Below are positions 1 to 64,000 of a stretch of 64,000 nucleotides of DNA, piece by piece. Both the position numbers and the translations under genes were made by a program. Each line of letters starts with the position of its first letter. The first letter of the stretch is position 1. Below the pieces are notes generated by a model. That model was not told the origin of the DNA, made no database searches, and saw only the letters and a list, made by a program, of their open reading frames with translations. Origin of the DNA: Laetmonice hystrix (taxonomy: Eukaryota); NCBI GenBank assembly GCA_965235115.1, contig OZ249436.1:14632001-14696000 (forward strand), written 5' to 3'.

Positions 1-390
1 CATGCTAATCTCTCTCCCCTGCTCCTGTATATCAGTTAGCCAACCGGTCACAACGTATCAAATCGTATCCTGCCGCACTACAATTCACACCGTGTCCATG
101 TCTGTTAGCTGAGCATTAATGGTCCAAAACTGTCAGAGTTGACACACACACACTATCCCACCGAACGATTCATAGATACCTTTTGTTAGTTGGTTACCTC
201 TCTGTCTCTCATTAACAAATATATAAATCAGACAGATTCATTCGCTTTCAATTTTTACTTCACAAAGTTCGTCTGTCTGATGTCTTGCTAAATGCCCGAT
301 AGGTTGGAGAGCTTCCTGACGACCATCACCTTCCCATGACCCACGCCGATTTCTGTTCGAACTGCTCTAACCAGAGGCTGGGTGCCCGTC

Positions 391-3300
391 TTACCACGTT
401 GGTTCGTCAAACAACTTCTGTTCTACAACAAATACACAAAAAACAATACTACCCGGTCAGATCATACCTTTTCTTTGCTCAAAGTCAAGTGTATCTATAT
501 AAGGCGAAACGTGAAATTCTTTGTTTCTCAGAAATACTACAGTTCAAAGAGTTCATTTACGAAACTGGTTTCAGGACCCCAGGAAACCCCGTGAACGTTA
601 CATGCAAGTTACATAATACTGAGACCCATTAGATGCTACATATCATGGTAGTGTCAGATACTTTAGCTGCAGATCACTTACCTGTGCTACTTGTTGCAAG
701 TTTGGCCTTCTTTAATGGAACACCTTAAAAGGAAGCAACAGATTTTTGACGACATCTAGAGATGCAGGAACAATGAAAATGAGACAGCCATAGGGAACAG
801 TGTAATTTTATTGGCAGCATTAAAGAGTTGTTAGAAATCGTACCTATATCCTCTGTGGTATCTAGTATAGCACTGGCTCCGTTACTGTCCTCTTGGTGGG
901 TCTTTTTAGTTTTCTCAGTGGTTGTATCATCTACAACTGCTGCCTCATCCTCCTCCGGGATGGATGGGATCTTGCTATTTGTATACGGAGAACTCCCTCT
1001 GAAAAGGTTGTAAAAACATCAACATTCCATTCATATACACGGACATTGGTTGGTTTTTACTGTAATTATCCAAATTAGTCTCTTGATGCAAAATGAATAT
1101 ATGATCCAGTTCACTAGTAGATAACTAAATTTAGACACTTTTAAAATGGTGCACTCTATGATGGCCGATGATCTGATCTATCTTAACTTTACTTTCAAAC
1201 ATTTCCTTACTCGTAGCTACGCTTCCTTTTGGCACGTATGTCAACATCAGATGTGGGCATCTTGCGTTTCACTTGCTGTGGTGTGATTGGGTAGTTAGCG
1301 ATCTGCTTCCTTTTGATATATGTAGCGTATGGCATCACACGGAAGATATCACTGGCATCCAACTGGTCCATGACTACAATAACATTTTATTACACTGAAA
1401 ACTCCATCATATTGCTGAGAATTTGGATAGCTCTAAGATTCTACTTATTAAACTCCAACAGTACAAAGGTGTTCAGGGAGATAATGATGGGTGCATAAGA
1501 CCACTTATTACGAAAGCAAACTACATCTGATCAGCAGCCTTATAAAGTAGACTTACCATAGCTGGCCTGGTCCCTCCTGTTTAATGCTACAAAGGCCGAT
1601 GTGTCATCTAACCAGGCAATTTGTACATTTCCTGAAAAGCCAAAAAAGCGTTTACTGTGGTACTTTCTGTTTGTCGAAACATATTTATCTCCAAAGTATC
1701 TCTGCCCACCAAATGCAGTGACATCTATATGTCATTCAGAGAACTGGCTGTTTGCAGTGACACATCACGTAAACCCTGATGAACAGAGAGACTTACCAAA
1801 TGAACTGAAGACATTTGAGATATCGGACGCCTTCCAATCCTTGGGGAAAGCGATGTGAAACACGTGGTGTCTGGGTGGCATCACTGCAACATATAAAAAT
1901 ATATATCATCTTTCACAAACACTGGCCTCGGTCTGCAACATATGGTGTCCGGATAGGTATTAATTCCACGAAAATCAAGCAATGTTCACAATTCTACAAT
2001 CAGCACTATAGGCTGGTGGATGAAAATTGCATATTTACCAACTACAATGTACTTTATAAGATTTCAAGAATGTAGTATCAGAACCTTTCTGATAGCAGGG
2101 ACTCCTTAACAAGCTCCATACTATAAAACCTTTAACTCACAATCTGTTGCTGCGAGATTCAAGTAAGGAATGTCAGAGACCCTCATCAGGAAAAGCCTGT
2201 GTGAAGAACAATAACAGCTCATTGTGAAGTCACAATTTATATGGTAGTAACATTACCATCTCTAAATCTTGCTTCAGATAATAGCAGTGCTGTAACATAG
2301 GGGCTGCAATTCTCATCTTATAAGTTATTTCTTAGCAGTAGGTTTCTGAAAAAACATTTCATTTCTTGTACCCACTGCACCATCAACTAAACACACAAGG
2401 TGGCAATCAACCTTGGGCATGATTGAGAAGACTCTAGTCTGTTTATATTTAATCTGTCTTGAAGAAAGATGTCTTACTCTACTATGAATGAAAAATGACA
2501 ATGACACAAGAGATCATAATCATAATCTACTAGGTAAATATATCAGGTATAAAAGGCTTTGCATGAACCTCTGCTCACTAAAACCAAAAACATTAAGTTT
2601 GACAGACATGGCTTACTGCCCAGTACACTAGATTACCCTCCTTTCAAATACAGCTTGAACCAAACTACTCACTTGTTGAGGAACGGTTCCATCAGAGGTG
2701 ATGATGGTGATACTACACTCTGTGGGGGGTCTTGGTAAGAACCCAGATGGTTGGCCATACTGAGGAAGCACAGACCTGTGATGTAGGCATCATACCCAGC
2801 CTCATGGAGACATTCATTCTCTGTATTATAACCTGGCACGTCCTCTGAGGACACTGCAATCAAACAAGTCTCTTAGCATCGGCTTAGTACAAAATTAAAA
2901 TTCTTGAGATCTAAAGCATTCTGTGCACAAACTGTAAAATACTTGTGCACGCAGATTTACACTCAATAACATGTGATTATGTCACACTGCCTTATTTGCT
3001 AACTTCTCTCTCTCTCTCTTGAAGAACCAGTAAATGAAGGACATACCAACGTCAGGCTTGATGAATGGCTTTTCCTCCAACAACTTTCTTAAGGATCCAA
3101 GCCCTGTGCTGATAATCCGCTCCTGTAAATAGCAAAACTATTTCAGCCAGACCTAGGATTACACAAAAACACCAATCAGCTACTACTGTACCTTCAGATG
3201 GGCAAGCGTCATACAATCAAGACTAGTAAGTTGCACAGATGCCAAACCACCTGGGCCAAATGGGTACACATTTTTTTTGGCCCGAGTGGCCACTACTAAC

Positions 3301-6300
3301 TGACCTCCAATTTGTTTTATTCAATCATAATAATTTATGGCAGGAGAAATTTCTATAGAAATCTAGCACAGATTTCTACAATTAATATTCTTAAATTATT
3401 AAGAGCCCCCTCTATGAATAGCATCGTGACACCTGTATTTACTTATCTTATTTTCTTCTTCTTTTTTCAAAACATAGAAATTACAAAAAATTATTTTCAA
3501 ATGAAATATTTTGTTAGGCAAAAATATTCTTCCAGTCATGGACAAAATATAAATTCTTTCAAATTTTGCTTCTCACAAAATAATATAATATACCAACCAC
3601 TGTCCTACCTTGAATGGATGTGTGCTTGCCATTAATTTAGTGTCTAAAACCCGGGGAAATATGCATGATGTTAGCATTTTGAATTCTTCATAGTCCTGCA
3701 AGAAAATCAAGTGAATATTAATTGAAATGCTACATTAAGTTGCAATAACTCTACAGAAATAAATAGGTGTTTCTAGTTACTCTGCATTGGTTTTTCAAGA
3801 TCATGGTAAAATGCCACGTTGATGACATCAGGAAGGTGTGTCCAAGACTCAAACCAGCAATATGAATCAGGGACTAAAGCCAAAACGTTGGGACAGTACG
3901 AGAATAATAAGAAAACAGGCATCATTTATGATAGCAGAGAGACAAGTACTAACCTCTGGTAGTGGACTTCTGAATCGATCAATGATGTGCATTAGATCCA
4001 ACATCATATTGTGTCCAACCACAAGTTTACCCTGCAAGAGACGATTTTTTCACATGAAAAAAGACAGAGAAAGACACACAGAAAAAAAACATCTATAGAT
4101 TGCAAAGTACAAACTTGTCTCACCGATTTCGAGATCATGGAAACAACTTTACTGAAGCCCACAGCATCATCTAATTCTTCCTGCAAAGAATAAAATCACG
4201 TTTTTAGAAAGAGGCCATCAGTTTGTTTTCTTTCACAATAAGTCTTTACTTCATGTCAAGTTTCAATGACTAAACATAGTATACTTTCTTGTATAATTCA
4301 AATTAGCACATGCTGGCACCACACAAAGTATCGTTATGCTTTCATAATGTCACTTTTGACAGGTAAAAATATAACTTTAGATTTCCAGCAATGTGATCAT
4401 GTAGATATTGCATTTATCAGTCACAGTAAACTCATGGCCCATTATCAGGGGCATAAAGTAGTACATGGAATACCCACTAAGGCACTTAAACTGTAGTATG
4501 TACACTCTGTAAACTCTGTAAAAACATGGCTCACTGTTTCGAGTTCACGTTTCCTTTCTTCTCTTTTCCTAAAATCAGCTTCACTCTTAACTTGAGTAAC
4601 AACAATGTAACGAGTCTTGTTATCTCCAACTGTCTTAGTCACCAAGTGTACACATGACTGGAATCTGTTTCAAGTAAAAATAACGCAACATTATGCACTA
4701 TTAAATGTTAAAATATGTTCAGAAGGCAACAATACATTAACCAAAATATTTCAAATTGGGATTCAACCTTGCCACAAAAAAAAAGTAGCTGTGGTGTTTA
4801 TTAGTCACCACAAATATCCAGACTTACTCTCAGTACACTACATCAGCTATTGATTTCTTCTGTAACTGATTGTTTCAACACTTTAATGGTAAAGAATGAC
4901 ACTTTCTACATAGTTTCATGCATCATTCACTGAGATATTTTTATATGTATTACTATAAAAACAACACAGGTTAAAAGGAGGTAGCATAATATATCACAGG
5001 GCTCGAATTAACTGGATTCGCATTGCAATTTGCATGCAAAAATCAGTCTATTGCAAATCAAATTAAAGATGAGTTGCAAAATATTGCTTATTACTGCTTC
5101 TACAAGCCAGATATCTCAGTAATTATTGCATATCAAAATTTTTAAAGTATTTTGAGGCAATTCGAGCCCTGTATCAGAAAAATAAAGCAATCAGTGAGTA
5201 TCTCTCATTTCACAGAAATGAAGAAAGCTAATGAAATTCAACATTCCAGTTGCCTGTTGTCACCATGAAGCGAACGTCTCATGTCTGGTTGTTGACCTAG
5301 CATTGCCTTGAACAACCAATTAAACTTGTTTGTTCATCACCCGATGAATTTACTTTCTGAATTTACAGCCTAATTGGCTGTTCGATTCAATGCCAGGTCA
5401 ACATCCAGCCATAAGATGATCGCTTCATAGCTAAAACAGGCAACTGAAACATTAAATTTCATTAGATTTCTCCATTTCTGTGGGAATACAATGATTGATT
5501 TCTGTAGTCTAAGCCGGCCTTATCTAACCTAACAGCCCATGTCTGCATTTTGGAGTCATTAAAATGAGAGATACTCGGTGATTGCTTTAAACATGTAGGA
5601 ACAAGGTTGTTGAAAACTATGAAAATTTACCGGAGGGAAACTGTTTGATAGATGAGTTTCCGTAGGTAGGCGTTGCAGGGAGGCAAATGAATGGATTCTT
5701 CATCTGTCCTCAAGAAAGCATCAATTTTCTGGCTGCAAATCGGTTGAAAACAGGGTACATGTGGTACCCCCATTTTATTATCAATATGGTTCTCATCAAT
5801 TACCTTTTTAGGTTTAAAATTACATACAACTTTGGCTCAGGCTGATGAAATTATCCCTGCTGACTAGAGTATAAAATGTCAGTATTCAATGTACGAGGCT
5901 AAAGTAAAGCAGCTCAACAGTCACCTAACTCTGTCACAGTAATGGACAAAAGTGTTTTGTCCCTGTGAAATAACCATTAGCAGCCTGACGCGTTTCGTCC
6001 ATCAACTGAAAATCAGTGTTATGATAGTCAGCGTGGACTCATCAGAGGCACTGGTTTATCCACTCCACCCCAGGCTGTTGCCTGAGCTCAACTGAACTTT
6101 CAAACCATCACAGAAAATGTTTGGCCACCCAACAAACATTTCTGTTCCAGATGGGTGGCCAAACATTTTCTGTGATGGTTTGAAAGTTCAGTTGAGCTCA
6201 GGCAATGGTTATTTCACAGGGACAAAACACTTTTGTCCATTACTGTGACAGAGTTAGGTGACTGTTGAGCTGCTTTACTTTTAGCCTCGTACAATGAATA

Positions 6301-9300
6301 GAGTATAAAATGTCAATTATCTGAAATCAGATCTAGAAAAGATAACTTCGAGGTTACATAGAATCTAACATTGAGGGTGAACTAAACCAAAATGAAAAGG
6401 GAACAAGAAACAACAGAGGAGTAACTCTTATAGACATCTTACCAGATACCATCAATGAAGTCTTTATGCTCATCTGGGACGATGATTGGACCTTTTGACC
6501 GATCACCTGTTGGTGTTGTGAAAGCTGGAGATGTCATCTGTAAGCTTTGCTGCATATGTTTCTGTTCAAGTTTTTCACGAAGCCTTTGTTCGTCATTTGG
6601 GGCCAAGTAAGAGATTCCTGGATGTATCCAATTGAAAGGTGTAATCATAAATGTTTTGACTGGAAATATTATTCAACTTATAATTACTATGTAAATATCT
6701 ACTAGAGCTAGGGCACTGGGAAAATAGATCTGAAAAGTTCCAGATAAAGTCCCTACATAGGGTTACTGTACCATACTTCCCTTCAGTTTCAGACACTATT
6801 ACTTTCCTTATACCGGTAGTTTATAATTTGTTCACTGCTTAGTATTCAAGCCATGGCCAACCACTGTGTGCTAGCCATTTCTAGTCACGGATAATTTGTA
6901 GCACTGGCGATTAATCTCATCCTATATCAAACTTGTATTAAAAACAGGCAAATGCAATATTATAAGTTTATAAAAAAGGAAGCTAATGACCAGGAATGAA
7001 TAGTTTTCTCACTTAAGGCAGGGTGGTGCAACATATGATTGTTCCTACTAGTAACCTGAGATTTATCGAGCTGTGCCCTCTATAACAATTGTGCCCCAGA
7101 AATCTCAAGCTGTGCAGTGAAACTGTTAACCATTCTTCAGCTTAATAAATTTCCTTTAGAATTCATTATGAATTTCTAGTTGATGCGTTTGAGAACACTG
7201 ATGCAAACATTGTAAGAACTTACCATCTCTGAATAATTTATTAAAGTCAAATCCCTGGCTGATCAAGAATTCAATACTTGAGGTCTGCAAAAACAAATAC
7301 ATGTACAGTAAGTCAGTCAAATTGGGCATTCATGACCCAGGTACAGTAATCAGAAAGGCTGTTCCATTTATGTGAATAAAAACACTCAGGTACACTTGAT
7401 TATGTACTTCTACCAATACATCACGTCATTACTGGTGAACAACAGTACATTACCTGACACAAAAAGCGGCTATCTGGTGCTAGTTTGCTAAAGGGACGTG
7501 GAAATATGTAGAAGTTGAAGGCCTCAGAGACATGCCTGTGAATGCAAGCAAATGCGCCTGAATGAAGGTAACCCTGGCAATAACAGGACTTGAAAAACTA
7601 GTTAATTTCATTTATCACACACTCTATCATTGGAAATTTCAGCTTACAGTCAATAATATTCAGTGTTAGAGTGAGTATACCGGTAGTTTTTACTTGACAT
7701 TGTTCCAAATATTCAAAATTCAGCAAAAATTTCAAGCATTCAAAAACAACTTACTTTTTAGTCTCCGAGTCATACTGAAATGCACACACACCAAACTGGA
7801 CTAACAGGAAGTCCATAGCACCCTGTAAATGAAAGGCTTTGAAATTATGCTCTATTGCAATGGTATCAGAGTTTGGGGCCCAGTCTTACTAAACTCCTTA
7901 TTATTAACGTTTCATCTTCATCTTGAATAGCAGGCAACTGGTTAATAGTATTAAATATACAGTGGTTCCCCTCTAAGAGATAAATAATAATTTTTATAAT
8001 TGACAATGACCTTAAAATGCAGAACCAAGCACTGTTACCAATATAATCCTTTCCTTTAAACAAGTCCTGCACACTTTTTGGAACCTGCTTAACCACATTA
8101 CTCTCATTCTATCTCATTTAGACCAATACTGGGTTGTTGTTTTGGTCTGTGTTTGTGGGTTTTTTTGCTGAGAGCATACAGTTACACAACTTCGTGACTT
8201 CAAGAATCATTGTTGTCCAAATGCCCAAGCAGCAGAGTGGAATGGAAAATTAAAAATCTGTAAACCCATGAATATTGAAAATTGAACTTTGCAAAAATAC
8301 GGAATTCTACTGGAGGCCTTGGGTTAAACTCTTTTCTTTCATGGCACTACCACAAAGTTTATGAATTTAAAGAAAAATATGGCTCACCTGTCTTAACTTG
8401 TGGTATCTTTCCTCAGGCGTATCAAATGCATGGATATTGCATCCAGCAACACCGAGACCTTATAATACATTTATAACAACATCTTGTCAAGAAAGATTCC
8501 TAAAACGCCATCTCATTCAGAAATGCATGTGTCCCTTCCTGTAAAATCTGTTCATTTTTTCAATATCACAGAAAACTGATGCTAAATTAAGACATGTACC
8601 GGTAAATTATGATACATGTATTTATATGCCTGCAATAAATTTGATCTTAATTAAATCCAGAGTAAAAATTAAGGCTGCACCGTTGTAGAATAAGGATTTG
8701 GTTACTCAATTATTAATGTCATACCGGTGCAGAGAATCAATTGTAGATTGTTACCTGTAAATTCTCCATCTATAGCGAGGAAATCTGCTTTTGAAACAGC
8801 CTTCTCTACCTGTTCCAGGCTTTGTTTGAAGTCTACAGGGGGAAAACAAGTAAAAGTACATGTTACTGTTAGATCTACATCACTTACTTTAGTACATGTG
8901 TACATACAGTAACTTACCCCCCTCAGGGCTGGCCAATTTTTCATTTTAACAGGACAGGACTGACCCTCTACTCGAGGGTCAGATGTGGGTCCCATAGAGA
9001 AAATTTTCGGTGTTTCTCATGCAATATAACAGGGTATCTTTCGCTTAAACTTTGCACGTACCTTCCCATATAGAATTTTTTCAGTGCTTTTCATGCAAAT
9101 AAAATAGCCGGGTATCTTTTGACTAAACTTTGCACCCCCCCTCCCAAGAGCTGGAAATCTAGATAATCAGATGAGAAAGGTTTGCATAACTGGACAATAT
9201 ATTAATATTTTACTGGTATTCCTGTGGGTTCTGTTGAATTTAGACAAGGTTTTGCTGCTACGCTGTTCAAAAGACACACTACACAAAAAAAGGTTGCCGA

Positions 9301-10790
9301 GAACAATGGACTGTTATTTAACAATGCTTTCACTAGGGCATCCAAGAACCTAAATAATCTGATCTTTGTTCATAGAACTATATTGAATTATCAGTAAATT
9401 TGGGGGTTATTTTAGTGGATAATATCCAAAATAAACAGAAGTTCCACCCTACAATTTCACCATGCATCAGACATAAAATCAACTTGCAACGGACACCTGT
9501 CACCATGGTGAGACAGATTCACCGCAGCTTCGTCCGGTTTCACCATGTATCAGGCAGCAAAAACGTGTTCTGGTGGTGTCCGTGAGGACAAGAGGTTGTG
9601 CGATATCCCCATGGGATCAAGGGAAAAATGTGTTCTATGTTGTCTTCGAGGAAAATTAAGATATTCTACTATAATAGAAATATCTTATGACGGCAAAAAC
9701 AAAACTCGGCTACGTTGGTGATAGTTCAGTTTCTAAACAGTGTCTTCCAGAACACCGTTTAGTTGTCGAGTGACGCTGGCCCAGCAATTCTTGTGAAAAG
9801 GTCCGTCACCGCAACTTTTCGCCCGTTGTTTTGGTACTAAACTTCTTCCACGGAGCATGAAATCGATTTTTATAGAGAGCCACGGTATTAAAATTTCTAT
9901 TCCGACCACACGGTCCAGTTGATTACGAGCAAGTCGGGTCCGTAACTCCGTCAGCCATCTGTGGTGCACCGAGTGACCGGGAACTGATAAAAGTTAGATC
10001 GCTCAGGACTGGTACCCGAAAAGGGTTCCTTCACTCTGTGCCGTCAGCGTCTGCTTGAACAGCGCGACCTACTTATGAAGTCTGTTCCAGATCCACTATC
10101 AAGCACCAAAATAACCTGTTTCGCATCGCAAATTGCGATGCATTTTGCTAATCATTTTCCAAAAATGTTCAGTATAATTTAGCACTATCTGCAAATCAAA
10201 CTTTTATTTTGGTAGTCAAATTTTCTGGATTATTTTGTGCCTTGACTATAGAGGTCGGAAATATGCACACCCGATAAACTGGGTCCCCGCTCGTCGCCTG
10301 CGCTGCGCTGAATTTGACCAAACAAACTGAGAATTTCACCTACTAAGAATAGTAAGATAACATCCAACAAAATAAATTTACGTATCTGTTGAAGTAACCT
10401 CTTTTGTGTACTCTCAGCAAGTTTCGGTGCCAAAAGTGGTCTGAATCATGAGTTTGAGGCGATGATGCGCGATGGGACCGAGATAGAACCCTGCAGGCAG
10501 CATAGCAGTCGCTGGTGTATTTGTACTCGACGGTCAGAGTCCGTATGGACGTAAGGACTAGGACTGACTTGTTGGAGTACGGTGTCGGTGGTGGGTGCTA
10601 AATTTTTGTGGCTGTGCCTGGCTGATGCCCCAACATTTTTGACTCCACGCTATCATATCCTGCGAAATTTCATTGTCTAATGAGATATATCATCCATGGT
10701 AAGTATTAAGTGAATGTCACTTCAACGGTAAGTAATTCCACCCACAAATAGAGAAATAAACTACCACTCACTATGCCTTGTGACCTCCAT
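391..10790 (-). CDS. PARN: Poly(A)-specific ribonuclease PARN (DEDD nuclease, R3H and RRM domains), 21 coding exons, ~624 aa
   Basis: Exons, all GT-AG and frame-consistent, total 1875 nt: 10772-10790, 8755-8832, 8388-8458, 7755-7822, 7454-7535, 7224-7284, 6443-6617, 5631-5732, 4535-4664, 4124-4180, 3954-4031, 3609-3695, 3047-3122, 2673-2853, 2141-2196, 1797-1883, 1557-1631, 1211-1373, 844-998, 682-723, 391-422. Translation includes [33 protein letters not shown] (catalytic D-x-E), [17 protein letters not shown] (catalytic D), [15 protein letters not shown] (H and D), RRM FPKDWK and [10 protein letters not shown] (cap-binding Trp), ending [10 protein letters not shown]. Confidence 0.96.
4997..5171. 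mobile_element. 175-bp non-autonomous hAT-like MITE with 5-bp TSD (PARN intron 8)
   Basis: Perfect 13-bp TIR CAGGGCTCGAATT / AATTCGAGCCCTG, flanked on both sides by TATCA (4992-4996 and 5172-5176). Confidence 0.8.
5883..6300. mobile_element. Fold-back (inverted duplication) insertion, probably derived from a Penelope-like element pLTR or retrozyme, in PARN intron 7
   Basis: Arm 5883-5978 is the inverse of 6204-6300 (one substitution, one indel). Arm 6078-6131 is the perfect inverse of 6152-6205, with a 20-nt loop. A 17-bp direct repeat TAGAGTATAAAATGTCA flanks it (5865-5881 and 6299-6315). It carries a hammerhead motif. The Penelope assignment is inference. Confidence 0.7.
5983..6049 (-). 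ncRNA. Type I hammerhead ribozyme motif with palindromic stem III
   Basis: Minus strand reads GCCU-CUGAUGA-GUCCA-(32-nt loop)-UGGAC-GAAA-CGCG-UC/AGGC. The core CUGAUGA...GAAA...UC is intact, stem II is 5 bp (GUCCA/UGGAC), stem I is GCCU/AGGC, and stem III is the palindrome ACGCGU. Predicted cleavage is after GUC, between positions 5987 and 5986. Confidence 0.85.
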
Positions 10791-11490
10791 GCTTGTTAAA
10801 GTGGGCTCCTTGAGTCATGAATAAAAACTATAAAATGAGTACCTATGCGAGCTGATAGGGGGCGCCACACTTACCCCACCTTGAGCTCTCGGTCGCAGAG
10901 GCCTTGTTGGCCGATTGTCGGCGGCCAAAAACATACGTTCCGCATGGGGGTCGGCGACTCTATCAAACGGCTCAAATGGCGCCCGACTGAATCAAACCAT
11001 TATGACTTTCACTTGACGAAAGGTATCCGGCAAGGACCGAAACGTTATACTTATAGGCCTAGAGCCCTGCATGGCGGCCCTGGCCTTGGCCTTGTGGCTT
11101 GTCTTGGGCTTGGCCCTAGCCTCTACCGGCTCTAGGCTATAGCCTAGCCAGTGACACAGCACTGACACAGTCTGTGACAGTCTATTTCTAACTTTTACCG
11201 ATATTAGAAAAGAAAATTTAAATAATTATAATTAAAATTTTTAGGTTAATCTATTTCAGCTAGCCTAATTAATTTAAGGCAAGCTCAGTGCATTTCCCGC
11301 ACATGAATGATGCCACGCATGCAAGGGTCTCTCCCTGATAAATTCGCTATTCTGAGCAAAATTCACCATCCCCACCCCGGCTGTAGACTACGCTCTAACT
11401 ACGCTTTCCTTGCTTTTTACACGTTTACTATAGTGTAGTAAGATAATAAAAGTTCAAAGTTTGGGGTTATCCGGGTTATCCTTTAAGCAT

Positions 11491-11656
11491 ACTCACCAGG
11501 TGGCGCCAATTTTCGTAGACCGCTTATGTCTTCTATAATATTTGAAGCAGGCTGGGAGTGCAATGGTGGGCTGATCCCGTCTGTGGTACGGTAGCTGGAG
11601 CGAAACGCCAAGAACAAGGTTTCACCGCAACAGCAGGAAAGTGAGGAGTTGTAAGT
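11491..11656. promoter_or_regulatory. Putative compact bidirectional promoter and first non-coding exons of PARN (-) and BFAR (+)
   Basis: There is a strong minus-strand donor CTG/GTGAGT (intron begins 11496) and a plus-strand donor GTT/GTAAGT (intron begins 11651), pointing away from each other. Candidate matching acceptors are at 10828 (-) and 12926 (+). A CTCF-like CACCAGGTGGCGCC lies at 11494-11507. No transcript evidence is available. Confidence 0.5.
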
Positions 11657-12284
11657 ATCTTGACATATAAGGGGGGAGAAAATGATTTGTCTTGACATTA
11701 GTCTGTGACACAGGTTAATAAGGTCTGTGGCAGTGAAGTCCCGCGGTCCAATAAGTCCAATGCAGGTAAATGTGGCCGGCCGTACATGTCACTCGGCCTA
11801 CGACGAGTAGCAGTACGTTGCCCCCCCCCCCCCCCCCCAACTCTGGCTATCTTGAGGCACATCTATGGGTCCATGTTGTAGTGTCAGTATTATGTATAGG
11901 TCTATGTGAGGATCTACTTCAGTTGTTGATTACCGGTATTTCATTCAATAAAAAAAAAACCCCATTAAATATTCATAAAAGGTGAAGGTATAGGCGTACG
12001 TATTTTATAACTTATCCTATACAAGGTGCGTAAACAAAAACAACCTCTTTTTTTACTTCACATTTTCCTCTCTAGATCTAAATATAAAAAAAGTGATTCT
12101 GCATTTGGCTAAGTGATCATTTTGATATGGTTGTTAAGTGTGCGGACTGAAATAATTATTCGTCTACGGCCTTGCGTAACAAAGATAGAGCATATTGTGG
12201 CACCCAAAATCAGTACCAGCATAGTATATTTTGGAGGTGGAAAAGAGCTTTATTGGCTATCCTTATTCTATCTTTCCACTCATC

Positions 12285-12649
12285 CAGTGTTGCCAACCTG
12301 GGGAACCCAAAAGATCCTGACCCAATCCCGAATGACATGCGACCCATGCGTGCGCAATGACACGCATTCGCAAATCGCCCCTCTGAATTTGCAGACATGC
12401 CCTCACGTAGTTCCAAGATACCGTACATGGGTTTTTATAATGATTGTAACACATACTTTATTTGAAGTTTTTTTAATTTCAAAAACAAAGAAAACATCAC
12501 TAAAATTGAGTTTTGAAATATACTGACCCATTCTGACAATTTCTCTGAAAATACGGAGGTTTTTCGGAAAATACGGAAAATGGACATCTTGAAAAGGTAT
12601 TTGAAAATACAGAGGTTTCCATACAAAATACGGATGGTTGGCAACACTG
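12285..12649. mobile_element. 365-bp non-autonomous hAT-like MITE with 6-bp TSD (upstream of BFAR ATG, likely 5' UTR intron)
   Basis: Perfect 14-bp TIR CAGTGTTGCCAACC / GGTTGGCAACACTG, flanked by CTCATC on both sides (12279-12284 and 12650-12655). Subterminal AAAATACGGA-type repeats lie at 12549-12634. Confidence 0.82.
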
Positions 12650-12930
12650 CTCATCAGAGATGAAATTGTCCTGATTATCCTCAGAAATCCATGTTTTTTT
12701 TCACAGAGACACTGCCCATTGACATAGGACTAGCCTCCCCAAAAACCACCAGGAATTTTTCCAGTTGGCATTCTCATGCCTGCCCTCATAGACTCTATTA
12801 TGTGAGCATTTAGTCTGTTTGGCATCCAGATAAATATTAAACAAGAAATGTTTGAAATCATCCCCAACTTTATGCCATTAGAATCAATGCTGAATGAACA
12901 CAAAGAAATATGTTCTCTTCTTTGAGGGTC

Positions 12931-15900
12931 ATGGAGCAGGAAGAAGAGCAGGATTCAAGAGAGATCTCAACAGATTTGGAAGAAGAACAAGACAATGAAC
13001 AGAACAAAGATGAACCTGAGGAGTTTGCCAATGCGGGGTCACCTCTTGATAAAAAAGTCCAACGTAGCATATCAGAAGATTTTATTTGCCCATGCTGCTA
13101 CGAAATTTTGATTGATCCCACCACATTGAATTGTGGTCATAATTTCTGCAGACATTGTATTGCTTCGTGGTTCTTGTCCAGTAAACGTCAAGAGTGTCCA
13201 CAGTGTCGGCAGGAGTGGACAGGTAAACCACAGGTCAACCGGACACTAAGGTATTGTGCAGAAAGAATGCAGTAATATTTTTAGTCCAATCTTAAGGATT
13301 AAATTTTGACCAAGCTTGGAAAGTAGTCTTTTTTTTCGCTTTTAATAGAGGGTGTCCCCCAAAAGAGTCCAGGCCAAACCAGGCAACCTCAGGATCTATG
13401 CTCCCCCAGATCCAGAACAGGAATCTTCTTACATTCTTCTTCCAGAACAGGAATCTTCGTACAGTCTTTAATTGATCAAAACCAGTTAAGTGAATCAAAA
13501 GTTGTCAGTTTAGGTGCAGCAAGGTCAGCCCTCAACTAGCAGTGACTGACAGTGACTTTTCTCTTTCTTTTTTTTTCATTACATTTTCTTTCTTTTCTTT
13601 ATTTTTGTTCTCTTTGCTAAAGTTGCATGAACTAGGGTGTGACTTTGCTGCACCCAAGATGACATAACTTTTGATTCGCTTTCCAGATTTTGATGAAATA
13701 AAGATTTTTTCATGCAAGAAGATTTTCAGGATCTGGGAGAACATAGATGCGAAGCTTGCCTAGTTTGGCCTGGACATTTTTTGGGGACATCCTGTATATA
13801 GAGCTGTATGTTTACTGCAAATTCTTCTTGATATAGATATAGTTAATTAAAAAATATAAATAAAAACTACTAATATAATGGTCTACTTTGCAATATGATA
13901 CTAAAACACATTTTCTTTATGTTGTGTCCAGAAGTATTAGAATGATTAAATTTTCCTGTTCCCACTGGCAGGTCGATGATAGAGACGCTAAGAAGTGAAC
14001 ATATGAACATGCGTCTCAATTCCATGGATACAGCACATGTTAGGAAGGTTGTTGATCAGTTTGAGGCACATTTAGCAAGTAGCACTTCTCCTGGCCGTAT
14101 ACCGTCTTCACTTTACAACCCGGTCAAGCAAATTCTCAGCAATGCCACAATCTACCTGGTAGGTCAGAGGATCTTTTGGCCCCCAACTGGGGGGCTTCTA
14201 ATTTACCGTACATCTGGACGTCATGCCATATGTATGTCAGGCTGTCCACCATATTATATTCATATTATACATATTCATACTCACAGACCATAAACAAATC
14301 TTTATTACTGAAATATTTGTAAGCATTTAGCCATAACAAGTCAGAAAAGTACATAGAAAGTTGTGTAAACAGCCATTTACAACCTTTTAGGTGGTACATT
14401 AAAGGGTGGGGGGGGGATGTCCCTTTAGGGCTCTGTACTTATCCTATTTTCCCAGAAATGTTTATAGACAAAGTCTGCTGTGTTTCTGGTATGGATTGTG
14501 CTAACACTAAGTCCAGTGGGTCATGTAGATAAGATAACACGTGGTTATTTGGGGGCTAGTGGGAACATACGAGTTTTTAAATGAAACCCCAATAGGATAC
14601 CTCACCTTTGGGGATGAATAAGATAACCAGATGACAACCTATTAAAGGATCTTTTTTACCTTTAGAGTGCTGTTGACCAACTCTCTAACTTGGACTTTAA
14701 ATAACATGCCATAAGTCATCTTTAAAGCCTAAACATTATAAATGAAAGTATGACACCAGTAACGTTTACTGGTAATTTATAACTCCTTACATGTTTAATG
14801 TAAGCCTATATAACCAACGAAACTCTTCCAACTAACCCCACACAATGTTCCAGCTTACCCGGGTACACCATTGTGTGGGGGTAGTTGGGACCGTGTGTCC
14901 CTCTTGAGTTGGGGGGGGGGGGAGGTTTCGGCAGGTTAGGGTCATTAGGCATCTTAATGAGTTTGACTGAATCAAGGTGATCATGGGTGTGAGCTTGAAA
15001 AGGTTTAAGGCCGGGGAGTCTCAGGCGTACTAAAAGAGACCTATTCGGTGTGAGGTCTAAGTAGTCCAACCACGGGGGTTCCGTAAATTATGTAAATTTT
15101 TCTGACGATACTAAGAGGCTCCCAGGGTGTGGGTGTTATTTCTTTTTTGGTGACAAGAGAAGGCATATGAGGGGTAATAGATTTGCCAAAAGTACGCATA
15201 ATTCCTGGACCCACAGATAATTAAGGCTATGACGCACTGGACAAAATCGGGGCCGATCACGTCCTGATTCGGGACGTGATCGGGCGCCAGTGGGTCATAG
15301 GCAGTCGGGACCCAATCGGCACGAAACACTCCTGATTGCCCGCCGATTCAATATCAAAAAAGTTTGATATCTGACCAGCGCCGATCGCCTCCCGGCCCGA
15401 ACGGGCACCAAACGAATTGTCACCAATCGGGTCGGGGAGCGCAGTGTGTTATAGCCTTTTGTCCCTATCAGAGTATCCAGTTGGGGACTATGGCTCTGAC
15501 GGGGTCTTGTTATAATAAAGATTGGTATTTTCTAATGTGTTTTGAACTCCTGTCATGAGATGTTACCTTTCCTGTCTGAAGGTACTCTCATGTATTATCT
15601 CCTGCAGGTAATCCTGGTCCTGCAATACTTTGCTGGATCTCTGTGGTCAGATCCAATCAGTCAGAAGCCAATTACGAAATGGACAGTTGATGATGTTTCT
15701 AAGTGGTTAGTCTCCGATGTGGGAGCTTGGACAGAAAGGGAACTTGTACCAAGATTTAGGGAGCAAAAGATTGGTATGTCACCAATACATGTACAGAAAT
15801 ATAGTGACTTCTTTTTCTAAAATTATGTTTGAAAATACATGGAATTGTAACATTTTGAGAGATGAGTAAAGTCAAAATGTTGCTTGAGATTTGAATTCCT

Positions 15901-17337
15901 TATGTTATATCAAAAACACTGGGTTGGATATTTGATGTTAAATGACATTAAAGAAATACTTTATCTTTCAGATGGCTGGCTTCTCGTTGCCATGACTGAG
16001 GATGACATAGAAACTTTGGTTGATGCAACCGATTTACAGAGGCGAGGGTTCCGAATGGCACTATCTGTAGCACAGGATCTTGGGGTTAAAGCCCCTAGCA
16101 ACCTTTGGGAGTACAAGGTGGGGACATATTGGTATCATGGCGAGATACTCGTGATTGTATTTGTGTCACTCTATCTGTAGCAATCCCTGTACACTTACAC
16201 TCGCAAGCATTCACACAGAACCTAACTCATTTCCACTGTGTTAATCATTAGTTTATCCAAAGTCTAGAATGCCATGAGGAGTAGTGATAATGGTGTTATA
16301 GTAAGATTGATACAGTCAGACCTCATGTTTTACAATCCCAACACATTTTAATGGGCACCAAGCTGTGATTTTATTGTAAATTTTATAATCTATAGCCATT
16401 GTACTGACTTCTCTTTCTCCATCTACAGAACATGTATTTGGGTAGGTCTGTGTTCCTGATGTCTGTAGTATGGCTCCAACCTCGAATGACGCTGATTTAC
16501 CTCCTATTATTTGAATACAACACTGTCTTCTTACCAATCATCCACACCAGCGCACCTGTATATGAGGATATAGCTGACATCAACTTGTACATAGCAAAGG
16601 TAATATGGGATTCAAAGAATCATTTGGTGGGGGTTAAGGGTCCCAGACTTTATCGTTATTTTAGAATCCAAGTGTAAACATGAACAAAACAAATACATGT
16701 ATTGTAATGTTGGATTTGTGTCCAGGTTTTGAGAAGTTTGGTCGGTGGGAACATAATGAAAAGTTATGATTGGCATGTGTTACAGCTTCCCTCGCCGAGA
16801 GTATCGCAGTGGGTTATCCTCGGGGTCAAGGCAATATTCTGCCCTTGTCTCATAGTGATAGAGTTCTCCAGGCGCATGAAGGAGTGGTTTAGCTGGCTTT
16901 TCATTCTCGCCAGCTTTCTCTGGTTCAGCTATACAGATGCTATGTGGCTGAAAGGTCTACTCGCCAATAGGTGAGTGCAAGTGTTTTGCATTATGACTTT
17001 AAGATGTACAGCAATATTTTTTGCCAGAAGTTAGAATTTAAATGACTGGTAGTCACTGCGTGTTTTCCAAATATGTCCAGGTAGAGCCATTATATAAATT
17101 ACAAGGGATCTTGCCAAATGTCAAATTTATTCTGTTATTTTCTTTTAAAGGCGGAACTGGCTCCTCTACAGTATGCAGGCACTGAAAAACTTCGTCCCAT
17201 CTCTATTTGTGTTGGTATTCTGGCCAATCTTACCAACTTTCCTGATTAATCTCGGTTTTAATTTCATGTTTTATGTATTGCCCTTGACATACCTTGTCGC
17301 CATGTACTATCATGCATTAGCTTTCGTGGCCCGTTAA
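12931..17337 (+). CDS. BFAR: Bifunctional apoptosis regulator (C3HC4 RING E3 ligase, SAM domain, multi-pass membrane C-terminus), 7 coding exons, ~453 aa
   Basis: Exons total 1362 nt: 12931-13250, 13972-14158, 15608-15773, 15972-16117, 16429-16599, 16786-16970, 17151-17337. Motifs: RING CPCCYEILIDPTTLNCGHNFCRHCIASWFLSSKRQECPQC; SAM KPITKWTVDDVSKWL...; LGVKAPSNLWEYK; YLLLFEYNTVFLPIIHT; FWPILP. These match recalled human BFAR (NPTTLNCGHSFCRHC, LGVKPPQNLWEYK, FLPFIHT). Confidence 0.93.
15223..15458. mobile_element. Non-autonomous TIR element (MITE), superfamily unassigned, in BFAR intron
   Basis: Imperfect 18-bp TIR (AAGGCTATGACGCACTGG vs AAGGCTATAACACACTGC, 15/18 identity). The interior is rich in CCGATC/AATCGG sub-repeats and small hairpins. 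No clear TSD. Confidence 0.65.
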
Positions 17338-18111
17338 TTAATACAAAATCTGCAGCAGACCTCATATTACCTTTAATGTTACTGCTGAAGAGCACCACGA
17401 GTTGGGGTTCTCATTACTCAGAAACTTTCCGTTATGGATACACATTATTGTACCGAGTACCGGCACATATCGATGGAAAATGGTGGATTTGAGAAAAATT
17501 GTAGGTGTAGTTGCAGAAGGGATATTTTATTTTGTTAGGTTAGACATTGAGAATTAGTTACCGGGGTAAGAGCCATGATGTCATAAATGAGTGGGTGAAC
17601 AGTACTCAAAGAGGAGACAGGCTGGCAGCATGTGCTACTGTGTAATGGTTTATTACATGTATTACAAGTGTATATTTATTCAGAAATTCTTATTTACATA
17701 GGAATATGAAGTACACAATATTAAACCATGTTATCCTGCAGAAATCCTTAAAAAAACGTGTTGTCCAAATTTTGGGGAAAAGCATAATTATGTCGTCCTC
17801 ATGCAAGCTTACTCAGGTCAGGTTACCTGGAATTTACTGGGGAGATATAAAGGGACCAGTTACTCGTGTTAATTCTCAGTCAGACACTTGAATCCTGTGT
17901 TCATGACATACAGTATATCTATTGAATACATCAACGAATTACGATACATTGTATCACCTTTTATGGAAATTTGAACATTAGAATTTACTTGTTATGATAT
18001 ATTTGAAATTAGACCTGAGGTCTGAATTGTTTACAGAAAATAGTGAGTATTATAACTGGTGAAAGACTGTTCATTCCATCGTATTTGATGCTGATAGTAT
18101 ACTATAATGGT

Positions 18112-18187
18112 TTAGGACGTGTAGCATTGACACTGGGTAATGACAGACGTGTTAGGACGTGTAGCATTGACACTGGGTAATGACAGA
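18112..18187. repeat. 40-bp tandem duplication (about 1.9 copies)
   Basis: TTAGGACGTGTAGCATTGACACTGGGTAATGACAGA occurs at 18112 and 18152. Confidence 0.9.
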
Positions 18188-19547
18188 TTATTTGAAGGGT
18201 TGGTAACTTGGCAGGTGTTCGTCATCAAACCCAGCCAGGTATTGTGGTTGATTATTGGGATTATCATGATGGAACCAGACAGATCGGCGTGACGTCATTT
18301 AAATCTGTGTACACTTCAGGTTTTATCTCAGCTGACGTCCTGATCGAGATGTACATACCTGTATCAATTGCTCAAACCTAAAACTAGCCGTGGCAGTAGC
18401 TCAGTAATCTATTTCATACATGTGCTGTGACAATACCGCATCATAACATGACTTTATATTTTATATTAACAAGATAACCTACAAATGTTTTTAGAAAGTG
18501 TCATATTTAAAGATGTTAAGATTAGTTCCTGCTCCATGGCTTCCATGGTTGAACCAGCAATTAAAGCCCAGGTTTTGACACACATGTTTATTCAGAAAAT
18601 ATGACAGTATCATCAGTATCAGTATCCCAGCGGGTAATATTTGGAGTCATTATTCAGCAGCTGTTTAGTGTAAAGTATATTTCAGGACATTTTAGTTAAC
18701 AAAATAATTGTTAATGAACTGATGAAGAGACCGATTAAATGATGTGAAACATAGCGCCAGTGTTGGTCTTTGTTCCTGTCACCGTATATTAAAGCATAGG
18801 GGTATTTAAATATGGCGGCCTCATTATCACGGGTGTGAGGCCGTAAGGAAAGGATAATTTCGTAGGGAAGGGGTATTTTCCTTCCTTGTTTTAATTTAGC
18901 AAATATTGAAGGGTTCCAGAGGCTAAGAAAGTAATTCAGCATGTGCGTTAAAATTCCAGAAAATGTTATTTGACGAATAGTTCTCTTCCAAACTGTATTC
19001 CTTTTAAATATTTTGACCATGAATGCATGCTGTATGTGGACGTTACAATGTAGACCTATTTGCTCTGTGCGCTAAGATAACGAGTCTTGAAAACCTCTTT
19101 TTAATGAAGTCAGAAGTCGTTAATCAAAGAATTTCCAGACTGTAGAGCCTACGTACCGCGTGCCACAATCTGATCTAATGACACCAAGATAAGAATTCCT
19201 GACCTAAGTAGGAGACTTTCCGCGTTCCACATGATGTAAGCGTTGGTTACAGATTACGTACCATGCGGCCTAATTATCACATGAGGTCTACCCGTGTACC
19301 AACAACAGTCGTCATTTTATCACCTATGTCAGATAGGAAGTCTTGAAATGAAATCCACTCCGATATCAGCCAACGGACTTTCTGACGGTTTTGTGGTAGG
19401 GCCTAGGCCTACACGGCTACAGTCCTAATATCAAACTGTCTTCAGTATTTTGTTAGTGTCATTCTTTCAGACACAGGAATAAAATTCCTAAACGTAGAGA
19501 AAATAAATGGAATGGGGAGCCTTTACAGTGACTACGTCTACGGTACC

Positions 19548-19640
19548 TTAGGGGCCGTCCATAAATTACGTAACGCTCAGGGGGTGGGGGTGAGGGTATA
19601 GATCTATGTCCAAGCGTTACGGTCCATTATAAAGCTCCAT
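19548..19640. mobile_element. Probable MITE end fragment
   Basis: TTAGGGGCCGTCCATAAATTACGTAACGC followed by a G-rich tract and repeated AGCGTTAC. This resembles a recalled invertebrate MITE terminus; the other end was not identified. Confidence 0.4.
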
Positions 19641-19851
19641 TGAAAGCGTTACAGGTGTCTATAGACAGGGATATCTAAAGAGGCCTATTATGTCAGTGTT
19701 GGGAGGACACCTTTTAGATGTGCGTATGATGTATTTTTTACGCACTGATCTTTCCGTACTTCAGATTTGGAACCTTTTAGGTGGTACAATACGCGGAAAT
19801 AAAGGATATGAGATCAACCTGTACGACCTAAGGCGCCCTCTATCTTGGAGT

Positions 19852-19864
19852 TGCCACCTAGCGG
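19852..19864 (-). promoter_or_regulatory. CTCF-like motif between the convergent BFAR and NDST 3' ends
   Basis: Minus strand reads CCGCTAGGTGGCA, a close match to the CTCF core. A partial second site, TAGAGGGCGCC, lies at 19832-19842. Confidence 0.4.
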
Positions 19865-20402
19865 CACAGAGCTGACACACAGCTGGCTGGCAATGGACTG
19901 ACCAGAGGCAATTTGTATACCAAGGAGAGATAAAGATACAATAAGGAGCTTACTACATGTACTAGTAGAGTCATATAACAACAGAAATTGAGAGAGTAGG
20001 GGATGGACGAAGGAAGAAAAGGTCGGACTGTTGCCATGATGGTATTGCCCATTATATCTAAGCTGACGATTAGAGAGAACAGGTCTTCCGTACTTCAGAT
20101 TTGAAATTAACTTTTTCCAGATGAATAAACGGAAATACAAAGATATGAGATCAACATTCGTTTTCTGCTATTTTCTTTGCTATGTAGTGATTTTGGCGTG
20201 GCAAATTTAGGCAGACTGACCGATAAGGGAGTTAGGGACTCTTGGCGACTCGGGGAGGGTGGCACCAGCTGGTCACCCACAAAACGTGGGCTCGAGTGAC
20301 AACAGGAGTACCGAAAACCACAGCTGATGACAATGGGGTCCTTTTCTGATTGCTCCTATGAAATTACACGGACAACGTTTCTTTTCTTGTACAAATAATA
20401 TC

Positions 20403-20408
20403 TTTATT
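20403..20408 (-). terminator. Candidate distal polyadenylation signal of NDST (would imply a ~5.7-kb 3' UTR)
   Basis: AATAAA on the minus strand, followed by U/GU-rich sequence. No credible coding exons were found between it and the NDST stop codon. This is inference only. Confidence 0.35.
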
Positions 20409-23400
20409 TGACAAGGTTACCCGTTATGTGTAGGTAATTATGTCATACAAACTGCCGTGCCTCATCTCTAGTATAGCCACTTGGTCAGTTTGTGCCAAAA
20501 CTCGAGCGGCGGGGAGTTGCTGACTGAAGCTGTCACCAGTGGTCTTCTCGAAGCTTTCCTATAGTCTTTAAATTACTGACCACATCACGATCTCATTCTG
20601 TGTGGTACAGAATGAGGCCTCGGGCAATACTATGTCTTCATACCAGCCTTCATAGAAGGCCTCTACAGGAGTGAATCTGTACAAAATGTAAGCTTTCTGT
20701 ACCACACATAAAAATGCCATAACACCAAACACTCCACACTTCATACTGATGAATCATTATTATGTGTATTATCATTACTAATAGTGTAACATCATAAATG
20801 TCTATGTCTATATACATTGTTATATATGCATCAACTCAATACATGCAGCTCGGTGGGAAGGGAAAGAAGACTGAATGACAAACGCACCGCTTACAAATAT
20901 AGCAGTCATCATGCTAAGACTGGTTGCATGGGTTCCTGGAGTTTCTGCTCCCCTCCACCTTCTTTCACCCTGAATCAATTTGTGATAACTTCATGAATGT
21001 TTACCAAAACTGCATGATATCTTTCAAAACTTTTAGCATTCATATCTCATGAGCCATGGATGCTCCATATGAGAAGATTTTCCAAACTGTGATCAATGTA
21101 GTGGCCGCAACAAGTCAAGAGTATTATGGCTTCAGCCTTTGAGCTTTGTCAAATCGGATTCTTCTGTGTTAATACCGTAGTTATGCTCCTCTAACATTAC
21201 AAACATACACACACAGACACCCCTTTGATATGTTCAACCAGTCACATTCAACTCTTTTCCTCAGATAATATTTTCTTCGCACTTCAAATGGAACCGATAA
21301 ATTAAGTGGTACGTACACTCATTATACTGCTTGTATCCCTCTATGGCATTCTTCTATTCCAAAATCTTATCTTTCATTAGGTGAGGTTATTCAAACGTCG
21401 TCATAAAACTCAGAACCACAGAATTAAAACTGGTTATCACTTTCATCATATGTAAAAATTATTTGCTTTATAACACAGTTTAAAAACTGTTAGTTTAAAC
21501 TGGCACGTGTGCCACCGGCTCTGGCGGACATACAGCGAGGTACCTAACAAAGTATTGACCAATTAAAGTACCGAAAAAATAAGTGCAACTTTTTACCTCA
21601 CACATAAAATGTACATGATCTTCCCGAAGCCAGGTCGTATCAATGGTAATCGTCATACTTATTTCTCTGTCTACACGCCCTGTACCTTTAAATTGTGTTT
21701 CACATTAATTATGAAAACCTTGGTTAACCCTTGGTTTCAATCATAGGAGTCTATCGGGGGAAGTGTGGGGGGGGGGGGGGGGGGCTACCTGACGAAAAGT
21801 GCACGGGCGTCGGTAGCTATTTGGATAAGAGAACTCAGTAAATGACCTTTGTAAATTTTACAGACGCCCCCCCCCCCTCCCCCCCCATCTGATGCCCCTA
21901 CGGTCATATTGTCAGTTTGCCCCACCCAAATGCAGATGCCTAAACGTAAAGAATCGACGCCGATTCTTAGATGTTTTAGATCTTGTGTTGACAGAGAGAT
22001 TTGGTTGAACCAAGATGATTGCGAAGTGATAGCAGGCCCAATCACAGTTAGTTTGACATCAATTATACATGTCACTCTTGACCAAAACGGGTCGTAGAAA
22101 TACTTTTGTGGGAAAATGGGACCTGGTGTAGAGAAACAGTCTATGTATAACAGAATCAAAATAGGCCTACATCTGCCTTCGACCAAAATCTCTTTTGACG
22201 AAGATTGGCAGTCAAAATGACCTCTTACGCTAGGAAATCGTCTCTTGATAGTGACTATCACCTAGAATTAATAACCGATACATGTACGTTTGAGGCGTGA
22301 TACACATGGTTAGATTACTCTTCTCTCACATTCCTTCCTTTCTCCATCACAAAAATATAGATTTATATTATTCTACATCCCTCTCCTCCTCTATATATGT
22401 ACAATAATCACACATGTAAACGTTTCACTGCGTACATTATCTCGGACATTCTGCAATACACAGCCGAGGATCGGTTTTCGCTGGCTCAATATGAGCTATG
22501 TCTCTCACTGCTAATAACGCCTTTAGAAAGGTTCTATTCATCGCCAACCGAGCAGCTATATCCTGATTAAAACACTCTTGTCTTATCAATGTTGGTCTTA
22601 TTAATCTCTGAGCAGTTGTAACTGAAACACTGGAAATGTGGATCCTAAGAGCCGTGCGGTAATAACTAAGAATGTATTCCCACACAGGTAATTTCTCAGA
22701 ATGTGTACCCTATATGATGAACTCATGTTTAGCTGTCTGACCTCTACAACCTATCGCTCTATAGGAAAGTACAAGAAGCGTGATACGTATTGAGGGAAAG
22801 TATTCGCTGATACCTGTATGTGAGAACTGCAGGTACCGACTCGAGGCTACCATTAAAATATATTTCTAGAAGTGGACTTTAATGACTGTAATTTGTTAAA
22901 AAGTCACGTTGTCGTACCATAACACAATCAGTAGCAAAACTTCTAACTCAAAGACAGTGTACATTGCTTCATATACCTTTAACATACATGAGAAGAATAC
23001 AACACCGTATTTAAAATACTGGCACCTTTAGTGCTACCCATACTATGATCTCAAACAAAATTTATATTTCTGTAGTCATATAGCACTTTGCGGAAAAGAA
23101 AATACTGACCAGTCTACCTGTGCCCAGCCCTTTGATAATTCACTCGACTGTCTTTGAAAATAAAATGTACACAAAACATGTACCTAACCAGTACACCATG
23201 ATAAGGAATCGACTGGAACTAATGGCAGCCTGATAATGATCTGGCTGACATGCGCGGGCTTAGCAAACGCCTGCCATAACACTAGTCAGTACACACGTTG
23301 TACGACACACACACACACTACTACGTCATTGGTTAACGGTGGGGTATATAACGGCCGTGTGTGATACTACAACCAGTAGTTTGTATTATTGTAACAGTAA

Positions 23401-24485
23401 CAGCTATACATAACACAGGACTAATCTGTGCTGATACTGTGTCAGTTGTCTTTGGCTTTGTGTTGAAGATCTACTTGCTCGCACTAGGAACATCATCAAT
23501 GTGGTATGGCTGGAAACCTGCGGGAGGAGGGGCGTTACGTTCACTCAAGTTATTAATAAAGGCTCTAGCAATCTTTCTATAGACACGGCAGATCATGTAA
23601 CAGCGAACCTCATGTGGCATCCGACGATGAAATAATTTTCAAGTCGTGTTCATTAGCTGGATTCAAGCAAGAGTACCTAGGATTCTGCTTGCACTTTTAG
23701 GCCTGTCATATCTTTCATTGCAACGTCAAGTACTTTAAAATTTTATTTCAATCCTTCCTTTGGTGATTTAACATGTATATTCTTCTACCACAAGGTTATA
23801 AATTTGCCATTCACTCTACAAGATATCGATAATGATAAATAGACAAAATGAAATTTGTATAGTTTTTGTCATACAGATCCAGAGCACATGTTGTGAATTG
23901 TACCATTACGAGTGTAGTGGATACATGACTAAAGTCACCAAGTCAGTACCCACAGATTTACTTCCTAATCTGAACACGGCTATTAGAGCACTGCATTCGT
24001 GATTTTTATATAGTCTTACGTACATGACCTCCTGGCCGTTGAATGACTTCAGCTGGATAGATGGTCAGAACACTATGTCCTGATGAGAATGCCGTGTTGT
24101 AATACTGTGACTCCGCCAACACCCAGAAACCCCTACCCCTGACAGAAAAATCTTCGCACGAATTGTCGCCTTTAAACTTCCAGTTTTTATATTATACGTT
24201 GATCTGTTTCACTGACCGGTTGAAACTTGCCTGTCCGAATCTAAGTACCATTTTGACATTAAATCTAGCGGAAAAAGCCACGAGCCATATAGCTCCCTTC
24301 AACAAATCTGAGGCAAGTAGCACATTGTAACCAACACACGCGGTAACACGTCAAGAGTAAGCCGTTGTATTATTGACTTCAATGACCTGCAATAAATCTC
24401 TGAATTTGCAGCAAACGTCAGAATTTCAACAACAGTGATCCAGTACCATGCAAATTCACATCTTTACAAAATGTATCTCTAGCCT

Positions 24486-24569
24486 GGTTCCCCTGCCCGC
24501 CGCTACGCTCATTGGCGCTGATGGTCGCTCGCATCAGCGCCAAGGAGCGTAGCGGCGGGCAGGGGAACC
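24486..24569. repeat. 84-bp GC-rich near-perfect palindrome (38-bp stem, 8-nt loop)
   Basis: GGTTCCCCTGCCCGCCGCTACGCTC-A-TTGGCGCTGATG [GTCGCTCG] CATCAGCGCCAA-G-GAGCGTAGCGGCGGGCAGGGGAACC, with a single mismatch. Confidence 0.92.
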
Positions 24570-25780
24570 TAATATATCCCCAGCAGGGGAAGGCGTCTTG
24601 AGTCATGGCCTTGAGTTCAAAACCATTCAGTGTCGGAGCTATAGCAGGGATACACCCATGGTTGGGGAATCAGTTTGTGGAAATTACTGGGTGTGGTCTA
24701 CATGTAGGTGTAAACAGTATAATCAGACAGTCCACACGTACAGTTCACACATAAAGGCCTTTCACAGGTTATCAATTATAGAGGATCTATGTAGACGTAA
24801 ATAAACCCAATATGTAAAGAAGCGCAAGTAAAATCCTTGCAATAACACTTCTGTACAAATACATTACTCATAGCTTATAGTACTAAAAATATACTGGAAA
24901 TTGGTAGCTCAAATTGGTTACCAAAATAAGGTGTTTGCTCAGCTAAATCTTAGTCGTAACTGCTTACTTGTGCTTAGGCCGCAGAATGTTTGCAAGACTA
25001 CTGCTAACACTGAAACGCAAGAGCCCCCAACTACGGATTACTATCTCACGGTATTCCAGTACCCAAGTATTTATCCTGTATCACTCTATTTAAAATGTCT
25101 TTCATTCACACGATGCAACGAGGACATTGTAGTAGGGTTGGAAACCTTTGTTAATAGGAAAACACAACCTTCGCCCAACTAGTTAATTATAGTTAAATAA
25201 TTCAATTTAGCGGTTCCGTCCAACTACAAATACACGGCACTGTGGTTCTCTTCATACTGTTTTCTGAGAATTGTAGAAACAAATCAATAATCCTGTGTTC
25301 TGGTCCTACTTTCACAATAATACTGTTAATTATTTTTGTGCCTTACCACGTAATATAATTTTCTGCAATCTTTCCATAATATAACAATATGTGACTATGA
25401 GCAATGCTGGGTCTTCATGGTATCCGATATTGTTCCGTGCATACGTCAGCGTCACCGGTTCTAACCCCCCCCCCCTCCATCCCCCTCCTGGGTGAGGTTG
25501 TAAGGTGGTGTGGCACTGGCTGACCTCCCACCACGTACTGACCGTCTGACAGACCGAGTGTTACATGACGTCCCACCGCGCGTCCTCCTTCTCCCGCGGG
25601 CCTCCACCAGGTGGCGTGACGTCGTGTCATCAGACAGCACCACCACCAGACGCCGCTGTATACAACTAACCTGGTCCGTCTGATCCACACCGTCAGTCAA
25701 CAAACCTGACGGCCTGTACTGTCACTCAGTCGTATATCTATATAACAACGATAAACACGGCCAGTACCACCTCTCTGTGT

Positions 25781-26204
25781 CATCAGTGACTGTCAGGCCT
25801 CTGACAGCCAGCTGGGGATCGGTTGTCCCAGCCGACTCAGCGGTCCGCCATCAGTGACTGTCAGCCAGTTCCTCTGACAGCCAGCTGGGGATCGGTTGTC
25901 CCAGCCGACTCAGCGGTCCGCCATCAGTGACTGTCAGCCAGTTCCTCTGACAGCCAGCTGGGGATCGGTTGTCCCAGCCGACTCAGCAGTCCGCCATCAG
26001 TGACTGTCAGCCCTCTGACAGCCAGCTGGGGATCGGTTGTCCCAGCCGACTCAGCGGTCCGCCATCAGTGACTGTCAGCCAGTTCCTCTGACAGCCAGCT
26101 GGGAATCGGTTGTCCCAGACGACTCAGCAGTCCGCCATCAGTGACTGTCAGCCAGTTCCTCTGACAGCCAGCTGGGGATCTGTTGTCCCAGCCGACTCAG
26201 CAGT
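25781..26204. repeat. Six tandem 68-73-bp copies of the NDST C-terminal coding end, including the stop codon
   Basis: Units start at 25781, 25849, 25922, 25995, 26063 and 26136. The unit at 26136-26204 encodes [21 protein letters not shown]; the other five lie downstream of the stop in transcript orientation. Confidence 0.92.
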
Positions 26205-29200
26205 TTTGACAGCGCCACGTTGTGGTGGCGGTAGAATGTTCGCAAGTATTTTTCGGCCTTGATCTCCATGGGAGGGTATATCCGACCTTTATTGCGACCA
26301 AGACATCTGGTGTGGTCCCCATTGATTATCTGACAGTAGAACCCCTTTTTGGGATTATACCTGCAACAGAAATTACACCATAAAAGTTGACAAATTTTTC
26401 ATGTGGATATTAAAGGCCAAATGTAAAATGTCAGTCCATAGAATCCTTGTTGTTTCGATATTTCTTTACATCCAGCTTGTTTTCACTTAGCCAAAGCTAA
26501 ACATTTATTAAAAGATCCGTTACTATACACAGTGTAGTACGTACTTGAGTCTATGAGAAAAATCAAAGTAAGGCTCGACATTGACAAATAGTTGAACTCG
26601 GTCCATGACAGCAACTGGGTCAATCTTCAAACCCTCACCATCCAATATCAACATCTGGAAGGCAAAAATCATGAATAAAGTACAATTTCCTCCTTCTACT
26701 TTAAAAGAGGTGAAAGGTACCTCGAATTGAAAACGGCAATGAAAACGCATAGGCTGAAAATATAGCTCAAATATACTCAGAAAACAACATTCCTGTTCTC
26801 AACCAAAACACTTTGCACATCCTACCAGTGATGAAAATACACATTTGGAGTTGTAAGTTGTTATTTTTAAGTATGAATCCCATCTGTCTGAACCCAGCCC
26901 CCCCCCCCCCCAACCTTTCTGTGCCCTCGGTCAGAGAGTTTGACCTCGCGGGTTGTACCTGTGAGGGCGGGTAGTAGGTGAGCCAGCGCTCCAGGTGCTG
27001 TGCGTACATGCCCGGGTAGAGACAGCGGTTACGGATGTCCCGCAGTGGCCGTGGCGCCGAGTCGCCGGCCGTGATCACTTCATAGAAAGTGTACTGCTGG
27101 GCCACGTTGTCTTGGTGGGCGCGGACATGCTGTAACAAATCAACTCTCAATCAACACACATCAACAGTAATCGTGTACACGCACTTACTTTTTACTCAGC
27201 TCCCAACCTTACTAACCTGAGCCCCATTTGATCAAGGTATATTGCCAGACCTTACCTGGTACCAGGAGTGAGCTCGTTTGGCGGGGTTGATGAGGATACA
27301 GATGAGCTTGGCACGGGGCAGCAGGGCGTGGGCCCGCTTCGGGGCCTCTTCACTGTCAAAGTAGTTGGCACTCTTCTCAAACAGCATCGAGTTGGAGGTG
27401 TTGGGGAGCGGGAAGTTTGACATGTACCTATGGCAGAAAACACCACGTTACCATGGGTGTCCGGTTGGGGGCGTGACAAAGGGGCCGGCATAAAGAAGGC
27501 TGGAGGTGGGCAAAACCAGGTGAGACAGTCGACGAACCGTGAAAGACATTTTTCTTCTTGTCAGATATCATGGATGGGGTAGCAGACTCATCAGTGATTC
27601 GAAGCTCCATGCCAACGTCAATCATAACAACACAGGCGATGGTCATCGGTATACAAAATATCTATACAGAACCTTTTACTTACCAGTCAAGACCATTGTA
27701 ATAATTACGTCCATTGAAAAACTGACTCTCTTCAAAAGTGGTCGGACTCTTGAAGTTACTCTCAATGGAAGGATGCATAGAGAGGAAGGTATAGAGCGCT
27801 GTGGTGCCTTGAAACAGAATAATGACATCATCGATCAAGTCATACGTTGTCAAACCTAAGTATTGGGAGGCTTATTTTAAATGATGCATAGATACAGTAG
27901 GACTAAACACGACTTGTACTGATCACACTTTACAGCAAGAAAGCATTCTCCTCCTTCTGCCGCCAGGGGTCAGCACCCTACTGGCATTCACTTAAAATCC
28001 TCATTTTGTGACCGAAATGCTTCCTTCCTTGACGACAAAGTACTTCAGGCTATCTGCCATATACTTACAGTCTTGTAAGAATTCCTCATCACTTATTTGA
28101 GAAAGACAATTAACTTACTATACTCTTATACATTTGTCCAAGGTTATGCATACCTGTCTTTTGTGGGCCAATCACTAAGAAATGAGGCAAAGTGCTACAT
28201 GTCTTCTTCTCAGACCACACTGACTGGTGTCTCTTGTCATCGCAGGGATTCTAAAGGACAAAAACCACACGAAAACATGAATAACCACACTACATACATG
28301 TAAATACTAGTAGTGCTGTCTCTATTAAGGTTACACAGACTATGTGGTGCTCTGCCATAATTCTTAAAGTTTATTATTGAATATGTTTATACATTTGTAG
28401 TTAGCTATACGAGGCGGCCGGGTGACAGTGCCATGATCGACAGCTGGGCACGACCCCAGTACTGACCCGCCATACAGGGTCCTCCTCCTCTGGGTACATG
28501 TCGAAGTACATGCGGCCCAGCTCGAGTGGTGGCACGGCCTTGAGGCGTAGGTTCGTCCAGCAGCGGACGAACTTGACGACACTCTCGAATGTGTAGAGTG
28601 CGAGGCGGTCGTTGCCGTAGTTTGACATGTGCGTCATGAAGACGTTGATCGGGTTGTAGGCGATCGTCTGAAAGAGTTCGCCCCCGCGCACGCTCTCCTC
28701 CAACCTTAGCCGACCACCAGGGTACTTATCGATGAAGACTGTGTGCGTGAACAGGCCACACGTCTGGCGGGGCAGCACCTGTAAGCACAACATCATACCG
28801 GGTCAAGTTTTATCGGAGCCAACAGCTGGTTCCGAAAATGGAACCGGCAGACGGCCGAGTTTCTCTTGTAAATGCCGTCGTCTATACTGTACGACAGGCC
28901 AGTTCATGAGGTGATTGCCAATCAGGTTTCTGGTACTGTCCTGGACATGGCTGATCTAGCGCTTGTCAGGTTGTTATATTCGACACGACATGGGGAGACG
29001 TAATGTCTGGAGATCACAATATACCACAGGGAACACATTTAGTAAAGGCCACTCGTTCCCCACACACATGTACACTATCAAACTAAAGGTCACGCATGAG
29101 TTTAATTCCCATATTTTCGATTACTGACAGTGATGTTAATATTCCAACTCAAAATAATTTACCAGTCCCAAAACAACTCACAATATTATTATAATATTAT

Positions 29201-32200
29201 TGCGAGAAGTCTGGGACCTACCGGTATACAGACGGTGCCTTACTAAGCGGGGGCCCGGTGACCTACTCCAAAGGACCCGGCCGGGCGGTCTCACCATGAT
29301 TCCCCGGTGTACGAAGCCCTTCCGCCGGCGGGCCGGCCTCAGATGAGGGTACTCCTCGGTACTGGTGACTTTCACCTTCCACACCCGTTTCCAGGCCTCG
29401 TAGAGCTGCTCGTGGACGGGAAACACTCCCGAGTGGTGAGGGGCCACGGCATACGACGAGTTGACGGCAATCCCGCGTCTCTGGAGGAAACAAACACAAC
29501 TCGGTCAATGACATCCTCTCTCATATAGTCTACTCTCTCTATAATAATCGTAGGCATCCTAGGGCAGGTCTAATCGTAGGCGTACCAGGGCAGGTCTAAT
29601 CGTAGGCGTCCCAGGGCAGGGGAAGGGCAGGTCTAATCGTAGGCGTCCCAGGGCAGGGGGAAGGGCAGGTCTAATCGTAGGCGTCCCAGGGCAGGGGGAA
29701 GGGCAGGTCTAATCGTAGGCGTCCCAGGGCAGGGGGAAGGGCAGGTCTAATCGTAGGCGTCCCAGGGCAGGGGAAGGGCGGGGGGAAAGGCAGGGGGAAA
29801 GGCAGGGGGAAGGGCAGGAGGAAGGGCAGGGCGCGCTTATCATCCAGACCCAATCTAGGAGAAGGATTAAATTTTATCAAACATTATTATTTTGAAACAC
29901 CGGTACCGGTAATCAAAGTTGAAAATGTTCTTTTTAATGCTTGCTAGTCGGTCCCCCATTAAGGAAAGCCCCCTCTCTCGAAATTCCTGGGAACGCCTAT
30001 GATACTGAAATGTAAATTTTAGTTTTTGGACCTTGTTATGGTCTTTTACTACTTTCATTGAACCATAATCACAAAGTAACACTGTCCAGATGTCGTTATG
30101 TTATATATCATTGAGTACAATTGTAGATTGATCGAAATGGACTTGCTGATGTAGCAAACATCAATTCCCTTCACACGTGACCACTATAAAGACATGATCA
30201 GCAATGAGAAGAAGACCTTGGTATCTATAATTGGTCGCCGGCCCCGGGCCCCTACCATCACCCGTGTCTTGGGCCCGATGCACCGCGTATCGTTGTCGGT
30301 CAGTTCACCAGAGATGTTATCACTGGTTATTGCCAAACTTCTGAGCCCCACCTTCCTCCTCCGTCAGCCCTATCGGGATTCAGAGACCATAGGGGGAAGC
30401 TATCACTTCGTACTTTGCATCCTCAGTTAGTCCATGTATTTCTATGTCAACTCTAGCTCTGCTGCCTCTCGGCGTAAATATTAGACCTATTTCTCGAGGT
30501 CATAGATCCAGGGAGTGTAATCTTGTCTCGATCTCTTCAGTCAAGATTGAGCCGAGGGGTGAACAATGTGTCTCCAGTGTGAAGGAGGGTTGATGCTGAT
30601 CTCAGACCAGGGTGTCTCCAGGAGAGAGAAATCGGAGGCCTGTCCTATATCAGATCTCACCGCGGGGCTTGGGACGGGAACCAATGCAGTATACGCTGGG
30701 AGTAGGCACCCTCGTCCCACATCAGGATTGCGGGGAAGACATCCCGTCCGGGAGGCAATTTGTGCCCTGTCCCACATCATGACGGGGAGGACAACAGCCC
30801 GTCAGGGAGACAATGTGCGCCCTGTCCCACATCATGTCGGCTGGGACGACAGCAGGTCAGGGAGACAATGTGTGCCCTGTACCACATCATGATGCATGGC
30901 TGGGACGACAGCCCGTCAGGGAGACAATGTGCGCCCTGTCGCACATCATGACGGCTGGGACGACAGCCCGTCAGGGAGACAATGTGCGCCCTGTCCCACA
31001 TCATGACGGCTGGGACGACAGCCCGTCAGGGAGACAATGTGCGCCCTGTCCCACATCATGTCGGCTGGGACGACAGCCCGTCAGGGAGACAATGTGCGCC
31101 CTGTCCCACATCATGTCGGCTGGGACGACAGCCCGTCAGGGAGACAATGTGCGCCCTGTCCCACATCATGTCGGCTGGGACGACAGCCCGTCAGGGAGAC
31201 AATGTGCGCCCTGTCCCACATCATGTCGGCTGGGACGACAGCCCGTCAGGGAGACAATGTGCGCCCTGTCCCACATCATGACGGCTGGGACGACAGCCCG
31301 TCAGGGAGACAATGTGCGCCCTGTCCCACATCATGATGCATGGCTGGGACGACAATGTGCGCCCTGTGCCACATCATGACGGCTGGGACAACAGCCGGTC
31401 AGGGAGACAATGTGCGCCCTGTCCCACGTCATGACGGTTGGGACAACAGCCCGTCAGGGAAACAATGTGCGCCCTGTCCCACATCATGACGGCTGGGACA
31501 GCAGCCCGTCAGGGAGACAATGTGTGCCCCGTCCCACATCATGACGGCTGGGACAACAGCCCGTCAGGGAGACAATGTGCGCCCTGTGCCACATCATGAC
31601 GGCTGGGACGACAGCCCGTCAGGGAGACAATGTGCGCCCTGTCCCACATCATGTCGGCTGGGACGACAGCCCGTCAGGGAGACAATGTGCGCCCTGTCCC
31701 ACATCATGACGGCTGGGACGACAGCCCGTCAGGGAGACAATGTGCGCCCTGTGCCACATCATGACGGCTGGGACAACAGCCGGTCAGGGAGACAATGTGC
31801 GCCCTGTCCCACATCATGACGGCTGGGACGAGAGTCCGTCAGGGAGACAATGTGCGCCCTGTCCCACATCATGATGGCTGGGACGACAGCCCGTCAAGGG
31901 GGCAATGTGCGCCCTGTCCCACATCATGACGGCTGGGACGAGAGTCCGTCAGGGAGGGCAATGTGCGCCCTGTCCCACATCATGACGGCTGGGACGACAG
32001 CCCGTCAAGGGGGCAATGTGCGCCCTGTCCCACATCATGACGGCTGGGACGACAGCCCGTCAGGGAGACAATGTGCGCCCTGTCCCACATCATGATGCAT
32101 GGCTGGGACGACAATGTGCGCCCTGTGCCACATCATGACGGCTGGGACAACAGCCGGTCAGGGAGACAATGTGTGCCCCGTCCCACATCATGACGGCTGG

Positions 32201-35200
32201 GACAACAGCCCGTCAGGGAGACAATGTGCGCCCTGTGCCACATCATGACGGCTGGGACGACAGCCCGTCAGGGAGACAATGTGCGCCCTGTCCCACATCA
32301 TGTCGGCTGGGACGACAGCCCGTCAGGGAGACAATGTGCGCCCTGTCCCACATCATGACGGCTGGGACGACAGCCCGTCAGGGAGACAATGTGCGCCCTG
32401 TGCCACATCATGACGGCTGGGACAACAGCCGGTCAGGGAGACAATGTGCGCCCTGTCCCACATCATAACGGCTGGGACGAGAGTCCGTCAGGGAGACAAT
32501 GTGCGCCCTGTCCCACATCATGATGGCTGGGACGACAGCCCGTCAAGGGGGCAATGTGCGCCCTGTCCCACATCATGACGGCTGGGACGAGAGTCCGTCA
32601 GGGAGGGCAATGTGCGCCCTGTCCCACATCATGACGGCTGGGACGACAGCCCGTCAAGGGGGCAATGTGCGCCCTGTCCCACATCATGACGGCTGGGACG
32701 ACAGCCCGTCAGGGAGACAATGTGCGCCCTGTCCCACATCATGATGCATGGCTGGGACGACAATGTGCGCCCTGTGCCACATCATGACGGCTGGGACAAC
32801 AGCCGGTCAGGGAGACAATGTGCGCCCTGTCCCACGTCATGACGGTTGGGACAACAGCCCGTCAGGGAAACAATGTGCGCCCTGTCCCACATCATGACGG
32901 CTGGGACAGCAGCCCGTCAGGGAGACAATGTGTGCCCCGTCCCACATCATGACGGCTGGGACAACAGCCCGTCAGGGAGACAATGTGCGCCCTGTGCCAC
33001 ATCATGACGGCTGGGACGACAGCCCGTCAGGGAGACAATGTGCGCCCTGTCCCACATCATGTCGGCTGGGACGACAGCCCGTCAGGGAGACAATGTGCGC
33101 CCTGTCCCACATCATGACGGCTGGGACGACAGCCCGTCAGGGAGACAATGTGCGCCCTGTGCCACATCATGACGGCTGGGACAACAGCCGGTCAGGGAGA
33201 CAATGTGCGCCCTGTCCCACATCATGACGGCTGGGACGAGAGTCCGTCAGGGAGACAATGTGCGCCCTGTCCCACATCATGATGGCTGGGACGACAGCCC
33301 GTCAAGGGGGCAATGTGCGCCCTGTCCCACATCATGACGGCTGGGACGAGAGTCCGTCAGGGAGGGCAATGTGCGCCCTGTCCCACATCATGACGGCTGG
33401 GACGACAGCCCGTCAAGGGGGCAATGTGCGCCCTGTCCCACATCATGACGGCTGGGACGACAGCCCGTCAGGGAGACAATGGGCGCCCTGTACCACATCA
33501 TGATGCATGCCTGGGACGACAATGTGCGCCCTGTCCCACATCATGAGATTGTGCGCTCAATGTGCGCCCAGTCCAACACCAGGCTGGCTGAGACTACAGC
33601 CCAGCAGGACCGTATGCCCCTCACGATCAGTGGCCAGAGTTGAATCCTCTCAGTCAACACCATTTGTCATGTCGACCACAGGTCTCTAATACATGACGTG
33701 GCCTTTCGTCCATCCTACAACAAGTCACCGTGCGCCTCCTCGCATTCCCAGCCTAATACTAATCGCTCAACAAATGCTTTTCCATTGTTGTTGAACCGTT
33801 GTGACAAGTAAACCACATCGACCAACACTCCCCGCGCGCACACCACAGAGCACCCGGTCCATACGTTATGCAGTGCTTGCAGTGCTGTCCGAACGGTGAG
33901 GCCGTGGTACAATAATCGGAGCCATTATCCGCGAGCCGTGGCCCACATCGCCAATCAGCCGACCTCCTCGATGGGAATAGTAATGAGGTGTGAATTAACC
34001 ACGGTGCTGGCCACCAGGGTGACCGATGGTCGGATCCGTCCGAAAACTGTATCCACTCAAACCAGGCGCCGTCAGGTGGCAAACCTATCATTTTACCTCT
34101 ATATAATGTGTCGGATCCTGCCCAAACTTCCTACGAAGACCACGGAGTCATAAACAACGCCTAATTCATAAACACACGGAGATAAACCATCCCTGAGAAA
34201 CAAACTGCAGAGTATTGGAATAACCTGCTTGTGCAAAACGTTTTTGTGGTAAGCAGAGCAAGTGTCATTCCTTAGGATTTCTATAGGATAACTTTCTCGT
34301 AGTATCTTAGTCCAATCAATGGGAAATAAGCTGGTTATCCCTCTCCTATGGCGGCTGTATCCTGTAAAAGTCACTGCTTCTACGCCACTTGTCTCTCAGA
34401 CTGTCACAGCAAAACAGACAGGATGTTGTGGGTGGTCCTCCAAGAGAGTGGTAATAATATTAAGTGCCTGAATATGATGGGAATATTTGCTAAAATGATT
34501 AGGTATTACAGTGAACTTGGAAACGGCATTTACATTTATGACATTTCTGCTTGTTTTGCTAACAATGGGAGTCTCCGCAGACAACCACAATACCATTTGT
34601 CTATAGGTCTGGTCACGGCACCAGATTATAGTTCTCCCCTGGAGACGATGGGCCTCCTGGACTCGCTCTCACCGCAGTGACGCGGGTTGAGCCAGGAGTG
34701 AGACAAGAGGGCTTACCACTCCCACGCTCGCCGTCCCTCCACTCACCAACAACAAAACAGAAACTTCCACCGAGTAAAGCTGGAATCACCACCAGTCAAC
34801 CTGTTGCAACCAACAGCGGGACGAGGGCCAAACCTTTGTGCTATTTCAATAACCCGGAACTGGTGATCTAATTATAGTGTTGTGGATGAATACTCAAGGC
34901 TTTTTTCACCCCAACATAATCCAAACTCTTTAAACTTGTATAAAGTCCACACTGCTCCAAACGGTGCTTCTACATGTACAACATTAACAACCCAATGACT
35001 ACTGCATCCAGTTTGGGAACACGGTGCTGGTACAGTTGTACCTCCAAATTCAGTAGGTTTGAATTGTATTACTCCTATGTGGAATATTAGACTGGATATA
35101 TTCAAAGGGACTATACGTTTCATCGCCAATTTAAGTCCATTCCTCCCTGCTTAGACACAGAACGTACAGATAAATGCAAACGAAGAAAGAAGACAGAGAA

Positions 35201-38200
35201 GAAGAAAAAGCAACCTACATTAGATCCATCTTCTTTTTAAAACCTAACCACGGTGAGTAAGGCCTTATTCTGAACTGGCTGATATCCCAAGGAAATGAAC
35301 GCATCAAATTTATGTTAGGAATAATGGGAATTGAGACCTGTATTCCAATAATTTCTCTATGCGAATCGGAGGAAGGCAGCCCGGGCCTGTCCCTGGGGTG
35401 ATTCAGTACCGGGACTCCTGATCCTCTAGTAATGGGGAATCTGGGCAAAGAAATCCCGCAATCTAATCTCAACAAGGGAATTCACTTCGGGGTTGTTGGC
35501 GTTTGAAAGGTAGTGATTCGTCGTCTGCTAACATGGAAATCACAAGACGTCCTGGGAAGAATCGGTACCTTGTTTTGTAATTCGTCTAATGGAAACTCGT
35601 GACCTTCTTAACGAATCAGTGACCATCAATCTCAGTTTACTCACGAAAAGATGAAAATAACGAGATATTACTGTAGTCAAGTTAAAACAAACTTTACTCT
35701 CTTGCCATAAGACAGTTCCATATTAAATTCTCATCACCACGCATTCCTCAACGTAACAGGACATTCTGTGTGCCCTGCCTTCCGCCTATAGCGACCTTAC
35801 GACTAAACCCGCAATCTATCTTCATATAACCGAGGACTGCCAGTCGCGACATGCCTCCGCCCCCTCCACCCGTGCCTAATCTGATCAGAGGCAAACTTCA
35901 ACCCCAGCTGTAACCAGCCCAGCTGTCTGACTGACCGGCTAATGGCTTCTTTATTGTAAGTACAGCACCACGTGCTCGTCATTCTGGACTGTACCGACAA
36001 ATTGGCACGGAACTACTAGGAGAGAACACGCCCACCTCCAGGCAGAGAGAGACCGGGCCAACCTGTCCCTGCTAACCCTACACAAGCACCGGGAACCACA
36101 AGGCTGGTGGACACTGGTTTCTATGGATACTACATGCCCGTACAATCATCGAGAGACGAAGACCTGGGGAACACAAAGTCCATGATGCGATTTTTGTCGA
36201 CTGAAAAACACCGACCTCATTGCCAACGTACTCTTGCCGGTTCAGAGACATGATAAAGATGTCAAATCCATTAACTTTAATATTCTACAGAGCCAAACTA
36301 AACTGCAATCATTGATTTTCCGTTGAATTTCTTTATTTCACGAACGCCATCTGCCTCCAACATGTTGGCAACGCTCCGTTATCGTTAAAAGCAGCAAAAC
36401 TAAACGGTGACCCAGGCTAATGCCACCCAGCACCGTTCGGGCCAAACTTCGAGTGCCGAACTCAATCAGCATCGATTTCGCAAATTTGCACTGGTTTCCA
36501 CTCATGTAACGGAATTAAAAGTCAACTGCAGTGAAGAAGTGCTGCAGATTGAGTTCAACCAATACGGTAAAAGGGGCAGTTTTGATAGGCCATCATTGCT
36601 ATTAGATTCTTGCGGCCATTATACCTCCCCCAGCCTGTCCACTATAATAACATCTCTCGGAGTCCTTTGTGATTTGTCACCAGCCTCCAAGTGAATTTGA
36701 AGGGGTCGCCTGACATTAGTCATGCAGTAATGGGACATACCATTTCCTGACTGGTCCTTCGGTGGGCCCCATCACAGAGGCCCGCAAACTGAATAAGTCG
36801 GTATGGAAAATCGTATTTGGAAACAATTTTTCTGAGTACACTGAAAATACCACACTGCAAATTGAATCAGTGACGGCCATCTTTGGCTCTGCTTCCATAT
36901 CTTAGAGGGTGACCGGGGTCTATCCAACAAACGTGGATGCGCACATAACATGGCTTTACTACCAGGTCTGTCGAGGCACACAGTGGCCGCCGTCCTCGTA
37001 GTTCCCTTTCTAATCTCATCTGCAACTTGAAGTTTACCAGAAAAACAGAACACCTTGGGCTTACACTCTGTGGTTGTGGCTTCTGATCACCTCGTTCACA
37101 TCAATAAGAGACAGATAATGTACTTCCAGAGATGAGGATAGAACTGTTTTACGCCTACCTGAGGGTACCTCAGAAGTCCGTGGATCTCAGTGATTACGAG
37201 AGATTACGATAGAACTTTTCACCATTTTATTACACGATACGCTACATTACAGCCACACTACCGGGTATAAGGTACCAAGGACGTGCATGTATATCGGGTG
37301 TATAAAAAAAACAACTTCAAGCTTCAATATCTCAAAACTATACATCATAATTCAATGAAATTTCTCTGACTATAACTCCGACATGTTGCCGTTGGCGTGT
37401 TAAAAAATCACCCAATAGCTTTGGTATTTACTCCGTGGCGCCCGTGTGTCATGAAAAACAAGGCTGAGAGCAGTTTTTAACGAAAACGGGGGGAACGATT
37501 CTCTAAGATACTGCGGGGTCGGACCGTCCAACCGGCGACGGACCAAAAATTGGAGGCCCTTCAACCAAGCGACAGACCGTCCGTCGCTGGTCGGACGCGC
37601 TTATTGAAACACCCCCCTGGAGGTGTGACGGTACAATACGCTCATAATGCTTCAGCCGGCATTGCGCTTTTGGACACCGATTATCCTTTTTGGCATGGAG
37701 TAAATATCACAGCTATTGAGCTGATACTTTAACATACCAACGACAACATGTCGTAGTTATAGACAGTGACACTTCATAGAATTCTGATGTATAGTTTTGG
37801 GGATATAGAAGCTGGAATTTCGGAACTTTTTTTTATCGACCCGATATACTATATCAGTAATATATGGCAAGTAACGTGGTCACTAATAGTCCATAATAAC
37901 GAAAAACAAAACTGAAATGAAATATTAGATAATTACCAATAATACAGTAACTAAACTTTATCCTTAATTACAATACATCTTTAGTGATTGATGATAAAAG
38001 ACAAGAAAGATAACAACCCAGGTAACTCGAACAGAGACGTAATAAAGGATCTTACCTGGTGATAATTCCACACTTTGAGATCAAATCGATTACTATCACT
38101 AAACACCCGTTCATATACCAAATGGTTCGAAATCTTTTGCTTTGACTCCACTTAAAAAGAATATGTAATATTTTGTAATGTACCAATATTGCGCGACTTT

Positions 38201-41200
38201 CCCTCAGCCAATTTGAATGCTATTTACTAGCATGCCTATCTGTATTCACCGACACTGCACATTCCAGGTCTCCAACGTTTTAAACTACTAGCATCTACTG
38301 CAGGTTTCAAACATTCAGCTGGTTCCCCCCTGCCCTTTATTTCCTTCTCGAGTGGAGCTCTCCGGCCTGAACATGTTACCTTGGCGAACTCTTCGTTGTG
38401 CATCATGTCCTCCAGTAGAGTTGTCATATTGTGGAAGATGTGAGGCTGAGAGTGACTCCACGAGTGACCAAACCAAACGAACTCATCTTTGTGAGCTGTA
38501 GCAGGGAAGAGACCAGCATCCACCATCAACAACAGGACGATACACGCGCAGACAGAAGCATGTCGCCCCCCCTCTCCCATACGGACAGCGCCGACAAGAT
38601 CCACCCATACCACACGAGTTGGTGGAAGCAGTGCTCACAGACATGCGCTCATCTAAAGCCTTCTATAGTTTCTATGTGTAAGCAGAACATGCACACCGAC
38701 ACAACCATAGGCTACAGGTTACACACTACGTACATTACAACTAAGATGACGTATAGGGCGAGGCATGCAGGTCCTAGACGGCGCCCCAAGGAACCTTTGA
38801 ACGTGAAGTGTTTGACTCCTGGAGGATCACAGGTTCGCCAATCATTTCAAGAAGTCTGTTCAAAGGTTTGTTTGGCACATGGGGCAACATATGATTCCCT
38901 TGGTGGTGCTGATACAAAGCGACATTAAGAACTTGTCTGTACCGAACCGCGCCACCAAAGAAATCACTAATGTTAAACAAAGCGGTATGTGAACTACCCA
39001 ACCCTGCCTACCCTAGCAGGTACAATACCTTTGACATTCGGTGCAGTGACTGTCTCAAGCTGAAAGAGATACATCTAGTAAGACCTCCAAAGACTCCGCC
39101 CTTTGCACCCGGGGGCCGGCAGATATCGTTTGTAATTTACCTGTGCAAAGCGATGGTTGAGGATCATCTCTGCCTCGAGTACGCTCACATTGTCCAACCT
39201 GTGCGGCTGCATGTGTCGCCACGTGTGAGGGAACCACCAAAACCGATCTCTCTTGGCTGAAATACAACTCTCTTGTCAGACATCTTAACTACTGTCAGGG
39301 GTGGATCCAAGAGAGGTGGACACACAAGTGCTTAACGGTCAAGTTAACGCTCTACTTGCTCAATTCCTTGGGGACCTGGGGGGGGGGGGCGTACCTCCTC
39401 AGCCTCTCACTGGACCTGTACCTGACTATAAACCTAATATCAGACTGGCAATCAAAAACCCTCCCGTCTCTCTTTCACCCTAGATTAGTTTTCATAGCTT
39501 ACTCGCCATTCTAAGTGGCTAGTTTAAGGTTATGGAAACTCCACCGCTAGTCTACAGTCTACCGGTAAATATGTCGCCATACTACAAAAATTTACAAGGT
39601 GAATAATTTCCTTTGTCTCCTATGCAATTCACATTTACATTTGGGGAGACATGGGTCTGGATAATGATCGCCGACGCGCTTATGCTGGGAGCTTTCATTT
39701 GCCATAATGAAAAGCTAGCGGTAGCTCCGTGTGTTGGCGCATCCCATCGATAGGGGAAACTGGGGGGAAATTAACGGAGTGTAATAAGGTATGATAAGAG
39801 TACGTTATATGAATATAAATATAATCCTCCTGACTTAGCTGCCTATACGTTTATTGTTCGCTTCTCGCACAGAACATTACATAGGAGATTGTGAATTACT
39901 GAGAGTACTGTTTAATCCAATGAAACCCGGAAATATCCAGATTGGTATTCATGATAGCTGCACTGTCTGTAAATCTACGTCAATGAATTAATCTGCCATC
40001 AGTTACGTCTCCAGGCATTAAGGTAGTCCCTATCGTTCATTATCAACAATTAACTACCGTCGACAGCACTTAATTTGCGGATATTCACTGAGATAGGAAT
40101 ATTATACTGCTGACATTTAACAATCAATTAGAATGGGCAACACAAGTGCCCTAAAAGTAAATACCCAATTAAAGTAAATGTAAAGTTCTCATACTGTTAG
40201 GTTTCTTTTTACAACCGTTCTTGATATATCTTCTTTCACACTGTCCAAGTGTGTTCCTTTGTAACGTTTTAATGCAAGGACATTTAGAATTGTGAGGAGA
40301 GAGGATTTCTTAAGGATTAGTACTGCTTCACCCAAGCAATCTTTGTTAGTTTTAACTGAGCTTATTGAAAATACTACAAAGTTGGGCCATGCATATATGG
40401 GTTAGCATCCAATTCAGTTAATGTGGTATTCTCAAATAAATTCAAAATCCTATCTAAATTGACATTATGTTATTGTAATCATCTGTGGTTTCATCTGGAT
40501 TCCTGAATATGGGCGCATAAAACAAAATATTATAACAATCTAAACTAATTAATGACTACCGTAATCAGATATATCATGCATCTAATTCTATACCACACTT
40601 AACATCAATTTAAAGGCAAAGCTGCAAAGTGTCCACTAGGTCTTACTCTCTATCATGCTATGGCAAATATATTCTAGAATATTACTTGGAACCAGTTTAA
40701 GACTATATTTTACACACCCTCCATGGACATTTTACTCCTGACATTTTAAATTAGTTTTGCCTCAAGGTATACAACATTAATATAATATGTTTCATGACTT
40801 TATAAAGTGGTACATTGTATTTGATTGAGTATGATGATGAATTAATTTAGTGCCAAGTTTTCCACCCATTGGTGGGTCTTCACTTGAAATAGCATAAAAT
40901 AAAAATATTATTTTCCTTAGTTACTCCCTCGGCTTTATCCTAGTATGTCCTATAAGCACTGGATTTGAGAAATCCCTTCCATTTCTACATTTTCCCAGCC
41001 CCACCTATTCCTATAAGAGGTAAATCACTTACTTATTAACATGTCGTCGCCCCTATTTTCCTCAGTTGTTCCATGGTGGAAAAACTTTCCTGAGAAGCCG
41101 AGATTAAAATGAAAGCCTGGGATGATGTGAGCAAGTCTTTCCTGTGCATTCAGCAAAGCCTGGAACATATAGAAAAGAAAATTCAATGCAATACGATGCG

Positions 41201-44200
41201 GTACTGGTTATTATTCCCATTTTATAATACGAATATGATACTGAAGGAGACACTACCAACATCGATATGATCCATGCCTCCGAGGATGAACGTCTCTAAA
41301 AGCACATCAAGTGAAACCTTTTATTACTATAGTATGATGTAAAATCACAACTTTCAATGGCTTTCAGAAACACGCTGCTTGCGGTCACGCTAGGGACAGA
41401 TTCGCAGCGCAAACGTAGCGCCCAGCTAGCCGAAGAATATTTGTGAATTCTATTACAAGCCTTCGTAATTACTTATACTGTACATTCAGGACTGTGGAGG
41501 CTGGGTATATATATACCAAATCAACCAGAGGCATTTCTGTTTGTTTCATCAACAATCGTAACTCGAAATACAGCGCCGCCGACATCTTGATGGTCTAATG
41601 TTGAAGGAAGCCATATCTGCTAATAGAGGGCGCCACAGTACTGCCAACACATCCAGGAATGCCGCCGCCTTCCCGTCATGTTGTGTCGGAACCAAGACAG
41701 ATCCGCAAACAAGAACTCTGGCCACTAATCCCTTCTCAAATGTCACGACCATTACTTGATTAATTATTAAAATGTTTGCTTTTTGTCTGTCCGTCCGAGC
41801 GAGCCGGTGTCAGTATCTGTGATGACAGGAGAAGAGTTTCATGTGGTTAGCGAGAGAGAGAGAGAGTGGCACAGACTGAAGATGAAGCAGCAAGCCCTGA
41901 TTTCATCCTGGTTATCTGGTGCTGTCATTACTGATGAGCTTGTTTGATGGATGAGACCGACTTGTCTCTGATCTTAAGACATAAGCCGAGGAATCCCCTG
42001 CCACTAATGCCATCCTAATCTCCTGTGGCCTTCCCAAACCTGGATTCACAATGTCGACATGTTAGCGTCATTCCCACAAGGTTTGGGATTACAGACACGA
42101 ATCCGTAATATTTCCACACAAAAAATAGGCCAGGAGAATATTTACACTTTTTCTCTTGTACATGACCAATTAGTGCAAGCTGGTCTCAAATAACTGTGAT
42201 AACCTTGTCTTTATCACAATGTTTACCTTCATATTCTGTGTGATCTACACATGTACATGTATAACTTCCTCTCAAACAGCTCTGTGGTCATATAAGGCAT
42301 ACAACCAGCTATGAGAAGGCAGAGAACTATCGTTTCATTTCCATCTGTTTTTTCCCAAAGGATTTTATCTACGTAAAATTGACAGTGCGTAGCTCGCACG
42401 AACTTCATTACATAGTTGCTTTCAAAAGCCTTCAAAACCGGTAGTAGTACATACGGTGCTCATCAAATCAAATGCTGCATAATTCAGCAAGAAATCCCCA
42501 AGGTGAAACCACTGATGTTTTGAATATGGTAAATAGTAACAATATTTCAAATTCGTTCAAAATAAGACAAATGTGCCCTGCCTTCTGTTATCTCCGCCCA
42601 GCTCTTTATCTCTTTGAGACTGGGTCTCAGTGAGTGTCCACTCTAAACCCCCAGTGATTGAAGTCTCATGATTATCATAATGCTGCAGTGTACAGATCCC
42701 CCCCGAATGCTGCCATACGGCAGTGATGCCGACTGGGCCGTCAAGGGGAGTTCACTGATCTGTTTCCAGAGGGACTCCTCCACCAAGACGTCCTGTCAGC
42801 TGTCATGTCGATGGAGATGGGAAAGAGACGCAGGAAAGCAATCCTTGGGTCTTCTCCGAAAGCTGTAGATGGAGGAGGTAGATTACAGAGTGACTGGTGG
42901 CGACGGCCGTAATGTAGCGATCACGGAGAGAGGGAGAGAGGAGGGGTTGGTTGGGTTCTCCTACAACTCCACTGTTCTCATTACAACGGCTGACTCTCAC
43001 CATACAACTGCTATCACCGACCGTGGGGAATCGCATCTAATCTCTTGTTTACTTGTCCTATAAATGTATACATGTACCAATTTACCTTTCACAAAGCATC
43101 ATTACGTATACAAACTTTTCCTGTTCTTCTACTCGTGACAGGTTACGTATTCTACGTAAAGGAGTCCTGTCCACCATTCTGTAAAATGTTGCAACAAATC
43201 TGAATAAAATGGAAGCAATTAAATAACAAAACAAAATCTAGACAAAATTTCTTGTTTAAATGTTAGATTCACAGTGGGATTTCTGCCAACAAGACTGATT
43301 TATTAATTTAACAATAAAACACTTCGGCTCGGCTTTTACCATGTCTACTGGATGATTCCAGCAGTTTGCACTCGGCGAGCTGATCACAAAACAACTGGAT
43401 CATCTCAAGCTGTCACACATTACCGGACACTGAATCCATACTGTACTATTACAGTAATCAGCCAATCCGGCTAACCAACACGCCCCACAATGAGCGACGG
43501 TCGCCGGTCGGCCCTGAGTGAAGCAGTATTAATCTGCCGAGTGACATTCCATAGCTTGCCTTAATTTGACGTTCTCTATAACGAGTTTATCCATCCACAC
43601 CACGATGCAGGGAGGCCTCTATCTATTGCTGCCAGGCCTCCTATTTGTCAGGATCGACCGGGAGAAACGTACCTGATAAATTGATCTCTTTATTACTTGG
43701 CACGCTTTCTCCTAAATGCACACACTTTCACGTTTTATTCTCCATGCGTGTATTTCCCTCTAATTACAGCTATGTTCCAGACTGTAGTTGTTAATCCAAT
43801 ACTCGTGGCACTCCGAGCCATCGAGTCATGCGGCACGAAGAGCGGCACACTTTCCGCTCCATTCGAAGAAAATGTCAGACCTACTTTATCACTGGCTTTT
43901 GGTTTCTCCTCAAGTATACTCTTCCATGCCGCATCGCTTCCCCCACTTACAGCCCTCGTCCCCGATCTGAGTCAAGGACCCCTCACACTGCCATCGACGC
44001 CATCCGTTAACGAAGCGGCCTGGCTGCACCGCCCGAACATGTGACGCGACTGCAACTATAGCTGCCCCAGTATTGTAACAAACGATCCGGGGGGCACCGC
44101 CCCTCAAAAACTACCTTTATTATGATTTTTTCCAAGGTTAGGCCTATTTCTGTGTATAACTCGCTCCCTGCATCATAAACCGACGGCCGTGCCGAGTATC

Positions 44201-47200
44201 ACGGTCCATTCCTCTCCATCAAGGATAGATCACAACGTCACGGCAGATCCACAATAGCATTGTATGGAAGTATTTCACTGCAGCGAAATGAAAATTTAAC
44301 TTTCTGCTATCACCGTGCATTGTTCTGTTATGACAACCAAAGCAGGCCCTCACACGACAGAGATGACGAACCTACGTTCTAAGACCAAAAGGTCTGGACA
44401 AAAGATGCATCCATGCAAGGGAAAGAGATTCCCTCACATCAGACAACCGTGGTCGGGACTGCCTCTGATGCCTTCTTAGGGCCTTTTTTGTTGTTCCTTC
44501 GGGAAGTGCTGTTTTTGCGGAAGCAAAATATTGGCTGTTGTTGATATTGTAATCGCTAACCTCCTTATCTCATACACAGCAATGTCGTGCGCCTCAAAGA
44601 GAAAAAGCGAAGTAAAGGAGCACGAGAAAAAAGGAAGATGTACAGATGAGTGACAGACCTTTGGGTGATAATGGACCCAATGGGTCGCAAGCGAAAACAA
44701 CAACTCGGGGAGCAGTTTTCCCAGCTTGTGGAACTGCATTTCCTGCCATACATACAGGCCCTATTCCTACCTTCTTTCTCCTCTTCTATAATGAGACTTT
44801 TAAAATCAATGATGTATCCCTATCATCTCATCAGAAAAAGAGACCGTTTCTACAAAGTATTTATTACCATTGATGTCAATGCAAGGAGCGCAGATGTCCC
44901 CAGTCACTCACACTGGATCCGGAGAGAAAGCAACGATTTAAAAACAAGGTCTGGTGAAGATGGCCAGAACCCCTCCTGAGAACCAATGTGCTTCCCATCA
45001 CACCTTTTTTTCCACTGGGAGCCTCCGAAGGTGGGTCACTTGGGCGCGAGTGTGTGGTGACAGACACCAAACTTAAGTAATGTTTTCAACAGTTTTCAAC
45101 TCTCAATTCTCCGCCTGAGATTGCGTGACTGCAGGCCTGGAGGACAGACACTGTACAGAGTTTCGGGAATCTCTCCAAGCGATCAGTGACACGAGGTTAC
45201 CAAACACACCAAATTTTAGTTCTTAAGTTGCAGACTGATAAATTAAGATGTTGCAGAAAAAGTTGAATTTCCCTTCCATATTTTTGCAAAATGTCTGATC
45301 AAAGCCTACACCGTAAATTACTTGAGTACGAAGGCCTAAAATATATATGGGGCGGTACGTTTTGGAGGGCACACTCCCAAAAAATTATGTCCCTTTCCAA
45401 TTGTAAGCTGGCCTCTCACAACCTTCTGACGCCCCATTCTGGGTTGTAGAGGTGGCTCACTTTGCCCACCAGATGTCGCTGTTTGCCGTACTACCATTCT
45501 GTGCATAGAATGGTCTTCTACCGGGCGACTGACGAGGCCCTGGGGACGAATGATGGAAAACAAAGTGACAACCAACAACAGGCTCATCCATCCTCTCTGA
45601 ATCACTATCACAGATTGCCCACTCCTCCATAGTCAACACATGTGGGCAGGATTTGTCCAACAAGGATATTAATCGAATTAATCTGTACTTGCAAACCGTA
45701 GCTCGTCGTATTTAGTCCGTTCATATTAGACTCATCATCGTTAGTATGTCGCCTGTAAAGGATAGCAAGCTATAACATTTACGGTAAGTACGGGAGAAAG
45801 ACTCAGCAGCTAGTCCGGTCGAGTTTTTGTGTTTCTCCAACTATTGCGACTATTTCCCCGTCTACCCCCGGTTGTCCTGAGTCGACACAACTCCGTTAGC
45901 TTCCCGGTAACCCTTTCTCCTCGCCGTACGGCCAGACAACTGGAGAATAAACACGTTCCCAGATGGCCCCTAAATATTTACCCTACAACATGGCCAAACT
46001 CTATACCCCCCACGAGACGCTGAGCAGAATGTGAGTTCTACAACTACCGACGATGGAGCTTCAAGTATCCAAGGTATTTCAACCGGCCCCTCCAGATCAA
46101 AACTTTTCTAACACATTTTGTAGTACATTAATCAAGGCAGCTGAATACCTCCTGGCGATCCAAAGAACGTAATCGATTTAGCGAGGTAATATGTAATTAA
46201 TGGAGAGAAGAAGACCAGACCCAGTCGGTATGTTGTTAAAACCACCGACGACCAATCTGACACAAGTTCTTCCCTCCTATAATACAGCGTCCCGAAAGGC
46301 TGCCCAGTCAGCAGCGCGAGTTAGCGACTACGGGTAGATTTAACGGGCATACCTTGACCTGGGCACCGTAGCACCAGTTGGTGGCTCCTGTCGATATCGT
46401 GGTAACGCGGGGCAATATTTTGCTTCACTTCTAACGGAGGGCATGGAACTTTTCAGGAATTATTTAGACTAAAATGTTTTGAAGCTGACATATCTGAACG
46501 GTTACTTTCTTTTCTAACTCATTCGGCCAAGCTTTTGTTTGTTTTTTTTTAACCTGAACTTTGGGATCACCTAATAGAAAGTGACGAGATCTCATCAAAA
46601 CTTCAATGTACAGGATGGCACCAACAAAACCACTCAAAGCCATGTGCTTAAATAAAAGTCTAACTTCTTCTTTTTAAAAGACTCTTGTTCAGAGTCAAGT
46701 TGATTGTTGACCAGTTACCATGGAAACATATTTCCCACAACCAGCCAGCCTTGCTGCCTGCAGCGGCTACAAAAGCTAGCTTACACAACGAACCACAAGG
46801 ACAAGGGACTCTGCCATGACATTTTCTTACCAAGGAATCGGTCCTCGCTGCGATACGGATTCCAGACTGCCTTCCATTGGTTAACACTACTCCTGATTGG
46901 CTATCGTAAAGGAAATTCCCATCTTAATTATTTCTGCTGCGTTGAGGTAATTGCTTCATCGTCTATTGCCTTTTTACTAATTACCTGGTGGAAAAGATAA
47001 TGAGTGAATCGATGAGATGAATCCAAAACCAAGAAAGGTTGGCGATGTTTGACGTCAAAGCCGTTCGAGTTACTAGTAAACAGAGTCTTGTTGAATGGAG
47101 TCTTCCTGTCACCAGGCCTGATTACAGGCACTGTATTCCACGCTCGCCTGTCTCCACTAGCGCCACAGTCACTGACACGTACTAATCTACACAAGAAGTC

Positions 47201-50200
47201 CGGCCAAATCTTGTCTCACGAGTTTCAAATCGCTCATCTGCAACTGAGTGCTGCACTTGCTTGCTTTGGGCTGCATTGTTGTATTATGCAATCATGTATA
47301 ATTCCGTGTCTGTTTTCTGTTATCTTAGCTTTCAATAAGATTTTATCTCCCAAAGCGGTATTATGAAACTTATATTGTATAAATGCAAAAATGCAATACA
47401 ACGATTCCTCTTAGCTACGTGAATAACGACCAAGGACAAAGCTTGGCGCCGACCTGCAATCACAATAAAAGGGACCATTCAATACATGTCCGCCTGACAA
47501 TACATTGCCATAGGCTTTCACTTGCCGCCTGCGTCCGCCTACACGAAGCCTCTCCCCTGATTCACTGCCTTCATGAAACCATGCACTAAATGGAAGGCTA
47601 ATACAATTTCAACAACTTCCCAAAAATCGTTTTCATGAAAATGCGTAATCACCTAGAACTGTGTCAAGTAAAACATGCTGAGGGTAATGCATTTGTACTA
47701 CCGGTCTGAGTGGTGGGACTGAGGAAGGTTTTCTTTATATTTTATTGCTTTATGCCTCATAACTCAAACTTATAGTTACGCCGAAGATCCTTTGGATTTA
47801 CTTTTAATTCTGCATTAAACGGCAGGAAGCCAGTCTGAAATATCTCAAAGTGGGGTCCGTTCAGTTCTTCTTGCAACATAATCGTATTGTGTTACCGAAG
47901 AATGCAAATGTTGGTCTTTGCTTGTTTCTCTTCCGGGGAGGACATTAGGCATTACCGACTCCGGTAGTACTCCATTGGACGTCTGCCATATACAAAACAG
48001 TAAGTCAAGGACAGGTCAATGAGAGAACGGATGTTAAATGTTAAATCAGTTCAATACAGGCGTTAAGAAGGCGGTGATGAATAACGAAAAGCATGCCAGC
48101 GTATTTCCCTTCAATGAACCCCAAATACGCCATGTAAAATCGTATCCATTGGCACATGTTACCACAAATATTCAATGAAGAACATTACCATTTGAACCCT
48201 TTGAAATCATTCAAAGAACGTGATGGGAAATAAGACAGAAGCGTGAATCACGCAATGGCCAGCCGCGAGTTGGGAGTCGAAGTCGCATACCGAAGAGTTT
48301 TAAACTCGTGGGATACGTGACTGTGGTAAAGCCTCAGTCACACCGGATCGTACGATTTCTGGATCGTGCGATTGGTGGCGAATTGGCCTAGGTACGACCA
48401 ATCGGCAATGTTTGCTACGATCGCCATTTGCGGTCGCATACCGCGATTGCCCTTAAGGATTGGTGGTTGGTCATCGTACGATTGGTGGTACGCGTGGTCG
48501 TGCAATTGAGGAAGATCAATTGCAAGATCAATCGTAGGTAATCGTGCAACTTGTGGTGGCGATCAGTGATCGATCGTGCGATCCATCGTGGCGACCACCA
48601 ATTGTAGGGTCGTCCAACCATTCGGGACAGGTCGTTACTGGGCGCAGTACAGATGATCGTCATACGACTGTTGGCACCACCAATCGTCAGGTGGCACGAT
48701 CAGTTGTACAACCAATCGTGCGACTGCTTGACCTGCGATCATGCAAGACTGGTGGTGCAACCATGCACGACAGGTGGTGCGACCATTATAAGACCTGTCT
48801 GCCACCTCTTACGATTTGGAATCACAGGTCAGAAGTTTTGAACACGACCACCGACTTGCTGCGACTGACTTTGCTCTGGCGATCACTCACGTTCTCTGCG
48901 ACCAATCACATGCTCTTTCTACGAGTTGCCTGCGATTTCAACATTTTTCGGTCGCAGCTAGGTCATAACCTGGTCGCAGGCCCTTAGTGACTGGGGCTGA
49001 ACATGACCATCGACGTTACTGCGATTGATTTTGCTCTGGCGATCACTCACGACCTCTGCGACCAGTCGCACGCTCTTTCTACGATTTGCCTGCGATTCCA
49101 ACATTTTACGGTCGCAGGTAGGTCGAAACCTGGTCGCAGGTCGCAGGCCCGGTGTGACTGGGGCTTGCCACCGATCTCCTTGATGACACTCGTGAGGTCG
49201 GCAATGCACACCTATTACTGGAGGTTTTCGATTTCAAGACGAGGGTCCCAGTCACACTGGTCTGTTCTGGCTCCTTCAGGCCAGACTTTCAATAGCGTTC
49301 CAATTTAGATGTACTATGTACAGATGGCGCCATGGTCGAGATTTAAATACTTTCCCTTACGGAACATGCTCTTTAACCTCGAGCCAAGCTCTCGCTGGTA
49401 GGGACGCCAACACAAAGGCGGATCCAAAGGGGGGCATCCCCCCTTTAGCTTCACTAATTATAGGCCTACACGGCTATAGCCTACTCATTTTTAATTAATT
49501 TTAACACTGACGGTGTGTCTCAGGGAAACTCCGAGCTATTATGTAGGCCTATACCTCTAAAACTCTCATTCAAGAGCATGAGCTTTAATTAGTAATGCAA
49601 ACAATCATGAATTGCTTTTCTGTGCCCCCCCCCCTTTAGTGAAATCCTGGATCCGCCAGTGCAACTGACAATACCGTTGCTGAGAAAACTTTTGTTCTTT
49701 GTACGATTAGGTGTAGAAACCTTATTGATTGTCACCATGCTTACAAAAAGTACACTTGTAGACACATTAATTTGTCCAACCATTCGTGAGAATCTCTTGA
49801 ATCAAGTAAGGTAATTGAAGAAGAACGACCTTTGTTCCAGATTCAATTGTTTCATTCAAATGTGCACCAAACAAAGTGAGGTACTTCCGGAGTCTCCACT
49901 GATGCATGGCAAATGGCGGTCATTCATCATACGCCTCACATTTCCATACTGATTTATGTTGATTCCAATTTCCCAGGTCGTCAGGTGAACACACTCACTG
50001 AATCTTCAGCGATTCATACAAGACGAGGACGAAAAAAATCGAGCCATCTTGTGTCAGTGTGGACACGGTAGAGTAAGAAGATATCTGATGTAAAGCAGTG
50101 ATTCAACCAGGGAACCTAAAACCTCAGGGTGGGTTTCCCGATGATGATATCCCATATATTCACATTGGCCCGACATGTTTATGCATTCGTCTTTGATAAT

Positions 50201-53200
50201 ACTCAAAGCAGAGCGGGACATTGATGAATTTCTCGGCGGCAGAACAAGAGACATAGTCAATGAGACCATCGTTCTTATTAGCCATTGATCACTTTGGGAG
50301 ACAGCTTTGTAAATCTGCTAGTGAAGAGTTGGATGGTGAACGTGAGACTGACAAAGCGGTGGTTGACTGTAGCGGGTGGGTGTGTATGACAGGCCGGGGG
50401 GTAGGGTGCCATCAGCCCGTCGGTGTCGTACGTGTGGCAGTCCGGGGGGTAGGGTGCCATCAGCCCGTCGGTGTCGTACGTGTGGCAGTCCGGGGGGTAG
50501 GGTGCCATCAGCCCGTCGGTGTCGTACGTGTGGCAGTCCGGGGGGTAGGGTGCCATCAGCCCGTCGGTGTCGTACGTGTGGCAGTCCGGGGGGTAGGGTG
50601 CCATCAGCCCGTCGGTGTCCTACGTGTGGCAGTCCGGGGGGTAGGGTGCCATCAGCCCGTCGGTGTCGTACGTGTGGCAGTCCGGGGGGTAGGGTGCCAT
50701 CAGCCCGTCGGTGTCCTACGTGTGGCAGTCCTGGGGGTAGGGTGCCATCAGCCCGTCGGTGTCCTACGTGTGGCAGTGGGCACGGCCGCCACCACTCAGG
50801 CGGATGGCACCCATCTATCTCTCGCTCCCACACGTAGTCCACTGATCCAGCAACATATTGAGCCAGAGAACTGCATGATCCACCCCCACTGCCAGTACCT
50901 ACAGGGTGTAATCATTCACCCGGGGGTATAGTACATGCATTGATAATCACAGTGGAGGATCAATGTACGGGGGAGCAGGGCGAGTGTTGGGGTGGGTCTG
51001 ACATGTCCTAATGTGTTAATGTTAATGCGGGCCAATTGTAAACGGGTGAGAAGGCAACATTTGCATATTACAAAATGTACTGCACTTCGTGATTCTCTGT
51101 CATCCATTACAACAGGTTTCACATATAATACATGCTTAATGCCTAGAAATGTCCTAACCGTAATCTTTCCAAACCTAACAATCGCCGTTATATGTCAAAG
51201 TAATCTCCACCTTATATCACTGCCATTTCCCTGACGCCATGTTATTCGTGTAACACTAGCATTACAAGACGAAAGCAAACCTGTCGTTATTGGCTAGTCA
51301 TACAGTTCACTGATGCCGGAGGCGACATATGCAACAACTTATCAACGACCTCACAGTCTGAGCCCAGTGGTGTTCAAGGTATCAGAGGCGACATATGAAG
51401 AGATTGATGAGTCTTTCTGGTGGAACAACTTTGATACCTTACGGTATCTAGATACCTTAAGCCAAGGTCATAACAATACACTCTCCACCTTGGATATTTA
51501 ATTATAACATTTTGGGACGATATACTTGTTACAATTGTCTGATTCTCTGTAGCACTGCATTACAAGATATGAACCGTCATTACTGAATCAAAAATGTGCT
51601 GCACAGAAACACTTTTCAGTGAATACTGGAAAGGTCCCATTTACGTTTAACTAAGGTAAAATGGCCTGGGATTCTCGGTATGTGTTTAAGACCGACTATT
51701 AAACTAAGACTTTGGAAAATTTAATGTGTGTATGTACACGCTACCGGTAGTCACCCTGATCCCAATCCCTTAGTGCAGACATCTACATGTCAGATTTTCA
51801 GGTTGGAATCTGGCGACAATACCATTTTACAAGCTACACCTGTGCAGCAGTCCCCTTAATGGCTTTCTTATTTCTATGGCGCGAGATATTTATGGTGAAA
51901 GCCTTTTCGACCGGGCTATCCCCCAGAACGGGGCCAGCTTTTCTGTTTTTATTGCTTCGTGCTGAGAATAAAGGTAGAGATGTGGCGACAAATCTCCCCT
52001 AAGACTGTTATTCCGTCCCTGGCCGGCTCCCGTGTGTCAGCCCATAAAGGGTCGATGTGACTGACCATTGTAAGGTGTTGGTGAGGTGGGCTTGCAGCAT
52101 TGTGGGAGCAGTGGATCCCAGGGAGAAGTATGCCATCCACAGCCGATCTCTGACAACCTGAGCCTTCACTCGGAGGTTGGTTCCGCCACCCGTTTTATTA
52201 CCTCCACGCCTACACGTCATATACTTCCCACACATACCGCCCAGGGGCAAACTACATGGATCTGGATGTTCGGCTAAATATAGAAAAATGTTTGCTTTGA
52301 AATATCATCTCCTCTGTCTATATATCGCACGCTAAATAACCCTTAGATGTCAGATTACATTTCGTGGAACCCATAATGAAGACGGTTCAAAGTTTAGTCT
52401 TCAACCGGTGACGCCAATATCTTTAGAAATCTCAGCCGGTGACGCCAATATCTTTAGAAATCTCAGATTTCTAAGTTGCGTGCTTCATGTTATTTATAAT
52501 TTCTGCTATTTTACCCGTTCTGGGTCAGATTCCATCCGTTCTACATCATGGATGAGACCTCTGAGCCGAAATTGCACCAAAACGGCTTCAAAATCTTCGG
52601 AAATGTCATGAGGTGTCGGAGATGAGCCTGGAATTACTCACTTGGGATTATGTTAAGGGTCACTTTACGGTCACCTAGAGTCTCTGAACGCCAAGTAGGC
52701 TTAAATTGTAAATGTTGCCCAAGCTTGCACCCTGGCAAGCTTTAATGAGCAAAGACTAGAGTAGGTCGGTTCTCAATGACAAAAATAGGATCCTCTGTAA
52801 TTAACAGCCCTATGGGGAGCTATTGTCACCTGAGCCCAGGGCTGGTGTGAAATAACCCTTCAAAAGAGCGTCACTGAGCTCAGAGTCTTTGATAATCAAA
52901 GCTAAGGCAAGAACTGGATCTCGTCTTGTCCTTTCTTCACGTCCCTTTGTCCTTGTGCTTCCCACCAGTCTATCTGACGGATCTGGCATCACGTTGTCGG
53001 CCACCTGAACAGGTGAGGTTACGAAGGTCAGGTGTGTCGGCTTGAGGTCAGGTGTGTCGGCTTGAGAAGGTCAGGTGTGTCGGCTTGAGAAGGTCATGTG
53101 TGTCGGCTTGGGAAGGTTAGGTGTGTCGGCTTGGAAAGGTTGTGTCGGGTCTCCTTGGCGGGTGACAGATGTGTGATGGACACGGGACCCGCTGTCACAG

Positions 53201-56200
53201 GTGGCCAGCGAGGACCGACTGTTGAATTTCACCCGTCCACCGTCCCCACCGACGATCGTAAATAAATGTACCTGACAGCCAGATGGTAGTGTTCCAGGCG
53301 GCCATAAAGCCTCTCTACATTGAAAACAAACATGGAGACCTACCTATTAATTACCTCTCGCAAAGAAAGCAACAAGAAATACAGATATATTCCAGGATTT
53401 CTGAGGAAGTTTTCAGGACACTCACTTCAAATGCGCAGCGTTTGATAGATCACAGAATAGATCAGCAAGACCAGGTATTGGGCAATGGCCGGGTACGGCC
53501 CAGTATTATCCAACTACCGATGGAGAAGACTGACTGGCCAGTATAATACCCTGAAGCGACCAGCAAGGCTGATTATGTAGCCTTAACATTCACCTGTCAG
53601 CAAGACAGGATCAGGGTCTGGACCTGCTCCTGGCGCCACTTAGTTACTGCCCCTCAGTCTGCTGACTGAGTGCTCATCGTAAATAAATAATGCAGCCTGG
53701 GTGAATCTAGTATGAGATACAAGGTCCGTATAACATTGAGGTTCTACATTCATCTCATGTCCCCTCCATCTGGACCTATCCAACCGGACACCGTAATCTG
53801 ATTTTTAAGGACAACAAATTATTATATATTTAACAATTTTAAATTTAATGTCCAGCGCATAAAGTAGTATCGGCTTTCTGTCATGAACTGAATGTGCCGT
53901 TTGCCGAGGGTTTTTCTCGATCTAGAGATACTGAACCGACTTTTTCTAGTTATGGCGTGGCCTTCAGTACCAGATTCCAAACAGATAACTTCTTCTCTTT
54001 CGTTTTCTCGTTCCTAGAAGACATCGTTGTATTAAAGCCATATAATAGTGTAGAATGTAGGAAAATCTTATATTATATTGCTTCATGCATGTTACCAAAG
54101 ATGTGTACAGACATTTGCAATGTCCAACAGGGACAATACCTGCGTGTTACCTGCAGTACAACCGAACACCGCGATCAATAGAAAGTAGAACTTGCCGTAA
54201 TTCCACTGCCATTGGAAGGAAATTCCCTGAGGCGACTTTCTACGCAGTTCTTGATGGCGCAGCCAAACAAGCGTCCAGCGAGCCATATACTGATATAGCG
54301 ATCACCCAACAGAAGTAGATCTAACTCGTATTTTATGTTACAACGAAACGCATCTGTCGTATTCACATTATGTAGACAGGAGGGGGACGAGTGGGCCTCA
54401 AAGGGTGATCTTTTATGCTGTTGACAATCCAGCATGAGTGGGTTTCACCGTTTGCAATCTCCCGTTGGACCTGGGCCCCAACGTTAGCTGTGGAGGCACT
54501 GAAGCACCGAAGCAACACCAGCTTTGCAGCTGCTCGAAAGCCAAGAACTTCCCGTACATGCATCCTGCGATCAAAAGCGGCTACGATATTAAACTCGGCG
54601 TTTCGATCTATTCTGAACCCGAGCGAACTTCTTACTTTTCTTCACTGATTCAGATGCACATGGACGCGGCATGTTTAGTTTGTTGGGAAAGCCCTCCCTG
54701 TCCATGTGCACCCTGATCGAGAGTGCCTGGCTCGAAGAGAAGCTGTGTATGACGTCACATTACAACACCCTACTGAAAACGCAACACGCGTTTTTCACAG
54801 CCGATCATGGGGCGCGGGTTTGCTCACCAAATTTCACAAGAATCACGAATAAATAGGTGGCTTTGGGGGTAAATCTAGTACAGGTTTTTGCGCAGTTAGG
54901 ATAAGACAGAACCACTGTGATACTGGAAAAAATTCGGGATTAGAATATCACTTTAAAGATTCAGTGTCTGCTGGCTGAAAACTCGCAAGTCAAACTGAGT
55001 GATGAGATAACTAGTAAACGACGGGTGTATACAACGGCCTTGGTGTGCAGTGTCTCGTCTCAGTCCCCTATAGAGAACATTAAGACGGTATTTGACACGG
55101 CGGACCGCCGCAGACCCCAGTGTCGGCTCAACAGTCATTCACTGAGACAATGGTGATACACTACACTTTAAACGGCTGTCTATGGGAACAACGGCGCATT
55201 CCAATGGCGCGCCCCGGCCGGCCGAGCCGTCAGACGGCTACCCCGGATACTGTAGTTAGTGGAGACGTCGGCCAAGTCATGTCAACCTCCTCCAGATATG
55301 TCAACACACTTCACCATCCCAGGTTCTTAACCCCGTAAGGTCATCAGGACGGCAGTTGGCATCTTAAAGAAGCCTTGGAGACTAGCCAGTCTACCCAGTC
55401 CTGACAAGGTGATCAATATTCGACATCCACATATGACAGAGGAAAGGAGGCTTGATTTAATCCTCTCCAGAAGAGAACAGCTTGCCTGATCAATACAACG
55501 CCCCTCTCCTCGCTGCCCCTTACCCTGCCCTTCACTTACTTGTCCCATTCTTACGGGCCACACACCACAGTCTTTACGGTTACCTTACAACAGGCAACGT
55601 CAGCTTTCATCCCACCACACCCTTCACGTATCACATCCCCTGCAATCTAGGGGAAATTCTGCAAACTGAAAACCGCTCCAATCAGTGGCAGTTAATGAGA
55701 AATCACATAAACACTGTGAGAACTGCTGAGGTAATGTCACTGCAAACTCGGCGCTTATTTCCGCAATTCACCAAGGCGAGATCAGGCATTTCCGCCGCCT
55801 TGTTGCCGGCATACACTATAGATTTAAGTCAAATATTGACTCTATGGTGCCAGTAGGAAAACACCATGAAGTTAGCCTAACTGCTCACATTTCTGTCTCC
55901 AGCAGTGAGTCTGGCCCACTCACTTCAAGTGTTTGGCTTACACATTATATACTAGACACACACATGCATTTTACAAACGAGAAGGTGGACCATTTTTCTT
56001 CATAGTATATCGGAAAAGTGGCCGAAGTGAAAAATCCTCGTCGGCCAGTTTCCATTCCGTCTGTGATACTCGGTTTGCCCTTTACACCTGACCCAAACGC
56101 ATAATCTGGGTGTGATCATCACGTCCATCCTACCAGTCTGGCTTCTACAACTGCAATGGGGGTTGTTTGCAATGCCACAGTCAACATTTCTGAACGACTG

Positions 56201-58317
56201 TTTTTCTCACCATGAATTTTCCTGGTGTCAAAGTGCACCACATGGGTTTATTTTAAAGGTCAAAGCTTTATCGTCAGAGAAGGTGACTCAATACTGAATT
56301 CAAGACATGTCCCCTCACCATTCAAAGACTCCCAGGATACAGTTACTTTCGACCGGCAAGGACTATAATGGAGACGTTAGAAGGCCATGTTGGCTACCTG
56401 TCAGTTTGCCAGATGACCTAGTTTGGGCGGATACAGAACCTGCTTGAGAAAGAGGGCCATCAAGTCGGGGCCGCCCAGTGGGGTCACTGACAGCAGCAGT
56501 AGCAGATGCGGCGGTAGCAGCAGCAGCCGCAGCAGTAGTAGCAGCAGACAAGGCCCTATGTGGGGCACTTGTGTCAACAGATTCCCTGATAGCGATACAG
56601 CATTCCCTGATAGCATTCCACCGATTGCAGGCACTCAGGGTAAATACGCTTATCTTAAACTGGCTACCAACAGTGGACTGGCCTGTGGTGGGTGCCCGGC
56701 GGGTGGGCAGCGCCGTGTTACAAAGCATGCCACTCAGGACGGTATGAACGCCATGATGGATGAAGATGATATGACAGACGAATGTAAAAAAACATCTTTT
56801 AGGGTGACACCAAGAAGGGAAATCATTGATAAATCATACTTTATGACACCATCACAACCCTGTATTTTTCAGTGATGCACTCGGTTATCTAGATATGGCT
56901 GCCATCAATAAAAGCATTCCAACAATCGTTATAAAAAGAGAACAGAAAGACTTCACCTACCTGAACGTCATCTGGTATCATACGTATTCCCTGACGGCCA
57001 ACGAACACATCGTCGATATCAATTTGTACGTATCGGTCCAGTGGCACACTGAACTTTCCATGTGATAGGTAAGACAACGCATCCACAAACAGCAGGCCGT
57101 GCAGCCAGAACTTAAACCCATTACCAAAGAAAACTCGCTGTATACCATCAAACAATCCTAAATCTTGCATAACGGTCACATATCTGACTTCATCTACACT
57201 ATTGGAGAGGCTGACGACCTCCGCCGACTGGGTCCGAGCATACGCCATGGGTTCATATGTTGTGTGATTGGGTACGAACACGGTCCAATCGTCTCCTGGC
57301 AGGTAACCATGCAACATTTCCCCGGCCCTAGTCACTCGCAGGATGTCCGACCTCGGGTTGATTTCGTAATCCTTGAGAGCCAGATTCGTGTGCATACACA
57401 TGGGGAAGCCCTTCACCTGCGAGTTGATCAACGGGTCCTCAGTGGGACTAGTAAACGTTATAATGCCTACATGGTACTCCCGACAGTACTTGTCCAAAAG
57501 CTGTCTATTCCACTGGTCCATGTGTAAATAAGAATGAAGATTCTCAAAAATGATCACACCAAACTTGCCTTTGTCCATTCGAGTCAAGTATGGCAAGCTT
57601 TTACCGGCAAGTTCCACTTTGAACTTGATACGGTTTGCCTCCAACATGGAGACGATTTCCACTCCCCTTTTAGAGTACTGAGTCTCTACAAGCACCAATA
57701 CCTTGTTGTCGATTCGGAGCCGCGCGCTCGACCTGTGGTCCCGGGGCTCGGCAATGACAGGGGGTTCTGACTGGGAATTCACCCGACATTTGATGGTCGG
57801 CTGGGGAGGAGTCCGGTTCACCGTATGGAAGTGAAAGTTAGACACGTAATACGACAGAGACAGAAGAGATATGACACTGAAGATGAGAGCGACGATGATG
57901 CCTTTGGTGATGGTAGGCTGTTTGACAAAGAACATCTTTAAGATGGGAGAGCCTGGCTTTGTGGCCGTCATCTTCCCACAGGAACCCTCCTCTAGCGTCT
58001 GTATACAAAGGTGACAATTACTATCATTAATACGGGTCCGATCCGCTAGGGCGCATCAACTGAAATATTTCTTAATCAGCCATGTTCCATTGTTCATGTA
58101 AATCCCTTAATGATGTCTTGAAACCGATCCACTGATTTGTAGAGTACGGCACTCACGTAATAATACTTGGTCCACCGTGAAGTCATAATTCTGCCTGGGT
58201 GTAGCCTGAACTAAACATAGCGGTCCCAAGTTACTGGTCAACGACCTCTGCTGACGACACCGAGGAGAAGGGAAAACTCACTTTATAAGATTCCCTGGCG
58301 GGTTGGCGTGTTGCCAT
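26138..58317 (-). CDS. NDST: Bifunctional heparan sulfate N-deacetylase/N-sulfotransferase, 12 coding exons, ~903 aa (882 aa from the second ATG at 57971)
   Basis: Exons: 58282-58317, 56961-57998, 41033-41159, 38380-38495, 29295-29480, 28467-28778, 28154-28250, 27684-27807, 27256-27427, 26959-27129, 26545-26654, 26138-26360, all GT-AG and in frame. Features: type II TM segment [20 protein letters not shown]; deacetylase motifs [38 protein letters not shown]; sulfotransferase motifs IGPQKTGTTALY (5'-PSB), [21 protein letters not shown] (3'-PB), CLGRNKGR. Confidence 0.95.
29545..29830. repeat. Compound G-rich minisatellite (26/37/38-bp units decaying into GGGCAGGGGGAA 12-mers)
   Basis: About 7 copies of TAATCGTAGGCGTCCCAGGGCAGG(GGGAAGGGCAGG)TC, followed by repeated (A/G)GGCAGGGGGAA. 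Confidence 0.9.
30761..33546. repeat. 2.8-kb 55-bp minisatellite (about 51 monomers) with higher-order repeats, in an NDST intron
   Basis: Consensus TGTGCGCCCTGTCCCACATCATGACGGCTGGGACGACAGCCCGTCAGGGAGACAA. A shortened variant monomer marked by ATGATGCAT recurs at 31333, 32092, 32741 and 33500. Confidence 0.97.
48329..49166. mobile_element. 838-bp non-autonomous TIR element with internal duplication, in a large NDST intron
   Basis: 18-bp TIR AAGCCTCAGTCACACCGG / CCGGTGTGACTGGGGCTT (17/18). The interior is rich in CGATC/TACGA/CGACC sub-repeats. The right end is duplicated (about 48860-48997 vs 49025-49166). No transposase ORF. Confidence 0.75.
49417..49656. mobile_element. Short MITE with GGCGGATCCA termini
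   Basis: GGCGGATCCA (49417-49426) and TGGATCCGCC (49647-49656), with internal G and C runs. TSD not evident. Confidence 0.5.
50394..50777. repeat. 48-bp minisatellite, 8 copies
   Basis: CCGGGGGGTAGGGTGCCATCAGCCCGTCGGTGTC(G/C)TACGTGTGGCAGT repeated 8 times; 384 bp = 8 x 48. Confidence 0.96.
52405..52466. repeat. 31-bp perfect tandem duplication
   Basis: CCGGTGACGCCAATATCTTTAGAAATCTCAG occurs twice in tandem. Confidence 0.93.
53023..53148. repeat. 20-23-bp minisatellite, about 5.5 copies
   Basis: GAAGGTCAGGTGTGTCGGCTTGA repeats, degenerating at the 3' end. Confidence 0.88.
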
Positions 58318-58772
58318 GGTGGCACGGTGCTTTCAGCTGGCCAGTAACAAGCTTTGACCTTTTTCTCCTGCCTGTTCCAATTCAGGTGAGCACTTCACCA
58401 ATCGGCCATCTACTCCACGGTTTCATCAACCTGTCCACACCGATTTCAGCCAGCCCGATGGTCGCTCATAGGCTGAAAGTTCATAAGCTGCAGACACCTT
58501 GATGGAGGCTCGACACAACCTCTGTCTGTAGGAAGACTTCCGGAACTCTCCGGGGTCAATGCTTCAGTTGTCCAAGGTACACTGCGAGAAGATGGAAGGA
58601 GTGGATAAACTGGAGATTCTAAATCACTTGAGTGAATGTAGTCATCCCAACTACACGGTCAATGGGTACGCATCTCTGGGTGAAGGTTACTTGGAGACTG
58701 GTTTCTCAACTCGACGACCCAGTCAGCTTGGTGTCGTTCACTCCTCAATAATGGGTTCCTTCTTCCGCCACT
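58282..58772 (-). promoter_or_regulatory. NDST leader exon with five uORFs and the Kozak-perfect start codon
   Basis: Acceptor TTTTTGTATGTTACAG at 58773 and donor AAA/GTGAGT at 58281. GCCACCATGG has its ATG at 58315-58317, with an in-frame TGA 15 nt upstream. Six upstream ATGs are present. Confidence 0.7.
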
Positions 58773-60879
58773 CTGTAACATACAAAAACATAGATAGAGT
58801 CTACGCGGAAAGTTAGGCTAAATGTATTTTTCAATGTGTTTTCAGTGATACGAATGACAGACGACGCAAACACAGTTTTTTTGTTAGATGTTTAATATTT
58901 GATTATTCCAATAACAAATGTCGACCATTCCAGTCCGAGGTCACCCCATGTAATTTATATTTCTATGCCACTGGGAGATAAAATGTCACGCTGGTATACT
59001 GAAAGACCTCGGGGGACAATGTTTATATTGTACATTCGGATGTAGACCACGGTATTATCTGTTTAATGCATGGCTACATTGGGTAAATCAACTGATGCAG
59101 TATATGTCGAACAATGTCATGTTGACACGTGCTCTGGGGGCAATTCCAATAATGAGTAACGCAGGATATTGCTCAGCATGTAAATGTTTGTGAAACGGCT
59201 ACCTGATCACCAAATATCGTAATTGAAATCCTGTGACCTTTAACAACCGAGCTCTACTTGTAGGCCCAGCCACGATTACCTGCATATTCTACATAATTGA
59301 CCATTCTACCATTTCGCATACAGCATAACCAGGTATCCTACCAAAACTAATTACTTAGCTTCTATTTTACCGTGAACATATGAAACATTTCATTTCAGAA
59401 CATTTTCTAAATCAGCAAGAACGCCATTTACGCATTTCTTTCGTTTCTCCTAATTGCAACATGAAGATTTGCTGGTTTTATCCTAATTGCAAGGGCCTCT
59501 GAGAAGAACCTCAGGATGTAGAAACCTCAGAAAGCAGGTTACTTTCTATGGCAGGACGGCGCGAGCCAAGTTCCAGTGGGCGACCTGGCCAATTATAGCC
59601 ACTACAAAAACAGAAAATGTACTGCCAGGGGCAAAACCTTATCCAGTAATAGCTATAAACACAGCATCCAGTTATATTAGAACATGTCTGCGGGAGTAAC
59701 CCTACACTTGTAGCTCAAATAAGCTTCACAATGCAGATTCCATTCATTCTTCAAGAAATGGATTTAAAAACTGAAGGGGGGATTCGTCTCCTTTTTTGAT
59801 GAATCTTTTTCTCAAAACGGGTGTAAACCCCCCGTATACTGTTGAAAAATCCAGTGGCATATTTAGAAAATCGCAAGAGGGGCCTTCAGGCCAGAAATCT
59901 GAAGGGGGCATGATCTATAATGGTGGACATCAGTTGCAAAGATGGGGGGGGGGTAAAGATTTACAATGAAAGTTGCATAGAATTTAGGACAAAAATAGCA
60001 ACTACACGTTAATGGTAGGCCCCCTAAAATATACGCTAATGGGCAACCTTCCCATATTTTGACGGTCAACTGAGGGTCGCTATACATTGTTTGGCTAACT
60101 TTTAAACTTTCCCGCTAAACCGACGAGAAATTATGTCAAATGTTTATGTTAAAAGCTTATACCAAACTCCCTCTCCCTCTAAAAAAAAGTTTGAAGTGCT
60201 CATCTCTGTTCTCCACAAATAAAAACTAATATGTCCAAAGGTTTTGCGAGTCCTGCTTGACTGTCATTATCAGCAAGCTGTTTTAAAGCCTCTTCCCGTC
60301 TTTTTAACACCATACCAAATTGCAAAGACCTCCTGAACAAAGAAGTGCTCTGTTGCGAGATAAGTACCTGGGATGAACGCCTTACAGACATAGTTTTACA
60401 TGTACCTTCCAGTTTTTAGTTATTTAAGAGAAACTGCGTCAGTTGATAGCTTCTCCAAGTTCCGTTTGTTAATTTGTCCGTTCGGAGGGTATGTTCTCTA
60501 CAGTAGTTTCCTGCGCACACACAGAATGGCCCGGCGCTCTCAGTTGTACATTTACACCCGCCACAGGGGAGCCACAGGGTAGTGTGAGGTAGAGACTGAA
60601 GACCGTGCCTGTAAGCTGGCTATGTTGACATACCATGGTCCATGGGCTAAACTGTCTACGGCTAGACCTGACTTCACCACTTGGCGACCTGGCTTACTTT
60701 CGACAGCATTTTCTACCATCGTGATCAAGTCCATCCACATGGCACTTGCACCGAATCAGGGTCAGCAATTGTGTAGTAGCGCAGTCGCATAGGGGCGAGG
60801 GCTAGCACAACAAGCCCTGCTGCCTACACGGCCTCAGGCACGTTATCAGTAAAACGGGGTACTTTCCCCCTACGCTTAC

Positions 60880-61140
60880 CCTCTCTGGGTCCAATCCGTG
60901 GTCGGCTGGTCCCTAAATCAACTGTTCTGTCCCTACCTTGGTTGTAGTGATCCACTTGACAGTGGTGAGAGCGTGGCGTCAGTACCTTCGGACTTGGCAC
61001 ATTTGGTGATGTTAAACCCTCCCAGTGACTCGCCGCCGCTGCTTCAGCCTCGGGCCACAAACAGTAACCGACTGCACGAAGGCGGCGGGCGGGCAGGCAG
61101 GCAGGCCGAGTCGTGGCTGCAGCGCGCCCAATCAGCATCA
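60880..61140 (-). promoter_or_regulatory. Candidate NDST first exon or promoter (GC/CpG-rich)
   Basis: Local GC-rich tract with GGCGGCGGGCGGGCAGG and CCAAT. Minus-strand donor-like sites G/GTAAGC (60879) and CAAG/GTAGGG (about 60936). No transcript support. Confidence 0.3.
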
Positions 61141-64000
61141 AGACATTCCCCTCACACACAATCACACACACACACTACCGGCGTGTGAGTGCGCCAATCC
61201 GGCCGGGGTAGCCGTGAAAATCAGGGGTGTAGCGAGACACACTCACAAGGCGCTGCCCCCCACGATGTTACTAAACGCCAGGCGATGACCCAAGTAAAAT
61301 GATTTCATGATGCCTTCAATTCAATGATCCAGTTTGTTTCCAACTTTTCCCTTTAAGACATACAACTGTATCTATATGCCGTGGTCCACTTACAGCTTCA
61401 TCGTGCTGTCTGACCCAGACCAGAAAAAAATCAATGTACCATGTAATTCACATATGTAGCACACTGACACAACTTCAGTTTGTAATCTTTTTATGTGTAC
61501 TATGGAACATCTTTCTTTGTGAGGTGGGGTGTGTGTGAATAATTGGCAGAGTTATGATAATGGGTCAGTGGGTGGAGGGATGACCTGGATCGTGAAGTAC
61601 CCACCACTAGGATGAACTATGATGAACCCTCATACCCCGGCTGCCAGTCAGTCGTGGCGAGATAATGGTCCCAGTCTGTGAGCCATTACCACACAGGTGT
61701 ATTGTTGGGCGTCCTTTATGTCCAAATCATTAACAGCTACTCCACAGCCAGATGAACCGCGCCTAGCCTTATCACTTAAGGAAACACAATTCTTTAAGGG
61801 TAATATCTTTCCCCAATTCCCTTCCTTTCCAACAAGTACTGTGGAGGCTGCAACCATTCTATATAACCATCATGAGTTTGTATGAATGGATACCGGTACT
61901 ATACAGAAACACGAGTGCACTAGTCAGTGCTGGTGTTCTATACCATGTACATGCAGAGGCAGTCAGTGCCCTAAATTTGAGCCGATATCTCTTTTCATCT
62001 AATATATTTTCCCGACCTTACCCCACTTGAACCCATCCTCTTAACTTCCCTGAATCCTGCATCTGCCCTTGTCCAAAATCAATTCCATTTGCAATCTTCC
62101 ATTTTATTTAGGTTTCTCACTAATGACCTTGCTTTACACCCCAGCATTCCACAAAACCACACCCATACCACATCCTTCTTATCATTGGCTTTATGCGGAC
62201 CACAATGTATTATGTATGGGAGGCTGGTGACGGCGAACCATCCAAGTCATGTAGAAAGATCTGAAGTACTTCGTGCCACTTATTTTCTCGATGTTTCACA
62301 GAGCTCTGGCTCTATCCCAGCACATGTTGTTTCACATGCCATCACTATCCATTCAAAGGTCCCCAGGTCGTGTTTTAAGTGCCGATATTAAAGTGGACCT
62401 TTTCCCACTAGGTGTAACCCTTAAAGGTCTACATGTTGCTACCCCATGGCCCTCCGTCCTTGTGGCGCACAACCTTCAGACTGAGGGCCCCTCACCTCAC
62501 ACGTCTTGGTCAGAATCCGATAAATGTTACATAAGGGATTCAACAATGGATACGGACGGATTCTGGATTAAATAAGACGGACACAATTGGTTCAGGAGGG
62601 ATCGTCAAGGCGAGGAACTGTATAAAAAAAATGGGTGGAACCACAGGAATGTGTCAGACTCCTGTGGTGGAACCTAGCAAGTGGGACACGTGACCCCCAA
62701 TGTGTCCTTGACCTCACCCCTTGATGACCTACATCCGTGCTCTATCAGGAAGTCTTTGGCCAAAACAATTGCTAGTAACTCTATAGAGCAAACTTGCACA
62801 TTTTAATGGTACAACTGTGTAAAATATCAAAAGATTTAACTTTTCGGGTATATACAACGGAGTCATACATTTTTCAGGGACTGAATGTCATTCCATTCTG
62901 ATTGAAATGTTATAATATTTTTGTAGGAGGTGGAAATAGCGATTAAAAATCTCACTAAGCATTGCGATGCTGGCTTTATAACAGTCTCTACTTAGCTGAG
63001 AAATGGATACCTACTGTACCATCTAATGATAACCCAGTAAGGTTTCCTACAACTTCTACGTCTTATTCTCTCTTTCACAAGAGCATAAGAACCTAGACGA
63101 TCCACTCGGAATTCCGGCGTGGTTTCAGTATAATAAAGCTGCTGCAGGGACCTGCCTGCTGCTCTACACTAACGGCTACCGGAGAGTAACATGGAGGCCC
63201 GGCCGTGATATACAGGAGCGCGGTATACAGGACGGATATCATTATATGTAAGAAGAGACCGACTGCAGTGGCCAGCAGAAAGATGATCGGGTCGCCTGGA
63301 CCACCTGCGGGTTCCACGACCTCCGCGAAGGCGGGTGGTCGTCGGTTGGGGAGGGGGGGGGGTGATTAATGTTCCCGCACCCTACGATCAGAAACACTGT
63401 CCACACGGCGTTCACACCTTCCCAATGCTTCAAGTCGCCTTCTTAGGTGGGGTTCACACTGCTCGTCCGGTGCAAAATCGTCCGGCATATCTGATATGAT
63501 CTTACGGCTGCTCGCGTTCATATTGAGCATATTACCCGCACTTAAGTCCATAAGTCCATACCCACCAGAGCGTGTCGAGAAGCCAATCACCCCAGTCACT
63601 AGGTGGTGTCGCAGACGGTCAAGCTTTTAACAAAAACTGGGTAAAGTCAACTTTATATACCAGTAGACATCAAGTAGTGAGACCTGGCCAAAGATTTGGT
63701 TTTTCATAGCGTGGACAGATTTTCAGGGCGGCATCAATGTAACAGCGCCCCTGGTGCACTATGGTGCACTATGTCGGCAAACGAGCGTTCAGATTGAAGT
63801 TACCCGACGTAAGTAGTCTACCGACATAGCTATGCCCCCATTTACCCGACGGAACTCGGGGGCTTACGCGACGCAAGTTATGTCGGATGATTGCGTTCAT
63901 ATACAGGTGGCCACCCGAAACAGCGGGTAGGCGTCGGAACAAGCCTCCAATGTGAACGCGGCCTGAGTCGCCCACACCGGTCGAGTCTTGCTCTCCGATC

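Follow-up and report, generated by a model that had tools for sequence, protein, structure and literature searches.

Does the hammerhead ribozyme motif in an intron of PARN act on the transcript that contains it, or did it arrive there as cargo of a mobile element? An initial annotation had described an intact ribozyme and a possible retroelement-responsive switch, and we consider both claims over the window, i.e., the whole 64-kb stretch of DNA analyzed. The hammerhead-ribozyme sequence is genuine and lies on the sense strand of the PARN intron. Every conserved type I core position (C3 U4 G5 A6 N7 G8 A9, G12 A13 A14, the A15.1-U16.1 pair, and H17) is present in a three-helix arrangement, with an open-ended helix I of 4 bp and the G10.1-C11.1 pair closing helix II. 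The core, the GUC triplet, the 5-bp stem II, the 4-bp stem I, and the ACGCGU palindrome had all been listed by the initial annotation, and each was found where it had been placed (Table 1).

A structure descriptor specifying CUGANGA, a G-C-closed helix II of at least 4 bp, GAAA, a palindromic helix III, U-H, and a helix I of at least 4 bp matches a single site when both strands of the window are scanned, and 300 dinucleotide-preserving shuffles gave it no match. Chance matches are expected at approximately 2e-4 per 64 kb by analytic estimate (about one per several hundred Mb), a figure that falls to approximately 1e-6 per 64 kb if helix II has to be GUCC/GGAC, exactly as in the consensus. There is no second hammerhead within the 64 kb, the three further matches to the pattern CTGATGA...GAAAC being without helices.

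The covariance-model search that had been suggested as a check gave a divided result. An Rfam scan of the whole window at the gathering threshold returned no match; in targeted low-threshold scans only, the core aligned to Hammerhead_1 (RF00163) at 17.6 bits, below the gathering value of 34, with E-values of 0.23 on 501 nt and 0.056 on 121 nt. No position shown in the alignment departs from the consensus, and a 33-nt insertion stands against the 5-nt loop 2 of the model, with loop 3 empty. The 25 fixed positions, among them those of the arbitrary sequence GUCC/GGAC in helix II, equal the Rfam consensus. The low score is attributable to the 32-nt "loop 2," as the shortfall accompanies this insertion and the empty loop 3 and not mismatches in the core; the locus thereby illustrates how a hammerhead variant with a long insertion in helix II can escape a covariance-model threshold. 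The apparent loop in fact folds as an extension of helix II (14 bp in all), and the helix II domain reaches -14.2 kcal/mol (z = -4.39), a stability equaled by 0 of 200 shuffles. An accidental consensus match in ordinary intron sequence could be argued from the subthreshold score, from an E-value that is unconvincing at the scale of the whole window, and from the recurrence of the bare descriptor in every several hundred Mb, but the empty shuffles, the agreement of the fixed positions down to GUCC/GGAC, the structured helix II domain (z = -4.4 in rounded form), and the position of the motif inside a mobile-element-like insertion make coincidence exceedingly improbable.

Table 1. Features of the PARN intron, the foldback insertion, and the hammerhead motif (window coordinates)
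Feature	Position	Strand	Details
Flanking exon with R3H	5732-about 5630	-	Pfam
PARN intron with insertion	5733..6443	-	711 nt; donor GT 6443-6442, acceptor AG 5734-5733
Flanking exon with CAF1	6618-6444	-	Pfam, exon map
TSD, left copy (TAGAGTATAAAATGTCA)	5865..5881		17/17 identical to 6299-6315
Outer arm, 3'-terminal part of sense copy	5883..5978	-	97.9% identical to inverted 6204-6300
Hammerhead-bearing segment	5979..6077	-	99 nt; confined to one foldback arm (arm comparison)
Inner arm, 5' part of sense copy	6078..6131	-	54 nt; 100% complementary to 6152-6205
Spacer at head-to-head junction	6132..6151		20 nt; partial repeat of adjoining arm sequence (CAGAAATGTTTG)
Inverted element copy	6152..6300	+	Without the 99-nt hammerhead segment; AA microhomology (2 nt) at breakpoint
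TSD, right copy	6299..6315		Direct repeat of 5865..5881
Type I hammerhead motif	5983..6049	-	Sequence read; RF00163 alignment at 17.6 bits; sole descriptor match
Helix I, 5' strand GCCU	6049-6046	-	Sequence read
Core CUGAUGA	6045-6039	-	Sequence read
Helix II, GUCCA with UGGAC	6038-6034 with 6001-5997	-	G10.1-C11.1 closing pair present
Helix II domain	5997..6038	-	Basal GUCCA/UGGAC, 5 bp, then irregular hairpin; 14 bp total
Core GAAA	5996-5993	-	Sequence read
Helix III palindrome ACGCGU	5993-5988	-	Sequence read
U16.1 and C17	5988 and 5987	-	GUC triplet; predicted cleavage 5987/5986
Helix I, 3' strand AGGC	5986-5983	-	Sequence read

That the motif is intronic and in the sense orientation with respect to PARN, as originally proposed, is borne out by PDB matches to PARN, by the Pfam CAF1 and R3H domains, and by an exon map, all of which place the gene on the minus strand. 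The host intron is plausibly intron 7, since six coding exons were mapped upstream, together with an inferred ATG exon. Identity to other PARN proteins reached ~59% at most, with that of Lingula as the best match, and the comparison sets the animal apart from vertebrates and places it weakly among lophotrochozoans. A sense orientation is a one-in-two outcome. The insertion and one copy of its target-site duplication (TSD) account for 434 nt of the 711-nt intron, and searches of the literature for hammerheads in combination with PARN found nothing relevant.

The hammerhead is part of an inverted, head-to-head duplication of 418 bp (positions 5883-6300), flanked by a perfect 17-bp TSD. The arms are 98 to 100% identical, with fully complementary segments of 54 nt and 78 nt, and apart from the 99-nt hammerhead-bearing segment they differ by one mismatch and one indel. 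The sequence contains neither a poly(A) tail nor a simple-repeat tail at the insertion. A TSD-flanked foldback with arms this similar marks the insertion, as judged from its sequence, as an apparently recent mobile-element event and not a conserved feature of the gene. Perfect palindromes are a known class of assembly artifact, and inverted structures of the Penelope type have been noted as troublesome for assembly (PMC8557442, PMC3846280), so the palindrome might be conceived of as a long-read foldback chimera of a locus whose true state is a single, noninverted copy. We regard this as highly unlikely: the 418-bp structure is small and asymmetric (its arms differ by the 99-nt segment, a single mismatch, and a single indel), is cleanly bounded by a TSD, and lies within a well-assembled gene, and a chimera would create none of these features.

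The architecture of the PARN-intron locus is that of a well-known kind of retrotransposon-type foldback insertion carrying a hammerhead. At 17 bp, the TSD exceeds those left by cut-and-paste DNA transposons and is in keeping with target-primed reverse transcription. Insertions of the Penelope-like element (PLE) or retrozyme type have strewn thousands of solitary hammerheads over animal genomes, with many landing in introns. PLEs are 5' truncated at insertion, often with an inverted, 5'-truncated copy immediately upstream in head-to-head orientation, and they display palindromes at junctions, microhomology-mediated internal deletions, TSDs, and hammerheads in a terminal pseudo-LTR (PMC8557442, PMC3846280, PMC4209133); most PLE hammerheads are single, dispersed motifs that have been interpreted as truncated elements (PMC4209133). 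The locus presents the same combination, i.e., a 5'-truncated copy, an adjacent inverted and 5'-truncated copy, a TSD, and no poly(A). Its hammerhead is therefore probably the cargo of a 5'-truncated, nonautonomous retroelement of the PLE or non-LTR-retrozyme type that inserted into the PARN intron, and it is likely silent there.

Such an insertion could have proceeded as follows. A short, 5'-truncated retroelement would have entered a PARN intron of ~277 nt by target-primed reverse transcription, duplicating 17 bp of the target and leaving two head-to-head copies of its 3'-terminal region, an arrangement for which self-priming or template switching is the proposed origin. The sense copy would have retained the hammerhead that elements of this kind bear in their terminal repeat, and the inverted copy would have lost exactly the 99-nt hammerhead domain, most simply if the polymerase jumped from one side of the closing helix to the other at its base, at the 2-nt microhomology. 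In the original element, a double hammerhead may have formed between adjacent or identical copies through an intermolecular 6-bp helix III and an intermolecular helix I. Read in this manner, the insertion, its TSD, the head-to-head copy, and the structure-bounded deletion would provide a tidy natural case for self-priming or template jumping in a poorly understood class of retroelements.

A few features sit less comfortably with a retroelement origin: the TSDs cited for Penelope are 8 to 10 bp in length, versus 17 bp here (PMC3846280); a structured, 32-nt extension of helix II is undescribed in canonical metazoan hammerheads; and the hammerhead-free arm could reflect a secondary insertion of the 99-nt unit.

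This last point belongs to a DNA-level account, in which the foldback is a foldback/MITE transposon or a template-switch inverted duplication and the 99-nt hammerhead unit was inserted secondarily into one arm. Its long terminal inverted repeats are indeed near perfect, the hammerhead is confined to one arm with an AA at both junctions that is readable as a 2-bp duplication, and the 99-nt segment has a 7-bp terminal inverted repeat of its own (CAGCCTG...CAGGCTG). We nonetheless consider this account unlikely, in that the TSD lies far beyond the range of known cut-and-paste superfamilies and we know of no 99-nt mobile hammerhead unit. In a constrained fold, moreover, an extension of helix I may pair bases of the segment (AUAAACCA) with arm bases UGGUUAU outside the 99 nt, hinting that segment and arm evolved jointly as one unit, and TSD-flanked, head-to-head inverted copies are already documented for PLEs (PMC8557442, PMC3846280).

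Searches for relatives of the retroelement returned little. Within the window, no ORF of at least 60 amino acids contains an RT YxDD box or a GIY-YIG signature, the three ORFs lacking an assignment have no Pfam matches, and neither homology nor linkage of the insertion to an RT plus GIY-YIG EN was found; a sensitive blastn search with positions 5840-6340 recovered no copies beyond the self and inverted-arm matches. Beyond the window, metagenome contigs gave no match to a hammerhead pattern with a long loop or to a 21-mer specific to the family, and prokaryote genomes and viral contigs gave none to a general pattern or an arm 23-mer, zeros that carry little weight because the collections searched are essentially nonanimal. 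Exact look-ups in a protein collection found none of the ORFs of the element or of the neighboring exons, and strings of the element sequence led in the literature to an unrelated simulation paper only. As no second copy was found in the collections searched, the element is a putative repeat-family member, as judged from its architecture. The locus contains one hammerhead and no tandem array, making it at best a "solo" derivative of a head-to-tail retrozyme. A circularly permuted retrozyme, in which CUA would close helix I, was also considered for the 99-nt unit and was set aside, since the 5' strand CAGCCU does not adjoin C3.

Whether the ribozyme could be active depends on how the transcript folds. 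Helix III consists of 1 bp and a CGCG tetraloop in the monomer and of 6 bp in the dimer; the expectation in the initial annotation of a weak monomer is thus retained, but with a stem III of 1 bp in place of the claimed 2 bp. Likewise, "intact" applies to the catalytic core and not to the ribozyme at large, given the 1-bp helix III of the monomer, the 4-bp helix I, and the lack of an evident canonical loop 1/loop 2 pair or its contacts in this hammerhead. In minimum-energy folds, a competing 7-bp helix between CAGCCUG (6077-6071) and CAGGCUG (5987-5981) takes in C17 and closes the 99-nt segment, and in a 111-nt context the active monomer fold is predicted to fall short of the minimum-energy fold by 5.2 kcal/mol in stability. 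The whole element is predicted to fold as one long hairpin of -310.6 kcal/mol, in which the hammerhead is a closed side branch. (Subthreshold matches to miRNA families on positions 6086-6197, all far below gathering, are generic to any long, perfect hairpin and were discounted.) Conserved intronic ribozymes have a stable active monomer, whereas the predicted fold here pairs the cleavage site in the alternative helix.

Dimerization alters this picture for short constructs. With 82 nt, the double-hammerhead dimer (-48.7) is near optimal relative to the unconstrained dimer (-49.4) and to two monomers (-43.6), in agreement with a dimer-dependent design, but with 111 nt two separate monomers (2 x -36.5) are favored over the dimer (-70.5), noting that thermodynamic predictions give no certainty on cotranscriptional folding or protein-assisted cleavage. 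The proposal that this is a type I hammerhead with a minimal palindromic helix III, typical of hammerheads that act as dimers in PLEs, retrozymes, and satellites, accords with published descriptions (PMC4209133, PMC7229834). Comparable monomers do poorly in vitro: for a single min-HHR, cleavage was undetectable (PMC4209133), and axolotl monomers were 6 to 22% cleaved in one hour, with dimers being efficient (PMC7229834). Standing alone as a monomer whose helix III has 1 bp, embedded as a side branch of a ~150-bp hairpin and occluded by a 7-bp helix, the hammerhead is most likely catalytically silent or very slow, as far as such modeling can predict. Most likely, the hammerhead is spliced out with the intron and has no effect on PARN.

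The initial annotation had instead envisaged a retroelement-responsive switch, in which the intronic hammerhead cuts the pre-mRNA by pairing in trans with RNAs of same-family retroelements, coupling PARN output to retroelement expression. If the ribozyme did cut PARN pre-mRNA, the locus would assume greater importance, PARN being a central deadenylase, but nothing that we found points there. The fully intact core with its optimal GUC triplet, the sense orientation in the intron, the significantly structured helix II, and the thermodynamic feasibility of a double-hammerhead dimer for short constructs would all suit such a switch, yet we found it unsupported and rate it as very improbable. The insertion is young and TE-like (98 to 100% identical arms and a perfect TSD) and so bears no mark of long-term selection; a partner in trans would need matches to helix I GCCU/AGGC and to ACGCGU, and hence would have to belong to the same family, of which no member was found in the 64 kb; the dimer loses to its monomers in the longer context; the predicted native fold keeps the cleavage site occluded; and bimolecular pairing must outpace removal of the 711-nt intron. 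Also counting against a switch, the one PLE tested biochemically yielded no RNA-seq reads ending at the hammerhead site (PMC11167929), and retrozymes are depleted from introns, which suggests that they are tolerated there and not recruited (bioRxiv 10.64898/2026.07.22.740005). With ~43% of Xenopus retrozyme copies overlapping introns (same preprint), an intronic placement is ordinary.

A more restricted version has the foldback retroelement carrying a hitherto undescribed hammerhead variant (canonical core, 14-bp helix II, 1-bp helix III) that is kept inactive by the competing helix and the ~150-bp hairpin, firing only upon formation of a double hammerhead with a same-family RNA or upon unwinding or editing of the hairpin. 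We give this very little credence, although if it were true, the integrity of PARN pre-mRNA would hinge on retroelement expression. If the reading as silent retroelement cargo is right, the locus is another clean case of PLE/retrozyme-type elements seeding intact ribozyme cores into introns.

Among known systems, the hammerheads in PLE pseudo-LTRs (Cervera and De la Pena 2014, PMC4209133) share with the PARN-intron motif the type I topology, a short helix I (4 to 5 bp), a helix II that is longer than canonical, and a minimal palindromic helix III, which implies that dimers are the acting form, and PLE insertions share the 5' truncation, the head-to-head inverted copy, the TSD, and the absence of poly(A) (PMC8557442, PMC3846280). 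They differ in that the PARN-intron motif has no bulged nucleotide between A9 and G10.1 and has an irregular, 14-bp helix II, as opposed to 7 to 8 bp in PLE min-HHRs. Pairs of PLE hammerheads on opposite strands have been reported 100 to 700 bp apart (PMC4209133), whereas the inverted copy here is without a ribozyme; there is also no RT-EN ORF nearby, and the likeness shown is one of architecture.

Metazoan non-LTR retrozymes (Cervera and De la Pena 2020, PMC7229834; Li et al. 2026 preprint, 10.64898/2026.07.22.740005) have the same canonical core (CUGAUGA-GUCC...GGAC-GAAA) in a small, noncoding element of a few hundred nucleotides with moderate GC content, and their "solo" monomer derivatives, which resemble the PARN-intron element, are spread evenly through genomes, many being intronic. 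Retrozymes proper are head-to-tail tandem repeats with one hammerhead per unit, in contrast to the single hammerhead and inverted duplication of the PARN intron, in which no canonical loop 1/loop 2 contacts are evident. The satellite-2 hammerhead of newts and axolotls (HHR_Amex1 type) is similar in having a helix III of one A-U pair topped with a palindromic tetraloop, and in satellite-2, too, monomers are weak and dimers efficient (PMC7229834). Such satellites are tandem and vertebrate, ~330 bp long, and conserved in their loop-loop contacts, whereas the PARN motif is from an invertebrate, solitary, and extended in helix II.

The intronic ribozymes of amniotes (Hammerhead_HH9, HH10, and the CPEB3 HDV-like ribozyme) likewise place a self-cleaving-ribozyme motif on the sense strand of an intron in a protein-coding gene. 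These three occupy orthologous positions conserved across many species and have stable monomer folds. For the CPEB3 ribozyme, conservation and the monomer fold are described in PMC10919898. The PARN motif, in contrast, resides in a recent TE insertion and has an unstable helix III, and the 98 to 100% identity of the arms argues for a recent origin.

Read 6049 to 5983 on the minus strand (the PARN pre-mRNA strand), the candidate hammerhead ribozyme runs GCCU, CUGAUGA, GUCCA-32 nt-UGGAC, GAAA, CGCGUC, AGGC. None of the invariant hammerhead positions (C3-A9, G12-A14, A15.1/U16.1, and C17) is missing, helix II is closed by G10.1-C11.1, and the cleavage triplet is GUC, with a predicted cut between 5987 and 5986, so that this rereading of the strand bears out the coordinates and description in the initial annotation. 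A structure descriptor (CUGANGA, a G-C-closed helix II of at least 4 bp, GAAA, a palindromic helix III, U-H, and a helix I of at least 4 bp) matches this motif alone on both strands of the window and matches none of 300 dinucleotide-preserving shuffles. By rough arithmetic, its chance expectation is ~2e-4 per 64 kb, or roughly one match per several hundred Mb, and at genome scale the descriptor is therefore inconclusive by itself. In the Rfam Hammerhead_1 alignment, helix II (GUCC/GGAC) and GAAACG..CGUC are letter-identical to the consensus, which lowers the chance expectation by another two orders of magnitude.

Applied to the whole window at the gathering threshold, Rfam does not call the motif. 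Targeted scans give a Hammerhead_1 score of 17.6 bits versus a threshold of 34, because a 33-nt insertion replaces the expected 5-nt loop 2 and loop 3 is empty in the alignment. The lack of a covariance-model hit, which was initially proposed as evidence against the motif, is thus formally half borne out: the score is below threshold, but the cause is structural and the core is not degenerate. The identification as a type I hammerhead with a minimal palindromic helix III, associated with Penelope-like elements or retrozymes and requiring dimerization, is sound. The nominal loop 2 in fact prolongs helix II as a structured hairpin, to a total of 14 bp (−14.2 kcal/mol, z = −4.4), and none of 200 shuffles of this domain folds as well. 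Penelope minimal hammerheads (min-HHRs) likewise have an enlarged helix II, although that of the motif is longer than in the literature descriptions cited here.

The motif is not free-standing intron sequence but lies inside a head-to-head inverted duplication, the element at 5883-6300, in which a 78-nt block of the outer arms is 100% complementary. The element ends in neither a poly(A) nor a simple-repeat tail. The hammerhead-bearing 99-nt segment (5979-6077) occurs in one arm only; the other arm is uninterrupted at the breakpoint, where there is a 2-nt AA microhomology. We found no further element-like sequence within the 64 kb, and no RT YxDD box or GIY-YIG signature in ORFs of at least 60 aa over the whole window.

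The host gene is recognizable from a stop-free minus-strand segment (8705-9016) corresponding to the PARN N terminus (PDB chains 2a1r and 3d45), an RRM segment (1543-1731, minus strand) matching PARN structures 3ctr, 1whv, and 3d45, and matches to Pfam CAF1 and R3H; tblastn with PARN proteins recovers the exons in their proper order along the minus strand. Six coding exons are mapped upstream of the motif-bearing intron, and the first, preceded by a pyrimidine tract, starts at residue 7, with the ATG exon probably further 5', so the designation of intron 7 is plausible. Without the insertion, this intron would measure ~277 nt. The animal is not a vertebrate. The highest PARN identity found (~59%) is to the brachiopod Lingula; a quick maximum likelihood tree strongly supports a position outside vertebrates and hemichordates and weakly (SH-aLRT 88) places the protein beside brachiopod, annelid, and mollusc sequences. 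The top representative match was a Cervus elaphus "PARN-like" model that contains the C-terminal third of PARN twice, which raised its search scores, and that looks mis-assembled or mis-predicted. Directly upstream of the first mapped exon is a 74- to 78-nt tandem duplication (8990-9150, ~2 copies, 76-79% matches), presumably in the 5' intron or promoter region.

The RING-finger gene lies on the other strand from PARN and starts ~4 kb from the 5' end of PARN. We take it to resemble BFAR, which in vertebrates is the head-to-head neighbor of PARN; if it is BFAR, the vertebrate PARN-BFAR microsynteny is kept in this invertebrate. A second ORF tested there has no Pfam match. The first coding exon of the heparan-sulfate N-deacetylase/N-sulfotransferase (NDST) gene is a 360-aa ORF (HSNSD_N, E 2.5e-90), and an intron of this gene holds the large minisatellite, ~17 copies of a 165-mer in which several frames stay open over long stretches.

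Features of the insertion, its host intron, and the rest of the window
Feature	Position	Strand	Description
Outer arms	5883-5978 and 6204-6300		97.9% over 97 positions; one mismatch, one indel
Inner arms	6078-6131 and 6152-6205		54 nt, 100% complementary
Central spacer			20 nt
Flanking direct repeat	5865-5881 and 6299-6315		17 bp, perfect, TAGAGTATAAAATGTCA
CAF1 exon preceding the intron	6618-6444	minus	PARN
Motif-bearing intron	donor GT 6443-6442, acceptor AG 5734-5733	minus	PARN; 711 nt
Exon opening R3H domain	5732 onward	minus	PARN; follows the intron
RING-finger gene	12898-16177	plus	Pfam zf-C3HC4 and related
GC-rich minisatellite	25781-26204		73/214-nt units
NDST gene	26770-57971	minus	spans ~31 kb
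GC-rich minisatellite	29545-29831		26/38/12-nt units
Large minisatellite	30709-33503		55-nt unit, higher-order period 165 nt, 89-92% matches
GC-rich minisatellite	50390-50777		48-nt unit, 8 copies, 98% matches

As a monomer, the motif has a helix III of only one A-U pair, capped by a CGCG tetraloop, a weak design shared with the satellite hammerheads of newt and axolotl (PMC7229834) and with the Penelope "small palindromic helix III" variants (PMC4209133). Two copies can form a double hammerhead through an intermolecular 6-bp ACGCGU helix III and an intermolecular helix I. With two 82-nt constructs constrained solely at helix II and at the helix III between them, the other pairs adopt this topology at −48.7 kcal/mol. 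This energy differs by no more than 0.7 from the unconstrained dimer optimum and improves on two separate monomers by 5 kcal/mol, whereas in a 111-nt context two separate monomers (2 × −36.5) are more stable than the dimer (−70.5). The catalytically competent fold of the monomer lies 5.2 kcal/mol above the minimum-energy fold, and an alternative 7-bp helix is predicted to pair C17 and the helix I 3' strand. Across the full element, the arms fold into a ~150-bp near-perfect duplex (−310.6 kcal/mol), and the hammerhead domain forms a closed branch to its side. Within PARN pre-mRNA, such an RNA is a potential Dicer or ADAR substrate or hairpin-siRNA source. The 29-44 bits that Rfam miRNA models give the central hairpin (6086-6197) fall far short of their thresholds and are what any long hairpin would be expected to score.

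Cleavage by a single Schistosoma min-HHR is undetectable and its dimers have low activity (PMC4209133), axolotl monomers are 6-22% cleaved in an hour and dimers are efficient (PMC7229834), and the one Penelope-like element reconstituted in vitro neither needs hammerhead cleavage nor yields RNA-seq reads ending at the hammerhead site (PMC11167929). Because there is no second hammerhead within 64 kb, this copy is most likely silent or very slow and would be removed with its intron. The initial proposal that it could act as a retroelement-responsive switch, cutting PARN pre-mRNA in trans, is unsupported and very improbable. Such elements are often intronic (in Xenopus, about 43% of the retrozyme copies lie over introns, fewer than intron size predicts [bioRxiv 10.64898/2026.07.22.740005]), sense orientation has even odds, and the near-identical arms and perfect target-site duplication (TSD) are signs of a recent event rather than of conservation. 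Any partner acting in trans would need to share helix I and the palindrome and to be a transcript of the same family, and it would need to reach a high local concentration before the short-lived 711-nt intron is gone.

In all unconstrained folds, a 7-bp helix encloses the 99-nt segment by pairing CAGCCUG at the segment's 5' end with CAGGCUG close to the 3' end. One arm may have been copied from the other by a polymerase, through self-priming or a template switch, and a jump across the base of the compact hammerhead domain would have deleted the segment, which the AA microhomology fits. Part of a rival account makes the 99-nt unit a secondary insertion into one arm; against this, in a constrained whole-element fold, a helix I extension may pair AUAAACCA inside the segment with UGGUUAU just outside it, and pairing across the border would weakly favor a single co-evolved unit.

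Since no relatives were found in prokaryotic, viral, or metagenomic DNA collections, the class of the element is assigned on architecture, not on sequence homology to Penelope-like elements (PLEs): a 17-bp TSD, the lack of a poly(A) tail, two 5'-truncated copies that meet head-to-head at a small palindrome, an internal deletion bounded by microhomology, and, ~100 nt from the element 3' end, a type I hammerhead whose palindromic helix III is minimal. These traits point to a probable PLE or non-autonomous derivative. A MITE or foldback DNA transposon ranks lower because the TSDs of cut-and-paste DNA transposons are far shorter than 17 bp.

The PLE assignment has ready parallels. In rotifers, head-to-head inverted Penelope pseudo-LTRs (pLTRs) with TSDs carry microhomology-mediated deletions and junction palindromes attributed to self-priming (PMC3846280). 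Hammerheads reside in the pLTRs of PLEs, and genomic motifs are mostly solitary, "probably related to truncated PLEs," although some occur as pairs on opposite strands, separated by 100-700 bp (PMC4209133). Animal non-LTR retrozymes, argued to be non-autonomous PLE derivatives, leave "solo" monomers evenly over chromosomes (bioRxiv 10.64898/2026.07.22.740005). The locus is a new instance of this known phenomenon and is mildly unusual in two respects: its helix II is long and structured, and its foldback keeps the ribozyme in one arm only.
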